64,000 bases of DNA from an uncultured Erysipelotrichaceae bacterium. Its GTDB lineage: Bacteria; Bacillota_I; Bacilli_A; RFN20; DUOF01. Positions 1 to 64,000 of this stretch are shown here, piece by piece. A program made the translations under genes and the position numbers. The stretch is taken from positions 14,320 to 78,319 of the forward strand of contig CAYTZW010000001.1 in the NCBI GenBank assembly GCA_964442785.1. Direction: 5' to 3'. How positions within the stretch are numbered: the first letter of the stretch is position 1; each line of letters starts with the position of its first letter. The notes beneath the pieces are model-generated. The model worked only from the letters and a program-made list of their open reading frames with translations. It was not told the origin of the DNA and did not search any database.

Positions 1-141
1 CTGCGTCTTCACTACGCAGATTAAATTATATAATAATAATTTTTATAAGTAAAGAAATAACAAAAGGAAAATTTAAATTATGTTAACAATAATGCATTGA
101 TAAAGATTTCATTTTGTTTTAAAATAACTCATATCTAGGAA

Positions 142-675
142 GTGAAGAATATGAATAAAACAATCAAAATAACTACTATCACCTTTGGTGTAATCGGTTC
201 TGTATTACTATGTATTGGTTTAATAGGAACTATTTTTTCCACTGATATCAAATCAAATATTTTTTATGATATATCTTTACCTTTCCTTTTTTGCTTTTTT
301 ATGGCTTCTACATTTATATTTACAAAATCAAACCACGTATATAGATTTTCAAGAGGACTTAATGCCTTAGCAATGTCTTTAGCAGTATCCTTAGTTGCTC
401 TAAATCCTAAAGATATAAATCCAAACTTTGTTTTTATTATAATCGGTGGTTCTTTATTATTTTATAACATTTGTGATATTCTCTTTAGAAAAATAAAATT
501 ACCTCAAATATTTATTGTCCTACCAATGATAGCTTTATTTATTTATGAAATAGTTAATTATTCAAAAAACAATACAACAGCCATATTAATAGGAACAACA
601 GGTCTAACTGTTTTCTTCGTATTACATCTAATTTACAAAAGTTTTCCAATATTAAAAACAAAAGAAGATGCTTAA
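142..675 (+). CDS. hypothetical multi-pass membrane protein
   Basis: 177-aa ORF with several hydrophobic segments and an RBS-like GGAAG upstream; no recognisable family. Confidence 0.4.
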   Translation: MKNMNKTIKITTITFGVIGSVLLCIGLIGTIFSTDIKSNIFYDISLPFLFCFFMASTFIFTKSNHVYRFSRGLNALAMSLAVSLVALNPKDINPNFVFIIIGGSLLFYNICDILFRKIKLPQIFIVLPMIALFIYEIVNYSKNNTTAILIGTTGLTVFFVLHLIYKSFPILKTKEDA

Positions 676-691
676 ACATCTTCTTTTTTCA

Positions 692-2476
692 TTATCCTAA
701 CTTAACTACATAATCAGTTTCTAAATCTATTTTATTTTCTATCTTTCCTACAAAACCAAAACTACTTTTTGCTTTAATCTGTCCTTCAATAAAAATCAAA
801 CTACCTCTAAAATCTATTTTTCTTTGAGCGTTATCTTTAATAACTCCTTCCTTTAAAATAGAGTTCACTACATTTTTAATCTTTTCAGAAGCATAATCAT
901 AATTTTCAAACAAAATAACTGAATTATAATTTTTCATAACACTATCAAAAACAGTATTTTGCTCATATCCAACATATCCTGGCATTGCTCCTAACATCTT
1001 ACTTACAGAAATGTTATCACTATATTCTTTTAAATCTAATTTCAAAAAAGAAAAATCTTCAAGTTCTAAAGAAAGGTCTTTAATAATCTCATTTTCTTTT
1101 TCACATAATAAGAAAACACTTACTAAAGGTTTATCTTTTTTTCTTTTCACATCTTTTAAAATGTGCAACAATTCATTGGTATTCAAATTAGGATATTTCT
1201 TTTCTAAAACAACTTTTATTTTTTCTATATTTTCTTCATTTATAAAAGATTTTAAGAAAGACTTTAAATATTCTTTCGTATTTTCTAAATCTAAATCCTT
1301 ATTATCATTTTTGGCTTTTACGCACAATACATCTAACAAATCAATAGCCTTATCTGGAAACATTCTATTCAAAATATAAGAAGATGAATATTCTACTATT
1401 TCTTCAATCGCAGCATCATCAATTTTAATATGATGATAATTTTCGTAATCTTTTTTAGTTTTTAAAAGAATTTCCTTTGTTTCCGAAACTGAAGATTCTA
1501 CTACTTTCAAAGTTTGAAATCTTCTTTGAAAAGCTTTTTCTTTTTCAATACTCTTACTATATTCGTCGAAAGTAGTCGCTCCTATACAATTTATTTCGCC
1601 ACTTGATAAATAAGGTTTTAGAATATTAGAAGCATCTATCGCACCTTCTGCTCCACCTGCTCCTACAATACTATGTATTTCATCAATAAACAAAATAATT
1701 TCTTTTTTATTTTTCACTTTTTTAATGATTTTCTTCAATTTTTCTTCAAATTCCCCACGATATTTTGTTCCTGCGACAATATCAGAAATATTTAATTGAT
1801 AAATAACTTTGTTTTCTAAACCTTTTTTAACATTTTTATTGTTAATTCTTTTAGCAAGTTCTTCAATAATTGCGGTTTTACCAACCCCTGGTTCACCAAT
1901 TAAAATAATATTTCTCTTGTTTCTTTTTAATAAAATATCTTGAATTTCATTCAACTCTTTTTCCCTTCCAATAAGTTTTGGATTATTCTTTAAAACTTTT
2001 TGATTTAAGTTAATTAAATCCTCAATATTTTCTCCATATTCACTTTTATTTTCTTCAACTTCTTTTTTTAATTGTTCGACATCTCCGTCTAAGCCCATTA
2101 TTATCTGCACGGCAAAACTATCAATATCGGAAAGCATTGCTTTAGTTAACCTTTCTATTTCTATTTGGTTTTCATTATTTTTTTTGCTTTCTTCTAATGC
2201 GGAATCGACAATATTTTTTAGATGCAGACTATATTCCATATAAACAGGTTTTAGATTTCTTAAAGGATTAATTTTTAAAATATTTTCTTTGATTTTAGAA
2301 TATGTAATTCCTTGTTTTTCTAAAAGTCTTTTAAAACAATAATTTTTATCTTTTGATAAAGATAATAGTAAATGTTCACTACCCACATTAATGTGTCCAA
2401 AATCATACGCTAAACTTTCGGCAATCGACATAATTCTTTTTGAACATAAAGAAAAACTAGATAGCATTAAATTCAA
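692..2476 (-). CDS. Clp-family AAA+ ATPase (ClpC/ClpE-like) with intact D1 and a degenerate second domain
   Basis: The N-terminus has two Clp_N-like repeats (MSIAESLAYDFGHINVGSEHLLLSL...). The D1 Walker A is GEPGVGKTAIIEELAKR and Walker B is ILFIDEIH. The C-terminal half aligns to ClpC D2 (GAMPGYVGYEQ, IDFRGSLIFIEG) but lacks both the GPTGVGKT P-loop and the DEIEK Walker B. Confidence 0.7.
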   Translation of the reverse strand: MNLMLSSFSLCSKRIMSIAESLAYDFGHINVGSEHLLLSLSKDKNYCFKRLLEKQGITYSKIKENILKINPLRNLKPVYMEYSLHLKNIVDSALEESKKNNENQIEIERLTKAMLSDIDSFAVQIIMGLDGDVEQLKKEVEENKSEYGENIEDLINLNQKVLKNNPKLIGREKELNEIQDILLKRNKRNIILIGEPGVGKTAIIEELAKRINNKNVKKGLENKVIYQLNISDIVAGTKYRGEFEEKLKKIIKKVKNKKEIILFIDEIHSIVGAGGAEGAIDASNILKPYLSSGEINCIGATTFDEYSKSIEKEKAFQRRFQTLKVVESSVSETKEILLKTKKDYENYHHIKIDDAAIEEIVEYSSSYILNRMFPDKAIDLLDVLCVKAKNDNKDLDLENTKEYLKSFLKSFINEENIEKIKVVLEKKYPNLNTNELLHILKDVKRKKDKPLVSVFLLCEKENEIIKDLSLELEDFSFLKLDLKEYSDNISVSKMLGAMPGYVGYEQNTVFDSVMKNYNSVILFENYDYASEKIKNVVNSILKEGVIKDNAQRKIDFRGSLIFIEGQIKAKSSFGFVGKIENKIDLETDYVVKLG

Positions 2477-2512
2477 CCTCCATATTCAATTTATGTTTTA
2501 ACACAAATAATT

Positions 2513-2550
2513 ATAGCCAAAAAAAAGATAGATAATCATTTTATCTATCT
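2513..2550 (-). terminator. intrinsic terminator after lysS (hairpin AGATAGATAA-N5-TTATCTATCT plus U8)
   Basis: A perfect 10-bp inverted repeat is followed in transcript orientation by an 8-T run. It sits between the lysS stop and the clpC-like promoter (TGGCTATAAT). Confidence 0.6.
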
Positions 2551-4072
2551 ATTGTCTTGGTTTCATAGTAGGGAAAAGAATTACTTCTCTAATTGTAGAA
2601 ACTTCTGCTACTAGCATAACAAGTCTATCAATACCAATTCCAACTCCCCCTGCTGGAGGCATTCCATATTCCAAAGCTTCTATAAAATCTTTATCCATAT
2701 CATTAGCTTCATCATTTCCAAGTTCTCTTTCTTTTAATTGATTTTCAAATCTTTCAACTTGGTCTAAAGGATCATTAAGTTCGGTATAAGCATTGCAATA
2801 TTCACTACCACATATAAATAATTCAAACCTTTGAGTAAATCTTTCATCATTAGGGTCTTTTCTTGTTAAAGGAGAAATCTCAATAGGGTGTCCAAAGACA
2901 AAAGTTGGTTCAATAATAGTTTCTTCAACATATTTTTCAAAGAAAGCATTTACAATATGTCCATATTGGAAATGTGGTTCAATTTCAATATCGTGTTCTT
3001 TTGCTAATTTTTTAGCTTCTTCTAAACTCATTTTATCAAAGAAATTAATTCCTGTTTTTTCTCTTATAGCATCAACCATATGAATTCTTTTAAATTTAGG
3101 TTCAAGGGAAACTTTATGTCCACGGCATTCAACTTCATAACTTCCTTTAGCGGCTAAAACAGCGGCTCCAAATAACCCTTCCGTTAAATCCATCATTCCT
3201 TCTAAATCAGAAAAAGCTTTATAAATTTCTACTGTTGTAAACTCTGGATTATGATTTTTATCCATTCCTTCATTTCTAAATAATCTACCAAACTCATAAA
3301 CAGCGTCCATTCCACCTACTAATAATCTTTTCAAAGGTAATTCAGTTGCTATTCTTAAATACATATCAATATCTAAAGTATTATGATGTGTAACAAAAGG
3401 TCGAGCACTTGCTCCTCCTAAAATAGTTCCTAAAACTGGAGTTTCCACTTCAGTATATCCTAAATTATCCAAGTAATGTTGCATTGCTCTAATAACTTTT
3501 GGTCTTAAAAAAGCTATTCTACGAGAATCTTCATTAACCATTAAGTCAACATATCTTCTTCTACTTCTTTCTTCAATATCAGCAAGTCCGTGGAATTTTT
3601 CAGGTAAAGGTCTTAAGGACTTAACTAAATGAGTATATTTACTAACTTTAATAGTAAGTTCGTTAGTTCTTGTTTTCATAAGTCTTCCTTCAATTCCTAC
3701 GATATCACCAATATCAGCTAATTTATATACTTGCCATTCTTTTTCTTCTAAAGCATCTTTTCTTAAATATGCTTGAATACTTCCTTTTTTATCTTGAATA
3801 AGAATAAAAGCCACTTTTCCCATATCTCTAATAGCCATTATTCTTCCTGCAATACTAGTTAAAACTTCACATTCTTCTAAATCTTCGTGTGTTTTATCAG
3901 CGTACTTTTCTTTCAAATCCAAAGAAAAATCTTTAACCTCATATCTTTGTCCAAAAGGATTAACTCCTAACTCTTCTAATTTTAATAACTTTTCTCTCCT
4001 AATAGCCTCTTGCTCAGGCATATCTTCATTAATTCTTAAATCTTCATATTTCATTTTCTCACCTATTTTCAT
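2549..4072 (-). CDS. lysS: lysine--tRNA ligase (class II)
   Basis: Full-length class II LysRS with an OB-fold N-domain, motifs FELFICGSEYCNAYTELNDP and GGVGIGIDRLVM, and the conserved dusB-lysS neighbourhood. Confidence 0.92.
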   Translation of the reverse strand: MKIGEKMKYEDLRINEDMPEQEAIRREKLLKLEELGVNPFGQRYEVKDFSLDLKEKYADKTHEDLEECEVLTSIAGRIMAIRDMGKVAFILIQDKKGSIQAYLRKDALEEKEWQVYKLADIGDIVGIEGRLMKTRTNELTIKVSKYTHLVKSLRPLPEKFHGLADIEERSRRRYVDLMVNEDSRRIAFLRPKVIRAMQHYLDNLGYTEVETPVLGTILGGASARPFVTHHNTLDIDMYLRIATELPLKRLLVGGMDAVYEFGRLFRNEGMDKNHNPEFTTVEIYKAFSDLEGMMDLTEGLFGAAVLAAKGSYEVECRGHKVSLEPKFKRIHMVDAIREKTGINFFDKMSLEEAKKLAKEHDIEIEPHFQYGHIVNAFFEKYVEETIIEPTFVFGHPIEISPLTRKDPNDERFTQRFELFICGSEYCNAYTELNDPLDQVERFENQLKERELGNDEANDMDKDFIEALEYGMPPAGGVGIGIDRLVMLVAEVSTIREVILFPTMKPRQ

Positions 4073-4108
4073 TACATTTAAAAATTATACTTGATAGTAA
4101 CTTTTTTT

Positions 4109-5086
4109 TCAATTTATATTATTTTCAATTTCATTTAAAATAGCCACTAAATCTTGATATTTCTCAATATTACAAAGTCTTACTTTATATGGATTAGCCG
4201 CTTTTATTCCTTTGATATAAAAACAAGATAAACTTCTCATTTCTTTCATTGCGATAATTTCTCCTAATTCTTCAATTAAATACGAAGCGTGTCTTAAACA
4301 AACTTCTTTTTTTTCTTGAAAACTAACATCTTTAAAATCTTCACCTTTAAGATAAGAAAGACAAGAAGCAAAAAGCCAAGGATTACCTAATGCTCCACGA
4401 CAAATCATTACTGCATCACAGCCAGTTTCTTCTAACATCTTTTTAGCATCTTCTTTTGTTTTTATATCTCCATTTCCAATCACGGGAATAGAAACATTTT
4501 CTTTTACAAGTTTAATATAAGACCAATCAGATTTTCCTTGATACAGTTGACTTTTTGTCCTAGCGTGTATTGCTATTGCACTTGCTCCTGCTTTTTCCAC
4601 TAATTTAGCAACTTCTAAAACATTAATGTGATTACAATCCCAACCTAAACGAATTTTAACCGTAACTGGAATAGAAACATTTGCGACAATTTCTTTTACT
4701 AATTCATATATTTTTTGAGGGTTTTTAAGCCAATATGAACCTGCTTTTCCTTTTATCACTTTAGGAGCAGGGCAGCCTAAGTTTATGTCTAAAATGTCTG
4801 CTTTTGACCTTTTTTCAATAATCTTAGCTGCTTCAACCATAGAATTTATTTCTCCTCCGAAAAGTTGAATAGCAAGAGGGTGTTCCTTATCTTTACTTTC
4901 TATCATTTTAAAAGTACGAGAACTATTATAAATCAAAGCCTTATCACTTATCATTTCACTATAAACCAAACCTACTCCAAATTCCTTAGCAATTTGTCGA
5001 TAAGAACTATTGGTATAACCCGCCATTGGACCCGCTACAATTCTATTTACAATTTCTACATTTCCTATTTTAAACAAAATAATCAC
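4109..5086 (-). CDS. dusB: tRNA-dihydrouridine synthase
   Basis: Dus TIM-barrel signature VAGPMAGYTNSSYRQIAKEFGVGLVYSEMISDKAL, with LGCP and CRGALGNPW motifs. Confidence 0.85.
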   Translation of the reverse strand: MIILFKIGNVEIVNRIVAGPMAGYTNSSYRQIAKEFGVGLVYSEMISDKALIYNSSRTFKMIESKDKEHPLAIQLFGGEINSMVEAAKIIEKRSKADILDINLGCPAPKVIKGKAGSYWLKNPQKIYELVKEIVANVSIPVTVKIRLGWDCNHINVLEVAKLVEKAGASAIAIHARTKSQLYQGKSDWSYIKLVKENVSIPVIGNGDIKTKEDAKKMLEETGCDAVMICRGALGNPWLFASCLSYLKGEDFKDVSFQEKKEVCLRHASYLIEELGEIIAMKEMRSLSCFYIKGIKAANPYKVRLCNIEKYQDLVAILNEIENNIN

Positions 5087-5166
5087 CTTAATTATTATAA
5101 GAAAAACTCATTAATAAAAAAAGAAATAAATTCCAGAAAATAAAAAGATGTAGAAATTTCTACACC

Positions 5167-5730
5167 TTATTTAACCTCATTATATTTTTCAACAGCAGCT
5201 TTTAAAATGTTAATATAAGCATCAGCAGTACCCGTTGCCCCAGTTTCTAAATCAGCAGGTTTATAAATACTTTTTCCACCTGTTCCACATTCATTTCCAT
5301 TATCACGATTACAAACAGCTTTGATATCTTCTTTTTTAGTATATTTAAGTTTATTAATTTCTTTAATACTTAAACCGTCTGTTCCAATATTAACATATTT
5401 GTTATAAAAAGTTTGAGCATCAGGAACACGTAAAGAACCATTTAACAAAGCTTTTCCATATTCTTCACTTTCTCCATTTTGATAAATAGAAACTCTAGTA
5501 ATAACATCTTTTTCAGAATTAATATAAACATACGCTCCTAAAACAAGAACACCGTCATTTACACCATTTGATTTAACATCACATTTATAAGTTGTATTAT
5601 CACTTTGTAATTCACAACTTACTTTACTAACACTACTTTCACTTAAAGTAACTTTACTTTCTTCTTTTCCACACGCTACCAAAGTCAACAATGTAGAACT
5701 TATCAATAATACTTTTCCTAACTTTTTCAT
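5167..5730 (-). CDS. lipoprotein of unknown function
   Basis: Signal peptide with lipobox LVAC|G (MKKLGKVLLISSTLLTLVACGKEE), followed by a soluble domain. Confidence 0.5.
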   Translation of the reverse strand: MKKLGKVLLISSTLLTLVACGKEESKVTLSESSVSKVSCELQSDNTTYKCDVKSNGVNDGVLVLGAYVYINSEKDVITRVSIYQNGESEEYGKALLNGSLRVPDAQTFYNKYVNIGTDGLSIKEINKLKYTKKEDIKAVCNRDNGNECGTGGKSIYKPADLETGATGTADAYINILKAAVEKYNEVK

Positions 5731-5783
5731 ATTTATCTCCTTTTAAGTATTATAACACCTATCAACTTTTTTAAAACCAAAAA

Positions 5784-6626
5784 TTAAGATAATAACTTTT
5801 TCAAATCTTCTTCATCAAAAACATATTCTTTACGACAAAAATTGCATTTAATATGACAACCTTTATCAACATTAATCATATCTTCGATTTCTTCATTTCC
5901 AATTAATTTAATTCCTGCAGCAAATTTTTCTTTACTACAATTACATTTATATTTTAAATCTATTGTTTGCATTACATAAAAATCTTCAAACATTTCTTTT
6001 AAAATATCTTCAATTTTTTTAGTTTTTAACAATTCATTCAAATTAGAAAAAGCCTTTACCCTTTCTTCTACTTTATCAATTACATCTTCTCCTGCATTTG
6101 GTAATATTTGAATAATATAGCCACCTGCTTTTTTTATATTTCCGAAGTCATTTAAAATTACACTTAATCCAACAACTGAAGGAATTTGCTCACTTGTATA
6201 GAAATAATAACTTAAATCATCTCCAATTTCTCCAGTTTGTAAAAGAACTTCGCCACCAAAACTTTCTTTCATTCCAACATTTTTGATAACTTTTAAAAAA
6301 CCTAAATCTCCAACAACTTCTTTAACTAAACCATTTTCACTTTCAGCGTGCGGATTAGACATAAAACATTTTACTTCACCTTTTCCATTAGCATCAGCCA
6401 TAATAGTACCTGCAGTACCATTACCATTTACTTGAATAGTTAATTGTTCTTCTCCTTTAAGCATCGTTCCCATAATGGCAGCACCTGTTAAAACCCTACC
6501 TAACGCTACACTAGCAACAGGATAACAATCGTGAATTTTACTTGCTTCTTGACAACTCAAAGTACTATCAGTTGCTAAAATTCTAATTTTATTATTAAGA
6601 GCTAAACCTCTAATTAAATAATCCAT
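5784..6626 (-). CDS. hslO: redox-regulated chaperone Hsp33
   Basis: MDYLIRGLA... start and C-terminal zinc centre CNC...CNFC, collinear with B. subtilis HslO. Its position next to ftsH is conserved. Confidence 0.9.
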   Translation of the reverse strand: MDYLIRGLALNNKIRILATDSTLSCQEASKIHDCYPVASVALGRVLTGAAIMGTMLKGEEQLTIQVNGNGTAGTIMADANGKGEVKCFMSNPHAESENGLVKEVVGDLGFLKVIKNVGMKESFGGEVLLQTGEIGDDLSYYFYTSEQIPSVVGLSVILNDFGNIKKAGGYIIQILPNAGEDVIDKVEERVKAFSNLNELLKTKKIEDILKEMFEDFYVMQTIDLKYKCNCSKEKFAAGIKLIGNEEIEDMINVDKGCHIKCNFCRKEYVFDEEDLKKLLS

Positions 6627-6676
6627 AAGTAACCCTCCAATTCAACTTTAATATTGTAACATTAATTATATTGTTG

Positions 6677-6706
6677 GAAAAGAAAAAGATTGGCTAATTA
6701 AGCCAA
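6677..6706 (-). terminator. intrinsic terminator after ftsH (TTGGCTAATTAAGCCAA hairpin plus U-run)
   Basis: Palindrome followed by a T-rich run in transcript orientation, immediately after the ftsH stop. Confidence 0.55.
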
Positions 6707-6726
6707 CCTTGAGAATACTAAGAAAC

Positions 6727-8664
6727 TTATTTTTCTTCGTTTGTTTCTTTATTTTCTTCTTTTTTAGCTTTTCTTGTTTTATTAACTTTAGGCATTTTTC
6801 CTTCTTCAACAATAGCTTTTATTTCTTCTCTTGTCAAAGTTTCTTTTTCAAGCAAAGCTTCTGCAATAAGAATTAATGTATCCTTATTTTCCTCGATTGT
6901 TTTTCTAGCTTTTTCATAACAAGTATCAATAATATCTCTTACTTCTTTATCAATTTCATAAGCAACTTGTCCTGAGAAATTTTTAGAAGTGTTCGCATAA
7001 TCTCTACCTAAGAAAACACTACCATTGTTTGTTTCATATTGAACAGGTCCTAATTTAGACATTCCAAGTTCTGTTACCATAATTCTAGCAATTCTAGTAG
7101 CGGCTTGAATATCTGATTGAGCTCCTGTAGTAACATCTTTAAAGAATATTTCTTCAGAAACTCTACCTGCTAGATAACTAGTTATTTGAGCTAATAATTG
7201 GCTCTTAGTTTGTAAAGTTTGGTCATCTTCTGGAGTCATAAGAACATAACCACCAGCATCTCCACGAGGAATAATAGTAACTTTTTGAACGACATTGGCA
7301 TCTTTAATCTTCATTCCAATTAAAGCGTGTCCTGATTCGTGATAAGCCACTAATTTCTTTTCTTTTTCCGTAACAATTCTACTCTTTTTAGCAGGTCCAC
7401 TCATTACTCTATCAATAGCTTCATCTAAATCTTCCATATCAATTTCACTTTTATTTGACCTAACTGCTAAAATAGCAGCTTCATTTAAAACATTTTCAAG
7501 TTCTGCTCCACTAAATCCTGGAGTTCTTCTAGCAAGATTTTCTAAGTTTACATCACTTGCTAACTTTTTATTTCTAGCGTGTACTTTTAAGATTGCTTCC
7601 CTTCCTTTTCTATCTGGTAAAGGAATTGTAATTTGTCTATCAAACCTTCCAGCTCTTAAAAGTGCAGGGTCTAAAACATCAGGTCTATTAGTAGCCGCAA
7701 TAACTAAAATTCCACTATTTTCTTCAAATCCGTCCATTTCAACAAGAAGTTGATTTAATGTTTGTTCTCTTTCATCGTGTCCACCACCAAATCCAGCACC
7801 TCTTTGACGACCAACAGCATCTATTTCATCAATAAAAATAATACAAGGTGCTGTTGCTTTAGCTCTAGCAAACATATCTCTTACTCTACTTGCTCCAACT
7901 CCAACGAACATTTCAACAAAATCAGAACCTGAAATAGAATAGAAAGGAACACCAGCTTCTCCTGCTATAGCCTTAGCAAGCAATGTTTTTCCTGTTCCTG
8001 GAGGTCCTTTTAAAATAGCACCCTTTGGAATTCTTGCACCCATAGCACCAAATTTCTTTGGTCTTTTCAAATATTCTACAAGTTCTTCCATTTCTTCTTT
8101 TTCTTCATCACAGCCAGCAACATCACTAAATCTAACTTTAGGAGCCTCTTCAAGTCTTGCTTTACTCTTTCCAAAATCAAAAGATGACTTATTAGAATTA
8201 TCTCTACCAACACTAGAACTAACCTTAGACAACATAAATATTCCTGCTAAAATAAGTAAAAGTGTAGGTGCTACAAATATTAAAATATTCAACCAAACAT
8301 CATTCTTGTTGGGGTCAATTACTTCTTCTGATAATCCAGAAATAGCATCAATCGCAGCATTAAGTCTTTCTTCACGTTCTTCACTAACACTATAAGAAAC
8401 AGAATAAGAATATTCTTTTCCATTAATGATAACTTTTCCATAAATCTTTTCACTAACACCTTCAACAATAGGTTTTCTCTTTAAAGACTTAAATTCAATA
8501 GTATCATCAGCAGGATCACTTTCTAATGCTTGAATTAATTCATTAATTGTATAATCCTTTTTATTGTCGCTTTTACCATTAGAATATAGTAAGCCAACTA
8601 CAAATAAAATAATTAAAATCCACGGTAATAAAAAACCAAAAGTATTTCTTTTTTTCTCTTGCAC
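6727..8664 (-). CDS. ftsH: ATP-dependent zinc metalloprotease FtsH
   Basis: Two N-terminal TM segments, AAA module [18 protein letters not shown] with DEIDAVGR, and the HEXXH motif HESGHAL. Confidence 0.95.
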
Positions 8665-8666
8665 AC

Positions 8667-9935
8667 TTATCCCTCCTTATTTACTTTTTCATAGATATAA
8701 ATTTCACAATCAAAATTTTCTCTACTCTTTGAATAATTATAATGCTTTGTCAATCCGCATACAAGTAAAATTAATCCTTGAGCATTAATTACAACAGGCC
8801 ATTTTTTTCTTTTAGACACTCCTATTTTATTATCTATAAAAACACGACTTATTTTTTTCTTTCCATTTTCTAGTTCAATATAATCATCTTCAAAATAAGG
8901 TCTTATAGTCAAAGGAAAATCTTCTTTTTTCAATTTCAACTGATGTTTTCCATCTCCAACTTTATAGACACTAAAATATTTACAATCAAATTCTCTTGGT
9001 CTATTTATCGTGTACAAATAATAATCAGGACTATCATTCTCTTGGATAGAGATTTTTTCATATTCCTTAACTAAACTTCTTTCTTTATCTAAAGGAATAA
9101 TTAAATTTGACTTATTTCCTTTTACTTGTTTTATTATATCTTTTATTGCCCTGATGCTAAAATTCTTCTTATTAATTAATTTAAAAAGGACACATTCTAT
9201 TATATCGTCATTTTCTTTAAACAATTCAAAAGAAATATTATTTTCACAAATATATTTATCATAAGCTTGGTCAACTACAACAAACTTTTCTTTTAATTTT
9301 TCATTTTCTATTTCAATTTTTTTCTTCAAGTCATACTTTTCTTCATTAGACATTTTATCTAAAATATGATGCCTTATTCTATTTCTTAAAAAATCATCAG
9401 TTAAATTAGAACAATCTATACTATAATAAATTTTATTTTCCATACAATACTCTAATAAATCATTTTTCAAAACATTTAAACAAGGTCTAATAACTCGCAT
9501 TTCATTAATATAACTTTCTTGTGCGATACCATAACATCTAGTATTTGTTCTTCTTTCTTTTTGAATGTAATAAGTTTCCAAATAATCATCTAAATTATGG
9601 GCAACATATAAAGCCTTAGCATTGTATTTTATATATAACTCTTTAAAAAAATCATATCGATAATTTCTTGCCCAATCTTGAAAGTTTCCAACTGCTTTTT
9701 CTCTAACAGTTTTAGTTTCAAAAATAAGGTTATTCTTTTGACAATATAGTCTTACATTTTCTTGTTCATTATCACTTTCTTCTCTTTTTTTATAGTTAAC
9801 TAAAGCAACAATAATTTGATATTTTTCATTTTTAAAAAAATCCAACATAGCCATAGAATCAGGTCCACCTGAAACCGCTAAAATAACATACGATTTTTCA
9901 TTAAAATTAGGACGAAAAACATTCATTAAGACCAC
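8667..9935 (-). CDS. tilS: tRNA(Ile)-lysidine synthetase
   Basis: PP-loop [10 protein letters not shown] at the N-terminus; position immediately upstream of ftsH as in Bacillota. No hpt lies between them. Confidence 0.8.
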
Positions 9936-9972
9936 CCAAAAGAATTATAACATAATTATTCTTTTTTTTCAT

Positions 9973-10036
9973 TAAACTTCACTAAAATTATACTAAAATC
10001 ATCTTTAATTTTTCTTCTAGCTCTAAGAGAAATTTT
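9973..10036. repeat. direct repeat A (attL-like): orphan copy of the last 21 codons of the spoIIE-like gene
   Basis: 64 bp with 63/64 identity to 12296-12359. It encodes KISLRARRKIKDDFSIILVKF followed by NEKKE-stop, out of any gene context. Confidence 0.8.
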
Positions 10037-10039
10037 CAC

Positions 10040-10168
10040 CCTCCTTTTAATTAGTCAAACGTGTCTGGCTAATTTGTATTTTAGATATTAATTCCTTTAT
10101 AAAATTATCATATCTTTACCACATAACTATTAAGACTACTTTTAATAATTTTAGGACATTAAAAAACT
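10040..10168 (-). repeat. direct repeat B1 (promoter/5'-leader-like element, about 85% identical to B2)
   Basis: CCTCCTTTTAATTAGTCAAACGTGTCTGGCTAATTTG...GGACATTAAAAAACT matches 12026-12136 with one 17-bp indel. It abuts repeat A directly. Confidence 0.7.
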
Positions 10169-10204
10169 AAAGCGTCCACAATGCTCTAGTTTTATTACAA
10201 TAAA

Positions 10205-10606
10205 TCAATCTTTTCCTGTTACTACAATTTCATGTTTTAACAATAAATCTTTAAATTTTTTTTCCTCTATTTCACAATTATCTAATAAATCATAAATATC
10301 TATGTACCATCCAATATAATGAACCTCATCAAATGACAATTCATCTTGAGGTAACGTTGAGTCTATTAATGCAACTTCATATTTACACTCAAATAAATTC
10401 TTACCTACAATTTTAGAAAATTTTCTTTTTAATTTTGCATTTTCCATAGGATATCTACACAGGTGGTATTTTTTACCATTATAAGTAAAATCCATTCCCC
10501 AGCTAACTTCAAATTCATCATTATATTCACATGAATACTCTCTTATAAAATCATTTATATCATCATACACATCTGGTGCTCCATATGTTCCATCTTTTAT
10601 TCCCAT
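10205..10606 (-). CDS. hypothetical protein (islet cargo)
   Basis: 133-aa ORF (MGIKDGTYGAPDVYDDINDF...). An RBS GGAGG and a likely promoter lie upstream; no family recognised. Confidence 0.4.
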   Translation of the reverse strand: MGIKDGTYGAPDVYDDINDFIREYSCEYNDEFEVSWGMDFTYNGKKYHLCRYPMENAKLKRKFSKIVGKNLFECKYEVALIDSTLPQDELSFDEVHYIGWYIDIYDLLDNCEIEEKKFKDLLLKHEIVVTGKD

Positions 10607-11009
10607 GTTATACTATACCTCCTTGAAATTTTTTTGATTAATTTCCAATCATTATCAGTAGGAATGCCCGAAAGCAGTTTGTGTTCTTTATCATAATGTA
10701 CATAAGGTTTCTTTTTCTCATGCATATGACTAAAATCAATAACGCGAACTAAATTATGCTCTTCATCCATTCTTTTTTTCTAAAATCTAAATCTTTTTTC
10801 AACATCACTAAAATATGAGGTTCTATATCTATCAATTCAACTAATATTCTTAATGTTGAATTTTTTGTAAAGATTTTTCCCTTATAAAAGCACGCAATTA
10901 TTAACTTTTATGATTACACAGTAGTTCTTATTTTATCAAATGTCAAATATATTATGAAAAATTTTTAGCTTTACCATTCTTCTAAATAGTTCATCAATTA
11001 AAATATTAT
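10607..11009 (-). pseudogene. decayed ORF remnants (frameshifted fragments)
   Basis: Two overlapping minus-strand fragments, ...RILVELIDIEPHILVMLKKDLDFRKKEW and MDEEHNLVRVIDFSHMHEKKKPYVHYDKEHKLLSGIPTDNDWKLIKK, are joined across an A8 tract. There is no start codon for the first and no intact ORF over 60 codons. Confidence 0.3.
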
Positions 11010-12017
11010 TTATTGTTTTTTTATTACCTTTTCAACTTCGTTTATTAATTGTTCTTTATCAGGAATGTAATAAGTATAAGTTGATGCAAATATATTATTA
11101 GATAAACCTCCCAATGCATATTCTAATAATACTTTATCCTTGTCAGCACATAGTATTATTCCTATGGGTTTACCATCATCTTCGCTATTTACATCTTTTT
11201 CGTAATAATTTAAGTACATATTCATTTGACCTAAATTTTCTGCTTTTAGCCCATTCATTTTTAGATCTATTAAAACATAAGACTTTAAAAATTTATTATA
11301 AAAAACCATATCAACATAGTAATCTATATTATTTAAAGTAATTCTTTGTTGACTACCTACAAACATAAATCCTTTGCCTAGTTCAAGTAAAAAATCTTCT
11401 ATATGTCTTATCAATTTGTATTCTAAATCTTTTTCAAATATCGGTTTTTGCTCTTTTATACCTAAAAATTCAAATACGTATGGTTGTTTAACTATATCAC
11501 TTGGTTTTGAAATAATTTGCCCTTTTTTAGATAATTCTAAAATTTTTTCTTTGTTTGCACTATTTCCAGATAATAAAAGCCTTTCAAACAATGATGTATC
11601 TAATTGCCTTTTTAGTTCTCTAACACTCCATTTTTCATTAATGCACTCATTCTCATAAAAGTTTCTTTTATCTTTATCACTAATTACCATAAGTTCTATA
11701 TAGTGTGACCAAGTTAATTGTCTATTCAATTTTTCTAATTCAGGATATGCTTTATAAAAAACTCTCATATATTTTAAATTAGAAGTAGAATAACCTTTAC
11801 CTAAATGTTTTGTCAATTCATTAGACAATTTTTTTAAAATTTCTCCACCATATTCAAGTCTATTGTTATATTCATTTTCATTTAAAACAATAATTTTTCC
11901 AATATTCCAATACACATAAACAATAGATTGATTAATTTCTTGGGCTAAATTTGTTTTTACTTTATCTACTAAATTCTTTATTTCACTCAACATTTTATTG
12001 TTGACTTCATTTTGCAT
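11010..12017 (-). CDS. YhcG-family PD-(D/E)XK nuclease (DUF1016)
   Basis: 335 aa with the typical YhcG N-terminal helical domain and a C-terminal core D(MVFY)...IDLK. A strong RBS AGGAGG lies 8 nt before the ATG. Confidence 0.7.
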   Translation of the reverse strand: MQNEVNNKMLSEIKNLVDKVKTNLAQEINQSIVYVYWNIGKIIVLNENEYNNRLEYGGEILKKLSNELTKHLGKGYSTSNLKYMRVFYKAYPELEKLNRQLTWSHYIELMVISDKDKRNFYENECINEKWSVRELKRQLDTSLFERLLLSGNSANKEKILELSKKGQIISKPSDIVKQPYVFEFLGIKEQKPIFEKDLEYKLIRHIEDFLLELGKGFMFVGSQQRITLNNIDYYVDMVFYNKFLKSYVLIDLKMNGLKAENLGQMNMYLNYYEKDVNSEDDGKPIGIILCADKDKVLLEYALGGLSNNIFASTYTYYIPDKEQLINEVEKVIKKQ

Positions 12018-12025
12018 TTTTTTAT

Positions 12026-12136
12026 CCTCCTTTTAATTGGTCAAACGCGTCTGGCTAATTCGTATTTTGGAATATTAATACCTTTACTACATAATTATTA
12101 AGACTATTTTTAATAATTTAAGGACATAAAAAAACT
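12026..12136 (-). repeat. direct repeat B2 (promoter/5' leader of the YhcG-like gene)
   Basis: Second copy of the B element, ending in AAAAGGAGG-N8-ATG of the YhcG-like gene. Confidence 0.7.
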
Positions 12137-12242
12137 ATAATAAGGCTTTCTACAAAATCTACATTCTTATTAATACCTACTACTTACTTTTTACAAAATT
12201 GTCTTCGTTGGTACCGAGTATAACATAGAAGGTTTATTTTGT

Positions 12243-13331
12243 CTATTTTAAAAAATTATTTATATAATTTGTATTTACAATATTTTTCATCGGCATAAAC
12301 TTCACTAAAATTATACTAAAATCATCTTTAATTTTTCTTCTGGCTCTAAGAGAAATTTTTTCAACCCATTTTACTAAATCATCTTCGTTTTTTCTTTCAC
12401 TCAATTCTTCTTCAAAATTTGGATAAGATAACATAACTCCGTCAGAGCATAAAATCAAAACATCTTCTGCTAAAACCTTTTCTTTAACAAAAGAAGATTT
12501 TTCATCTTCTATTCCCATTGGTAAATTATAAGAAGAAATTTTTTTGACTTTGTTATTTCGCCATAGATAACTATTTTCTGCTCCTTTTTTATAAAAATGT
12601 AATTGGTCTTTTTCAATATCTATTACATCTAAACTTGCGAAAGCATTTTCATCATCAATTATCATCTCATTAGCGATATCAATAGAGCTTTTTAAATTAT
12701 ATCCTTTTTGTAATAATTGCTTTATTTTAAAAATAATACCTTTGCTAATATTTAAAGCATTTTCCCCTTGTCCTATTCCGTCAGATAACAATAAATATTG
12801 ATGATTGTCAGTTTCATAAGTATCAAAATAATCGCCATTTACTTTTTTATCCGCACTTAACTGAATTGAAACAACCTCTAAAAAATAACTTTTTTTATCT
12901 TTAAATAACAAACAATAATTATCGTAAAGCCAATCAAAAATCATTACAAAAGAAACCGCAAAAAAAGTATATGAAAATAACAGTAAAAGATTATTTTCTT
13001 CTAATAAAAAAAGCACAAAACAAACAAAAAAGGTACTTATTAATAAAGCATAATACTCATTTTTTATTATCATTTCTATCAAATAATTAACTAGCAAATA
13101 AAAACAAAAGCATAATGAAAGCAATAAAATATTCAACCAATTTGTGAATAAGCAAAAAAAGTAAATAATTGATGTATTTATCACTAAGGTACTTGTTTCT
13201 TTTCTTGTTCCAATGATAAACAAAGGAACCATTAAAAGCCATTGCTTATAAAAAAGCAAACAATAGACAAAAGAAAAAAGTATCAAACTTACATTTAATA
13301 CTTTACTACTATCTTTATTAGTTTTTTCCAT
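12243..13331 (-). CDS. spoIIE: SpoIIE-like membrane-anchored PP2C phosphatase (short form)
   Basis: N-terminal multi-TM region followed by a PP2C domain (GDYFD...LLLSDGIGQG...LILCSDGV). It sits at the position of spoIIE in the conserved divIC-spoIIE-tilS-ftsH order. Confidence 0.6.
   Translation of the reverse strand: MEKTNKDSSKVLNVSLILFSFVYCLLFYKQWLLMVPLFIIGTRKETSTLVINTSIIYFFCLFTNWLNILLLSLCFCFYLLVNYLIEMIIKNEYYALLISTFFVCFVLFLLEENNLLLLFSYTFFAVSFVMIFDWLYDNYCLLFKDKKSYFLEVVSIQLSADKKVNGDYFDTYETDNHQYLLLSDGIGQGENALNISKGIIFKIKQLLQKGYNLKSSIDIANEMIIDDENAFASLDVIDIEKDQLHFYKKGAENSYLWRNNKVKKISSYNLPMGIEDEKSSFVKEKVLAEDVLILCSDGVMLSYPNFEEELSERKNEDDLVKWVEKISLRARRKIKDDFSIILVKFMPMKNIVNTNYINNFLK
12296..12359. repeat. 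direct repeat A' (attR-like), inside the 3' end of the spoIIE-like CDS
   Basis: 63/64 identical to 9973-10036. It encodes KISLRARRKIKDDFSIILVKF, followed here by MPMKNIVNTNYINNFLK-stop. Confidence 0.8.
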
Positions 13332-13384
13332 ATTCTCACCATATCAAAATATAACACTAACAATAAGGAAAAAGATGTCGATTT

Positions 13385-13672
13385 TTATTCACATTTATAA
13401 AAAGAATTAGAGGTTGGGTCATAGCAATAGCCTTTTTCTTGAATAATGATTTTCCAATTATGGTCTTCAATTAAAGATTGATACATTTCATATTCTTCTA
13501 ATAATTCTTTCTTTTGTTGTATCAATTCTTTATTTTCTTGCTTTGCTTTAAAATAACCATACATAGAATTAAAACTATAGATAAAGCCAAGAGAAGCTGC
13601 AAACAAAATAACTATAGAACTAATCCTTTGAGCATTCCAAATATTTCTTTTTTCCCTTTCTACCTTTGCCAT
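13385..13672 (-). CDS. divIC: septum formation initiator DivIC/FtsB family
   Basis: Single N-terminal TM plus coiled coil (KQENKELIQQKKELLEEYEMYQSLIEDHN), in the conserved position. Confidence 0.55.
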   Translation of the reverse strand: MAKVEREKRNIWNAQRISSIVILFAASLGFIYSFNSMYGYFKAKQENKELIQQKKELLEEYEMYQSLIEDHNWKIIIQEKGYCYDPTSNSFYKCE

Positions 13673-14027
13673 ATTTCCACCTCTGCTTAAAATGATTATA
13701 TAGGTTTATTTTTCGATTTTCAATTTTTTTACTAATTTTTAAAATATCTTTAAAGATATAATCGTGATAAAAATAAAAATAAATGAAAATGCCAAAGCCT
13801 AAAAACAAGTATAAATACATTGAAATATAAGCATCTGTAGTAATTAAAAGAAAATAAAACCAGAAAGATGCAATAAATAAAAAAAGAAATAATGAAAAAA
13901 TAAATCTTAAAATTAATTTACTTTTGACTATAAAAACATTATAAAAAAAATCCCATAAAAGACTTCCTAGAAAGCCAACAAAAAAAGAGATAAACGCGAT
14001 TTGTATTTGGTCAATTAAACTTATCAT
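13620..14027 (-). CDS. yabQ: YabQ-like sporulation membrane protein
   Basis: Small polytopic membrane protein directly downstream of yabP, as in Bacilli/Clostridia. Confidence 0.4.
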   Translation of the reverse strand: MISLIDQIQIAFISFFVGFLGSLLWDFFYNVFIVKSKLILRFIFSLFLFLFIASFWFYFLLITTDAYISMYLYLFLGFGIFIYFYFYHDYIFKDILKISKKIENRKINLYNHFKQRWKYGKGRKGKKKYLECSKD

Positions 14028-14287
14028 TTAAAAACCCTTTTCAAAAGACTTTCACTTTTATGTCCTTGATAAGTAAAAGAGTCTATCATTCCATTTATCA
14101 CACACTCTTTCAAATTGTTATCAAGTTTTCCTAAAGTTAAGTTTTTTCCTTTGACTTTTAAAAAACCAAGTTCCGTATCAATTAAAAATTCTTCGCTATC
14201 AAAACGAGATATTTTGTTTACACCTGTTAAAAAAAGAACTTTCCTATTTTCTAAAACAATTTTTTTATTATCCATAACTATCACCAT
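14024..14287 (-). CDS. yabP: sporulation protein YabP
   Basis: Collinear with B. subtilis YabP (RKVLFLTGVNKISRFDSEEFLIDTELGFLKVKGKNLTLGKLD). Confidence 0.65.
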   Translation of the reverse strand: MVIVMDNKKIVLENRKVLFLTGVNKISRFDSEEFLIDTELGFLKVKGKNLTLGKLDNNLKECVINGMIDSFTYQGHKSESLLKRVFK

Positions 14288-14312
14288 TTAATTGTATTAG
14301 AAATTTTAAAAT

Positions 14313-14555
14313 TTATTCTTTATTTTCAAACATACAATTTTTAAAAAAATCTTTAGTATCTGTACTTATAACTACACCTTTAATTTTCTTATTACCAAAA
14401 GTAATTTCGATTACATCATTAACTTTAATTTCTGTATTAGGTTTTGCTACTTTATCATTTACTAGTACCAATCCAGCATCTGCTAATTCTTTTGCAACAA
14501 CTCTCCTTTTAATAATCATAGAAACTTTTAAAAATCTATCTAATCTCATATTCAT
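14313..14555 (-). CDS. yabO: S4-domain RNA-binding protein (YabO/Hsp15-like)
   Basis: S4 motif [37 protein letters not shown]. Confidence 0.6.
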
Positions 14556-14662
14556 ACCTCAACAAAATTATAATATTTTAATATTCTTTCAACAAGATAT
14601 TTATTAATATTAGAAATTAGATGTTTTCCGTGCTATATTATTGATACTTGGAGGTGGAAAAG

Positions 14663-15634
14663 ATGAGTAAAAAAATTGTTACTATCAAACAAGATGTTTC
14701 TGATTTAGTAATTAATACCTTTTCCGAAAAAATATCTGGTGCCGATGTTAGAAGATTTCAATATTATAGGTGGACAGGAGAAGATAATCCAACGGGTATA
14801 ATTGTATTTTCCCACGGACTTGTAGAATATGGAAAAATGTATGAAGATGTGGCCAAATCCTTTATTAAAGCAGGATTTGCTGTTTATGCAATAGACCATA
14901 TAGGACACGGAAATACCGTTAAATCAAGTAAATCTTCTGCTAACTGGGAAAAGAAATCATTTACAAAATGTTCTTATAATCTGCACGTTTTAATTACCAA
15001 AGCCCAAACAGATTATCCAAATATTCCAACATTCGTAATTGGAAATGATGTAGGTTATCTAATTGCCTTTAAAATGTTAGCCAAATTTCAAACTTCTATC
15101 ACAGGTTTAGTTTGTTCTGGAGTACACGGAAGTATTGATTCTTTAAGGTGGTTAAGATTTAGAGCTACCATTGAAAGAATGTTACATTTCAATGAAAAGA
15201 AATCAAATCATATGGCAAATATAATCAATAGAAAATATAATAGGTGGAATTTATTTGGTTATAATCAATATGATTGGATAACTTCTGATGAAAATATGAT
15301 TAATAAACTTCAAAATGATAAAAAATGTAATTTTGTATACACTGTCGACTTTTATTATTTCTATTTCAAATCAATTTTAAAATTCTATCGTAAGAAAAAA
15401 TTAAAAGAAGTTAACAAAAAGACACCAATTCTTTTAGTAGGTGGAAGTGCTGATGCTGTCAATAAATTTGGAAAAGGCGTTTTAGCATATAGTTCTTATT
15501 TAAAATCATTTGGTTTCAAAAATGTCAAAAAACAAATATATGAAGGTTCACGACATTATTTATTTTTAGATAGTGCTAAATACAATTTAATCAATGATAT
15601 TATTCATTGGACTAATGACATAAATAAAAAATAA
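14663..15634 (+). CDS. alpha/beta hydrolase (lysophospholipase/monoglyceride lipase-like) with an unusual nucleophile elbow
   Basis: HG oxyanion motif (VFSHGLVEYG). The nucleophile elbow reads GNDVG (Asp where Ser is expected). C-terminal His (GSRHYLF). The start was moved to the ATG at 14663, which follows GGAGGTGG. Confidence 0.65.
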   Translation: MSKKIVTIKQDVSDLVINTFSEKISGADVRRFQYYRWTGEDNPTGIIVFSHGLVEYGKMYEDVAKSFIKAGFAVYAIDHIGHGNTVKSSKSSANWEKKSFTKCSYNLHVLITKAQTDYPNIPTFVIGNDVGYLIAFKMLAKFQTSITGLVCSGVHGSIDSLRWLRFRATIERMLHFNEKKSNHMANIINRKYNRWNLFGYNQYDWITSDENMINKLQNDKKCNFVYTVDFYYFYFKSILKFYRKKKLKEVNKKTPILLVGGSADAVNKFGKGVLAYSSYLKSFGFKNVKKQIYEGSRHYLFLDSAKYNLINDIIHWTNDINKK

Positions 15635-15635
15635 T

Positions 15636-15669
15636 CAAAAAGAGCAATTCACAATGAATTGCCTTTTTA
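15636..15669. terminator. bidirectional intrinsic terminator (GCAATTCA-CAA-TGAATTGC) between convergent hydrolase and mfd
   Basis: Perfect 8-bp stem flanked by an A-run and a T-run. Confidence 0.6.
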
Positions 15670-18600
15670 TATTATCTTAATCTTTTTTTCTAATTTACTA
15701 ATTTGTTCTAAAAGAAGACTTAATTTTTTACTCCAGTCATCTTTCTTTAAAATCCTTATTCTTATTTTTTCTTGTCGAAAACTTAAATTAATATTAACAC
15801 TATCTATGTTGTTTACTATGTCAAATAAATCAATGCCAATTCCATTAATCTTAGAAAAGTTTTCTGATAAAATAACATCAATATAATCCTTATTTTCATT
15901 AATGTTATCAAAACAATCTTCCATTGATAATAAATCAATTTTTTTCTTTTCTAAAAGTAACATTACAGGTCTAATAATTTTTCCATAGTTATCTTTTATT
16001 TTTGTTTCTAGTTCAAATAGACTTTCTAAAGTTTTTACTTTTTCAATATCTTTATATATTTCAAACTTATTAGCATCTTCACTAGCAAATTCAATCGGAA
16101 CATAACTATCAAGTTGCAATACTGGTGGCGTTTTAACCACTTTTTTATTTTCTTTTTTGTCTGTTGATTTTTCTTTGATTGTTTCTTCTAATAAAGACAT
16201 ATACATATCAATACCAACATCATCAATGAAACCCGCTTGTTCTGCTCCTAAAATATCTCCTGCTCCTCTAATTGATAAATCTCTTAAAGCAATCTTATAT
16301 CCACTTCCAAGTTCGGTAAATTCTTTAATAGCTTTTAATCTTTTAGAAGCTAATTCAGATAATTGTTTTTTTGGTCGATACAAAAGGTAAGCATACGCTA
16401 TTCTATCACTTCTACCTACTCTACCTTTTATTTGATAAAGTTGTGATAATCCAAAGCAATCAGCATCATCAACTATAACGGTATTTGCATTAGGAATATC
16501 AATACCGGATTCTATAATTGTCGTACAAACCAAAACGTTGATTTCATTATTATAAAAACTTAGCATAATATCTTCTAGTTCTTCTTTATTCATTTTACCA
16601 TGTCCTACTCCAACTTTAGCATTTGGGATTTCCTTTGATAATTTTGAAGCTAGTCCATATATATCACTTGTTTTATTATGTAAAAAGAAAACTTGACCAT
16701 TTCTTCCTAATTCTCTTTCAATTATTTCTTTAATAACTTTATCATTTTTTTCAATAATATAAGTTTGTACTGGTAATCTATCATTTGGAGGTGTTTGAAT
16801 TTGAGACATTCCCCTGATACCTACTAAAGCCATTTGCAAAGTTCTTGGAATTGGAGTTGCGGACAAAGTTAAAACATCAACATTTGTTTTCATTTCTTTG
16901 ATTTTTTCTTTATGTTCTACTCCAAATCTTTGTTCTTCATCGACTATTAAAAGTCCTAAATCTTTGAATTTAAAATCACTTGATAATAATCTATGAGTTC
17001 CGATCACAAAATTAACATTTCCTTTTTTTAAATCCTCGATTATTTTATTTTGTTTTTGTGTAGGCACTAATCTACTTACAAGTTCAATACGAACTGAAAA
17101 ATTTTGAAATCTTTCTAAAGCTTTATAATAATGTTGTCTTGCTAAAATAGTCGTCGGACATATCATAACAACTTGCTTGCCGTCTTTTATGGCTTTAAAT
17201 GCTGCTCTAAAAGCAATTTCTGTTTTACCAAATCCAACATCACCACAGACAAGTCTATCCATAGGATATGGTTTTTCCATATCATTTTTCACTTCTTTTA
17301 TAGTCTTTTCTTGGTCAAGAGTTAAAGCATAAGGAAAATCATTATCAAAACTTCTTTCTAATTCATCTTCACAAGAAAAAGCATACCCGATACTTTTAGT
17401 TCTTTCTTGATATAATTCCAAAAGTCTATCCGCAATATCACTAACTCTTTTCTTAATTCTTTCTTTCGTTTTTTGCCATTCAGTAGAATTCATAGAATTT
17501 AATTTAGGAGTTTTACCTTCTTGTCCTACATATTTTTTTACTAGTTTAAATTGTTCTAAAGGTACATATAAATTAGAATTTCCACGATAAACAATATGTA
17601 AATAATCACGATGAATATCATCTATTTTCATTGTCTTTATTCCAATGTATTGACCAATTCCGTGTTCTTCGTGAACAACATAATCATAAGGATTTAATTC
17701 AGAAACCGAAGACAAAGCCACGGCACTTTTAAATCTATTGTATAATTTAGTACTTCTCTTTTTAGTGTTAAACAATTCATTTTGAGTTAAAAAAACTTTT
17801 TTCTCGAAAACAAATTCAAATCCTTCATTAAAATCTTTTTTGATAAAATGTATTTTTTTCTCTTTATCTAGTAAATTCTCCGCTAACCAAAGTTTTACAT
17901 TTTCAATTTGATTTTCATTACATAAACAAATATAAATATCATTATCATCTAAAATATATTTAGTGATTAAAGCAGCAAATAATTTAGAATTACCATTACT
18001 AGAAGTTACTTCTCTTACTAAAAACTCAATATCTTTTTCATCTTCTTTTAAATCATTAACATAAATCTTATTTTTAGCTTTAGATAAAACATAAGACAAA
18101 TCTAAATTAACTTTTAAATTCGATAAAAACTCTAAATTTTCACTAGTTTCTAATAAAAAATCATTATTTTCTTCTAATAGTAAATGATAATTACTTTTAA
18201 TACCTTCATAAGAACAAATAAAACTTAGGTCAGGATTAAAATATTCAACAATAGAAACACTATCAGGATTTAACAAATCATAATAACGATAAAAACTATT
18301 GTTATATTCTCCATTTTTTATAGCTTCAATATTATTATTTACATTATTGATTAAAGCTTCTTTTTCTTCCAAAGAAGTTAATAATTTAGTTTGTTTAACA
18401 AGTTCTTTGTTAATTCTTTCAATACCTTGTTGAAGATAACTTTCATTCAAAACTAAATCTGAAGCAGGTAAAATAGAAATACTATCCACTAACTCGATTG
18501 TCTTTTGTTCATTAACATCAAAAAAACGAATACTTTCAATCTCATCACCAAAAAATTCTATTCTAATTGGATTATTATAATTAATAGAAAAAACATCAAC

Positions 18601-19116
18601 GATAGAACCACGATAAGCATATTCTAAACTTTGTTCAACTTTCAAATTCTTTCGATATCCTAAACTATTTAATTTTTTTGTTAAATAACTAATTTCTATT
18701 TCTTGCCCTACTTTTAAATTCAAAAAGTTTTCTTCAAATAATGACTTAGAAGGTAACTCTCTTAAAATTCCTTGAGTATAGGTTACTAACACAACAGGTT
18801 TATTTTCTAATAAAGAAGCTAAAATAAAAATTCTTTGAACGGACATTTCAGGAGAAGATGCAATACTTTCAATTCTTAAAGACTCATCAACATTAAATAA
18901 AATTGTGTTTTCTTCCCCGATTAACAAAGATAAAGAAGCACTAAATTGTTGAGCTTGATAGGCATTAGGTAAAACCACTAAAATCTTTTCTTTATTACTA
19001 AAAAAAGATGCAGCTACCAATAAAGCTTGTTGCATAATTCCATCACAAACAACCCTTTTAGTTATCTTCATTTTTTTAATAACATCATTTTTTATTAAAA
19101 TATCTTCTAATATCAT
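15667..19116 (-). CDS. mfd: transcription-repair coupling factor
   Basis: 1149 aa with a UvrB-like N-terminus and a RecG-like helicase core (GDVGFGKTEIAFRAAF, DEEQRFGV). It lies after pth as in Bacillota. Confidence 0.95.
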   Translation of the reverse strand: MILEDILIKNDVIKKMKITKRVVCDGIMQQALLVAASFFSNKEKILVVLPNAYQAQQFSASLSLLIGEENTILFNVDESLRIESIASSPEMSVQRIFILASLLENKPVVLVTYTQGILRELPSKSLFEENFLNLKVGQEIEISYLTKKLNSLGYRKNLKVEQSLEYAYRGSIVDVFSINYNNPIRIEFFGDEIESIRFFDVNEQKTIELVDSISILPASDLVLNESYLQQGIERINKELVKQTKLLTSLEEKEALINNVNNNIEAIKNGEYNNSFYRYYDLLNPDSVSIVEYFNPDLSFICSYEGIKSNYHLLLEENNDFLLETSENLEFLSNLKVNLDLSYVLSKAKNKIYVNDLKEDEKDIEFLVREVTSSNGNSKLFAALITKYILDDNDIYICLCNENQIENVKLWLAENLLDKEKKIHFIKKDFNEGFEFVFEKKVFLTQNELFNTKKRSTKLYNRFKSAVALSSVSELNPYDYVVHEEHGIGQYIGIKTMKIDDIHRDYLHIVYRGNSNLYVPLEQFKLVKKYVGQEGKTPKLNSMNSTEWQKTKERIKKRVSDIADRLLELYQERTKSIGYAFSCEDELERSFDNDFPYALTLDQEKTIKEVKNDMEKPYPMDRLVCGDVGFGKTEIAFRAAFKAIKDGKQVVMICPTTILARQHYYKALERFQNFSVRIELVSRLVPTQKQNKIIEDLKKGNVNFVIGTHRLLSSDFKFKDLGLLIVDEEQRFGVEHKEKIKEMKTNVDVLTLSATPIPRTLQMALVGIRGMSQIQTPPNDRLPVQTYIIEKNDKVIKEIIERELGRNGQVFFLHNKTSDIYGLASKLSKEIPNAKVGVGHGKMNKEELEDIMLSFYNNEINVLVCTTIIESGIDIPNANTVIVDDADCFGLSQLYQIKGRVGRSDRIAYAYLLYRPKKQLSELASKRLKAIKEFTELGSGYKIALRDLSIRGAGDILGAEQAGFIDDVGIDMYMSLLEETIKEKSTDKKENKKVVKTPPVLQLDSYVPIEFASEDANKFEIYKDIEKVKTLESLFELETKIKDNYGKIIRPVMLLLEKKKIDLLSMEDCFDNINENKDYIDVILSENFSKINGIGIDLFDIVNNIDSVNINLSFRQEKIRIRILKKDDWSKKLSLLLEQISKLEKKIKII

Positions 19117-19118
19117 TT

Positions 19119-19679
19119 TTACTTCCTCTTATTATGTAAAGTCATTACTTTATTAAAAGACATCGTTAAACTATCTTGGATAATTAAAGCAGTTTCATTA
19201 ATCATTTCCTTTATTTTTTCACTTTCTTCTTCTTTAAAGTTACCTAAAACGTGATTAATGGTATTTACACCTTTATCAATACCAATTCTCACTCTTTTAA
19301 AATTCTCACTACCTAATTCTTGAATAATGCTTTTTAAGCCATTATGACCACCAGAACTTCCTTTTTCTCTAATTTTTAAAGTTCCTACAGGCAAATCTAA
19401 ATCATCGTGAATAACAATTATATCTTCAATATCTATTTTAAAAAAATTAACTAATTTAGAAACAGCAATACCTGATAAATTCATAAAAGTTTGAGGCTTA
19501 GCAATAATAAAATCTTTACCTTTATAGTATTCACTCGATAAACCTTTTTTATCAAAAGACAAATTATTTTGCATCATAAAATAATCGACACACATAAAAC
19601 CTATATTGTGTCTAGTATTTTCATATTCTTTCCCAGGATTACCTAAACCTACAATCAGTTTCATCTTTTCACTTCCCAA
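19119..19679 (-). CDS. pth: peptidyl-tRNA hydrolase
   Basis: KLIVGLGNPGKEYENTRHNIGFM signature. Confidence 0.9.
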   Translation of the reverse strand: MGSEKMKLIVGLGNPGKEYENTRHNIGFMCVDYFMMQNNLSFDKKGLSSEYYKGKDFIIAKPQTFMNLSGIAVSKLVNFFKIDIEDIIVIHDDLDLPVGTLKIREKGSSGGHNGLKSIIQELGSENFKRVRIGIDKGVNTINHVLGNFKEEESEKIKEMINETALIIQDSLTMSFNKVMTLHNKRK

Positions 19680-19736
19680 CTAAAATTATACTTTATTTAC
19701 ATTTGAGAGAAAAGAAAAAAGATTTGTTTCCAAATC

Positions 19737-20621
19737 TTATTTATCTTTAATAATTTCCTCTTTTTGCATTTCTTTACTAATTTCACTTAATCGCTTATCA
19801 ATCTTTGCTCCAAAATGCAAATCCTTAATAATATTAGAATAGCCATATACTAAATTAGGCATAAACTTATTTGCTAAGGTTGCAATATCTAAAGGAGTTA
19901 AATTCCATCTTCTTTCTATTAAATCGAAGATATCATAAGTTTGAGATTTTTCAGTCTTATATAAAATCCATTTCAATTCATTGATATTCTCATCATCACT
20001 TGCTAAATCTTCTAGTAATAATTCAATATAATATCTTAAAGCATCTAAAGCCATATTATCTAATTTTTGGTATCTTCTAGCAACTTCACTAACCCCTACC
20101 AAACTTTTAGCACAACTTGCTAAAATTTTCTTTTTATAAATCACATAATGCCTATCTGCAACATATTTATTACTTGGTTCTAAATTAATAGCAACCTTAA
20201 TCATATTAATTAATTCAATTATCTTATAATCAAAGGAAAATTCTAAAGTTTCTTCTTCTGTTGTATATAAATTAAGGTCAACAACGTGAGTTAACTTACT
20301 TAAAACATACTCCTTAAAAGAATCTAATGAACTTAAATTCAAAAGTCGATGTTGATTTAAACTAATATAACCTTTTTGAAAAATATTAATATATTCAGAA
20401 TCTTTTAAATTCTTAATAGAGTTTTCAATTCTTTTAATCCTATAAATAGATGCTGCATATCCAATATGTTTATTTTCAAAATCATTTTCCGTATTACAAA
20501 GGGTTAAAAATTCATTTTCACTATCTTCTAATAGTACTTTTTGATAAATAACTAATTGTTTTAAATCCTTTAAAATTTCCAAATACATATTGGTGGTTCT
20601 TGTATAAATTTTAGATTCCAT
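19737..20621 (-). CDS. hypothetical protein
   Basis: 294-aa soluble ORF between pth and yabG. It lacks GHMP kinase, PRTase and other motifs of the genes found here in B. subtilis. Confidence 0.4.
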   Translation of the reverse strand: MESKIYTRTTNMYLEILKDLKQLVIYQKVLLEDSENEFLTLCNTENDFENKHIGYAASIYRIKRIENSIKNLKDSEYINIFQKGYISLNQHRLLNLSSLDSFKEYVLSKLTHVVDLNLYTTEEETLEFSFDYKIIELINMIKVAINLEPSNKYVADRHYVIYKKKILASCAKSLVGVSEVARRYQKLDNMALDALRYYIELLLEDLASDDENINELKWILYKTEKSQTYDIFDLIERRWNLTPLDIATLANKFMPNLVYGYSNIIKDLHFGAKIDKRLSEISKEMQKEEIIKDK

Positions 20622-20712
20622 AAATACACCCGCCTTTTATTTATCACTAGTTAGATTATACCAATTTTTTTATCTCTTTTGTGAAAATAAATTACTTATC
20701 CACAAGGGTAAA

Positions 20713-21456
20713 TTACCCTATATAAATTTTCCTTGCCACCCCTTTAGTATCAATACCTCCTAATCCTTTACCTTTACTAACAGTATTCTCTAAAACTTTC
20801 TTAATATTCAAATATTCTAAAACGTGAGTACTAGCCGCTTGCATTGCAATATAACAAGGGTCTAAAACATTAATATTATTCTTATCAATACCACTAGAAA
20901 AATTAGCACCACTTTCTATAATACCTTCATAATAAGACTGACAAGCCCCTGCAAAAATAATCAAAGAATCCTTATTAGGTTGGTAAACCCTAGCCTTTTT
21001 AACTGCTTCAATAAAATACTTACTATTCAAATACTCTTTTATACCATTGACTTCTTTAACTTTATCGTGTCCCGTAATTACCAAAACATCAGGATTATAT
21101 TTAACTAACAAATTAGTTATATTTTTTGGTAAATCTTCTTCCTTCATAAAAATACCTACCGCTGGAATATTCTTATTTTTATATGCCTTCAAACACCTAT
21201 CTAAATATCCTTTATCGCCGTCAATATGTAAAATACTTCCTTTAACCAAATCATCATTAAGTCGAATTTGCTCCGTTAAGACTAAATCATTATTTTCTTC
21301 TTGGTATGTTAAACTTAAATCATCTTCATAAGCATCTGCTACAAGCCTTACATATTCTCCTTTTAAAATATATAGATTATTTCTAATATCGACGATTTTA
21401 AAAACTATATCGTGATTATACTTTTTTCTAGTAACTAAATCTCCTATTCTATACAA
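20713..21456 (-). CDS. yabG: sporulation-specific protease YabG (peptidase U57)
   Basis: Collinear with YabG (GDLVTRKKYNHDIVFKI...VLVITGHD...IFAGACQSY) and sits next to rsmA as in Bacilli. Confidence 0.7.
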   Translation of the reverse strand: MYRIGDLVTRKKYNHDIVFKIVDIRNNLYILKGEYVRLVADAYEDDLSLTYQEENNDLVLTEQIRLNDDLVKGSILHIDGDKGYLDRCLKAYKNKNIPAVGIFMKEEDLPKNITNLLVKYNPDVLVITGHDKVKEVNGIKEYLNSKYFIEAVKKARVYQPNKDSLIIFAGACQSYYEGIIESGANFSSGIDKNNINVLDPCYIAMQAASTHVLEYLNIKKVLENTVSKGKGLGGIDTKGVARKIYIG

Positions 21457-21529
21457 AAAAACTACCTCCTATAATAATATAGTGGTAGTTTCTTTATTTG
21501 TGATTATTTTTAGTCTATAAAACCAGTAA

Positions 21530-23428
<1,899 letters not shown>

Positions 23429-23611
23429 TTTCCGTCCTCCATTTGACTATTATTATACAAAACCATTGTATAAATGTAAATATTTTAGGTTATTATAAAT
23501 ATAGCCTATATGATAAATAATATGTTATTTTGTTTTAATTAATGTTTAATTTATTTTAATCAAAATAATAAAAAATATAGACTTTTTTTGCCTATATTTA
23601 ATTTTTACTAT

Positions 23612-24457
23612 TTATCCTAATTTGTTGGAAATTTCTATAAAGTCTTTTAGTTCTAATTCTTCTGCTCGAACATTCTCATTTAATTTCATTTCTTCTAAGA
23701 TTTTTTTCACTTTTTCTTTATCATATTTTTCTAAATTGTTGACTATTTTTTTTCTTCTCATTGCAAAAGATGTTCTTAATATATCTAAAAATAATTCTTC
23801 ATTTTTTAGATTTTCGTTTTTCTTATTCAAATTAAAATTTACGACACAGGAATCTACATTTGGTCTTGGTGTAAAGATGTTTTTAGAAACGTGTAAAGCG
23901 ATATGGCAATCACTGTAATAAGAAGATAAAATAGAAAGATTATTGTATTCTTTACCACCTTTTTTAGCACATATTCTTATAGCTACTTCTTTTTGCATCA
24001 TTGCGGTTATGGATTTTATTTTCGTGCTTTCTTGGAATATTTTTATTAAAATCGGTGTTGTTATGTAATAAGGAAGATTAGATACTATTACTACTTTTTC
24101 ATAATCTTGGAAATATTCTTCTATCACTTTATCTATATCTATTTTTAAAAAGTCTTGATTTATAACTGTTAAATTATCAAATTCTTTTAATTCATTATTT
24201 AATAAATCAATTAACTTCTTATCTATTTCAAAAGCTACTACTTTCCCTGCTTTTAAAAGTAGTCCTTCTGTTAAAGCTCCAATTCCTGGACCTATTTCAA
24301 TTACTCCTGTATTTTTATCTATATTTGCTGCTTCTACTATTTTATCTATTATTTTGTATTCGATGATAAAATTTTGCCCAAAAGACTTATTAGCAGATAT
24401 TCCATAATCTTTTAATATTTGAAAAGTTCTTGAATAAGTTGCAATTCTCATTTTCAT
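23612..24457 (-). CDS. rsmA: 16S rRNA (adenine1518/1519-N6)-dimethyltransferase
   Basis: FGQNFI motif and SAM-binding IEIGPGIGALT. Confidence 0.9.
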   Translation of the reverse strand: MKMRIATYSRTFQILKDYGISANKSFGQNFIIEYKIIDKIVEAANIDKNTGVIEIGPGIGALTEGLLLKAGKVVAFEIDKKLIDLLNNELKEFDNLTVINQDFLKIDIDKVIEEYFQDYEKVVIVSNLPYYITTPILIKIFQESTKIKSITAMMQKEVAIRICAKKGGKEYNNLSILSSYYSDCHIALHVSKNIFTPRPNVDSCVVNFNLNKKNENLKNEELFLDILRTSFAMRRKKIVNNLEKYDKEKVKKILEEMKLNENVRAEELELKDFIEISNKLG

Positions 24458-24978
24458 CTTCCTTTCTGAATATCTTCTTTTGTTAATCCTAACATATTAA
24501 ATTTCTTTAATAAACTTTTTCCATTTGATTTATCAATATGTAAGTTTTTACAGATTTCTTCCCTTTTTTTAGCGGAATCTTTATTTCCTATTAGTCCTAA
24601 TTCTAACATATCTTCAAGAGTAAAAGTTTGTTGATTTTCTTGATAAGTTACTACATTTTCTAAAGCCTTTAAAATATCTTCTTTTTTAGTTTCGGCAATA
24701 CCAACTTTTTTACCTTTTATCGCTTTTTCTTTTTCAATATAACAATGTTTACAATTCTTTATTCTATTTTGAATAATTTGTCTTATTCTTTTTCCTGGAA
24801 AATCAGGGTCAGTCATAATAATTATTTCTCTAGTTTTCGCTAGTTCTTCAATAAATAAAAGTGTTTCTTCACTTATTTCAGAACCATTAGTGATAATAAT
24901 GTCTGCTTCTAAAAAACTTTGTAGAAAACTTCTATCAGATTCTCCTTCTACGATTATTACTTCTTTAATCTTTTTCAT
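24454..24978 (-). CDS. rnmV: ribonuclease M5 (TOPRIM)
   Basis: EVIIVEGESDRSFLQ TOPRIM motif. The start was trimmed to MKKIKEV to remove the overlap with tatD. Confidence 0.8.
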   Translation of the reverse strand: MKKIKEVIIVEGESDRSFLQSFLEADIIITNGSEISEETLLFIEELAKTREIIIMTDPDFPGKRIRQIIQNRIKNCKHCYIEKEKAIKGKKVGIAETKKEDILKALENVVTYQENQQTFTLEDMLELGLIGNKDSAKKREEICKNLHIDKSNGKSLLKKFNMLGLTKEDIQKGR

Positions 24979-25744
24979 CTTTAATACCAAATAAACGTAA
25001 AGCATTTTCATACGTTTTTTCTTCTATATATTCTCTTGTTTTATTTCTCAGTAAAGCAATTTGATTAACTGTATAGACAATTAATTTAGGCTCATTCATT
25101 TTTCCTCTTAAAGGGTGTGGAGCTAAATAAGGAACATCTGTTTCCACTAACAATTTATCAATATCAACACATTTAGCAACTTCGTGAACTTTTTTAGCAT
25201 TCAAAAAAGTAACAGGACCCCCTAAAGAAATATACATTCCTAAATTAGTAAAATCCTTAATCATTTCTTTTGGTCCGCTATAGCAATGCATAACTCCTTT
25301 AGTTAAAAATTCTTTGTTTTCTTGTAAAATATTTAAAGTATCTTCTAAAGCATCACGAACGTGTAAAGAAATAGGTAATTTATATTTATAAGCTAATTTT
25401 ATAAATTTAACAAAATATTCTTTTTGAACTTTTTTTTCAACATTATCCCAATGGTAATCTAAACCTATTTCTCCAATAGCCACTACTTTCTTATTTACTA
25501 TTAGTTTTTCAATTTCAGAAATATAATCAATGCTTAAATCTTTAAACTCGGTAGGGTGAACACCAACCGCAACATAAACATTATGATATTTGTTAGCAAT
25601 TTCTACCGCTAACTTACTACTTTCAATATCATATCCAACGCATAAAAAACTTTTTACTCCTGCTTGTATTGCTTCTTCTAAATATTTTTCTAATTGAGAA
25701 TAAATATTTTTATCATTTAAATGTATATGTGTATCAAATATCAT
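24965..25744 (-). CDS. tatD: TatD-family metal-dependent DNase/hydrolase
   Basis: MIFDTHIHLND start and conserved metal ligands (GEIGLDYHW, HCYSG, ETDVPYLAP). Confidence 0.85.
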   Translation of the reverse strand: MIFDTHIHLNDKNIYSQLEKYLEEAIQAGVKSFLCVGYDIESSKLAVEIANKYHNVYVAVGVHPTEFKDLSIDYISEIEKLIVNKKVVAIGEIGLDYHWDNVEKKVQKEYFVKFIKLAYKYKLPISLHVRDALEDTLNILQENKEFLTKGVMHCYSGPKEMIKDFTNLGMYISLGGPVTFLNAKKVHEVAKCVDIDKLLVETDVPYLAPHPLRGKMNEPKLIVYTVNQIALLRNKTREYIEEKTYENALRLFGIKDEKD

Positions 25745-25746
25745 AT

Positions 25747-27090
25747 CTATTTACCCAAACAAAACTTAGAAAAAATTGTATCAATAATTTCATCTTGTTT
25801 TCTCTTTCCTAGAATATCTAACAACGCATAATAACAATCTTGTAAATCTACTGCTACTAAATCAACACTTAAACCTGCTTCATTAGCATTTATGGCATTT
25901 TCTAAACATTTCAAAGCTTGTTTTAAAAGTCCTATTTGTCTTACATTAGATAACATTGGCTTATTTTCATAATCCTTTGAATTAATACCAATAACATTAA
26001 TTAATTCTTCTTTTAAAGTATTGATATTGTCATCTTTAGCAGAAATTTCAATTCCTTCTAATTTCGTTTTTTTGTAACCTTTATCTATTTTATTTAAAAC
26101 TATTATTCTCTTTTTATTTTTTGTTAATTCTAACATTTGTTTATCTTCTTCATCTTCCTCTTGTGAACTATCAAAAACTAACAAAACAACATCGGCTTTT
26201 TTTATTGCTTCTTTCGATTTACTAACTCCTATTTTTTCTACGACATCAGTGGCTTCTCTTATTCCAGCAGTATCATAAAAATGTAAAGTTAAACCATTTA
26301 AATTCATTTTTCCTTCGACAACATCTCTTGTCGTACCTGCAATATCCGTTACAATCGCTTTATCTTCTCCTAATAAAACATTTAACAAACTAGATTTACC
26401 AACATTGGGTTTGCCCACAATCGCAACTTTAACTCCTTCAGTGATTATTTTTCCCATATATCCGTCATTAAGAGTTTTTACAATTTTATTTTTCAATGAA
26501 TTTAATAATTCTTTTAAACTTAATTGAGTGATTAAACTAGCTTCATCATACTCAGGATAATCGATGTTAACTTCTATTAAAGACCTAATATCTAAAATAT
26601 CATCTACTAATTCATTTATAACATTAGAGGTATTTCCTTTTAAAGAATTAATAGCGACTGAAACATTACTTTCACTTGTAGCCATTATCATATCGTGAAT
26701 GGCTTCGGCTTGAATTAAATCTAATTTTCCATTTAAGTAAGCCCTTTTGGTGTATTCTCCTTTTTCTGCCATTCTTGCACCATTTTTTATTAATTCCTTT
26801 AAAATATTGTTAACAATAAACATACCACCGTGGCAATTTATTTCTACTAAATTTTCACCAGTATAACTTCTTGGTGCACGATAAATTCCCACCATTACTT
26901 CATCGATAATAGTGCCATTATCATTATCTTTTATAAAACCATAAACCATCGAATGACCGACAACATTTTTTAAATCTTTAGAAAAAATCTTTTCGACTAA
27001 ATCAATAGCGTATTCTCCACTTACTCTTATAATCGCTAAAGCAGCATTCATTGGAGGAGTTGCCAAAGCAACAATAACATCATTTTCCAT
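25747..27090 (-). CDS. mnmE: tRNA modification GTPase MnmE
   Basis: G-domain GKPNVGKSSLLN and DTAGIRE, with the C-terminal CLGK motif. Confidence 0.9.
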   Translation of the reverse strand: MENDVIVALATPPMNAALAIIRVSGEYAIDLVEKIFSKDLKNVVGHSMVYGFIKDNDNGTIIDEVMVGIYRAPRSYTGENLVEINCHGGMFIVNNILKELIKNGARMAEKGEYTKRAYLNGKLDLIQAEAIHDMIMATSESNVSVAINSLKGNTSNVINELVDDILDIRSLIEVNIDYPEYDEASLITQLSLKELLNSLKNKIVKTLNDGYMGKIITEGVKVAIVGKPNVGKSSLLNVLLGEDKAIVTDIAGTTRDVVEGKMNLNGLTLHFYDTAGIREATDVVEKIGVSKSKEAIKKADVVLLVFDSSQEEDEEDKQMLELTKNKKRIIVLNKIDKGYKKTKLEGIEISAKDDNINTLKEELINVIGINSKDYENKPMLSNVRQIGLLKQALKCLENAINANEAGLSVDLVAVDLQDCYYALLDILGKRKQDEIIDTIFSKFCLGK

Positions 27091-27100
27091 TTTTACACTC

Positions 27101-27634
27101 CTATATATTTTTACTTATTTCGTTATTTTTTTGGAAAAAACAATCATCACATTCTTCAAATTTTTCCATATTTTTTTTAATGACTTTCTTATATAAAATA
27201 ACATCATTTTTATCAATAAAACTTACTTCATTTAAAGAAGAAAAATTTAACTTCAAACTTTTATCAATCGGCTTATCCATTTTGATAAAAGAATAGCCTT
27301 TATGCTTATAAAACTTACTAGCTTTATTATTTTTAGGTTCAAAAATACCATAGACATTTTTATTTCCGTCTTTAACAATTATTTCTTCAAATAAATCTAA
27401 AAGTTTACTACCTATTTTTTTACTTTGGTATTCTTCTTTAATCTCTATATTTCTTAAATAAATCAAATTATTCTTCAACTTTTCATAATATAAATGACCA
27501 ATATTTTCTTCTTTGTCATTAATAACTTCGATTTTATTATCATTAATTAAACAATAAATATTCTTATTTTTGTCATCATAAAATAAAGCTACTTTATCAC
27601 AATTATATTTTTCTTTAATATCTTTCAAAATCAT
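27101..27634 (-). CDS. GNAT-family N-acetyltransferase
   Basis: Acetyl-CoA motif QSKKIGSKLLDLFEE. Inserted between mnmE and jag relative to B. subtilis. Confidence 0.5.
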   Translation of the reverse strand: MILKDIKEKYNCDKVALFYDDKNKNIYCLINDNKIEVINDKEENIGHLYYEKLKNNLIYLRNIEIKEEYQSKKIGSKLLDLFEEIIVKDGNKNVYGIFEPKNNKASKFYKHKGYSFIKMDKPIDKSLKLNFSSLNEVSFIDKNDVILYKKVIKKNMEKFEECDDCFFQKNNEISKNI

Positions 27635-27708
27635 AAAAAAGCACCTCTTTTGTAATATTTTAACAATAAGAAGTGCTATTTTAAATATTTATTTTTCTTT
27701 TACACCAA

Positions 27709-28320
27709 TTAATCAATGTATTTGATAGTTAATTGTCTTTTTAATCCTTCTCCAATACTTTCGGTTTTAATATTTTTATAACCACTTAAAACATTATGGA
27801 TTACCCTTCTTTCATCTGCAGGCATAGGATCTAAAGTAATTGTTTGTTTTGTTTTTAGAACTTCGTGAGCATATTTCTTAGCCATACTTTCAATCTTAGC
27901 ATATTTGTTATCTTTATAATCTGCAACATTTAACAAAATTCTAAAATAATTTCTAAAAGTATTATTAACGGCAACTTTCACAAGTTCATTAAACATTTGT
28001 AAAGTTATTCCATTTTTACCAATAATCAAAGAATTATTATTAGTATTAATTTCAACATTGATGATAGGTTCTTTATATTCTATTGTAATTTCACTTTCCA
28101 AACCAAAATCATCTAGTAAAGTCTTAATATAATTCTTGATAAAATCAAAGACATCATTTTTAGTAAAAACTTCAATCTCGACTTTTTTAGAAAATAAACC
28201 TTTTTTTTCTTCCACTACATAATGATAAAATTCAGCTTTTTGCATATTTAATTCAACACAAGCATCATTAACTGCAGCTTCTTCTGTCTTATTTATAAAC
28301 CTTTTCATATTTCTTACCAC
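27709..28320 (-). CDS. jag: Jag/KhpB RNA-binding protein (KH + R3H)
   Basis: C-terminal R3H (ERRVIHNVLSGY) and the conserved position after yidC. Confidence 0.75.
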   Translation of the reverse strand: MVRNMKRFINKTEEAAVNDACVELNMQKAEFYHYVVEEKKGLFSKKVEIEVFTKNDVFDFIKNYIKTLLDDFGLESEITIEYKEPIINVEINTNNNSLIIGKNGITLQMFNELVKVAVNNTFRNYFRILLNVADYKDNKYAKIESMAKKYAHEVLKTKQTITLDPMPADERRVIHNVLSGYKNIKTESIGEGLKRQLTIKYID

Positions 28321-29359
28321 CTTTTTTATTATTTAAACTTAAATAGTGCATTACTAAAGTTTGTAGCACACTAAATACAGAACCTAAAGTCCAATAAATT
28401 GCCATTGCAGCAGGTAAAAAGAAACCTGTCCATAAAACTAACACTAACATAAATATCATTGTACCATTCATCTTTTGAGGTTTAACAACTTTACCTTGTT
28501 TCTTAGCTTTACTATTTGCTAACCAAGTTGACAATTTCATTGATAAGAATTGACCTAGAACCATAATGATAAATAATATAATTCCAAAGATATTTCCGTC
28601 AAAAACTTGTGTTGATAATTTTACTCCAAAAGATAAACCTAAGAAAGAACCTTCTTGTAAAATCGTAATATTTTGAACAGCACCCCACACCGCAATAAAT
28701 ATAGGCATTGTAATGAATGGAGTTAATAACATTGCTAATGGATTAATATTATACTTTGAATATAAATTTTGCATTTTCAAAGCATATTTTTGTTTTTCAG
28801 CTTGAGTTGTTGCTTTAGAATAAGCTTCATTAATTTCCATTAACTCAGGTTGAATTTCTTGTAACTTTTGAGTTTGTTTGGTACTTTTCCAAGTAATTGC
28901 TAAAACTAAGAACTTAATAAGGAAAGTAACTAAAACTAAAGAGAAGAATTTAGCGGTTCCTGAACCACCAAACCAATTAATAAATAAAATCATTAAGGCT
29001 GAAATAGGATAAACTAATAAACCTTCCATTAAACCTTTTTTCCAAGCATCTCCCCAAGTCTTCTTTTCGTATTTAACACCAGATTCAGACTCGTAATCAG
29101 AAGTAACAATACATTTTTTATCAAAATTTTTATATTCTTTATTCAATTTTGAATCTATATATTTTTGAATTTCTTCTTCAGTTGTTTTTCCTGCTTCTTG
29201 AGCTTCTTGTGTCCAAGTTGTTTCATATTGTTCTAGTAAATAAGATTTAATACTAGCCTTGTCTGCTTTACTACAAAAGTTAGATGTACAACCTGTGAAA
29301 ATAAAGACACAAAATACTAAAGGTAATAATTTAATTAATAACTTTTTTTTCTTTTTCAT
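28289..29359 (-). CDS. yidC: membrane protein insertase YidC/SpoIIIJ (lipoprotein type)
   Basis: Lipobox FTGC plus the YidC core TM helices; rnpA lies upstream. Confidence 0.85.
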   Translation of the reverse strand: MKKKKKLLIKLLPLVFCVFIFTGCTSNFCSKADKASIKSYLLEQYETTWTQEAQEAGKTTEEEIQKYIDSKLNKEYKNFDKKCIVTSDYESESGVKYEKKTWGDAWKKGLMEGLLVYPISALMILFINWFGGSGTAKFFSLVLVTFLIKFLVLAITWKSTKQTQKLQEIQPELMEINEAYSKATTQAEKQKYALKMQNLYSKYNINPLAMLLTPFITMPIFIAVWGAVQNITILQEGSFLGLSFGVKLSTQVFDGNIFGIILFIIMVLGQFLSMKLSTWLANSKAKKQGKVVKPQKMNGTMIFMLVLVLWTGFFLPAAMAIYWTLGSVFSVLQTLVMHYLSLNNKKGGKKYEKVYK

Positions 29360-29699
29360 AATTTTCCTCTATTCTTTCTTCCATTTTTTTATACAAAGTC
29401 TCTAATGATAAATAATTTCTTTGGAAATCATTATTCAAAAATTTTGACCTAGCGACAATAATTATATCATAAGAAAAATCAATATTGCATATATTTCTTA
29501 TCATTTCATTAATTTGCCTTTTCACTTTATGTCTAACTACTGAATTTCCTATTTTTTTACTAACGCTTACTCCTACTCTAATATATTCAAAATCATTTTT
29601 TTTATAATATATTGTATAAAAATCATTAGAAACAAATTTTTTCTTATTGATTACTTTTTGGAAATCTTCATTTTTTCTTAAACGATACTCTTTTTTCAT
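29331..29699 (-). CDS. rnpA: ribonuclease P protein component
   Basis: Basic 122-aa protein (KNEDFQKV...RHKVKRQ) immediately after rpmH. Confidence 0.8.
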   Translation of the reverse strand: MKKEYRLRKNEDFQKVINKKKFVSNDFYTIYYKKNDFEYIRVGVSVSKKIGNSVVRHKVKRQINEMIRNICNIDFSYDIIIVARSKFLNNDFQRNYLSLETLYKKMEERIEENYEKEKKVIN

Positions 29700-29713
29700 T
29701 TTTCTTTAATTTG

Positions 29714-29742
29714 AAAAAAACCACTTTGCAGTGGTCTTTTTT
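29714..29742 (-). terminator. hairpin plus U-run between rpmH and rnpA (partial terminator/attenuator)
   Basis: ACCACTTTGCAGTGGT stem with a flanking T7 in transcript orientation. Confidence 0.5.
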
Positions 29743-29875
29743 ATGCGGTTAATTCCTTTCTTCCTTTTGCCCTTCTACGAGCTATTACATTTCTACCATT
29801 AGCAGTAGCCATTCTTGCTCTAAAACCGTGCGTCTTAGCATGTTTTCTTTTACTAGGTTGATAAGTTCTTTTCAT
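29741..29875 (-). CDS. rpmH: 50S ribosomal protein L34
   Basis: [44 protein letters not shown]. This ORF is not in the supplied ORF track; it was found by eye. Confidence 0.9.
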
Positions 29876-29880
29876 TATTA

Positions 29881-30269
29881 CACCTCCAAATAAATTTATA
29901 CCACGCTCAAATTATATAGATAAAATGTCTTTAAGTCAATAAAAATAAGGATTATCAACCAATTTTTTACTAACAAAATAATGTTGAAAACACACAAAAA
30001 ATATGTGGATAACTTTCAAAAAAGCCATATAATAAAAGAAAAACAAATGTTGATAACTTTATTCACTGTGGAAAACTTTATCCACTTTTACCCAATTTTC
30101 CCCGTTTATAAAGTTTTAGACAATTTATCCACAATGAATATTTGTTGACAATTGCTAAAAATCAATAATCATAAGGATTTTCATTGTTGAAAACTCTGTG
30201 GAAAATTAAAAATCAATAGACTTTTCCACAATAAATGGTATATTAAAGAAGGAATAAAGGAGTGGGAAA
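29881..30269. other. oriC: oriC DnaA-box cluster upstream of dnaA
   Basis: Perfect TTATCCACA boxes at 30004-30012 (minus) and 30125-30133 (plus). One-mismatch boxes at 30067-30075, 30078-30086, 30197-30205 and 30222-30230. Flanked by rpmH and dnaA. Confidence 0.8.
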
Positions 30270-31625
30270 ATGTTATCAAAACTAAATAATATTTGGGACG
30301 AGGTTCTTTCTAAGCTAAAAGTCCAAATAAATGATGCTAATATTTTTAACAATTTTCTATTATCTACTAAATTAGTAAATTTAGAAGGAGATACCGCTAC
30401 AATAAGTGTACCTTCCAAATTTACAAGGGAACTTATCGTTTTTAAATATTTAGATTTAATACAAAATTGTTTATGTGAAGTTACTGAAACAAACTTCAAA
30501 TGTGTAATCAAAGAAGAAAAAGAAATAAATGTTCCTGTAAGAGGAAATTTTACCAGCGATGAAGCTTTAAATAATACTAATTTAAATACTAAATATACTT
30601 TCGACAACTTTGTTGTCGGTACTTGTAATAGAGAATGTCATTCAGCTGCTTTAACAGTAGCTATTGAACCAGGTAATTTCTATAATCCACTTTTTATATA
30701 TGGAAAATCTGGAATTGGAAAAACCCATTTATTACACGCTATTGGGAATTATGCTAGATTAAAACAACCTAGAACTTTTAGAATTTTATATACTTCTTCT
30801 CAAGATTTTATGGACGACTTGTTCAAATCATTTAGAGAAGAAAGAGGAGCAGAAATCTTAAAAGAGAAAATTAAATCTATAGATTTACTTCTTATCGATG
30901 ATATTCAATTCTTCTCTGGAAAAGATAAAATGGGAGAAATATTTTTCCAATTATTTAACAATTTAATCAATTCAAGAAAACAAATCGTTATCACAAGTGA
31001 TAGACCACCTCATGAGCTAAAAGGATTAGAAGATAGATTAGTCAGCAGATTTGCTTCTGGACTAAGTGTTGGTATTGAAAACCCTGAATTTGATACATCT
31101 TTAAAAATCTTACACAAAAAAATAGAATCTTTAAATTTAACAACCGAAAAAATTGATGAAGATGTCTTAAATCATATTGCTTTGAAATATTCAAGCGATA
31201 TTAGACAACTTGAAGGAGCTCTTAATAGATTAATCTATTACGCTATCAATTTTAAACAACAAGAACATATAGATATGGATTTAGCTTTAGAGGCTTTTAA
31301 AGGTTTAGCACCTTCTGTTAGTAAAAAGAATGAATCCGTTTCTGTTGAAAGAATTAAAAATGCTGTCGCAGATTATTACAACTTATCCACAACTCAGTTG
31401 ATATCTAAAGTAAGAACTAACAATATTGCTACTGCAAGACACGTTGCAATGTATCTATGTCGAAGTATTTTAGACATTCCTTTTATTCAAATCGGAGTAG
31501 AATTTGGAGGAAGGGACCACTCGACTGTTATTAATGCGTGTGAAAAAATCGAAGAATTGTTGAAAACTGATGAGCAATATAAGAAAGCAATAGATGAGTT
31601 AAAATTCATCTTAAAAAGTAAATAA
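30270..31625 (+). CDS. dnaA: chromosomal replication initiator DnaA
   Basis: AAA+ signature GKSGIGKTHLLHAIGN and C-terminal DNA-binding domain ...ATARHVAMYLCR...GGRDHSTV. Confidence 0.97.
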   Translation: MLSKLNNIWDEVLSKLKVQINDANIFNNFLLSTKLVNLEGDTATISVPSKFTRELIVFKYLDLIQNCLCEVTETNFKCVIKEEKEINVPVRGNFTSDEALNNTNLNTKYTFDNFVVGTCNRECHSAALTVAIEPGNFYNPLFIYGKSGIGKTHLLHAIGNYARLKQPRTFRILYTSSQDFMDDLFKSFREERGAEILKEKIKSIDLLLIDDIQFFSGKDKMGEIFFQLFNNLINSRKQIVITSDRPPHELKGLEDRLVSRFASGLSVGIENPEFDTSLKILHKKIESLNLTTEKIDEDVLNHIALKYSSDIRQLEGALNRLIYYAINFKQQEHIDMDLALEAFKGLAPSVSKKNESVSVERIKNAVADYYNLSTTQLISKVRTNNIATARHVAMYLCRSILDIPFIQIGVEFGGRDHSTVINACEKIEELLKTDEQYKKAIDELKFILKSK

Positions 31626-31745
31626 AATATAGAAAATTTGATTTATTTATAGAGCAATTTGTGGTAGAATATTAGTGTTGAAAAAGGAGTTATCAACTTT
31701 TCCACAGCCCTTATTGTTATTATTAATTATCTTAGGAGGAATAAT
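31626..31745. promoter_or_regulatory. dnaA-dnaN intergenic DnaA-box/AT-rich unwinding region
   Basis: TTTTCCACA at 31698-31706 plus further degenerate boxes and AT-rich tracts. Bipartite origins are typical of Bacillota. Confidence 0.5.
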
Positions 31746-32867
31746 ATGAGATTTATAATTTCAAGAGTTCATTTGATGAATGCTTTAAACATCGTTTCCA
31801 AAGCCGTATCTAACAAAAGTCCTTTACCTATTTTAAATGGAATTAAATTTGAGTTATCAAACGACCAATTAGTTTTATTAGGTAGTGATACCGATATATC
31901 TATAAAAACAATTATTCCTGTTACTGAAAAAGGTGAACAAATTATCAATGTTTTTGAAACTGGAGAAATTGTTTTATCTAGTAGATATATTACAGAAATA
32001 GTTAGAAAGATAGATAGTGAGAGAATTGAGTTAGAAATACTAGACGGAAATTTAGTAAAAATAAGCGACCAACATACAAACTTTAATATAAATGGAATTA
32101 AAGCTAAAGACTATCCACAAATAGATTTAAACCCAAATGGAACATTAATTTCTTTAAATGCTCAAACATTGAAAACAACTTTAAATCAAACTATATTTGC
32201 AACTTCTATTTCAGAAACCAGACCAATGTTAACAGGTGTTAATTTCAAAATGGACGGCAATATTTTAGAATGTGTAGCAACTGATACTTTTAGATTAGCT
32301 AAAAAAGTTATCAAAACTAATGAGTCAGGATTATTTAATGTAACTATTCCTGCTAAGAGTTTGTCTGAAATCTCAAAAATTATCGACAATGATGAAATTG
32401 TAAATATTTATTTTTCTGAGAAAAAAGTTTTATTCAAATTAGCTAAAACAACTATTTCAACAAGAATTATCAGTGGAGTTTATCCAGATACATCAAAATT
32501 AATACCTAGTAATCAAGATTATAGACTAGAAGTAATAACTAGCAATATTTTAGCTGCTGTTGATAGAGCGTCTTTATTATCTACCGATAGAAATAACATT
32601 GTTAAGTTAAATATGAGCCAAGAAAAAGTGGAAATATCATCTAATAGCCAAGAAATTGGTTCTGTTAATGAAAGATTAAATACTTTCCATTATGAAGGAG
32701 ATAAAATGAGTATTTCTTTCTCTGCTCAATATGTCCAAGATGCTATCAAAGCTATTGGAAGTGAAGATATTCAATTATTATTTGTAGGAGAAATGAAACC
32801 TTTTGTTATCAAGAACAAAGAAGATGATTCGATAACACAACTAGTAGTTCCAGTAAGAACTTATTAA
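31746..32867 (+). CDS. dnaN: DNA polymerase III beta sliding clamp
   Basis: 373-aa three-domain clamp (MRFIISR... LTGVNF...). Confidence 0.95.
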   Translation: MRFIISRVHLMNALNIVSKAVSNKSPLPILNGIKFELSNDQLVLLGSDTDISIKTIIPVTEKGEQIINVFETGEIVLSSRYITEIVRKIDSERIELEILDGNLVKISDQHTNFNINGIKAKDYPQIDLNPNGTLISLNAQTLKTTLNQTIFATSISETRPMLTGVNFKMDGNILECVATDTFRLAKKVIKTNESGLFNVTIPAKSLSEISKIIDNDEIVNIYFSEKKVLFKLAKTTISTRIISGVYPDTSKLIPSNQDYRLEVITSNILAAVDRASLLSTDRNNIVKLNMSQEKVEISSNSQEIGSVNERLNTFHYEGDKMSISFSAQYVQDAIKAIGSEDIQLLFVGEMKPFVIKNKEDDSITQLVVPVRTY

Positions 32868-32894
32868 AGAGCAAAAAAATGCTCTTTTTCTTTT
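32868..32894 (+). terminator. intrinsic terminator after dnaN
   Basis: AGAGC-A7T-GCTCT hairpin plus T-run. Confidence 0.6.
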
Positions 32895-33072
32895 GTTTTA
32901 AAAAAGTAAATCAAAAATGATAAAACTATAAGAAAATAATGATAAAATCGTGCTATAAGGCTAAAAATAGGTAAAAACAGATAAAGTGAAGAATATATTC
33001 TTTGCTTTTTTTTATGTTTATGATAAAATATTAATATAAATATTTATATTAATAAGTGGAAAAGGTGAAAAA

Positions 33073-33285
33073 ATGAAAAAAATTACAATCAACACAGAAT
33101 ACATAACCTTAGGACAATTACTAAAATATGCCAATGTTATTAGCAATGGTTCAGATGCTAAAATCTTTCTTGTCGAAAATAAAGTCTTTGTAAATGGAGA
33201 ACTAGAACAAAGAAGGGGTAGAAAAATTTATGACAATTATCAAATAAAAATTGATAAAGAAGAATTTTTGGTGAAAAGAGAATGA
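33073..33285 (+). CDS. yaaA: S4-like RNA-binding protein YaaA
   Basis: 70-aa S4-fold protein in the conserved dnaN-yaaA-recF position. Confidence 0.7.
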   Translation: MKKITINTEYITLGQLLKYANVISNGSDAKIFLVENKVFVNGELEQRRGRKIYDNYQIKIDKEEFLVKRE

Positions 33286-34385
33286 AACTTACTAAGATAA
33301 GATTAAGAGATTTTCGAAATTACCAAGATGTGAGTTTGAATTTTTCTAAAAGTAACGTCAATGTTTTATATGGTGATAACGCTCAAGGAAAAACAAATTT
33401 AGTCGAGGCAATTCATTATGCTTCACTTCTTTCTTCTTTTAGGACTAACAATGATTTAAGTTTGATAACTAAAGATAAAATGTTTTCTATTATGGAATAC
33501 GAATTTGAAAAAGAAGCCAAAAAAGTGAAAATAAAAATAATTCTAAGTAAAACAGGAAAGAAAATTTATGTTGATGAAATAGAAGAAAAAAAATTTCGAG
33601 ATTACATAGGAAAAATCAATGTTATTTCCTTCTGTAGTGATGATATAAGAAAATTTAAAGAATCCCCAAAAGAAAGAAGAAAATTCTTTGATGAAGAAAT
33701 AAGTAAATTTGATAAAAAATATTTACTACACTTATTAAAAATAAAAAAATATTTAAAACAAAGAAATGAAATACTAAAAAATGAAACGAAATATTTGAAT
33801 GAATATTTAGATATCATAGATTTAAAACTAGCCGAAGATAGTTGCTATATTTGTGAAATAAGAAAACGATTTGTTGCCAAGATTAATGAGAAAATAAGTG
33901 ATGTTTATAACCAAATAACAGGTCAAAATTCAATAATTAAAATTAAATATTCTAATTTGTTGAAAAATGAAGAAATAACAAAGGATAACATTCAAAAATT
34001 ATATAGTGAAAATAGGATAAAAGATATTGAAAAAAAACAAACAAATGTTGGAATACAAAAAGAAAATTATGAATGTTTAATTGATAATCAGATTTATTCA
34101 GAATATGCTTCACAAGGACAACAAAGATTAATTCTTTTAGCGTTAAAACTCACAATATTAAAAATTATTGAAGAAGAAAACAAAATAAAAACATTACTAA
34201 TATTAGATGATATATTTTCGGAACTAGATGAAGATAAGAAAAAGTTAGTTATGCAATATATCAAAGAAGAAAATCAAGTTTTTATAACAACCACTAATAA
34301 AAAAGAAATAGAAGAAAAAAAATATGATATTGATATTTCTTATTTTAATGTAAACAAAGGTATTGTAACAGAAAGGAATGAATAA
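33282..34385 (+). CDS. recF: DNA replication/repair protein RecF
   Basis: Walker A GDNAQGKTNLVEAI and C-terminal signature LILDDIFSELD. Confidence 0.9.
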   Translation: MKLTKIRLRDFRNYQDVSLNFSKSNVNVLYGDNAQGKTNLVEAIHYASLLSSFRTNNDLSLITKDKMFSIMEYEFEKEAKKVKIKIILSKTGKKIYVDEIEEKKFRDYIGKINVISFCSDDIRKFKESPKERRKFFDEEISKFDKKYLLHLLKIKKYLKQRNEILKNETKYLNEYLDIIDLKLAEDSCYICEIRKRFVAKINEKISDVYNQITGQNSIIKIKYSNLLKNEEITKDNIQKLYSENRIKDIEKKQTNVGIQKENYECLIDNQIYSEYASQGQQRLILLALKLTILKIIEEENKIKTLLILDDIFSELDEDKKKLVMQYIKEENQVFITTTNKKEIEEKKYDIDISYFNVNKGIVTERNE

Positions 34386-34388
34386 TAA

Positions 34389-36326
<1,938 letters not shown>

Positions 36327-36339
36327 GGAGGAATAGAAA

Positions 36340-38853
36340 ATGGCAACAAATAAAGATGATGAATTATTTATAAAACCACACGAAGAAGCAACTTTAGTTA
36401 ATATTTCTAATGAGGTTAGAAATTCCTTCTTAGCTTATGCAATGTCAGTTATCGTTGCAAGAGCACTTCCAGATGTAAGAGACGGATTAAAACCAGTACA
36501 TAGAAGAATATTATTTTCAATGAATGACCAAGGAATGCAATATGATAAGCCATACAAAAAATGTGCTCGTATTGTAGGAGATGTAATGGGAAAATATCAC
36601 CCTCACGGAGACTCTGCAATATACGATGCTTTAGTAAGATTAGCACAAGATTTTTCAAGTAGATATCCAATGGTAGACGGACATGGTAACTTTGGTAATA
36701 TTGACGGGGACGGAGCTGCCGCAATGCGTTATACAGAAGCAAGACTAACAAAAATTGCTTCAGAAATGGTAAAAGACATTAATAAAGATACTGTAGACTT
36801 TATGGATAACTATGACGGAGAAGAAAAAGAACCAACCGTTCTTCCTTCGAAAATACCTAACATTTTAGTTAATGGAAGTACAGGAATTGCAGTTGGAATG
36901 GCAACAAACATACCACCTCACAATTTAGGAGAAGTTATTGATGCTATATTAGCAATTATGGAAAATCCTGATATCACAGCAGTAGATATTATTAATAACT
37001 ATTTATATGGACCAGATTTTCCAACAGGAGCAATTATTTTAGGAAAATCAGGAATTAAGAAAGCTTATGAAACTGGAAATGGAAGTATTGTTCTACGTTC
37101 TAAAACTGAAATAGAAGAAATGGAACACGGCAAAAAAAGAATAATCGTAACTGAAATACCATATCAAGTTAACAAATCAGCATTAGTTGAAAAAATAGGA
37201 AATTTAGTAAGAGAAAAAGTAATTGAAGGAATAACTGCTTTAAGAGATGAATCAAGTAGAGAAGGAATAAGAATTGTTATTGAACTTAGAAAAGATATTG
37301 TTCCTGAAGTAATTTTAAATCAATTATTCAAATTAACTCAATTACAAATAAGTTATGGAATTAATACTTTAGCAATAGTAAATGGAGAACCAAAGATTTT
37401 ACCTCTTGTTGATTTAATAAAATTATATTTAGAATTCCAAGAAGAAGTATTTGTTAGAAGAACAAGATTTGATTTAAAAATATTAACTGATAGAAAACAT
37501 ATTTTAGAAGGATTAAAAATAGCAGTTGATAACATTGATGCTATTATTAATGTTATTAGAAACAGTAGAGAAGCTGATAATGGTCAAAAAGAATTACAAG
37601 AAACATTTGGATTATCAGAAAAACAAAGTAAAGCTATTTTGGAAATGAGACTTCAAAGATTATCAGGTATTCAAAGAGATAAAATTCACGAAGAATTAGC
37701 CCAAATAACAGAGCAAATAACAGAATTAGAAACAATACTAGCAGATCGTAATTTAATCTTAGAACACATCAAAAATGAACTATTAGAAATAAAAGAAAAA
37801 TATTCTGATCCACGTAGAACAGAAATATCTAATGAAAGTTATGATATAGATGATGAAGATTTAATACCAGAAGAAAAAATAACAATAACCTTAACGTCAA
37901 ATGGATATATTAAAAGAGTTAGTACCGATACTTACAAAACTCAAAATCGAGGCGGAAAAGGAATAAAAGGAATGACTACTAATGAAGAAGATGTTGTTGA
38001 TTTGCTACTTACAACAAAAACTCATACTGATATTTTATTCTTTACTAACGTTGGAAAAGTATATCGTTTAAGAGGACATCAAGTTCCAGAATATAGTAGA
38101 CAAGCAAAAGGAATACCTGCTATTAACTTACTAAATATGGATAAAAATGAAAAAGTAAGAGCAATGATAAGTTTAGATGAGTACAATGAAAATCAAAACT
38201 TAACCTTTATAACATTAGAAGGAATAGTTAAAAGAGTACCACTAGAAGAATTTGTTAGAATTAGACAAAGTGGAAAAATAGCGGTAACTTTAAAAGAAAA
38301 TGATGAATTGTTTGCAGTCAAGAAAACAAACGGAAATGAAGAAATATTAATTGCTTGTTCCACTGGAAAAGTAGTTAGATTTAATGAAAATGATATTAGA
38401 GTAATGGGTAGAACCGCTATGGGAGTAAAAGGTATAGAAACTGTAGGTGGTGTAGTAGTAGGTGCTGCTACATCAAGTGAAGGAGAATACTTATTATCTG
38501 TAACTGATAAAGGTTATGGAAAAATGTCAAAAATCACTGATTATCGTTTATCTTTAAGAGGTGGACGTGGAGTAAGAACGATAGAAACCACAGAGAAAAA
38601 TGGTAATTTAATAGGTACAAAAGCAGTAAAAGGTGATGAAGATTTAATGATAGTAACTAATAAAGGAATTATCATTAGAATATCATTAGATGATATGAAA
38701 GTATCTAGTAGAAGTACTCAAGGGGTACGATTAATTAAATTAAATGAAGACCAAAAAGTTGCTTCTATTGAAATAGTTGAAAAAGAAATAGAAGAAGAAA
38801 ACAACGAACAATTAGTTGAAGAAACAAATGTTCAAGAAACCACAGAAGAATAA
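36340..38853 (+). CDS. gyrA: DNA gyrase subunit A
   Basis: Active-site region [10 protein letters not shown], the QRDR region ([19 protein letters not shown]) and C-terminal beta-pinwheel repeats. Confidence 0.97.
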
Positions 38854-38866
38854 AAAATGAAGTTTT

Positions 38867-38892
38867 TACTACTATGATATATCATAGTAGTA
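38867..38892. repeat. 26-bp perfect palindrome TACTACTATGATATATCATAGTAGTA between gyrA and serS
   Basis: Perfect inverted repeat with no downstream U-run, so not a classic intrinsic terminator. Lies 8 bp from parS-1. Confidence 0.5.
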
Positions 38893-38900
38893 AATACTAT

Positions 38901-38916
38901 AGTTTCACGTGAAACA
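38901..38916. promoter_or_regulatory. parS: parS site 1 (AGTTTCACGTGAAACA, 15/16 to consensus)
   Basis: Matches the Spo0J/ParB parS consensus TGTTNCACGTGAAACA; located in the serS leader. Confidence 0.75.
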
Positions 38917-38929
38917 TTTAGGAGGAAAT

Positions 38930-40216
38930 ATGTTAGATATAAAATTAATAAGAGAAAATCCTGACATTGTTAAAGAAAATATAAAGAAAAAATTTCAGGA
39001 CGAAAAATTACCATTAGTAGACAAAGTAATTGAATTAGACCAAAAGGTAAGACTTCTAAAAAAAGAAGGAGATGACTTGAGGTCAGAAAGAAATAGTACC
39101 AGTAAAAACATTGGTGTCTTAATGAGTAAAAAACAAATAGAAGAAGCAAATAATGCTAAAAAAAGAGTTGTCGAAATAAATGAAAGATTAATTAATATTG
39201 AAAAAGATGAAGAAGAATTAGACCAAGAAATTAGAAAAATAATGCTAGTGATACCTAATATTATTGATGCATCAGTTCCTATTGGAAAAGATGATAGTGA
39301 AAATGTAGAAATTAAAAAATATGGAGAACCAGTTGTACCAAATTTTGAAATTCCACATCACGCAGACATAATAGCTTCTTTCAATGGTTTAGATAAAGAA
39401 TCATCAGGCAGAACAAGTGGATATGGCTTTTATTATTTAATAGGAGAAATAGCAAGATTACATTCAGCAATGTTAAGTTATGCAAGAGATTTTATGATTA
39501 ATAGAGGTTTTGAATATTGTATTCCTCCATTTATGATTAGAGGAGATGTTGTAAATGGAGTTATGAGTTTTGCTGAAATGGAAAATATGATGTATAAAAT
39601 TGAAAATGAAGATTTATATTTAATTGGTACTAGTGAACACTCAATGATAGGAAGATTTAAAGACCAAATAGTAAAAGAAAGTGAATTACCTATCAAACTA
39701 ACTTCATATTCACCTTGTTTCAGAAAAGAAGTAGGAGCACACGGAATTGAAGAAAGAGGAATTTACAGAGTACATCAATTTGAAAAACAAGAAATGATAG
39801 TTTTATGTAAACCAGAAGAAAGTATGGACTGGTATAATAAAATGTGGAGTTATACCGTAGAATTCTTTAGAAGTTTAGATATCCCTGTTAGAACATTAGA
39901 ATGTTGTAGTGGTGATTTAGCAGATTTGAAAGTAAAAAGTTGTGATGTAGAAGCTTGGAGTCCAAGACAACAAAAATATTTTGAAGTTGGTTCTTGTTCA
40001 ACATTAGGAGATGCTCAAGCTAGAAGACTTTCAATTAGAACAAAAGGCGAAAAAGGAAATTACTTAGTTCACACTTTAAACAACACTGTATTAGCAACAC
40101 CAAGAGGATTAATTGCTTTTCTTGAAAACAACTTAAATGAAGACGGAAGTATAAATATACCAACAGCATTACAATCTTATATGGGTGGATTAAAAAAAAT
40201 AGAAAAAAGAAAATAA
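38930..40216 (+). CDS. serS: serine--tRNA ligase
   Basis: N-terminal coiled-coil arm plus class II core. The start was set at ATG 38930 (MLDIKLIREN), which follows AGGAGG. Confidence 0.92.
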   Translation: MLDIKLIRENPDIVKENIKKKFQDEKLPLVDKVIELDQKVRLLKKEGDDLRSERNSTSKNIGVLMSKKQIEEANNAKKRVVEINERLINIEKDEEELDQEIRKIMLVIPNIIDASVPIGKDDSENVEIKKYGEPVVPNFEIPHHADIIASFNGLDKESSGRTSGYGFYYLIGEIARLHSAMLSYARDFMINRGFEYCIPPFMIRGDVVNGVMSFAEMENMMYKIENEDLYLIGTSEHSMIGRFKDQIVKESELPIKLTSYSPCFRKEVGAHGIEERGIYRVHQFEKQEMIVLCKPEESMDWYNKMWSYTVEFFRSLDIPVRTLECCSGDLADLKVKSCDVEAWSPRQQKYFEVGSCSTLGDAQARRLSIRTKGEKGNYLVHTLNNTVLATPRGLIAFLENNLNEDGSINIPTALQSYMGGLKKIEKRK

Positions 40217-40351
40217 GTCAGAAAAGCTTATTTTTTTATTGCTTTAAATAATCTATGATTATTTAAGTTGATGATGATTAAAAATAATAATTATCAAAAA
40301 TAAAAAAATAAAAATAAAGTTGTAAAATTTTATTTAATAACATATAATAAT

Positions 40352-40438
40352 AGTGCTATCGCAATAGTAGAACATGAACCTGGTCAGATTCGGGAGAAAG
40401 CAGCCATAAGTGTAATCGCTGTGTGCGGTAGCCTTTTT
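40352..40438 (+). ncRNA. ffs: signal recognition particle RNA (small 4.5S-type SRP RNA)
   Basis: Conserved domain IV CCUGGUCAGAUUCGGGAGAAAGCAGCCAUAAG with a GGGA GNRA loop. The 5' GCUAUCGC pairs with the 3' GCGGUAGC. A promoter TTGTAA-17-TATAAT lies upstream and a T5 run downstream. The position before tadA/dnaX matches B. subtilis scr. Confidence 0.7.
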
Positions 40439-40450
40439 ATTAGAAAGGTG

Positions 40451-40466
40451 TGTTTCACGTGAAACA
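40451..40466. promoter_or_regulatory. parS: parS site 2 (TGTTTCACGTGAAACA, perfect 16-bp palindrome)
   Basis: Exact match to the parS consensus; overlaps the tadA RBS/start. Confidence 0.85.
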
Positions 40467-40911
40467 ATTAGAATATATAAATGAAGCATATAATCAAGCA
40501 AAAAAAGCTTATAAGCATAATGAAGTACCAGTCGGGGCTATTGTAGTCTATAAAAACAAAATTATTTCCAAAGGTTATAATAAAAAAGAAAGAAAAAACA
40601 ATTCTTTATATCACGCAGAAATAGTAGCAATCAATAAAGCTTGTAAAAAACTTAAATCGTGGAGATTGTCAGAATGTGAATTATATGTAACTTTAGAGCC
40701 TTGTTTAATGTGTGCAGGATTAATAATTCAAAATAGAATATCAAAAGTTTATTATGGTTGTGAAGATAATAAAAGTGGTGCTTTAGGTGGCTTAATGGAT
40801 ATTAGAGAAATCAAAGGTTTAAATTTCTATCCTAAAGCAGAATGTTTAGAACATAAGGAAAGTTCTGAAATTTTAAAAAAGTTTTTTAAAGAAAAAAGAA
40901 AAAATGATTAA
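40459..40911 (+). CDS. tadA: tRNA-specific adenosine deaminase
   Basis: CDA fold with HAE and PCLMC zinc ligands. The start is GTG 40459 (MKQLEYINEAY...) after GAAAGGTG; the alternative GTG at 40450 is also possible. Confidence 0.85.
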   Translation: MKQLEYINEAYNQAKKAYKHNEVPVGAIVVYKNKIISKGYNKKERKNNSLYHAEIVAINKACKKLKSWRLSECELYVTLEPCLMCAGLIIQNRISKVYYGCEDNKSGALGGLMDIREIKGLNFYPKAECLEHKESSEILKKFFKEKRKND

Positions 40912-41051
40912 GCAAAAATCCTATTTATTGAAAAGATATGATTTTTTAATAATTGTAAATTATTAAATATTTTATAAAAAAGAAATATATAATACTATTT
41001 TATATGGTTAAATACAAAAAAATAATGTATAATATTCAAGAGGTGAAAGCT

Positions 41052-42833
41052 ATGGCATATAAAGCTTTGTATAGAACTTATCGTCCTCAATCTTTTGATG
41101 AAGTGATAGGACAAAAATACATTTTACAAACTATTAAAAATCAAATAAAAGAAGGAACAATATCGCACGCATATTTATTCAATGGTCCAAGAGGAACTGG
41201 TAAAACCACAATGGCTAAGTTACTTGCAAAAGCAGTTAATTGTGAGAGTGATGATATTAAACCTTGTAATGAATGTGAAAGTTGTAAGGAAATAACAGAA
41301 GGCTCACACCCAGATGTTATTGAAATAGATGCTGCTAGTAATACTGGAGTTGATGATGTTCGTGAAATAATTGAAAAAGTAAAATATGCTCCTGCTAGAG
41401 GAAAATATAAAATTTACATTATTGATGAAGTACATATGATGTCTACTAGTGCATTCAATGCTCTTTTGAAAACTTTAGAAGAACCTCCTGCTCACGTAAT
41501 ATTTGTTTTAGCAACGACAGAGGTTAATAAGGTCTTACCTACTATTTTGTCGAGATGTCAAAGATTTGATTTTACAAAAGTAAGTACAATAGATTTGAAA
41601 ACGAAATTAAAAGAAATATTAGAAAAAGAAAATAAAAAATATGAAGAAGGAGTAATTGATGCTATCGCTGAATTAGCAGAAGGTGGTGTTCGAGATGCGT
41701 TGTCTATTCTTGACCAAACTATTGCTTACGCAGTAGATAACATTACTGTTCAACATATTAAAGATATCTATGGAATTACTTCTAATAGCGAAAAAATATC
41801 TTTCCTAGAAAAAATATTCAATAATGATGTTATGGAAGTTTTAAATCAAATTGATACATTTGAAAGAAATGGTATTGATTTAGTTAAGTTAACTTCTTCT
41901 TTAATAGATTTATTGAAAGAATTAATTGTTATATCAAGTACTCATAATGAAAAGTTGTTGAAAATATTAACGTTAGAACAAGCTTCTGATTTGAATGATT
42001 TAGTTGAAAAAGAAAGTTTGTATCCTATGATAGATGTTCTACTAGAATCTTTATCAAATTATAAAAAATCTAATAACATTCGTGCTTTCTTTGAATTGGC
42101 AATTTTGAAATTATGTTCTTATTCTAAAAAAGAAAAAAAAGCAGTTGTTCTTACTGAAACTAAACCTATTGTTCAACCTACATCTTTGTCTTTTAAAGTA
42201 GAAACAGAACCTGTTGTAACAAAAAGTGATTTTGAACGTAAAGAAGAAAAAATAGAAATTAAGGAAGAAATAAAAGATGAAATCAAAGAAGAAAATGTTT
42301 CACGTGAAACAACAGAAAATATTTTACCGGAAGGCTATTATAGAGAAAATGATAAAATAATTACTAAAGACGAAGATATTTATAATGTTATGGTTCAAGC
42401 TACCAAAGACTCTATTGTGGAGATTAAAAGTAAATGGACTGTTTTATCAGGATTTACGGGCAATCCTAAGTATGGAGTTATTATTGGTCTTTTAATGGGT
42501 ACTACTCCAGTAGCAGCTTGTAATAATGCTGTTTTATTAGCTTGTGAAAGTGATGTTGATGTTTCTATTTTAGAAAATGTAAAAAATAAGGTACTAATTA
42601 GAGATTTTTTTAAAAATCTCTATAATAAAGAAATTGAATATTATCCTTTAACTAAAAAGAAGTTTTTATTTTATAAAGATGAGTATTTAAAACTTAGGTC
42701 AGCACATAAATTACCAGAAGCTCAAAAAATTGTTGTTGAACCTATTAATATAAAATATAATGATGCTCAAAATGATCAAGCTTTAGATTATGGAAAGAAA
42801 ATTTTTGGCGATTTTGTTACAGTGGAGGAATAA
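41052..42833 (+). CDS. dnaX: DNA polymerase III subunit tau (DnaX)
   Basis: YRPQSFDEVIGQ, GPRGTGKTT and the zinc module CNECESC, with a Glu/Lys-rich linker and C-terminal domain V. The start was set at MAYKALYRTYRPQ. Confidence 0.92.
   Translation: MAYKALYRTYRPQSFDEVIGQKYILQTIKNQIKEGTISHAYLFNGPRGTGKTTMAKLLAKAVNCESDDIKPCNECESCKEITEGSHPDVIEIDAASNTGVDDVREIIEKVKYAPARGKYKIYIIDEVHMMSTSAFNALLKTLEEPPAHVIFVLATTEVNKVLPTILSRCQRFDFTKVSTIDLKTKLKEILEKENKKYEEGVIDAIAELAEGGVRDALSILDQTIAYAVDNITVQHIKDIYGITSNSEKISFLEKIFNNDVMEVLNQIDTFERNGIDLVKLTSSLIDLLKELIVISSTHNEKLLKILTLEQASDLNDLVEKESLYPMIDVLLESLSNYKKSNNIRAFFELAILKLCSYSKKEKKAVVLTETKPIVQPTSLSFKVETEPVVTKSDFERKEEKIEIKEEIKDEIKEENVSRETTENILPEGYYRENDKIITKDEDIYNVMVQATKDSIVEIKSKWTVLSGFTGNPKYGVIIGLLMGTTPVAACNNAVLLACESDVDVSILENVKNKVLIRDFFKNLYNKEIEYYPLTKKKFLFYKDEYLKLRSAHKLPEAQKIVVEPINIKYNDAQNDQALDYGKKIFGDFVTVEE
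42296..42311. promoter_or_regulatory. parS: parS site 3 (TGTTTCACGTGAAACA, perfect), embedded in the dnaX coding sequence
   Basis: Exact palindrome within the low-complexity DnaX linker (encodes NVSRET). Intragenic parS sites are well known, for example inside spo0J in B. subtilis. Confidence 0.85.
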
Positions 42834-42836
42834 AAA

Positions 42837-43334
42837 ATGAAATTTGAAAAAGTTAGTTATGAACAATTTAAGAAAGATTTATTAAAAGCTGGTATGAATT
42901 ATGATGAAAAAAAGATTGAAGAAATTTATCAATCTATCATTTTACCAACAAGAGGAACTAAAAGTTCTGCAGGATATGATTTTAGATTGCCTTATGATTT
43001 AGAAGTAAAAGCAAATCAAACAACATCTTTTTTACCAACAGGAATAAAGTGCGAAATTGATGATGACAAGGTTCTTATTTTAGCTCCAAGAAGTAGTTTA
43101 GGAACTAAATATGGTTTTGAACTTTCTAATACAATAGGAGTAATTGACGCTGATTATTATAATAATCCTGATAATGAAGGTGATATAGCAGTTAAATTTA
43201 AAGTTGCAGTTGATATGAACTTTAAAGCTAATGATAGAATTGTTCAAGGAATTATAATGAAATATTATAAAGTAGATGATGATAATAGTAATGACCAACG
43301 TTCTGGTGGCTTTGGAAGTACAGGAAAAATATAA
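42837..43334 (+). CDS. dut: dUTP diphosphatase (trimeric dUTPase)
   Basis: All five dUTPase motifs are present: SSAGYDFRL, LILAPRSSLGTKYG, GVIDADYY, DRIVQGII and RSGGFGSTG. Confidence 0.85.
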   Translation: MKFEKVSYEQFKKDLLKAGMNYDEKKIEEIYQSIILPTRGTKSSAGYDFRLPYDLEVKANQTTSFLPTGIKCEIDDDKVLILAPRSSLGTKYGFELSNTIGVIDADYYNNPDNEGDIAVKFKVAVDMNFKANDRIVQGIIMKYYKVDDDNSNDQRSGGFGSTGKI

Positions 43335-43350
43335 ATAAGGAGAGATAAAA

Positions 43351-43659
43351 ATGAATATTAATATGATTATGCAACAAGCACAAAAAATGCAAAAAGAACT
43401 TGAAAAAGCAAAAAAAGAATTTGAGCAAAAAGAGTTGACTTTCTCTAGCAATGGAGATGCCTTAACTTTAGTTATTAAAGGAAATAAAGAAATTGTTAGT
43501 ATCAATATTGATAAAGATTTAATTGATCCTGATGATAAAGAAATGCTTGAAGATATGTTGAAAGTTGCTTTGAATGACGCTATTAAGAACATTGATGCAG
43601 AAATGGAAAAAATTCTTTCAAAAGCAAGTGGCGGAATGAATATTCCAGGTCTTTATTAA
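43351..43659 (+). CDS. ybaB: nucleoid-associated protein YbaB/EbfC
   Basis: 102-aa YbaB family, in the conserved dnaX-ybaB-recR arrangement. Confidence 0.85.
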   Translation: MNINMIMQQAQKMQKELEKAKKEFEQKELTFSSNGDALTLVIKGNKEIVSINIDKDLIDPDDKEMLEDMLKVALNDAIKNIDAEMEKILSKASGGMNIPGLY

Positions 43660-43660
43660 T

Positions 43661-44257
43661 ATGGAATTACCAGTTAGTTTAGAAAAATTAATTGATTCTT
43701 TCAAAAAAATACCAGGAGTAGGGAGAAAATCCGCTGAAAAGATAGCTTTTCAAGTTTTAGAATTAGATAAAGAAGCTCAAGTAAATTTATTAGACAGCAT
43801 AAAAGGTGTAATTGAAAATATTAAAATTTGCTCTGAATGTGGTATGATTTGTGAAAATGACAAATGTGAAATATGCCAAGATTTAACTAGAGATAGAAGT
43901 AAAATATGTGTTGTTGAAAATGTCAAAGATGTTTTTGCTTTAGAAAGAACTAAAGAGTATCAAGGATTATATCACGTGTTAGGTGGCTCAATTTCTCCTA
44001 GTAAAGGAATAATGCCTGATGATTTGAATTTAAAATCATTAGAAAGCAGAATTAATGAAGAAACAAAAGAAATTATCTTGGCAAATAGCACCAGTATTGA
44101 CGGAGAAACAACGGCTTTATTTCTCAATAAATTATTAAGTAAATATGATGTTACCGTTACTCGTATTGGCTATGGTATTCCAATGGGAGCTCAATTAGAT
44201 TATGCTGATGACTTCACTTTAATTAGAGCAATGGAAAGTAGAAAAAAGTATAAATAA
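43661..44257 (+). CDS. recR: recombination protein RecR
   Basis: HhH, Cys4 zinc finger (CSECGMICENDKCEIC) and TOPRIM. Confidence 0.92.
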   Translation: MELPVSLEKLIDSFKKIPGVGRKSAEKIAFQVLELDKEAQVNLLDSIKGVIENIKICSECGMICENDKCEICQDLTRDRSKICVVENVKDVFALERTKEYQGLYHVLGGSISPSKGIMPDDLNLKSLESRINEETKEIILANSTSIDGETTALFLNKLLSKYDVTVTRIGYGIPMGAQLDYADDFTLIRAMESRKKYK

Positions 44258-44281
44258 AAACTGTTATGAATAAAGTTAATT

Positions 44282-44470
44282 ATGAAGATATATCATAAGA
44301 TAAAAAAATTCTTAGCAGTTTTTTTTGTTTTAATTGGATTAAAGTATTTGTTTTCTTTTTTTGAAATCTTTATTTCTACGTCTTTAATATTAGCTTTTCT
44401 TTGTGGCTATTTAGGAAAAATAGGAATTATCCTTTTTTTAGTTTATATTTTATTTACTTTAACAAAGTAA
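44282..44470 (+). CDS. small two-TM membrane protein (possibly BofA/YaaL-like)
   Basis: 62 aa and hydrophobic. Its position after recR matches the yaaL/bofA slot in Bacilli; the sequence alone is not diagnostic. Confidence 0.3.
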   Translation: MKIYHKIKKFLAVFFVLIGLKYLFSFFEIFISTSLILAFLCGYLGKIGIILFLVYILFTLTK

Positions 44471-44528
44471 AAAGTTTGTCTTTTTATAGTAAATCAGCCC
44501 CTTAAATGTTATAATTATTAAGGGTGAT

Positions 44529-45170
44529 ATGATGAGTTTGTTTATTACTATAGAAGGTGGAGACGGCACTGGAAAAACAACTGTTATGAATAAAGTTGTT
44601 GAACGTTTAGAAAAAGAAAATTTTGACATTGCGAGAACTAGAGAACCAGGTGGAACTAAGATTGGAAATCAAATAAGGAATGTTATTTTAGATAAGGAAA
44701 ATACTGGTATCACTGGAATGTGTGAAACAATGCTTTTTGCTGCTGATAGGGCTCAACATATTGAAGAAGTGATTGTTCCTGCTTGTAAGGAAGGTAAAAT
44801 TGTTATAAGTGATCGCTTTTTTGATAGTAATTTAGTATATCAAGGAATTATTCACGGGTATGGTATCAAGAATGTTTATGAACTTAATATGATAGCAACT
44901 AAAGGAATAGTTCCAGATTTAACTTTATTGTTTGATTTAGATCCAAAAGAAGCTCAAAAAAGAATTTCTAGCAATAAAGATAGAGAGGTAAATAGGTTAG
45001 ATTTAAAAAGTATTGAGTATCATCAAAAAATAAGAGAAGCTTATTTAGAAGTTGCTAAAATGTTTCCTGAAAGAATAGTAATTATCGATGCTAGTAGAAG
45101 TGTTCAAGAAATTGCAGATGAAGTATACACAATTATAAAAAAGAAAATTGAGATGACTAAAAATGATTAG
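44529..45170 (+). CDS. tmk: thymidylate kinase
   Basis: P-loop IEGGDGTGKTT, DRF motif and lid. Confidence 0.9.
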   Translation: MMSLFITIEGGDGTGKTTVMNKVVERLEKENFDIARTREPGGTKIGNQIRNVILDKENTGITGMCETMLFAADRAQHIEEVIVPACKEGKIVISDRFFDSNLVYQGIIHGYGIKNVYELNMIATKGIVPDLTLLFDLDPKEAQKRISSNKDREVNRLDLKSIEYHQKIREAYLEVAKMFPERIVIIDASRSVQEIADEVYTIIKKKIEMTKND

Positions 45171-46161
45171 TAAAGAAAATCTGCAAGAACATCAAAAAGT
45201 AGCCTATAGAGTTGTTTATAATGCTTTCAAGGAAAATAAAGTTTCACAAGCTTTTTTGCTTTCAGGAGATGTTGGAACTCCTGTTTTTGACTTTGCAATG
45301 TTTATTGCTAAATCGCTTGTTTGTGAAAATGATGTTTTAGCGTGTGATAATTGTACCGATTGCTTAAGAATTGAAAATGGTAATTACGCAGATTTAATTA
45401 TTGTTGACGGTTCTAAAGATAGTATAAAAAAAGATGATATTGATAACATTCAAAAAAGATTTAACAAAAGTTCTATTGAAGAAAAAGGTATAAAAATTTA
45501 TATCATAAATTTATTAGAAAATTGTGCTACTGCTTCTGCAGTTAATAGTCTTTTAAAATTTTTAGAAGAACCAACGGAAAATACTTATGCCATAATTACT
45601 ACCAATAATATCAATGGTTTGTTGCCCACTATTATTTCACGTTGTCAAGTTATTAGAATTAACAATATGCCTAAAGAAAATTTGATTAAAGAATTGCTTG
45701 AAAGTGGTTTTAGCAAAGAAGATTGTAATTTATTATCATCTTTATACACCAATAAAAAAGAAATTGAAGAAAATATCGAAGAAAGCAATTATTACCAAAC
45801 AAAAGATTTATTTCTTGAAATGATAAATAATTACTTATTCGAAGGAATGGATTTGAATTATTATTATCAAGTTAATATGATGAAAGAGTTGAGTAACTCT
45901 AAAATGGGTGTTAAAATGTTTTTATCTTTAATGGATCTTTTTGTAAAAGATTTGTTTTATTGTGAAAATGGAAAGAAAATTCATTTTGAAGAACAAATTA
46001 ATATGTTACAAAAATGTTCAATGAAGTGGAAAAATAAAGAAAATATTTTGAAATATGTAATTGAGGCAAAGGAAGCAATCGAAAGAAAAGCCAATGCTAC
46101 TCTAATCATTGACAAAATGTTATATCAAATAAGTCAGGAGGGTAACTATGGAAGAAAATAA
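45163..46161 (+). CDS. holB: DNA polymerase III delta' subunit
   Basis: AAA+-like fold without a canonical P-loop (FLLSGDVGTP), SRC motif (ISRCQ) and conserved position after tmk. Confidence 0.7.
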   Translation: MISKENLQEHQKVAYRVVYNAFKENKVSQAFLLSGDVGTPVFDFAMFIAKSLVCENDVLACDNCTDCLRIENGNYADLIIVDGSKDSIKKDDIDNIQKRFNKSSIEEKGIKIYIINLLENCATASAVNSLLKFLEEPTENTYAIITTNNINGLLPTIISRCQVIRINNMPKENLIKELLESGFSKEDCNLLSSLYTNKKEIEENIEESNYYQTKDLFLEMINNYLFEGMDLNYYYQVNMMKELSNSKMGVKMFLSLMDLFVKDLFYCENGKKIHFEEQINMLQKCSMKWKNKENILKYVIEAKEAIERKANATLIIDKMLYQISQEGNYGRK

Positions 46162-46981
46162 GTATTCGTTACAAGGAATTTTCTATGGTGTCGATATTAA
46201 TAATCCTAAAGAAAAAAATCTTTATTACTTAAGTGAAATAGAAGATTTAAAAGAAGGTCAAACTGTAGTGGTGGAAACTTCTTTTGGGCTTGAAATAGGA
46301 AAAATAAATCGAAAAAAAGTTACTAAAGAAATCATTACTAGTGATGAAAATGTTCGAAAAATAATTAGATTAGCGACAAATGAAGATATTAATCAATATG
46401 AAACTAATTTAGAATTGCAAAAGAAAGTCCAAAAAGATGTAGATGTCGCTATTGCAAATTCACAACTTCCTATGAAAGTAGTTGATATTAGATATACATT
46501 AGACCAAACAAAAGTTTTAATTTCTTATGTTTCTGAAGAAAGAGTGGATTTTAGAAATTTATTAAAAGACTTAGCAGCCATTTTAAAATGTCGTATCGAA
46601 TTAAGACAAATTGGAACTCGTGATAGGTCTGCTTTAATTGGTGGAATAGGTGTTTGTGGTTTACCACTTTGCTGTTCAACCTTTTTAAAGGAATTTGACG
46701 GTATTTCTATTAATATGGCTAAAAATCAAATGTTATCATTGAATATCGCTAAAATATCAGGACAATGTGGGAAACTATTGTGCTGTTTAAAATATGAAGA
46801 CGGACAATATAGTGTGGCTAAACAAGGAATACCAAAAGTAGGCTTTAAACTAAAATATAAAGGAAAAATGTTTAAAATAGATAGCATTAATTACATATCT
46901 GAACAAGTTAAACTAACTAATGAAGATAATGAAGTAGAAGTTATAACTTTAGAAGAATTGAGGAATTTAAAAAATGATTAA
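46148..46981 (+). CDS. ricT: PSP1-domain protein YaaT/RicT
   Basis: PSP1 C-terminal domain with a Cys-rich segment (GVCGLPLCCSTF...CGKLLCCLKYE); conserved after holB. Confidence 0.75.
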   Translation: MEENKYSLQGIFYGVDINNPKEKNLYYLSEIEDLKEGQTVVVETSFGLEIGKINRKKVTKEIITSDENVRKIIRLATNEDINQYETNLELQKKVQKDVDVAIANSQLPMKVVDIRYTLDQTKVLISYVSEERVDFRNLLKDLAAILKCRIELRQIGTRDRSALIGGIGVCGLPLCCSTFLKEFDGISINMAKNQMLSLNIAKISGQCGKLLCCLKYEDGQYSVAKQGIPKVGFKLKYKGKMFKIDSINYISEQVKLTNEDNEVEVITLEELRNLKND

Positions 46982-47816
46982 ACAACAAACGTTTAAAAAT
47001 AATAAACAAATTCTTTATTTAGTGGCAACTCCTATTGGAAATTTACAAGAGTTATCTCCAAGAGCTATCGAAATATTAAAATCAGTGGACACTATTTTAT
47101 GTGAAGATACGAGAACTACTAAAAGTTTATTAGATAAGTTTGCTATAAAAAATAATTTAGTTTCCTATCATAAATTTAATGAAAAACAAATGTGTGAAAA
47201 AGTTATCGAGCATTTGAAAAAAGGACAAAATATCGCTCTTGTTAGTGATGCAGGTTATCCTTCAATTTCTGATCCTGGAAATATTTTAGTCAAAGAAGTT
47301 ATTGCTCAAAATTATAATGTTTCTTGTGTGAATGGGTCGAATGCTTTACTTCCTGCTCTTGTTTGTTCAGGGTTAGATACTAATCATTTTTGTTTTTATG
47401 GTTTTTTAGATGCTAAAGAAACAATAAAAAATAAAGAATTAGAAAACTTAAAAAATTATCAAGAAACATTAATTTTTTATGAAGCCGCTAATAGAATAAA
47501 AGATACAATTAAATGTATTTATCACATTTTAGGAAATAGAAATATTGTCATTGCCAGAGAAATAACAAAACAATATGAAGAATTTATTCGAGGAAATGTG
47601 GAAGAATTAATGGAAACTGATTTAGAATTAAAGGGAGAATGTGTTTTAATTATTTCGGGTAAAAAAGAAGAAAAAAGTGAAATTGATAATTCAATTATTG
47701 AACTTACTCAAGATTTATTAAATCATAATTATAAATTAAAAGAAGCGTGTCAATTTATGGCAAAATTAAAAAATGTAAATAAAAATGAATTGTATGATTA
47801 TTTCATCAAGAAATAG
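46974..47816 (+). CDS. rsmI: 16S rRNA 2'-O-ribose C1402 methyltransferase RsmI
   Basis: Tetrapyrrole-methylase fold (LYLVATPIGNLQELSPRAIEILKSVDTILCEDTRTT). Confidence 0.85.
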   Translation: MIKQQTFKNNKQILYLVATPIGNLQELSPRAIEILKSVDTILCEDTRTTKSLLDKFAIKNNLVSYHKFNEKQMCEKVIEHLKKGQNIALVSDAGYPSISDPGNILVKEVIAQNYNVSCVNGSNALLPALVCSGLDTNHFCFYGFLDAKETIKNKELENLKNYQETLIFYEAANRIKDTIKCIYHILGNRNIVIAREITKQYEEFIRGNVEELMETDLELKGECVLIISGKKEEKSEIDNSIIELTQDLLNHNYKLKEACQFMAKLKNVNKNELYDYFIKK

Positions 47817-47889
47817 TTATTTATAATAAACTATCATTTACAAAAAGTTAATGATAAGGTATAATTTTTAGCAAAGGAGAAGTGAAATT

Positions 47890-48072
47890 ATGGCGGTTAC
47901 AGGATTTGTTTTATCTTTAATTGGATTATTAATTTTACCAGCAGTATTTGGAATTTTAGGCTTAATCTTTTCTATTCTTGGTTTAAAACAAAAAAAGAAA
48001 AAAGGTTTAGCAACTGCAGGAATTATTATTTCTGCTTTTGATTGCGTTTGGTTTTTAATATCTCTTTTATAA
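47890..48072 (+). CDS. small membrane protein (DUF4190-like)
   Basis: 60 aa with two TM helices separated by KQKKKKG. A promoter TTTACA-17-TATAAT and an RBS lie upstream. Confidence 0.4.
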   Translation: MAVTGFVLSLIGLLILPAVFGILGLIFSILGLKQKKKKGLATAGIIISAFDCVWFLISLL

Positions 48073-48097
48073 AAATTGAAAAACTGAACAATAAAGG

Positions 48098-48127
48098 GAA
48101 ACACTACTTTGGTGTTTCTTTTTTTTG
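48098..48127 (+). terminator. intrinsic terminator (GAAACAC...GTGTTTC plus T8)
   Basis: 7-bp stem, 7-nt loop and a U-run. Confidence 0.65.
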
Positions 48128-48201
48128 TAAACAATACTTTACATATAAACAGAACCATAGTATAATGAAAATGTAAATAAAACTTTACATAGGAGGCTAT
48201 T

Positions 48202-48522
48202 ATGGAAAAAGAAGAAATTTTACAAAGAAACAGCAAAAAAAATCCAATAGGAGAAATGGAACAAAGTAAGATTAATAAAAGTAATTGGATAGCAGTTATT
48301 AGTGCGGCAACAGTAGCGATAATCTTTATGATAGTTGAAGGATTACAAAAGCATTATTCCGCGATTTATGCACTAGCAACTGTTTGTTATGTGTGGGCGA
48401 GTGTTTTCTATTTTTTACAATACTTTATTGCTAAAAGACCAAAAGGAGTTTTAATAGGAGCTTTTTTACACAGCTTAGCAGCAATTATTATGTTAATATT
48501 TTACATTTTAAGGTGTTTATAG
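48202..48522 (+). CDS. membrane protein, co-transcribed with the XRE regulator
   Basis: 106 aa with 3 TM segments. A promoter TTTACA-17-TATAAT and an inverted repeat TGTAAA-N6-TTTACA lie in the leader. Confidence 0.4.
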   Translation: MEKEEILQRNSKKNPIGEMEQSKINKSNWIAVISAATVAIIFMIVEGLQKHYSAIYALATVCYVWASVFYFLQYFIAKRPKGVLIGAFLHSLAAIIMLIFYILRCL

Positions 48523-48732
48523 ATGAATAAAGAATTAATATTAAAAAATCATTTAAGAGAGAAAAGGACCGAAAAAAAGATATCACAAGAAGAACTTGCT
48601 AAAATGGTTAGTACTACAAGACAAACTATAATTGCTATTGAAAAAGGTCTTTTTAATCCTTCTGCAAAACTGGCACTTTTATTGTGTGTAGCCTTAGATT
48701 GTCAATTTGAAGATTTATTTTACTTTGAATAA
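48523..48732 (+). CDS. XRE-family helix-turn-helix transcriptional regulator
   Basis: ISQEELAKMVSTTRQTIIAIEKG HTH_3 signature. Confidence 0.75.
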   Translation: MNKELILKNHLREKRTEKKISQEELAKMVSTTRQTIIAIEKGLFNPSAKLALLLCVALDCQFEDLFYFE

Positions 48733-48806
48733 GAGCAACATTTTGCTCTTTTTTCGTGCTTATTTATAATAAAAGTGATAAAATATCAAAAACAAGAGGT
48801 GAAATT

Positions 48807-50396
48807 ATGGCAAAGAAGTTTTATGTAACAACTCCTATTTATTATCCAAGTGGAAGATTGCATATTGGAAATACGTATACTACGGTAATTGCGGATTGTA
48901 TTAAAAGATATAAAAAGTTAAAAGGATATGATGTTTTCTTTTTAACAGGTACTGATGAACACGGTGAAAAAATTGAAGTAAAAGCTAAAGAAGCTGGAAA
49001 AACTCCGATTGAATTTGTTGATGAAATTGTCGAGAATACTAAAAAGTTATGGAAAAGACTAGGAATTGAATATGATGATTTTATAAGAACAACAGAAGAA
49101 AGACACGAGAAAATCGCTCAAAAAATATTTTCTAAATTTTTAGCACAAGGCGATATTTATAAAGGTTCTTATATGGGCAATTATTGTCGAAGTTGTGAGT
49201 CTTATTGGACAGACACTCAAGTTGGAGAAGAACACACTTGTCCTGATTGTGGCAAGCATACTGAAGTTAAAGAAGAAGAAGCTTATTTCTTTAAGATGAA
49301 TAAATACGCTCCTTGGTTGATTAATTATTATAAAGAAAATCCTTCTTTTATTTATCCAGAAGCAAGAACTAACGAAATGTTAAATAACTTTTTATTACCA
49401 GGATTAAATGATTTATGTGTTTCTCGTTCTACTATAAAATGGGGAATTCCTGTTAAAGAAGACCCAAAACACGTAATATATGTTTGGATTGATGCTTTGA
49501 CTAACTATATAACTGCTTTAGGATATGACAGTGAAGATGATTCTAAATTCCAAGAATTTTGGCAAAATCCTGATTGTGAAGTACTCCATTTAATGAGTAA
49601 AGAAATTGTTAGATTTCACACAATTTATTGGCCTATTATGTTAAAACAATTAGGTCTAAGATTACCAACTCAAATATATTCTCACGGCTGGGTATTAATG
49701 AAAAGTGGTAAAATGAGTAAGTCAGTTGGAAATGTTGTTTACCCAGAGTACATCATAGATAAATATGGAGTAGATGCTTTAAGGTATTATCTTGTAAAAG
49801 TTATCCCATTTGGACAAGACGGTACATTTACTCCTGAGATGTTTGTAGAAAATGTCAATACAGATTTAGTAAATAACATTGGAAATTTATTAAGTAGAAG
49901 TGTAGCAATGTGTACTAAATATTTTGAAGGAGTTGTTCCTTCTTTAAATGAAAAATCTTTAAACAATGTTGATAAAACTTTTATAGAAAAAGTAAATGTT
50001 TTATTAAATAAATTTGAAACAAATATGGATAAAATAAAATTAACGGAAGGTATCTCTACTATTTTTGAAATAGGCGATGTTGCTAATAAATATATTGATG
50101 AAAAAGAACCTTGGGTTTTAGCAAAAGATGAAAATAGAAAGGGAGAACTTGAAAATTGTATTCATAACTTAATTGAAACTTTAAGAAAAATTGCTATTTT
50201 ATTTAAAGCTTTCTTTATTGAAATTCCTGATAAAATGTTTGAACAATTAGGAGTAAATGAGGATAATCAAAGTTATGAAAGTTTAAGAGAAGATAGAGTA
50301 ACTTCTAATAAAGTAGAAAAGAAAGAAGCTTTATTTGCTAGACTTGATTTTGAAAAAGAAGTTGCTTATTTAGATGAAAAAATAAGTAGAAAATAA
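48807..50396 (+). CDS. metG: methionine--tRNA ligase (short form lacking the C-terminal tRNA-binding domain)
   Basis: HIGN (P-SGRLHIGNTYT), KMSKS and a zinc knuckle CRSCESYW...CPDCG. The start was set at MAKKFYVTTPIYY. Confidence 0.92.
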   Translation: MAKKFYVTTPIYYPSGRLHIGNTYTTVIADCIKRYKKLKGYDVFFLTGTDEHGEKIEVKAKEAGKTPIEFVDEIVENTKKLWKRLGIEYDDFIRTTEERHEKIAQKIFSKFLAQGDIYKGSYMGNYCRSCESYWTDTQVGEEHTCPDCGKHTEVKEEEAYFFKMNKYAPWLINYYKENPSFIYPEARTNEMLNNFLLPGLNDLCVSRSTIKWGIPVKEDPKHVIYVWIDALTNYITALGYDSEDDSKFQEFWQNPDCEVLHLMSKEIVRFHTIYWPIMLKQLGLRLPTQIYSHGWVLMKSGKMSKSVGNVVYPEYIIDKYGVDALRYYLVKVIPFGQDGTFTPEMFVENVNTDLVNNIGNLLSRSVAMCTKYFEGVVPSLNEKSLNNVDKTFIEKVNVLLNKFETNMDKIKLTEGISTIFEIGDVANKYIDEKEPWVLAKDENRKGELENCIHNLIETLRKIAILFKAFFIEIPDKMFEQLGVNEDNQSYESLREDRVTSNKVEKKEALFARLDFEKEVAYLDEKISRK

Positions 50397-50406
50397 GGTG
50401 TTAATA

Positions 50407-52281
50407 ATGAAATATGACATAATAGTAGTTGGAGGAGGACACGCAGGTATTGAAGCTTGCTTAAGTAGTGCTAGAAAAGGTCTTAGCACTCTTTTAGTTA
50501 CGCTTGATTTTTCTAATGTTGGTAGTGCTCCTTGTAATCCTTCAATCGGAGGACCTGCTAAAGGTGTTGTTGTTAGGGAAATAGATGCTTTAGGTGGTCA
50601 AATGGCGATTACCACAGATAAAACATATCTTCAAATGAAAATGTTAAATAGTTCCAAAGGACCAGGGGTTCAATGTTTAAGGGCTCAAATAGACAAGTTA
50701 GATTATAAAGAATATATGCAAAAAGTTATTAAGGAACAAAAAAACTTAGATGTCTTGGAAGATATGACTATTGATTTAGTGGTTGAAAATCAAAAATGTT
50801 TAGGTATTGTTACTAAAGAACACGGAAGAATTGATTCTAAATGTGTTATTTTAACTACAGGTACTTATCTTGAATCGACTGTTTTAGTAGGACATACCGC
50901 AACTATAAGTGGACCAGAAGAACAAAAATCCGCTCAAGGATTATCTCCAAAACTAAAAGAATATGGCTTAGAAATATTTAGATTAAAAACAGGAACACCA
51001 CCAAGAATTGATAAGGATAGTGTTGATTTTTCAAAAATGGAAGAACAACCTGGAACTAATCAAAAACTAGCTTTTTCCTATACAACAAAAGAATTTAAAC
51101 CTGTTGAAGAACAATGTATGTGTTATTTAATTCATACCAAACCAGAAACTCATAAAATAATTCAAGATAATTTACAAGAATCTGCAATGTATAGTGGTTT
51201 AGTAACCGGAATAGGACCTCGTTATTGTCCTTCTATAGAAGATAAAATAGTTAGGTTTTCTGATAAAGAAAGACATCAACTTTTTGTAGAACCAGAATCC
51301 AATAGAATGAATACTATATATTTACAAGGTTTTTCTACTTCAATGCCTAAAGAAGTTCAAGAAAAAATGGTTCATTCTTTACCAGGATTTGAAAAAGCTA
51401 AATTTGTTAAATATGCTTATGCAATAGAATATGATGCTGTTGTGCCTACCCAACTTTATCCTAGTTTAGAAACAAAAGTGATTGAAAATTTATTTTGTGC
51501 AGGACAAATAAACGGAACAAGTGGTTATGAAGAAGCTGCAGGACAAGGTATTATTGCAGGTATTAATGCTGCTAATAAAGTTTTAAATAAAGAACCTTTA
51601 ATTTTAAGGAGAGATGAAGCTTATATTGGTTTAATGATAGATGATTTAGTAACTAAAGGAACTCAAGAACCATATAGACTTTTAACTTCTAGGTCTGAAT
51701 ATCGTTTATTATTAAGACACGACAATGCTGATCAAAGACTTTTAAAATACGGCTATGAAAATGGTTTAATAAGTGAAAAAAGATATCAAGAATTTGAAGA
51801 AAAAATGGAAAATATCAAAAAATTAAAAGAAGAATTAGAAGAAGAAAGATTTACTTGTCGCCACCCTATTAATGAAAAAATTAAAGAATTAGGATATCCT
51901 GATATAGATAAAGGAGTAAGTGCAGTTGAACTTTTAAAAAGGCCTGCAATTACTATGGATTTATTAAAATCATATTTCCATAAGGAACATAACTACAACG
52001 ATGATGTTTTTGAAGAAGCGGAAATAGAAATTAAATATGAAGGTTATATCTTAAAACAATTAAAAGAAGCGGAAAGTTCTCGTAAATTAGAAGAAATGAA
52101 AATTCCTTTAGATTTAGATTATGATGCTGTTCCTAATTTAGCGTTAGAAGCAAGGCAAAAACTAAAAAAATTCAAACCTTTAACAATAGGACAAGCAAGT
52201 AGAATATCAGGAGTTAATCCTGCTGATATTTCTATTTTATTAATCTATTTTAAAGTTCAAAAAAAGAAGGAGAGTAATTAA
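50407..52281 (+). CDS. mnmG: tRNA uridine 5-carboxymethylaminomethyl modification enzyme MnmG
   Basis: FAD-binding site YDIIVVGGGHAGIEA and conserved C-terminal region. Confidence 0.95.
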   Translation: MKYDIIVVGGGHAGIEACLSSARKGLSTLLVTLDFSNVGSAPCNPSIGGPAKGVVVREIDALGGQMAITTDKTYLQMKMLNSSKGPGVQCLRAQIDKLDYKEYMQKVIKEQKNLDVLEDMTIDLVVENQKCLGIVTKEHGRIDSKCVILTTGTYLESTVLVGHTATISGPEEQKSAQGLSPKLKEYGLEIFRLKTGTPPRIDKDSVDFSKMEEQPGTNQKLAFSYTTKEFKPVEEQCMCYLIHTKPETHKIIQDNLQESAMYSGLVTGIGPRYCPSIEDKIVRFSDKERHQLFVEPESNRMNTIYLQGFSTSMPKEVQEKMVHSLPGFEKAKFVKYAYAIEYDAVVPTQLYPSLETKVIENLFCAGQINGTSGYEEAAGQGIIAGINAANKVLNKEPLILRRDEAYIGLMIDDLVTKGTQEPYRLLTSRSEYRLLLRHDNADQRLLKYGYENGLISEKRYQEFEEKMENIKKLKEELEEERFTCRHPINEKIKELGYPDIDKGVSAVELLKRPAITMDLLKSYFHKEHNYNDDVFEEAEIEIKYEGYILKQLKEAESSRKLEEMKIPLDLDYDAVPNLALEARQKLKKFKPLTIGQASRISGVNPADISILLIYFKVQKKKESN

Positions 52282-52994
52282 TGAATCCTAATGAATTTGT
52301 CCTTAAATTAAAAGAAAAAGGAATAATTTTAAACGAAATTCAAATCAAACAATTTCAAGATTATTATTCTCTTTTAAAAAAATGGAATGATGTTATGAAT
52401 TTAACAACCATTATCGAAGAAGAAAAAGTTTATGAAAAACATTTTTATGATTCTTTAACAGTGGCTTTTGATTATGATTTTACTTCTAAAAAAATGTTAG
52501 ATATTGGAACTGGAGCAGGTTTTCCTTCAATTCCTTTGAAAATTGCTTTTCCTACTTTGAACTTAACCGTTATGGATTCGGTTGCTAAGAAAATGAAATT
52601 TATTGAAGAAGTTGTCAAAGTTTTAGATTTAAAAAATGTTACTATCGTAGCTGATAGAGCAGAAAATTATATTAAAAATCATCGTGAAGAATTTGATGTA
52701 GTAACTGCTAGAGCGGTTGCAAGATTAAATATCCTTATGGAATTATCCGCACCATATTTAAAAATTGGAGGACATTTTATAGCTTTAAAAGGAGCAAATG
52801 GACAAGAAGAATATCACGAAGCGAGAGAAGCTTCCGAATTATTACACTTGAACTTGTACACTCATCAAGAAATAGAATTACCAGAAGAAAAGTCATCAAG
52901 ACATAATTACTTTTATATCAAAACTGAAAAAACTAATCCAAGGTATCCAAGAGCGTATAATAAAATTAAACAAAGTCCTTTAAAAAAGAGTTAA
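52281..52994 (+). CDS. rsmG: 16S rRNA (guanine527-N7)-methyltransferase RsmG
   Basis: GidB family with SAM site DIGTGAGFPSIPL. Confidence 0.9.
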   Translation: MNPNEFVLKLKEKGIILNEIQIKQFQDYYSLLKKWNDVMNLTTIIEEEKVYEKHFYDSLTVAFDYDFTSKKMLDIGTGAGFPSIPLKIAFPTLNLTVMDSVAKKMKFIEEVVKVLDLKNVTIVADRAENYIKNHREEFDVVTARAVARLNILMELSAPYLKIGGHFIALKGANGQEEYHEAREASELLHLNLYTHQEIELPEEKSSRHNYFYIKTEKTNPRYPRAYNKIKQSPLKKS

Positions 52995-53193
52995 TGAAAG
53001 AAAATTTTGAGCAAAGCAGTGCTATAAGTTCTGCTTTTTCTTTTGTGAAACAATTAAATGGAACACAAAAAAAGTATGAAAAATGCCCATAGAATAACAA
53101 CTCTAATCACTAACTTGCAATTTTTTGTGGAAAAATATTGATTATTAAAAATACCCGTGCTAAAATCACACTCAGGAGAGTGAGTAATTAATT

Positions 53194-53964
53194 ATGGCAA
53201 AGATTATTGCAATCGCTAACCAAAAGGGTGGAGTTGGAAAAACAACTACTGCAGTAAACCTATCTGGAGCCTTAGCTTATTTAGGTAGAAAAGTATTGTT
53301 AATCGATATGGACCCTCAAGGTAATGCAACGCGTGCAGTAGGTTGCGACGCAGCATTAGTAGAAGTAAGCTTGTACCACGTTTTAACAGGACAAGAAAAC
53401 ATCGAAAATGTTATAAAACCTACAACTTTAAGAAATATGTCTATATTACCAGCATCAATGGAACTTGCTGGAGCTGATCTAGAAATGGCTTCTGCTTTTG
53501 AGGATAGACAAGATAGACTAAAAAAGCAACTTGAAAGAGTTGAAAACAATTATGATTATGTAATCATTGATTGTCCACCTTCACTAGGATTATTGAATGT
53601 TAATGCTTTAGTAGCTGCTAATTCAGTTTTAATTCCATTACAATGTGAATATTTCGCTATGGAAGGTTTAGCTCAACTTTTATCAACAATTAGAAAGTTG
53701 CAACAAACAAAGAATTCTGACCTTGAAATCGAAGGCGTATTATTAACTATGGCTGACTTTAGAACAAGATTTTCTAACGAAGTAGCACAAGAAATAAGAA
53801 AATTCTTTAAAGAGAAAGTTTATCAAACTTCAATCCCTCGTTCAGTTAAGTTAGCTGAAGCTCCATCAAGAGGAAAAACTATTGTTGAATATAGTGTTAA
53901 CTCCAAAGGCGGAGTAGCTTACATTGACTTGGCAAGGGAGGTCATCTTACGTGGTAAAAAATAA
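53194..53964 (+). CDS. soj: chromosome partitioning ATPase ParA/Soj
   Basis: Deviant Walker A KGGVGKTTTAVNL and ParA motifs. Confidence 0.95.
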   Translation: MAKIIAIANQKGGVGKTTTAVNLSGALAYLGRKVLLIDMDPQGNATRAVGCDAALVEVSLYHVLTGQENIENVIKPTTLRNMSILPASMELAGADLEMASAFEDRQDRLKKQLERVENNYDYVIIDCPPSLGLLNVNALVAANSVLIPLQCEYFAMEGLAQLLSTIRKLQQTKNSDLEIEGVLLTMADFRTRFSNEVAQEIRKFFKEKVYQTSIPRSVKLAEAPSRGKTIVEYSVNSKGGVAYIDLAREVILRGKK

Positions 53965-54844
53965 TAGTGAAAAATTAGTAAAATTAGGAAAAGGCTTGTC
54001 TGCTATTTTAGATGATAATAGTTTAGGCAACCAAGTGGAAAGATTACAAACTCAAACTCCTGAAACAGATAGATATATGTTAAATATCATTGACATAGAA
54101 TCTAATCCTTATCAACCTAGAAAAGTTTTTGATGAAGTCAAACTTGAAGAACTTGCTAGTTCTATCAAACAACACGGAGTTTTTACTCCAATTCTCGTTC
54201 GTGTTAACCCTAATGATAGTAGTAAATATCAATTAATTGCTGGAGAAAGAAGATTAAGAGCTTCTAAATTAGCAGGTTTATCTTCAATTCCTGCAGTAAT
54301 TGCAAAGTTTAACGACAAAGAAATGATGGAGATTGCTCTTGTTGAAAATATTCAAAGAGAAGATTTAACTCCTATTGAAGAAGCAAAAGCTTATCAAACG
54401 ATGATTGAGTATATGAAACTTACTCAAGAGGAGGTTGGAAAGAAAGTAGGGAAATCCCGTTCCTATATTGCTAATACAATGAGACTATTAACTTTACCCG
54501 ATATTATTCAAGAATATGTAATGAACGGAGTTCTAACAATGGGGCACGTAAAACCTCTTGTAGGACTTGGTTATAAAGAAACTATGGAAATTGCTCACGC
54601 AGCAATTGAAAAAGGTCTTTCAGTTAGAGATGTAGAAAGTATGGTTAGATTGTATGAAAAGAAAAATACAATCCGTGCTGTAAAATCTAAAAAAGCTAAG
54701 AATCCTGTTTATGAAAAAGCAACAGCGTTACTTAAAGAACAAACAGGTACAAGAGTAAAAATCAAAACTGGTGAAATTAAAATATATTTTGCCAATGATG
54801 AAGATTTACAAAGAATTCTTAAAGCTTTAGAAGTTTCTAAATAG
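53951..54844 (+). CDS. spo0J: chromosome partitioning protein ParB/Spo0J
   Basis: ParB box GERRLRA and HTH. The start was set at GTG 53951 (MVKNNSEKLVKLGKGLSAILDD), which follows GGGAGG and overlaps the end of soj. Confidence 0.9.
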   Translation: MVKNNSEKLVKLGKGLSAILDDNSLGNQVERLQTQTPETDRYMLNIIDIESNPYQPRKVFDEVKLEELASSIKQHGVFTPILVRVNPNDSSKYQLIAGERRLRASKLAGLSSIPAVIAKFNDKEMMEIALVENIQREDLTPIEEAKAYQTMIEYMKLTQEEVGKKVGKSRSYIANTMRLLTLPDIIQEYVMNGVLTMGHVKPLVGLGYKETMEIAHAAIEKGLSVRDVESMVRLYEKKNTIRAVKSKKAKNPVYEKATALLKEQTGTRVKIKTGEIKIYFANDEDLQRILKALEVSK

Positions 54845-54858
54845 ATGGGGTGAAACTA

Positions 54859-55371
54859 ATGAAGTCTTGGTTAAAGAGTTTATTTATCAGTTTAATAGCT
54901 GTTTTATGGATAGCTATTCTAGTAGTTGTCTTAACAAGTACTAAATCTACTGCGGGAGAAGTAGGTTTAATTATAATGTTAGTTCTAATTACGGGATTAA
55001 CAATAACATTTGTTATTTTATTGCTTTATAAAACAAAGAAAATAAATAAAGTATTAAATGCTTATGCTAATAGAGATAAAAAAACATTCTTGTTTGAAAT
55101 GAATTATAAAACAGGAATGGTAAATGTATTTGATAATAATCTAAATATGGAAAAAAGTATGAAACTAAAAAACTTTGCTAAAAAATATTTAGGAATTGTT
55201 GAAAATAGTAAAGAATATATCGCTCTTATCATAGGTAAATTAGATTTAGACTACTACAACAAACAATATATTAAGGTTACCGAAAACGGAATAGAAAAAT
55301 ATTATAAATTCAAATGTTTATTAACAGAGAAGGGAAAACTATACGGAAGTATAGAACAAGTTGAAGAATAG
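54859..55371 (+). CDS. hypothetical membrane protein
   Basis: Two TM helices and a soluble C-terminal domain; unknown family. Confidence 0.4.
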   Translation: MKSWLKSLFISLIAVLWIAILVVVLTSTKSTAGEVGLIIMLVLITGLTITFVILLLYKTKKINKVLNAYANRDKKTFLFEMNYKTGMVNVFDNNLNMEKSMKLKNFAKKYLGIVENSKEYIALIIGKLDLDYYNKQYIKVTENGIEKYYKFKCLLTEKGKLYGSIEQVEE

Positions 55372-55395
55372 ATAGCGTAATTGCTATCTTTTTTT
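55371..55395 (+). terminator. hairpin terminator copy 1 (GATAGC-N6-GCTATC plus T7)
   Basis: Perfect 6-bp stem plus a U-run, immediately after the stop codon. Confidence 0.6.
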
Positions 55396-55526
55396 AATTT
55401 TATGAAAATCCTATTTTAAAAAAATGCATATATATGCAAAAAAATAAAATGGAATTGATAAAATATTGATATTTATTTTAAATTTAAGATTATTTATTGA
55501 CGTATTTTTAAAACATTCCATATTAG

Positions 55527-55551
55527 ATAGCATAACTGCTATCTTTTTTTA
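55527..55551 (+). terminator. hairpin terminator copy 2 (GATAGC-N6-GCTATC plus T7), a near-duplicate of copy 1
   Basis: The same stem and U-run recur 156 bp downstream, directly upstream of the dacB RBS. Confidence 0.55.
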
Positions 55552-55573
55552 ATATGATTTTATAGGTGAAACT

Positions 55574-56536
55574 ATGAAAATACTAATCATTTTAACAACC
55601 ATTTTTTCTTTAATAAAAACAAAAAAAGATAATGAAGTTTCTTATTTATATAATTCATATATTGTCTATGATTCTAATACTAATAAAGTTTTAGAAGGAT
55701 TTTCTTATCAAAATAATAGAAGTGTTGCCTCTATTTCTAAAATTATGACTGCTGTTTTAGCGATTGAAAGTGGAATGTTAGAAAATTTTATCGCTGCACC
55801 TGAAGAAATAAAAAAAGGTGTTGGAAGTAGTGTCTATTTAGAAGTTGGAGAAGTTAATTCAGTTGAAGAATTAGTGTATGGATTAATGCTAAGAAGTGGT
55901 AATGATTGTGCTATTACTATTGCTTATGCAGTTTCAGGAAATATTGCTTCTTTTGTTTCTTTGATGAATAAAAAAGCTCAGGAAATAGGAATGAAAAACA
56001 CTATTTTTAATAATCCAAGCGGTTTAGATATTGATGATGAAGGAAACATATCTTCTTGTTTAGATATGGCTATATTAACTGCTTATGCAATGAAATTAGA
56101 AACATTTCGTAATATCACAAGTACAAAAGTTTATAGGAGTACAAATCACGGAATATGGATAAACAAAAATAAACTATTAAATCAATATGAGTACATTATT
56201 GGTGGAAAAACCGGTTATACCAAGAAAGCCAAAAGAACTTTAGTATCAGTTGCTAAAAAAGAAGATACCGAACTTATTGTGGTAACTTTAGATTGTGGAA
56301 ATGATTTTTCTTTTCATAAAAGTTTATATCAAAAATGGTTTGAAAAATATCAAACATATTTATTAATTACTAAAGGAGAACATCTAATAGCCGATTATAA
56401 AATAAAATGTTCTAATGATATTTATGCGTCATTTGAAAAAGAAGATGTGCTTATTATTTTTCATATAGTAGAAAAAGAAATGTTAATTCATAGTAATAGA
56501 AGTTCCATAATTTTAGGGAGATGTGAAGTAATATAA
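55574..56536 (+). CDS. dacB: D-alanyl-D-alanine carboxypeptidase (S11; DacB-like)
   Basis: SISK (SxxK), SGN (RSGNDCA) and KTG (GGKTGYT) motifs, followed by spmA-spmB as in B. subtilis. Confidence 0.85.
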   Translation: MKILIILTTIFSLIKTKKDNEVSYLYNSYIVYDSNTNKVLEGFSYQNNRSVASISKIMTAVLAIESGMLENFIAAPEEIKKGVGSSVYLEVGEVNSVEELVYGLMLRSGNDCAITIAYAVSGNIASFVSLMNKKAQEIGMKNTIFNNPSGLDIDDEGNISSCLDMAILTAYAMKLETFRNITSTKVYRSTNHGIWINKNKLLNQYEYIIGGKTGYTKKAKRTLVSVAKKEDTELIVVTLDCGNDFSFHKSLYQKWFEKYQTYLLITKGEHLIADYKIKCSNDIYASFEKEDVLIIFHIVEKEMLIHSNRSSIILGRCEVI

Positions 56537-57111
56537 TGGGGAAAACGTGGTCATTTTTTATTTTAATATTTAGTTTGTATGGTATTTTAACGGGACGTGG
56601 ACAAGATTTATCCACTTCTATTTTACAACTTCCACAGGAAACCTTTGATTTATGTTTGGTAATTGTAACAACTTCGTGTTTTTATTGTGGCATTATGAAA
56701 ATATTGCAAGAATGTAATGTGATAGCGTGGCTGGCAAAAAAATTACAATTTCTTTTTAAAATTATTACTCCTAATTTAAAAGATAAAGAAGCTTTAGAAT
56801 GTATTTCTACCAATATTGCTGCTAATATGTTAGGACTTGGTTTTGCAGCAACTCCAAGTGGTCTTAAAGGAATGAAAAGACTACAAGAATTAAATGAAAA
56901 TAAAGAAGAAGCTAGTGATGAAATGATAACTTTTTTAGTATTAAATACCGCAGGAGTAACACTGTTTCCTACAACAATGATAGCGATAAGACAGGCTTTA
57001 GGTTCTACCAATCCTCTTGATTTCCTTTTAATAAGTATGATTTCTTCTATTTGTTCGACAATATTAGGTTTAGTAATTGAAAGATTGATGAGGAAAAAAA
57101 GACATGTTTAA
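56536..57111 (+). CDS. spmA: spore maturation protein A
   Basis: Nucleoside-transporter-like Gate-domain membrane protein, collinear with B. subtilis SpmA. Confidence 0.75.
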   Translation: MGKTWSFFILIFSLYGILTGRGQDLSTSILQLPQETFDLCLVIVTTSCFYCGIMKILQECNVIAWLAKKLQFLFKIITPNLKDKEALECISTNIAANMLGLGFAATPSGLKGMKRLQELNENKEEASDEMITFLVLNTAGVTLFPTTMIAIRQALGSTNPLDFLLISMISSICSTILGLVIERLMRKKRHV

Positions 57112-57631
57112 TTACCTTATGAATTTAGTTGTTCCAGGGTTAGTAATCTTATCAGTAAGTGCTTGTTTAGTTTCTAAAAAAAATGGATTTGAATTATTTA
57201 CAAAAGGAAGTAAAGAAGGAATAGGATTATTTGTCGAAATATTTCCTACAATGATAGCAATGTTAACAGCAGTTACCACTTTAAGAGCATCTGGTTTAAT
57301 TGAAGATTTTGCCTTACTTTTGTCAAAATCATTTTCCTTTAAAAAAGAATGGTTAGAGATAATACCTTTAACTATATTTAGACCTATATCGGGTACGGCT
57401 TCTACGGGAATTGTTTGTGATATATGTAAAATTAATGGTGCTGATTCCAACGTTTGTAGAATGGCATCTTCTTTAATTGGTTGTACAGATACGACCATTT
57501 ATGTTTTAAGTCTTTATTTTGGTAGCATAGGAATAACTAAATGGCGACACGCTTTAAAAGCAGGGCTTGTTGCTGATGTTATTGGTATGAGTTTTGCAAT
57601 AATACTTTCATTATTAATATTTGGGTTATAA
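57104..57631 (+). CDS. spmB: spore maturation protein B
   Basis: Paralogous Gate-domain membrane protein after spmA. Confidence 0.75.
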   Translation: MFNYLMNLVVPGLVILSVSACLVSKKNGFELFTKGSKEGIGLFVEIFPTMIAMLTAVTTLRASGLIEDFALLLSKSFSFKKEWLEIIPLTIFRPISGTASTGIVCDICKINGADSNVCRMASSLIGCTDTTIYVLSLYFGSIGITKWRHALKAGLVADVIGMSFAIILSLLIFGL

Positions 57632-57677
57632 AAAAAAGTATCTTTTAAACGTTAAATCTAAAAGATACTCTTTTTTT
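57631..57677. terminator. bidirectional terminator between spmB and the convergent ferredoxin gene
   Basis: AGTATCTTTTAA...CTAAAAGATACT stem flanked by an A7 run and a T7 run. Confidence 0.6.
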
Positions 57678-57912
57678 ATTCTTCTACTATAATTGCTTGT
57701 CCTGGACAAGAATCTGCGGATTCTTTAACTGCAGAAACTACTGATGAATCTAATTCAGTATTATCTCCTAATTTATTACAAGATAATCCATCGTCATCAA
57801 ATTCAAATACTTCAGGACAGATAGATGTACACATTCCACAACCTATACAATTTTCTTTGATAACCTTTGTTTTAGCCATTATAATTCCTCCTAATGAAAT
57901 AATTATAACCAC
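57676..57912 (-). CDS. fdx: 4Fe-4S ferredoxin
   Basis: CIGCGMCTSICP ... C(N)..CP cluster motifs in a 78-aa protein. Confidence 0.85.
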   Translation of the reverse strand: MVIIISLGGIIMAKTKVIKENCIGCGMCTSICPEVFEFDDDGLSCNKLGDNTELDSSVVSAVKESADSCPGQAIIVEE

Positions 57913-57982
57913 AAATAAAGAAAAATAAAAAGGAAAAATAGTGAATCTTCTAATTATTTTATGTTATACTTAACCTTGGAGA

Positions 57983-58594
57983 GTGATTAAAGTGGCTTCA
58001 ACAAGAAAAGATAAGTACCAAAATTTAAGAGATACGATTGAAGAAGAAAACAATAATTTAGAAGAAAAAAAAGAAAAACCAGTTTCACCTGAAACAAAAA
58101 AGAAGAAAATTAATTTAGAAGATTTAGACTTAGATTTTTTAGATGAAAAAAACAATGAATTAAAACCTTCAGAAAAGTTAAAAAGAGAACAAGAACAAAT
58201 TTATTCTACTATGGAAATGAAAAAGGTAGAAACAAATGAAAATAAAGCCGCTAAGGTTTTAAATGAAGTTACGGAAAAAAGACCTTCTAAAGAATTAAAA
58301 GGAACTATCGTATTTAAAAGAGTGGATAATGTTTCATCAGAGGAAAAAGAAAAAAATCAAAAACGATTTGTCAAAGAATCAAAAAAAATTGATGAAGAAG
58401 CAACTAGACAAATTTCGGTTAAGGAAGTTTTAGATAGAAGTGTAAAATTAGATAAAACCACTAAATTTGATCGTATGAAAAATATTAAGAAAGAAGAAAA
58501 ATATCAAGAGAATAATCCTGCAATATTAGTATTAAGCATAATCCTTGTCTTAGCAGTAGTTGCTATTATTCTTATTCTTATTGCAACTTTATAA
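57983..58594 (+). CDS. Lys/Glu-rich tail-anchored membrane protein of unknown function
   Basis: About 180 aa of charged low-complexity sequence, then a single C-terminal TM (PAILVLSIILVLAVVAIILILIATL). The start could be GTG 57992. Confidence 0.4.
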   Translation: MIKVASTRKDKYQNLRDTIEEENNNLEEKKEKPVSPETKKKKINLEDLDLDFLDEKNNELKPSEKLKREQEQIYSTMEMKKVETNENKAAKVLNEVTEKRPSKELKGTIVFKRVDNVSSEEKEKNQKRFVKESKKIDEEATRQISVKEVLDRSVKLDKTTKFDRMKNIKKEEKYQENNPAILVLSIILVLAVVAIILILIATL

Positions 58595-58595
58595 A

Positions 58596-59225
58596 ATGAG
58601 AAATATTTTAATCGCTATTGACGGATATGTTGCTAGTGGCAAGGGAACTATAGCCAAAAGATTAGCAAAAAAATACAATTTATTTCATATTGATACAGGT
58701 GCATTTTATCGTGCTATTGCTTTAGAAACAATTAATCACCCTAATTATAATATTGAAAAAATATTAGATAATATTGATTTAAAATGGCAAGACGGAAATA
58801 TTTATCTAAATGGAAAAGATGTAACTTTAAAAATTAGAGAACAAGAAGTTACAGACCAAATAGATAGAATATGTAATGTACCTATTGTTAGAGAATATGT
58901 AACTTTTTTAACTAGAAATATATCAAAAGGAAATTCAGTAGTTGTTGACGGTAGAGATATTGGCAATAATATTTTACCTCAAGCAGATATTAAGTTTTTA
59001 ATAATTGCGGATAAAAACATTAGAATTGAAAGAAGAATAAAACAAAACCAAAGTAAAGGAATTAAAACATCGTATAAAATTGTTAAAGATGATGTTGAAT
59101 TTAGAGATAAGAGAGATATTTTAAATATGGGAAATGTTCCTGAAAGAATTATCATTGATAACACTAATTTAACATTAGATGAAACAATCGAAATGATGTC
59201 TAAATATATAGACCAAATAATATAA
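58596..59225 (+). CDS. cmk: cytidylate kinase
   Basis: IAIDGYVASGKGT P-loop. Confidence 0.9.
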   Translation: MRNILIAIDGYVASGKGTIAKRLAKKYNLFHIDTGAFYRAIALETINHPNYNIEKILDNIDLKWQDGNIYLNGKDVTLKIREQEVTDQIDRICNVPIVREYVTFLTRNISKGNSVVVDGRDIGNNILPQADIKFLIIADKNIRIERRIKQNQSKGIKTSYKIVKDDVEFRDKRDILNMGNVPERIIIDNTNLTLDETIEMMSKYIDQII

Positions 59226-59242
59226 AAGAAAGTAGTGATAAT

Positions 59243-60550
59243 ATGTCAAGAGGAGTAGTAGCTATTATAGGAAGACCAAATGTTGGGAAATCAACAATTT
59301 TTAATCGTATCATCGGAGAAAGACTTGCTATAGTTTACGATACCCCTGGAGTAACTAGAGACCGCTTGTACGCTAAAGCAACGTGGTTAACAAGAGAGTT
59401 TAACATTATTGATACTGGGGGAATAGAATTAGAAGACCAACCTTTTCAAGAACAAATTAGAATGCAAGCCGAAATAGCTGTTGAAGAAGCAGATGTCATT
59501 GTTTATCTTACAGACGGTCAAATTGGAGTAACCGATGATGATAAATTTATTGTTAAACTTTTAAGAAAAACAAACAAACCTATTATTTTAGCAGTCAATA
59601 AAATAGATGACACTCATTTAATAAATAACACCTATGAGTTTTACTCATTAGGACTAGGAGAACCAATCGCTGTATCCGGTGTTCACGGAGTAGGAATTGG
59701 AGATTTATTAGATAAAATTATTGAGAATTTACCAAAAGAAGAAAGTGAAGAAGAAGACGATACTATTCGTTTTTCTCTAATAGGAAGACCAAATGTTGGA
59801 AAATCTAGTTTAGTTAATGCTATTCTAAAACAAGAAAGAGTTATCGTTTCTAATATTGAAGGAACAACAAGAGATGCTATAGATACTCCTTTTGAAAGAA
59901 ATGAGAAAAAATATATTGCTATTGATACCGCAGGACTTAAAAAACGAGGAAAAATATATGAATCTATTGATAAATACGCTGCTTTAAGAGCTTTAAGTGC
60001 AATCGATAAAAGTGATGTTTGTTTGCTTCTTATAGATGCTGAAAAAGGTATTCAAGAACAAGATAAACACGTAGTAGGCTATGCCATTGAAGCAGGTAAA
60101 GCTATTGTTATCGTTGTTAATAAATGGGACACGGTTACCAAAACAGAAAAATCAATGAAAGAATACGAAGAAAAAGTGAAAGAAGAATTTAAGTTCTTAG
60201 ATTATGCTTCAATAGTTTTTGTATCAGCTTTAAAAGGTCAAAGAATTAATACCCTTTTAGATGCTATAGATGAAGCTTACGAAAGTTTCACTAAGAGAAT
60301 ACCAACAAGTATACTAAATGAAGTATTACTCGATGCAATTATGGTTAATCCACCTAATTCTTTCAATGGAGGTTTCTTCAAGGTTTCTTATGCTAATCAG
60401 GTATCTATAAAACCACCTTTGTTTGTGATGTTTGTTAATAATCCTAAATACTTACATTTTACCTATGAAAGATTTATGGAAAACAAACTAAGACAATCAT
60501 TTGATTTTAAAGGTTCTCCTATTAAATTCAAATACAAAATAAAAAATTAA
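59243..60550 (+). CDS. der: ribosome biogenesis GTPase Der (EngA)
   Basis: Tandem G domains (GRPNVGKST twice) plus a KH-like C-terminus. Confidence 0.95.
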   Translation: MSRGVVAIIGRPNVGKSTIFNRIIGERLAIVYDTPGVTRDRLYAKATWLTREFNIIDTGGIELEDQPFQEQIRMQAEIAVEEADVIVYLTDGQIGVTDDDKFIVKLLRKTNKPIILAVNKIDDTHLINNTYEFYSLGLGEPIAVSGVHGVGIGDLLDKIIENLPKEESEEEDDTIRFSLIGRPNVGKSSLVNAILKQERVIVSNIEGTTRDAIDTPFERNEKKYIAIDTAGLKKRGKIYESIDKYAALRALSAIDKSDVCLLLIDAEKGIQEQDKHVVGYAIEAGKAIVIVVNKWDTVTKTEKSMKEYEEKVKEEFKFLDYASIVFVSALKGQRINTLLDAIDEAYESFTKRIPTSILNEVLLDAIMVNPPNSFNGGFFKVSYANQVSIKPPLFVMFVNNPKYLHFTYERFMENKLRQSFDFKGSPIKFKYKIKN

Positions 60551-60595
60551 ACTTTATAAAATCTTCTGCATATATTGATGTAGGAGGTTTTTATT

Positions 60596-60832
60596 TTGAA
60601 TAATCGTTTTTTTGATAAAGTAGAGAAAAAAACAAATGTAAAAAAAGAAGATATTATTGCTTTAGCTAAAACACTACAAAATAAAGATTTAAGTGATGAA
60701 AATGAATTAAGAAACCTTATTAATAGTGTTTCAAAATTAGCTAATACCCCTGTTAGTGCAGAAAAAGAACAAAAAATAATAGATGCTATAAAAAAAGATA
60801 AAGTACCTAAAAATCTTGATAAAATGTTGTAA
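60596..60832 (+). CDS. spoVIF: stage VI sporulation protein F-like
   Basis: Collinear with B. subtilis SpoVIF/YjcC (FFDKVEKKTNVKKEDIIALAKTLQNKDLSDENELRNLINSVSKLAN...KML). Confidence 0.6.
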   Translation: MNNRFFDKVEKKTNVKKEDIIALAKTLQNKDLSDENELRNLINSVSKLANTPVSAEKEQKIIDAIKKDKVPKNLDKML

Positions 60833-60878
60833 ATTGGGCAATATAGTAGTAATATTATGACTAATGGAGGCGGATTTT

Positions 60879-61520
60879 ATGTTTAATAGAAAAGCATTGA
60901 AAAAAGAAGCAAAAGATATAGCGTTTAAACGAGTTTGGGATATTTTATGGCCACAACTATTGATAACGGTAATAAATTATGTCCTAGCATTAACAGGAAT
61001 AGGAACAATTTGTAGTTTATTTATTCTTCCTTTGTTACAAGTAGCGTATATTGTTTATGTAAGAGGAATTGTAAAAGGAGAAACCAAAAATCTTTGGAGT
61101 TTAATAAAAGAAAACTTCCCATTTACACTTACCTTATTTTTAGTTAATCTATTAACTTCATTATTTATCGTTTTAGGAGCTGTATTGCTTATTGTTCCAG
61201 GAATTATCGTTGCTTTAGGATTATCTTATGTTTATTTTGTTCTTTCAGATGAACCAAAATTAAAAACAATGGACGCTATTGAAAAAGCGTGGAATTTAAT
61301 GAAAGGACACAAAACAGAATATTTAGTTCTAAACCTAAGTTTTATTCTATGGTATTTATTATCAGTTGTAACTTTAGGAATAGCACTTATTTGGGTACTT
61401 CCTTATGTTACAGTTACTCAAGAATTATACTATCAATATTTAAAAACTGGTAAACAATATATAACTGCGGAAGTTTCTGAAGTAGAAGAAACAAAAGAAG
61501 ATAACGAAACAAAAGAATAA
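60879..61520 (+). CDS. DUF975-family integral membrane protein
   Basis: MFNRKALKKEAKD... N-terminus and the TM pattern typical of DUF975. Confidence 0.55.
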   Translation: MFNRKALKKEAKDIAFKRVWDILWPQLLITVINYVLALTGIGTICSLFILPLLQVAYIVYVRGIVKGETKNLWSLIKENFPFTLTLFLVNLLTSLFIVLGAVLLIVPGIIVALGLSYVYFVLSDEPKLKTMDAIEKAWNLMKGHKTEYLVLNLSFILWYLLSVVTLGIALIWVLPYVTVTQELYYQYLKTGKQYITAEVSEVEETKEDNETKE

Positions 61521-61598
61521 CGATAAAAAGTTATTCTTTTTTGTTCTAAATAAACTCTCTAGTACATATTTTTTAATGATACTAAGGGGGACTTTTTA

Positions 61599-63077
61599 GT
61601 GGAAACTAAAGAAATGTTAAAAAATATAGGTGGTAGAACTAATGGAGATATCTACTTTGGAGTAGTCGGTCCAGTTAGAACAGGGAAATCAACATTTATC
61701 AAAAAATTTATGGAAGTAGCAATATTACCAAATATTGATAATGAACAAGATAAAAAAAGAGCCATAGATGAATTGCCACAATCAGGAAGTGGAAAAACGA
61801 TTATGACAACGGAACCTAAATTTGTACCTAACAATGCTGTTAATGTTAAAGTTAGTGAAGATTTTGTTGTTAATATTCGAATGGTAGATTGTGTTGGATA
61901 TGTTTTTGACCAAGCAAAAGGTTTTAAAGATGAAGAAGGTATTAGAATGATAAAAACTCCTTGGTTTGAGGAAGCAATACCTTTTAATGAAGCTGCAAAA
62001 ATAGGAACAAGTAAAGTTATAAATGACCATTCAACAATAGGAATAGTAGTAACAACAGATGGAACAGTAACTGAAATAGATAGAAATGATTACTTAAATG
62101 CTGAAGAAGAAGTCATCAACGAACTAACAAAAATTAACAAACCTTTTATTGTAATCATAAACTCAAAAATGCCCGAAGGACCAAAAGCAATAGAAACTAA
62201 AAAATATATCAAAGAAAAATACGATATAGACGCTATGATTTTAAATATCGAAGAATTAAATGAAAACGCAACAAATGAAATACTAAAAAAAGCATTATAT
62301 GAATTCCCAGTCAGTGAAATAAATCTAAACCTTATTGATTGGCTTAGCATATTAGATAATTCACATTGGTTGAAAAAAAACATCAACAAAAGTGTTCAAG
62401 AATCCTTGAACAATGTAACTAAACTAAAAGATGTAGATTTAATAGTAGAAAAAATGAAAACAACGGAAGAAATTAGAAACGCTGAAGTAATTGATTTAGA
62501 TGTTAGTAGTGGAAAAGTAGAAGTTAAAATAGATGTAGACGATACTTTATACGACCAAGTCTTAAAAGAAATACTAGGATATGAAATAAAAGATAGAGCA
62601 ACTTTATTATCTATCGTTCAAGATTATGCTAAAACAAAAAATGAATATGGCAATCTAACAGTGGCACTAGAAAACGCCAATACCACAGGATATGGATTTG
62701 CAATACCAAGTTTCAAAGATGTTTACATTGAAAAACCAACATTAACTAAACAAGCGGGAAGATATGGAATAAAACTAAAAGCCAAAGCAAGTGCCTTACA
62801 TTTAATAAAAGTAGATTTAGAAACAACATTTGAACCAATCATAGGAACTAAAGAGCAAAGTGAAGAATTGTTAAATCAAATATTAGCAAACTACCAAGAT
62901 AATCAATCAATGATTTTTGATATGCAAGTGTTTGGTAGAAAAGTTGAAGATGTAATAAAAGACGGTATAAATGGAAAAATTACAAACTTACCAGAAACTA
63001 CCAAACTAAAATTACAAAATATAATGAAAACTTTATCAAATAAATCAAAAGCAAACTTAATAGCATTCGTTTTTTAA
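61599..63077 (+). CDS. spoIVA: stage IV sporulation protein A (spore coat morphogenetic ATPase)
   Basis: GDIYFGVVGPVRTGKSTFIKKFME Walker A and full-length collinearity with SpoIVA. The start is GTG after AAGGGGG. Confidence 0.9.
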   Translation: METKEMLKNIGGRTNGDIYFGVVGPVRTGKSTFIKKFMEVAILPNIDNEQDKKRAIDELPQSGSGKTIMTTEPKFVPNNAVNVKVSEDFVVNIRMVDCVGYVFDQAKGFKDEEGIRMIKTPWFEEAIPFNEAAKIGTSKVINDHSTIGIVVTTDGTVTEIDRNDYLNAEEEVINELTKINKPFIVIINSKMPEGPKAIETKKYIKEKYDIDAMILNIEELNENATNEILKKALYEFPVSEINLNLIDWLSILDNSHWLKKNINKSVQESLNNVTKLKDVDLIVEKMKTTEEIRNAEVIDLDVSSGKVEVKIDVDDTLYDQVLKEILGYEIKDRATLLSIVQDYAKTKNEYGNLTVALENANTTGYGFAIPSFKDVYIEKPTLTKQAGRYGIKLKAKASALHLIKVDLETTFEPIIGTKEQSEELLNQILANYQDNQSMIFDMQVFGRKVEDVIKDGINGKITNLPETTKLKLQNIMKTLSNKSKANLIAFVF

Positions 63078-63263
63078 GGCTCGAAAGAGTCTTTTTTTGA
63101 CTGAAAAAAAGACTTCTCCACAATTTTTGAAAAAAGTTGTTTTTTCTTATCTTGATTAATCTAAAATATAATTGTGAAAGGTTAGTGTGACAATTATGAC
63201 ACAATATGCTTGAAAAAAGTTTATTTGAAGTGTTATAATGCATACATAATAGGAGGGATAATT

Positions 63264-63626
63264 ATGTTAACTAGATTACAAATGAAAGCAGGAATGATGC
63301 TTGCAGTAAGTGGACAAGGAAACAAAACCAGTGAAGATGATGCAGATAAATTAATTAACACTATTTATGAATTTTTCTTCTCAGGTTGGGTTAGAGTACT
63401 AATTTTAACAGGACTAGGATTATTCTTAGTTATTAAAGGAGTTATGATTGGTGTTGGTATTGTTCAAGCATCTGATGACCAACAACAAAGAAAAGAGAAA
63501 ATCAATGCTTTGAAGTATTTGATTATTGGTGTTGTTTTAGTAGTCGTATTATATATGGGTGCTGGTGCTATTATCAATATGATTGCAAATTCAGTTAAAG
63601 ACAGTGGTAATAGTGGTAATCAATAA
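63264..63626 (+). CDS. small two-TM membrane protein reminiscent of TrbC/VirB2-type pilin
   Basis: 121 aa with a hydrophilic N-region and two long hydrophobic helices separated by a QQQRKEK loop. RBS AGGAGGG. Family assignment is tentative. Confidence 0.3.
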   Translation: MLTRLQMKAGMMLAVSGQGNKTSEDDADKLINTIYEFFFSGWVRVLILTGLGLFLVIKGVMIGVGIVQASDDQQQRKEKINALKYLIIGVVLVVVLYMGAGAIINMIANSVKDSGNSGNQ

Positions 63627-63720
63627 AATTTTAAAATCAAATAGTGATTTAATGGGGAGAATAGAATATTGTTATTTGGTTCTCCCCTTTATTTCTTTAA
63701 GATGAAAGGAGGTTATATAA

Positions 63721-64000
63721 TGAATTTACCATTTTTAAGTATTATTGATATGGAAGAAGTATTAGGTTCAATCGGAGATTTTGTTGCTTTATGTTTCTTT
63801 TGGGCAATAAAAGGTTTATTTGATCTTATGGATACTTTTATGGATATCATTTTTCAATTAGCAGGATTGAAAGACTTAGGTGGAACGGGAGGAAACATTC
63901 TTTCTAACTTCTTTTCAAATACAGGTTCAAAAGGTAGTAATTCTATTGCAACATTGTATTTTTCAATTTGTTTAGTTTGTATTGTTTTAATGTTTTTCTT
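63721..64000 (+). CDS. membrane protein, 5' partial at the window edge
   Basis: ORF runs off the window (MNLPFLSIIDMEEVLGSIGDFVALCFFWAIKGL...), hydrophobic, with an RBS AAGGAGG. Confidence 0.3.

Follow-up and report, generated by a model that had tools for sequence, protein, structure and literature searches.

A small, old and eroding islet with defence-type cargo at the 3' end of a spoIIE-like gene in Erysipelotrichaceae-like bacteria

The spoIIE-like gene, its exchanged tail and the flanking repeats

The islet described here lies between tilS and a gene coding for a SpoIIE-like membrane PP2C phosphatase, in the window (the whole 64-kb stretch of DNA that was analysed), and its features are collected in Table 1. 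It supplies the last 17 codons and the stop (12296..12243) of the spoIIE-like gene. In the protein, PF07228 matches residues 175-345, and residues 142-345 align with positions 543-763 of the 764 of TIGR02865 (spore_II_E), below the cut-off of that model. Since the conserved phosphatase domain stops exactly at KF, i.e. at the junction, the replacement of the NEKKE tail by read-through into the element was probably harmless.

Table 1. Features of the islet and its flanks (window coordinates)
Feature	Position	Strand	Basis
tilS, conserved downstream neighbour	8667..9935	-	PF01171 at 1.1e-49
Promoter-like site overlapping the detached tail, ahead of tilS	9972..9944	-	promoter scan
Ancestral C-terminal tail NEKKE + stop, detached from its gene	9956..9973	-	translation; empty-site orthologues
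DR-L, orphan copy of the spoIIE 3' end	9973..10036	-	repeat search, translation
22-nt core, tilS side, within DR-L	9995..9974	-	pattern search, L001 comparison
B1, promoterless and gene-less copy of the YhcG leader, palindrome 10074..10049	10033..10169	-	repeat search, junctions read
133-aa gene, intact, last gene of a DUF4417-131-133 module	10205..10606	-	ORF list
Remnant of the 131-aa gene (57-aa ORF = its C-terminal 56 residues)	10597..10770	-	L001 protein comparison
Wreck of a CapH-like HTH regulator gene	10762..10966	-	blastn to L001 8715-8927 and 9104-9139
YhcG/DUF1016 PD-(D/E)XK nuclease, 335 aa, full length	11010..12017	-	PF17761, PF06250, PADLOC
B2, 5' leader of YhcG, with degenerate palindrome 12060..12035 and RBS AAAAGGAGG	12019..12137	-	repeat search
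Promoter-like TAGACA-17-TATACT with TG extension, just inside the islet	12217..12245	-	best-scoring - strand site
spoIIE-like membrane PP2C phosphatase gene, 362 aa	12243..13331	-	PF07228, orthologue alignment
DR-R, in-gene copy of the 64-nt repeat	12296..12359	-	repeat search, translation
22-nt core TAGTATAATTTTAGTGAAGTTT, spoIIE-side junction	12297..12318	-	pattern search, L001 comparison

The first-pass annotation had described a pair of 64-bp direct repeats, the right one within the gene and the left one an orphan, both coding for the same peptide, and this description is confirmed. The two copies are identical at 63 of 64 positions (the sole difference being A/G at 10019/12342); the span returned by the repeat search is 9973-10053 against 12296-12376, with a likeness that fades past the first 64 nt. 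On the minus strand both copies encode KISLRARRKIKDDFSIILVKF, the in-gene copy reading ...EKISLRARRKIKDDFSIILVKF-MPMKNIVNTNYINNFLK-stop and the orphan copy (RRV)KISLRARRKIKDDFSIILVKF-NEKKE-stop.

Empty and occupied orthologous loci

An islet that interrupts a conserved spoIIE-tilS order, as had been proposed, should have counterparts in which the two genes are direct neighbours, and we found these in two more distant orthologous loci (L003/L019, spoIIE end 7059 and tilS start 7084; L101/L102, spoIIE end 4050 and tilS start 4073). The gap between the two genes is 22-24 nt in L003/L004/L005/L019 and L101/L102, where the phosphatase keeps a tail beginning with NEK; in the orthologue alignment the empty-site proteins end with KF-NEKREDL, KF-NEKIDLV or KF-NEKRDLM. 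Both empty lineages share the nucleotide context AAGTTT/AATGAAAAA (the slash marks the junction). A scan of GTDB representatives for the spoIIE family gave one relevant genome, and its site is also empty. The window comes from an uncultured gut Firmicute, placed among Erysipelotrichaceae-like bacteria by its nearest named orthologue, which is 56% identical. Together with the junctions, these orthologues support an insertion at the 3' end of the spoIIE-like gene with exchange of its C-terminal tail.

The closest relative, a sister lineage (L001) assembled independently in at least seven contigs from different runs, is occupied in all its contigs. It has the same two junctions, AAGTTT/ATGCCGATG on the spoIIE side and AAGTTT/AATGAAAAA on the tilS side, both identical to those of the window, with a different cargo, and its phosphatases end with KF-MPMV. 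Its 22-nt core is present three times: at 8669 between host on the left and element on the right, at 11739 (with 3 mismatches) between element sequences on both sides, and at 12201 between element on the left and host on the right. This is the pattern expected for two tandem copies of an element. The second copy shares with the window its tail, promoter and leader (84.5% over 316 nt) and lacks YhcG, deleted from the A-run of the RBS into the 133-aa gene. An element-side junction sequence, ATGCSGATG, is common to both L001 units and the window. Element parts are 84-92% identical between the two lineages, and the flanks are alike in this respect (84% for spoIIE and 90% for tilS, blastn).

The comparison changes the meaning of the 64-bp repeat. 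Only the 22-nt core TAGTATAATTTTAGTGAAGTTT is shared with the three L001 copies; it bounds the insert at both ends in the window as in L001, and occurs exactly twice in the window with up to 3 mismatches, where shuffled sequences would give 0.01 occurrences. In the remaining 42 nt of identity we have the lineage's own spoIIE sequence, joined to the ribosome-binding site of a YhcG-leader copy that lacks a promoter. As this part is lineage-specific and abuts that leader copy, it must be regarded as secondary. We thus do not retain the 64-bp repeat as such as an attL/attR footprint, all the more since the tilS-side core of L001 is adjoined by an element-specific arm and not by spoIIE sequence. 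The possibility that the repeats arose by local duplication, which the first-pass annotation had listed against its own reading, holds for the extra 42 nt, a local secondary rearrangement; it does not hold for the insertion itself, which is genuine. Finally, we looked for a third, degenerate core between YhcG and the HTH promoter, and rejected the candidate, its local alignment being no better than those of shuffles.

Cargo of the islet and the leader of YhcG

The 335-aa protein carries the DUF1016_N and YhcG_C domains, both above the Pfam gathering score (PF17761 at 9.7e-43, 146 bits for a cut-off of 32.8; PF06250 at 1e-54, 185 bits for a cut-off of 32.5). It also matches phrog_22762 and, over residues 4-333, the PADLOC model PDLC04807 of the family PDC-S02 (2.4e-127); its homologues at E<1e-60 number more than 7900. 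Inspection by eye of the translated YhcG_C region shows D...IDLK, a candidate for the PD-(D/E)XK catalytic motif. Members of the YhcG/DUF1016 family are known from variable contexts such as RM loci and ICEs (PMC9881135, PMC4316617); in the literature searched we found no function test of the family, and PDC-S02 is merely listed in surveys. The window gene is likewise solitary and matches both Pfam domains and the PDC-S02 models over its full length. Against PLSDB plasmids, the islet retrieved distant YhcG genes only.

Besides YhcG and the 133-aa ORF, both rightly listed as cargo by the first-pass annotation, some 400 bp had been set aside as decayed fragments. These can be traced to two genes, a CapH-like HTH gene that is now broken and a 131-aa gene of which the last 56 codons are left. 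L001 preserves the intact operon, in the order HTH, M78 peptidase, DUF4417, 131 aa, 133 aa. The window holds two fragments of the HTH gene, which keeps its promoter and leader and has lost the start and middle of its coding sequence, and no peptidase; its 57-aa ORF is 84% identical to residues 76-131 of the L001 131-aa protein. In L001, the HTH protein matches PADLOC capH (4.4e-9) and HTH_3, and the M78-type peptidase matches capP (1.2e-7), matches that are weak and generic (HTH_3 / ImmA-IrrE-like). L001 thus resembles the CapH/CapP-regulated immune operons (bioRxiv 10.1101/2022.04.27.489752) in having an HTH protein and an M78-type peptidase ahead of DUF4417-131-133. Unlike in these operons, the HTH gene of the window is wrecked and the peptidase absent, and what follows downstream corresponds to no defence system described so far. 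The 133-aa protein has no Pfam match; its gene is 74-94% identical in unrelated defence islands, and survives without its operon partners (DUF4417 and the 131-aa gene) at three truncation points, in the window, L012 and L013.

Of the suggestion that this cargo is a defence or addiction module, the first half gains from the assignment of YhcG to a family of defence candidates, and the gene may be considered a candidate single-gene anti-phage nuclease. We found nothing in support of the second: neither the YhcG nor the 133-aa protein matches a toxin-antitoxin family in Pfam, PADLOC, PHROGs or NCBIfam, and the two genes, some 400 bp apart, belong to different modules.

A second pair of direct repeats, overlooked so far, sits directly inside DR-L (B1) and directly upstream of YhcG (B2); its members are 87-89% identical, with an 18-nt indel. 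The B duplication predates the 64-bp identity, its copies being about 88% identical, with indels, and those of the DR agreeing at 63 of 64 positions. At its upstream end B1 meets the terminator of the 133-aa gene at a shared TAGTTTTTT, and its RBS meets spoIIE sequence within GGGTGAAAA, so that both junctions show short identities (TAGTTTTTT for terminator/B1; GAAAA / GGGT..GAAAA for B1/spoIIE). The L001 leader resembles the 3' half of B1 more closely than B2 does, and B1 is probably what is left of a second copy of the element that stood in tandem. We rejected the idea of a dispersed repeat: there are just two copies in the window, and a pattern made from the core of this leader repeat gave no match in the genome, metagenome and viral contig collections. 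An Rfam search of 9500-12800 gave no match at E<=1, so that B is not a known RNA family; a typical YhcG leader gave sub-threshold, generic hairpin matches only. The promoter-like site just inside the islet is conserved in L001 (11815-11843) and could transcribe the leader and YhcG.

A covarying hairpin is conserved upstream of YhcG genes. Compared with close homologues, the window lineage differs in that this leader hairpin is decayed and the putative promoter is about 200 nt upstream.

Origin and fate of the islet

The islet is real and old: it is vertically inherited, eroding and devoid of a recombinase, with a defence-type cargo. We think it reasonably probable that a small integrative element, which entered once, passed through a tandem stage and then suffered deletions, has left this islet as its eroded remnant. 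The element would have entered the last codons of the spoIIE-like gene in the common ancestor with L001, by recombination, as the repeat pattern suggests, within the 22-bp TAGTATAATTTTAGTGAAGTTT that now flanks both ends. Its most likely gene order was junction, promoter, a leader of about 200 nt, YhcG nuclease, a CapH/CapP-type regulator pair, DUF4417 nuclease, 131-aa protein, 133-aa protein, terminator, arm and junction. Tandem duplication would have been followed by deletions whose end points share short identical bases. In this way the regulator pair, DUF4417 and the greater part of the 131-aa gene may have disappeared from the window, where the second copy would be represented solely by a piece of the YhcG leader (B1). 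A further local event would then have set 42 nt of the lineage's own spoIIE beside the tilS-side core, giving the 64-bp repeat; this route would require at least two steps, and several reconstructions may fit. Still functional would be YhcG, transcribed from a promoter of its own, the 133-aa gene and, on either side, the spoIIE-like gene and tilS. With the original integration recombinase presumably gone, the islet could at present be lost only if the two 64-bp repeats underwent RecA-type recombination, an event that would recreate the NEKKE gene precisely.

Some steps might be read differently. As the comparison covers two lineages with an occupied site and two or three with an empty one, a single ancestral insertion would not be rigorously separable from the separate entry of two related elements at one site, and the tandem arrangement could instead stem from unequal crossing-over between the 22-bp repeats. 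It is also odd, for independent random deletions, that in L001 as in the window the A-run behind the RBS is the point where the deletion or fusion of the second copy begins.

The islet is a new member of an ordinary kind of genomic islet. With att-flanked degenerate islands and prophage remnants at gene 3' ends it shares core-bearing direct repeats, an empty site in relatives, a replaced target-gene end, defence-type cargo, and tandem accretion followed by deletional decay. It differs from these in being very small (2.3 kb), in having no recombinase or recombinase pseudogene in either lineage, in not restoring the original C-terminus, and in that the 64 bp of its longest repeat comprise a 22-bp core extended secondarily in this lineage alone. 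In itself this matters little. For uncultured Erysipelotrichaceae-like bacteria it records a further small islet with defence-type cargo and, at the end of a spoIIE-like gene, an insertion site specific to a lineage; it also illustrates how such islets erode, tandem copies being followed by deletions between short identical sequences. It further provides natural material for asking whether YhcG/PDC-S02, among the most widespread of the uncharacterised PD-(D/E)XK nucleases, is an autonomous anti-phage gene, what the covarying stem-loop before YhcG does, and why the rare 133-aa gene persists alone after the loss of its DUF4417 and 131-aa partners.

No tyrosine or serine recombinase ORF lies between the repeats (ORF and Pfam search), in agreement with the first-pass annotation, and L001 has none either. 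In the window, a phmmer search of ORFs of at least 90 aa with one tyrosine integrase (from L012) and Hin, which are weak probes, gave nothing below E 0.04. This would also be expected if the spoIIE-tilS interval were a hotspot whose content is swapped by homologous recombination in the conserved flanks, the repeats being by-products of local duplication. Sister lineages do differ in content, the 42 extra nt plainly duplicate the resident gene locally, and the same cargo modules stand in recombinase-less positions in L011, L013, L014 and L018. We nevertheless hold this to be unlikely: the same 22-nt sequence bounds the insert on both sides in two lineages, replacement through the flanks does not predict a third, hybrid core between the two units of L001, and these units have the ATGCSGATG junction in common with the window.

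The first-pass annotation had left a choice between a decayed island and a satellite mobilised in trans. A live satellite that has either the 22-bp core or the 64-bp repeat for its att site, and is excised and integrated by a recombinase encoded elsewhere in the genome or on a helper phage or ICE, would fit an islet exactly bounded by direct repeats, the existence of empty sites, the middle site of L001 (of P-O-P' type, as after tandem integration) and a cargo that is unlike in the two lineages and mobile, with YhcG at more than 80% identity in hundreds of clusters and the 133-aa gene in unrelated defence islands. We consider it quite unlikely, since the two lineages share their junctions, the element has diverged like its flanks and internal deletions are abundant; one ancestral composite element and deletions are enough to yield both lineages. 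Moreover, the middle core of L001 is decaying, the window arm beside the tilS-side core has been replaced, so that arm-type binding sites are gone, and the recombinase searches of the window were negative, weak as the probes were. Core, leader and arm have no further copies in the window or elsewhere in the collections searched: the junction pattern had no match in viral contigs, and the two matches of the arm pattern are due to chance according to blastn. INPHARED phages gave nothing with the islet, nor did viral scans with the 133-aa and DUF4417 proteins, and a recombinase-bearing parent element was found in none of the genome, viral and plasmid collections searched.

Nucleotide homology of the window YhcG to about 15 unrelated contigs starts exactly at the covarying palindrome, AATT-NNN-CAGAC...GTCTG-NNN-AATT, and stops at the YhcG stop codon. 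The unit of hairpin, RBS and YhcG ORF might therefore be a mobile cassette in itself, or the islets at the spoIIE end trans-mobilised mini-elements with a 22-bp att; to either we attach only a slight probability. If the cassette were real, the hairpin would act in cis, either in mobility or in self-recognition by the nuclease, and the solitary spread of YhcG genes more than 80% identical, and the leader stumps (B1 and the B of L001) fused from the same base after the RBS, would be explained. An assembly artefact would be another reading: the 64-nt repeat is a branch point for k-mers below 64, through which a 2.3-kb element that is circular or lies elsewhere might have been threaded into an empty site. 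Unless reads span it, the graph S->DR->islet->DR->tilS equals an empty site plus a circle, and the source looks metagenome-type, identical proteins being on record only from one NCBI contig. We consider this reading extremely improbable, as the two repeat copies differ by one base, the integrated arrangement recurs in the L001 contigs where the repeat is only 22 nt, the KF-MPMV ends make the junction real there, and composition is uniform, with no step at the islet borders.

Two other classes of element were considered and rejected. A transposon or IS does not fit, there being no transposase domain and no inverted repeats pairing the ends, and a repeat of 22-64 nt far exceeds a target-site duplication. 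An IMEX, integrated by the host XerCD at dif, is likewise recombinase-less, with a repeated flanking site of about 22-28 bp and possible tandem arrays; in contrast, the site of the islet is inside a coding sequence and close to the origin rather than the terminus, some 18 kb from dnaA-dnaN-gyrBA (dnaA at 30270-31625, with dnaN, gyrB and gyrA in the same window). By eye, one arm only of the site resembles the B. subtilis dif.

The insertion site and its repeats

The genes of this region all lie on the minus strand, in the order yabP, a yabQ-like gene, a divIC-like 95-aa ORF, the spoIIE-like gene, the islet, tilS and ftsH. An insertion into the 3' end of the spoIIE-like gene had been proposed in the first-pass annotation, and this view is upheld by two orthologous loci in which tilS directly follows the spoIIE-like gene. 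The spoIIE-like protein has few relatives (only six homologous clusters among 5.8 billion proteins), indicating that its lineage is very sparsely sampled. Three of these relatives (49-56% identity) end in KF-NEKREDL, KF-NEKIDLV and KF-NEKRDLM, and the locus was obtained for two of the three: L003/L004/L005, whose contig is also L019 ("Erysipelotrichaceae bacterium SIG223"), and L101/L102. In both, tilS follows 22-24 nt after the spoIIE-like gene, and the junction reads ...GATGATTTTAGTATAATTCTTRTWAAGTTT followed directly by AATGAAAAAA... Both loci are empty sites, with NEK... as the ancestral tail. The SpoIIE domain of Pfam (residues 175-345) stops at KF, and so does the alignment to TIGR02865, which reaches model position 763 of 764; the exchange of the tail thus leaves the conserved domain untouched. 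At 362 aa, the "SpoIIE" of the window is a short form, made up of a hydrophobic N-terminal region and a PP2C domain; it scores 94 bits against TIGR02865, for a cut-off of 490.8, and occupies the canonical yabP-yabQ-divIC...tilS-ftsH position.

The 64-bp repeat exists as it was described (9973-10036 against 12296-12359, 63/64 identical). Its in-gene copy translates as ...EKISLRARRKIKDDFSIILVKF, then MPMKNIVNTNYINNFLK and a stop, and its orphan copy as KISLRARRKIKDDFSIILVKF, then NEKKE and a stop. What has to be abandoned is its interpretation as a 64-bp attL/attR footprint: the five junction copies of the two occupied lineages share 22 nt only (hereafter the core), so that the conserved repeat is 22 bp long. 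With up to three mismatches allowed, this core is found at just two sites in the 64 kb (0.01 occurrences expected). A second pair of direct repeats, absent from the earlier annotation, is formed by B1 (10033-10169) and B2 (12019-12137), with 87-89% identity and an indel of 18 nt between them. The end of B on the coding strand is the ribosome-binding site AAAAGGAGG; directly 3' of it comes the ATG of YhcG in the case of B2, and the orphan spoIIE fragment in the case of B1. Read 5' to 3' on the minus strand, the islet consists of the end of spoIIE (42 nt of spoIIE sequence plus core), an MPM tail, a promoter-like site, B2, YhcG, the wreck of an HTH gene, the tail of a 131-aa gene, the 133-aa gene, a truncated terminator, B1, the second copy of the 42 nt plus core, and NEKKE-stop, followed by tilS. 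Just before tilS, the detached NEKKE tail is overlapped by a further promoter-like site, ATGAAA-17-(TG)TATAAT (9944-9972, minus strand), so that tilS probably keeps its own promoter with or without the islet.

Features of the window and of L001, the corresponding locus in the sister lineage
Feature	Position	Strand	Remarks
spoIIE-like	window 13331..12243	-	
Promoter-like TAGACA-17-(TG)TATACT	window 12245..12217	-	
YhcG	window 12017..11010	-	
133-aa ORF	window 10606..10205	-	
tilS	window 9935..8667	-	
ftsH	window 8664..6727	-	
Degenerate palindrome copies	window 12035-12060 and 10049-10074		
blastn match to L001 131-aa gene end, 133-aa gene and terminator	window 10161-10767		92%
blastn match to L001 HTH promoter, leader and two HTH coding fragments	window 10762-10966		67-89%
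blastn match to L001 segment downstream of the 133-aa gene (core, MRMKNII... tail, promoter, B)	window 12011-12318		84.5%
HTH_3 protein	L001 insert		118 aa
M78-type peptidase	L001 insert		229 aa
DUF4417 protein	L001 insert		237 aa
131-aa protein	L001 insert		
133-aa protein	L001 insert		94% identical to that of the window
Core	L001 8669		left, spoIIE; right, ATGCCGATG
Core	L001 11739		3 mismatches; left, element arm; right, ATGCGGATG
Core	L001 12201		left, same arm as at 11739; right, AATGAAAAA (NEKKE)

The sister lineage and the history of the islet

The sister lineage is represented by at least seven contigs assembled from different runs (L001, L002, L006-L010). Its spoIIE, the closest relative of the window's (82% identical at the protein level), ends in KF-MPMV and a stop, and its spoIIE-tilS interval (3.5 kb in L001) contains genes that differ from those of the window. 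A 57-aa ORF of the islet (10770..10597) corresponds to residues 76-131 of the 131-aa protein, with 84% identity. L001 has three cores, within L001:8669-12222 (also in L002), and a duplication with a period of 462-464 nt that includes the end of the 133-aa gene, the terminator, the arm and the core, its copies being 86-92% identical. Together these indicate two tandem copies of an element, the cores conforming to a B-O-P' / P-O-P' / P-O-B' pattern. The arm (about 66 nt) is not spoIIE sequence; it starts past the T-run of the terminator, at the very point where other 133-aa loci cease to be homologous. The second copy comprises tail, promoter, B and ribosome-binding site, after which an A-run leads into the final ~60 nt of the 133-aa gene. 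It is a window-like element that has lost YhcG and all that follows, up to and including most of the 133-aa gene, by fusion of the A-run of the ribosome-binding site to one within the 133-aa gene.

We think it more likely that the element entered once, in the common ancestor of the two lineages, then went through a tandem stage and underwent reductive decay. Deletions from a single ancestral unit, which would have read tail-promoter-B-YhcG-HTH-M78-DUF4417-131-133-terminator-arm, are enough to yield both lineages; in the first L001 copy, the deletion of promoter-B-YhcG would have run from ATGCCGATG to ..AATGGT.. further downstream, the two sharing a short ATGG. In addition, the parts of the element are 84-92% identical between lineages, much like spoIIE (84%) and tilS (90%), and no compositional step is seen at the islet borders, which both favour one insertion. 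The existence of only two occupied lineages nevertheless leaves room for repeated insertions of related elements at one specific site. No core relic was found in the stretch that separates YhcG from the HTH promoter, so that YhcG was once part of one composite element together with the HTH operon.

The 64-bp repeat itself is a secondary local event. The extra 42 nt of the orphan copy match the spoIIE of the window (one mismatch in 64) and not that of L001, and they abut the ribosome-binding site of B1 within GGGTGAAAA, a string assignable to either partner. B1, which joins the terminator of the 133-aa gene at a common TAGTTTTTT, differs from B2 by about 12% plus indels, and its 3' half is closer to the L001 leader than to B2, which makes B1 an old leader copy with an evolution of its own. 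The simplest reading takes B1 for the stump of the element's second copy in a tandem, like the one seen in L001. The near-perfect 64-bp identity is younger and local, the resident gene end having been either duplicated or converted onto the tilS-side junction; no derivation in fewer than two steps was found. The simplicity that had been implied for the islet does not hold either. The islet is a wrecked mosaic, left by a larger element that probably passed through a tandem stage; it is a decayed integrative islet of a well-known kind in a variable spot.

As to the mechanism of entry, the repeat is too long to be the target duplication of a transposon, and it is accompanied neither by terminal inverted repeats nor by a transposase. 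A Xer/dif mechanism is unlikely because the site is origin-proximal, with dnaA, dnaN, gyrB and gyrA 18-26 kb away (these genes, at 30270-38853, show that the replication-origin region falls within the window; the distance from dnaA to the islet is about 18 kb). Site-specific recombination appears the best candidate, since the 22-bp repeat at both ends, the same junction nucleotides in two lineages, the hybrid middle site and the clean empty sites are what it would be expected to produce. As already remarked in the first-pass annotation, the islet has no recombinase; none was found in the L001 insert either, none was detected in the 64-kb window (with weak probes), and no recombinase-bearing relative of the element turned up in any collection queried.

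The YhcG gene and its leader

YhcG is full length (335 aa, DUF1016_N and YhcG_C) and matches the PADLOC candidate system PDC-S02 (2.4e-127), in agreement with the earlier suggestion of a defence-type nuclease as cargo, as well as phrog_22762; no solved structure matches it by sequence. Its family is very large and strikingly conserved (more than 7900 proteins at E<1e-60, hundreds of them above 80% identity), while the next spoIIE orthologue stands at 56%. DUF1016 proteins are predicted nucleases, enriched beside RM and BREX genes and present on ICEs, with no tested function reported (PMC9881135, PMC4316617, PMC1189080). YhcG also occurs alone among housekeeping genes; in L018, for instance, its neighbours are a PGA_cap gene and relA.

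The ATG of the L018 gene is preceded, at a distance of 14 nt, by the perfect 28-nt palindrome GAATTGGTCAGACGCGTCTGACCAATTC (L018:4957-4984). Palindromes of this kind also lie upstream of YhcG genes in L021-L087, and one is present 12-18 nt before the ATG in about 30 of 80 metagenomic YhcG loci, with the consensus AATT-NNN-CAGAC-(0-5 nt)-GTCTG-NNN-AATT. The variable triplets change symmetrically (GGT/ACC, CTT/AAG, TGG/CCA, TTG/CAA, GTG/CAC). In the alignment 91% of cells pair, against 24-48% when the partners are slid; double changes are seen in 9 of 14 pairs, and in 500 shuffles the observed scores were never reached. A-C combinations are outnumbered by G-U ones and loop length varies; both features favour a stem-loop formed by the sense-strand RNA over an operator of fixed spacing, although a co-evolving dimeric binding site is still conceivable. 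Predicted stabilities are -17 to -19 kcal/mol in L018, L039 and L045 (z about -5.6), against -2 for B2 and -4.8 for B1 in the window, where the hairpins are decayed. The last 44 nt of B (palindrome and ribosome-binding site) are the native YhcG leader. About 15 unrelated contigs are homologous at the nucleotide level to YhcG of the window, from 12059-12064, the 5' edge of the palindrome, to the stop codon. No Rfam family exists for this palindrome. The covarying hairpin is, in our opinion, the most reusable by-product of this analysis, the islet itself being of modest interest.

The 133-aa gene and the associated operon

Nothing supports a toxin-antitoxin pair, and the idea of an addiction module is not retained. 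The 133-aa protein has no family assignment, belongs to a rare family (36 representative clusters), and gave a mediocre predicted model with no significant fold matches. Its gene ends DUF4417-131-133 modules in L001, L011 and L014-L017. It is also found alone (as a 133/137-aa gene) in two defence islands, beside an integrase, an MmeI-like RM and T5orf172 in one (L012:9932-10427) and beside SbcCD-like, PAPS-reductase/DUF4007 and BrxC genes in the other (L013:8580-8993). The upstream 131-aa gene is cut at three different points in the window (10205-10770), L012 and L013, and these truncations, together with the solitary occurrences, suggest that selection maintains the 133-aa gene independently of its operon partners.

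In L001, the HTH and M78 proteins give weak matches to capH and capP (for this comparison system, see bioRxiv 10.1101/2022.04.27.489752), and the DUF4417 protein matches phrog_940, "nuclease". The HTH-M78-DUF4417-131-133 operon has no entry in PADLOC, and could represent an undescribed module of defence or prophage type that is regulated by DNA damage. An operon of an HTH (capH-like) gene, an M78 peptidase (capP-like) gene, DUF4417, a 131-aa gene and a 133/137-aa gene recurs at L001:8814-11626, L014:88-2900 and L011:7161-10414, a Y-family polymerase gene replacing the regulators in L011.

Follow-up and report, generated by a model that had tools for sequence, protein, structure and literature searches.

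Three origin-proximal 16-mers at serS, tadA and dnaX as probable parS sites of an uncultured Erysipelotrichaceae-like bacterium

The Spo0J(ParB)/Soj(ParA) system of B. subtilis has 10 parS sites, 8 of them in the origin domain (PMC7022226, Table 1), and their consensus is given in the same review as TGTTNCACGTGAAACA. For the ParB-parS system of S. pneumoniae, four origin-proximal sites with the consensus AGTTTCACGTGAAACT are described (PMC7022226). The spreading of ParB from one of these sites is reported to modulate the adjoining competence operon (PMC4488948). In the literature nothing specific was found on parS embedded in dnaX or on parS in Erysipelotrichaceae.

Here we analysed a 64-kb stretch of DNA (the window) around a replication origin for sequences of this type. 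The consensus TGTTNCACGTGAAACA had four matches with at most two mismatches in the window, whereas 0.01 were expected from 100 dinucleotide-preserving shuffles of the window, and none of the 100 shuffles reached the observed count. With at most one mismatch only three sites were found within the 64 kb, and none of them lies in the left 30 kb. The sites and the features around them are as follows.

30004..30230, no strand assigned: DnaA-box cluster (oriC), seven TTATCCACA-like boxes with at most one mismatch in 230 bp, upstream of dnaA
30270-31625: dnaA, used as the reference for site distances
38901..38916, no strand assigned: predicted parS site 1, AGTTTCACGTGAAACA, 15/16 positions, 14-bp core perfect
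40348-40445: SRP RNA gene (ffs)
40451..40466, no strand assigned: predicted parS site 2, TGTTTCACGTGAAACA, 16/16 positions, starting 6 nt past the 3' end of ffs
42296..42311, no strand assigned: predicted parS site 3, TGTTTCACGTGAAACA, 16/16 positions, inside the variable dnaX linker

Sites 2 and 3 are palindromic and agree with the consensus at all 16 positions. The single mismatch of site 1 is an outer A outside the 14-bp core GTTTCACGTGAAAC, which is perfect in all three sites, and this outer A is also that of the S. pneumoniae consensus. Both the positions and the match scores of the three 16-mers, as well as the view that they exceed chance, had been put forward in the earlier note and were reproduced. 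We consider it very probable that these three 16-mers serve as the chromosomal centromere (parS) sites in an Erysipelotrichaceae-like, spore-forming bacterium with 27% G+C.

The gene order around the sites is gyrA-serS-ffs-tadA-dnaX. The origin was placed at about 30 kb of the window because the sign of the GC-skew flips there and the seven DnaA boxes are found at the same place; from the dnaA start (30270) the distance to the sites is 8.6-12.0 kb, so the origin-proximal placement proposed earlier agrees with both signals. The detected sites all lie on the same arm and span 3.4 kb. Site 1 ends 14 nt 5' of the serS ATG (38930), between a conserved hairpin 3' of gyrA and the serS ribosome-binding site GGAGG, which it directly precedes. 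The earlier note had placed this copy in a serS leader; its location before serS stood, but the region is a 76-nt spacer without a T-box. Site 2 overlaps the ribosome-binding-site/start region of tadA and both of its candidate GTG starts (40450 and 40459), which bears out the proposed overlap with the tadA start, and its central GTG (40459) is probably the start codon. Site 3 is found 1.3 kb into the coding region of dnaX, where it is read in the frame E-N-V-S-R-E-T, as had been suggested. The dnaX ORF has 609 aa, and its exact-protein look-up gave no match because the true start is M17. The same kind of look-up for RecR returned downstream DNA only.

The candidate partition proteins are encoded further along the same arm.

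53194..53964, + strand: parA (soj), Walker-type partition ATPase; Pfam AAA_31, CbiA, MipZ, ParA
53951..54844, + strand: parB (spo0J), 297 aa; Pfam ParB_N and HTH_ParB; predicted binder of the three sites

The end of parA overlaps the start of parB, forming a parA-parB operon 10.9-15 kb downstream of the sites, after metS-mnmG-rsmG. The distance of about 11-15 kb given in the earlier note was confirmed with this canonical pair; its position could be refined to the right arm together with the sites, and not left of oriC as in B. subtilis. ParB carries the sequence GERRLRA, which corresponds to the CTPase motif GERRxRA, and its best PDB match was B. subtilis Spo0J (6SDK, E 9e-54). Its GKSR...ANT...GH segment aligns with R173, T179 and G201 of Caulobacter, and by alignment to 6T1F the residues at Caulobacter positions 173, 179, 184 and 201 are R, T, T and G. 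The equivalents of R173 and G201 are invariant in ParBs that bind parS and define the parS-specific RxxG class (PMC7383237). At the equivalent of the DNA-contacting Caulobacter R204, called a conserved residue in the same report, the protein departs by a conservative change to K (GHVK vs GHAR). By its residues the ParB looks canonical and of the parS-specific class. In a scan that covered nearly all of the window's 64 ORFs of at least 100 aa, a second ParB-like gene was not found. A metagenome scan with ParB returned distant ParBs only, with at most 45% identity, and the identical ParA protein was found in 16 public contigs. Genes for smc and scpAB are absent from the 64-kb window.

Compared with B. 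subtilis, the locus has the identical 16-bp palindrome, a ParA partner, origin-proximal clustering, sites in coding sequence, and a ParB with the GERRxRA motif and HTH domain that has Spo0J as its best PDB match. It differs in that the sites are at serS, tadA and dnaX and not at the B. subtilis positions, that all those detected lie on one arm within 3.4 kb, that parAB follows metS-mnmG-rsmG and shares its side of oriC with dnaA, and that noc is missing between rsmG and parA. It differs also in parB, which has no internal parS; this claim of the earlier note held with up to three mismatches allowed. With S. pneumoniae the locus shares a small number of sites near oriC, but S. pneumoniae has no ParA, whereas this genome does. 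Among other Erysipelotrichales, the Longicatena/Holdemania and Coprobacillaceae groups have the same 16-mer in 2-3 copies within a few kb of serS-tadA-dnaX-holB-rsmI. The site in the serS-tadA spacer is mostly 60-100 nt 5' of ffs in these relatives, whereas here it is just downstream. Coprobacillaceae have their sites elsewhere, namely in holB (around aa 258, in the frame FHVK), directly past the 3' end of rsmI, and 5' of metS. The positions of parS appear to turn over between families, with neighbouring families using the holB and rsmI vicinity instead.

In relatives whose DnaX is 73-83% identical, each of the three sites was found at the orthologous position, forming an island of identity (15-16 of 16 positions per site, vs 38-75% invariant flanks). 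The site 1 variant was invariant at 16/16 positions in L088 and L092 with 70% of the flanking columns invariant, and site 2 was invariant at 16/16 positions in L088, L092 and L093 with 75% invariant flanks. Site 3 was perfect in the 83% relative, and the 73% relatives had TGTTTCACATGAAACA in its place; here just 38% of the flanks were invariant. About 36 kb of a 73% relative contained the same three sites and no others. The orthologous conservation of all three sites is new here, and, judged by these alignments, purifying selection is shown to act on the DNA of the sites itself.

In Erysipelotrichaceae whose DnaX is about 40% identical, the dnaX site reads (N/D)VSRET and is always encoded by TGTTTCACGTGAAACA. 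Six distant Erysipelotrichaceae loci carry the identical 16-mer in a DnaX linker that cannot otherwise be aligned, and their flanking codons have fully diverged. The 73% relatives, and likewise three lineages at a greater distance, have a putative site with the central hexamer CACATG. One could argue that the dnaX copy is kept for a function of the peptide (N/D)VS(R/H)ET as a DnaX motif and that its resemblance to parS is a by-product, since VSRET or VSHET occurs in 24 of the 120 DnaX homologues, at the same linker position (around aa 415-438). However, the codons were identical in all loci with DNA, namely GTT TCA C(G/A)T GAA ACA, in a comparison of 15 VSRET/VSHET loci together with L114-L116; the base before GTT was T in all loci but one (C in L116). 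Given VSRET and the codon usage of the window, the probability of exactly these codons is 0.0038 per lineage, and the Arg of site 3 is encoded by CGT, a rare codon with a share of 10% among the Arg codons of the window. The same 16-mer also occurs in another frame, as FHVK, in Coprobacillaceae holB, and in non-coding DNA. Moreover, the closest GTDB DnaX relatives (eight loci) have a DnaX without the motif, and the 16-mer was not found within 10 kb in them. We therefore regard a protein motif as a very unlikely cause of the conservation. The constant codons, their low probability and the diverged flanking codons bear out the proposal of the earlier note that the dnaX copy is selected as DNA and not as protein.

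Another explanation is that the palindromes are operators of a different protein, either a paralogue of ParB resembling Noc or a regulator that binds CACGTG and controls serS, tadA and dnaX. This would fit sites 1 and 2, which overlap signals for expression, namely the ribosome-binding-site/promoter region of serS and the start of tadA. Against this, the parS consensus and not the Noc site TATTTCCCGGGAAATA is matched, at all 16 positions, and no match to the Noc-binding site (NBS) was found in the window with up to three mismatches. The specificity residues of Noc are Q, K, K and R (PMC7383237), and the sole ParB-family protein of the window has R and G where Noc has Q and R, with T and T between them; in addition, site 3 is far inside a coding region. 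We give this explanation even less credence than the DnaX motif. The least credible is that the matches are due to chance or base composition, or that a mobile element or dispersed repeat left them as fragments. The 14/16 copy AGTTTCACCTGAAACA at 58081 does behave like a chance match, and it is the sole support for such an origin. Outside the 16-mer the copies share no meaningful similarity and hence do not belong to any larger mobile repeat, and they are kept at orthologous positions across species. Together with the shuffles, this effectively refutes chance or a repeat within the window.

The copy at 58081 encodes PVSPET in the most variable stretch of a 200-aa membrane-anchored protein, where relatives read PVLTEA, TVVTET or VAPQP. 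At this position no site with at most two mismatches was found in four related loci. It was rejected as a fourth parS because it is not conserved in relatives, and from these alignments it is probably not functional. Being both weaker and not conserved, it serves as an internal negative control for sites 1-3.

For the three sites as parS, a mechanism can be proposed from model organisms, in which ParB binding and spreading, ParA action and SMC loading are described. ParB dimers, encoded 11-15 kb downstream, would use their helix-turn-helix domains to recognise each palindrome, bind CTP through GERRxRA, close into clamps and slide onto the flanking DNA. With three sites within 3.4 kb, a single partition complex could form in this way, its centre about 10 kb right of oriC. 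ParA would act on this complex and separate the sister origins, and the complex may also load SMC, as it does in B. subtilis and S. pneumoniae.

A broader history is conceivable, in which the intragenic parS of the dnaX linker is ancient and has been retained, with a CACGTG or a CACATG centre, ever since a group spanning the Erysipelotrichales arose. Sites 1 and 2 would then have been fixed later, exactly on the serS and tadA signals, and ParB at the origin would also tune the transcription of serS, tadA and dnaX, comparable to comCDE in S. pneumoniae. Taken together as one account, this is improbable in our view. The S. pneumoniae report (PMC4488948), in which a parS beside a promoter affects transcription, is a precedent bearing on sites 1 and 2. 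Site 1 is located between the conserved hairpin and the ribosome-binding site and overlaps a weak candidate -10. This candidate belongs to a possible serS promoter over site 1, ATGATA-18-TATAGT at 38874-38903, which is weak (9/12), has a spacer of 18 nt here vs 19 nt in L088, and is kept as speculation only; in the promoter scan promoter-like sites were no commoner than in shuffles. At site 2, the central GTG would be the start codon, directly past the ffs terminator.

As parS, the three sites would be a confident marker of the partition complex and of oriC in an uncultured lineage known mostly from metagenomes, and would help to orient and close MAG assemblies and to read Hi-C maps. The copy in the dnaX linker is a clean example of selection on DNA overriding the freedom at protein level, at about 40% DnaX identity. 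The understanding of ParABS is unchanged; this would be an ordinary and well-understood system. Each of the three sites lies within functional gene sequence, where related species retain it.

A search for TGTTTCACGTGAAACA identified three 16-mers between gyrA and the 3' part of dnaX, one imperfect copy and two perfect copies, together with one weaker match further along the right arm.

38901-38916: site 1, imperfect parS copy, AGTTTCACGTGAAACA
40451-40466: site 2, perfect TGTTTCACGTGAAACA
42296-42311: site 3, perfect TGTTTCACGTGAAACA
58081-58096: weak parS-like copy, AGTTTCACCTGAAACA, 14/16

Sites 1-3 are very probably bona fide parS sites, and the earlier note had located them correctly. The mismatch in site 1 falls outside the 14-bp core and is the same outer base as in the pneumococcal consensus (PMC7022226). 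With up to three mismatches, the additional matches in the window were weak and scattered only, and none was found inside parB, in agreement with the claim that this gene has no parS copy.

The reading of the 16-mers as chance matches or a dispersed repeat is disfavoured. With up to two mismatches the window holds four matches, whereas 0.01 were expected from dinucleotide-preserving shuffles, which bears out the claim that they are not due to chance. Homology among the copies does not extend meaningfully beyond the 16-mer boundaries, so they are not pieces of a longer repeat. An operator for another protein is also disfavoured, as no binding site of the type used by Noc, a ParB paralogue with different DNA specificity, was found in the window.

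Site 3 lies within the K/E-rich linker of DnaX and is translated as ENVSRET. VSRET or VSHET was found at the same linker position in 24 of 120 DnaX homologues, as a protein motif might be, but this explanation is disfavoured by the codons. Wherever DNA was retrieved, VSRET was encoded by TGTTTCACGTGAAACA and VSHET by (T/C)GTTTCACATGAAACA. The probability of the exact codons given VSRET is 0.0038 with the codon usage of the window, where only 10% of Arg codons are CGT. Selection on the DNA of the dnaX copy, as proposed in the earlier note, is thereby confirmed.

The sign of the GC skew switches at about 30 kb in the window, and the genes around this point are arranged as follows.

30004-30230: seven clustered DnaA boxes (at most one mismatch), just upstream of dnaA
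30270-31625: dnaA (gene call), followed on the right arm by dnaN, recF, gyrB and gyrA
38853: end of gyrA
38930-40216: serS
40348-40445: ffs, SRP RNA gene
to 40911: tadA
41052-42833: dnaX, followed by dut, ybaB, recR, tmk, holB, a PSP1-domain gene, rsmI, metS, mnmG and rsmG
53194-53964: parA
53951-54844: parB
left arm, in order: rnpA, yidC, jag, mnmE, then tatD, rnmV, ksgA, yabG, pth, mfd

The stated distances are correct: 8.6-12 kb separate the sites from dnaA, and parAB is 11-15 kb away. Here parAB is downstream on the same arm as the sites, whereas in B. subtilis it lies left of oriC. Judged from the gene calls and the B. subtilis gene map, the gene order around oriC (23612-29699 and 48756-54844) matches that of B. 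subtilis once a single inversion across the origin is allowed for, its breakpoints being mnmE|mnmG and metS|tatD. With this inversion tatD-rnmV-ksgA come to lie beside mnmE, and the dnaA arm carries mnmG-rsmG-parA-parB. The mnmE-tatD junction is common to three relatives' loci (L002, L003, L005). No noc gene was found in the rsmG-parA interval of the window.

The ParB-family ORF has ParB_N and HTH_ParB domains and a GERRLRA motif. Among PDB structures B. subtilis Spo0J matches it best (6SDK, E 9e-54), and the Noc structures rank lower. In an alignment with Caulobacter ParB (6T1F), the equivalents of positions 173, 179, 184 and 201 are R, T, T and G. R173 and G201 are invariant among parS-binding ParBs, and the Noc residues at the four positions are Q, K, K and R (PMC7383237). 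One deviation is K at the equivalent of R204 (GHVK, 54451-54453), a residue that contacts parS in Caulobacter and is described as conserved across ParB and Noc alike (PMC7383237). ParA has the expected Walker-ATPase domains. From the analogy to B. subtilis and S. pneumoniae (PMC7022226), we infer that the three sites would serve as loading points for ParB-CTP clamps, which would then spread. The single partition complex formed in this way would have its centre about 10 kb to the right of oriC, be segregated by ParA and load SMC.

Scanning GTDB species genomes with DnaX gave relatives of 39-50% identity, plus 58% over one partial match, from Erysipelotrichales and unclassified Bacilli MAGs. The eight top matches (L001-L008) had no site within 10 kb. 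A protein search with DnaX gave a closer set. An 80-kb contig at NCBI encodes an identical protein, a second match has 83% identity, and a further three have 73%, among them one labelled 'MAG: Erysipelotrichaceae bacterium'. On the contigs of the closer relatives the gene order from dnaA to parA is the same as in the window, and in the 83% and 73% relatives all three sites are at orthologous positions. At site 1 they carry the AGTTTCACGTGAAACA variant seen in the window, and at site 2 a perfect copy; at site 3 the 83% relative has a perfect copy and the 73% relatives have TGTTTCACATGAAACA. Invariant columns numbered 16/16 at site 1 (flanks 70% invariant), 16/16 at site 2 (75%) and 15/16 at site 3 (38%), and the aligned 16-mers are conserved islands.

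Six more distant Erysipelotrichaceae loci (L013, L026, L045, L072, L073, L078) share the identical 16-mer in the DnaX linker, where it reads (N/D)VSRET within unalignable surrounding sequence. The serS-tadA spacer of all six holds a further site, which in four lies 60-100 nt upstream of ffs and not downstream. The TGTTTCACATGAAACA variant (VSHET), with its asymmetric centre, is kept in the linker in L088-L092 (~11296), L114 (11275), L115 (11236) and L116 (10570), and in the last three no other parS-like site lies within 10 kb of dnaX on either side. In Coprobacillaceae, the sites are instead in holB (~aa 258, frame FHVK), directly 3' of rsmI and upstream of metS. Sites 1-3 are a routine centromere in an unstudied lineage, of modest interest for being kept family-wide inside the DnaX linker and for the overlap of sites 1 and 2 with expression signals. 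Our literature search found no description of either arrangement.

Site 1 lies between a strong hairpin or palindrome 3' of gyrA and the GGAGG ribosome-binding site of serS, 14 nt before the ATG. The hairpin (~38861-38898, core ACTACTATGATATATCATAGTAGT, -21.5 kcal/mol, z = -4.9) shows compensatory changes in its outer arms in L088 and L092, with the core CTATGATAT/ATCATAG invariant. On the + strand no U-tract follows it, and it may serve gyrA as a 3' stabiliser or terminator, or else act as an operator. The serS spacer (38854-38929, only 76 nt) contains no T-box; one is present upstream of serS in L016, L045, L065, L072, L073 and L078. The T-box leader of Holdemania serS (L065, 5475-5676) contains a perfect parS at 5622.

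Site 2 starts 6 nt past the point where the SRP RNA gene and its T-rich tail end, and overlaps the two candidate start codons of tadA. Of these, the GTG at the centre of the palindrome (40459) is probably the better spaced, given an AAAGGTG Shine-Dalgarno sequence that ends at 40450. The tadA starts of relatives differ between gene calls, all being within the palindrome or one base ahead.

The copy at 58081-58096 was rejected as a fourth parS. It encodes PVSPET in the most variable segment of a 200-aa protein without assigned function (57992-58594) with a C-terminal hydrophobic tail, and was absent from relatives at both peptide and DNA level. It serves as a negative control, and is best regarded as a weak match that arose by chance or is specific to this species.

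Between ksgA and yabG, a 632-aa ORF (21530-23428) carries collagen-like Gly-X-Y repeats and matched Scl and Lcl adhesin models below cut-offs. Type IV secretion genes, here a T4SS pilin, follow spoIVA at 63210-64000, about 33 kb from oriC. Relatives keep such genes, with a VirB4/TraC-like ATPase (L110, 14596-19855; L112, 9021-14328), and they may belong to an integrated conjugative element or make up a conjugation-type apparatus that is resident.
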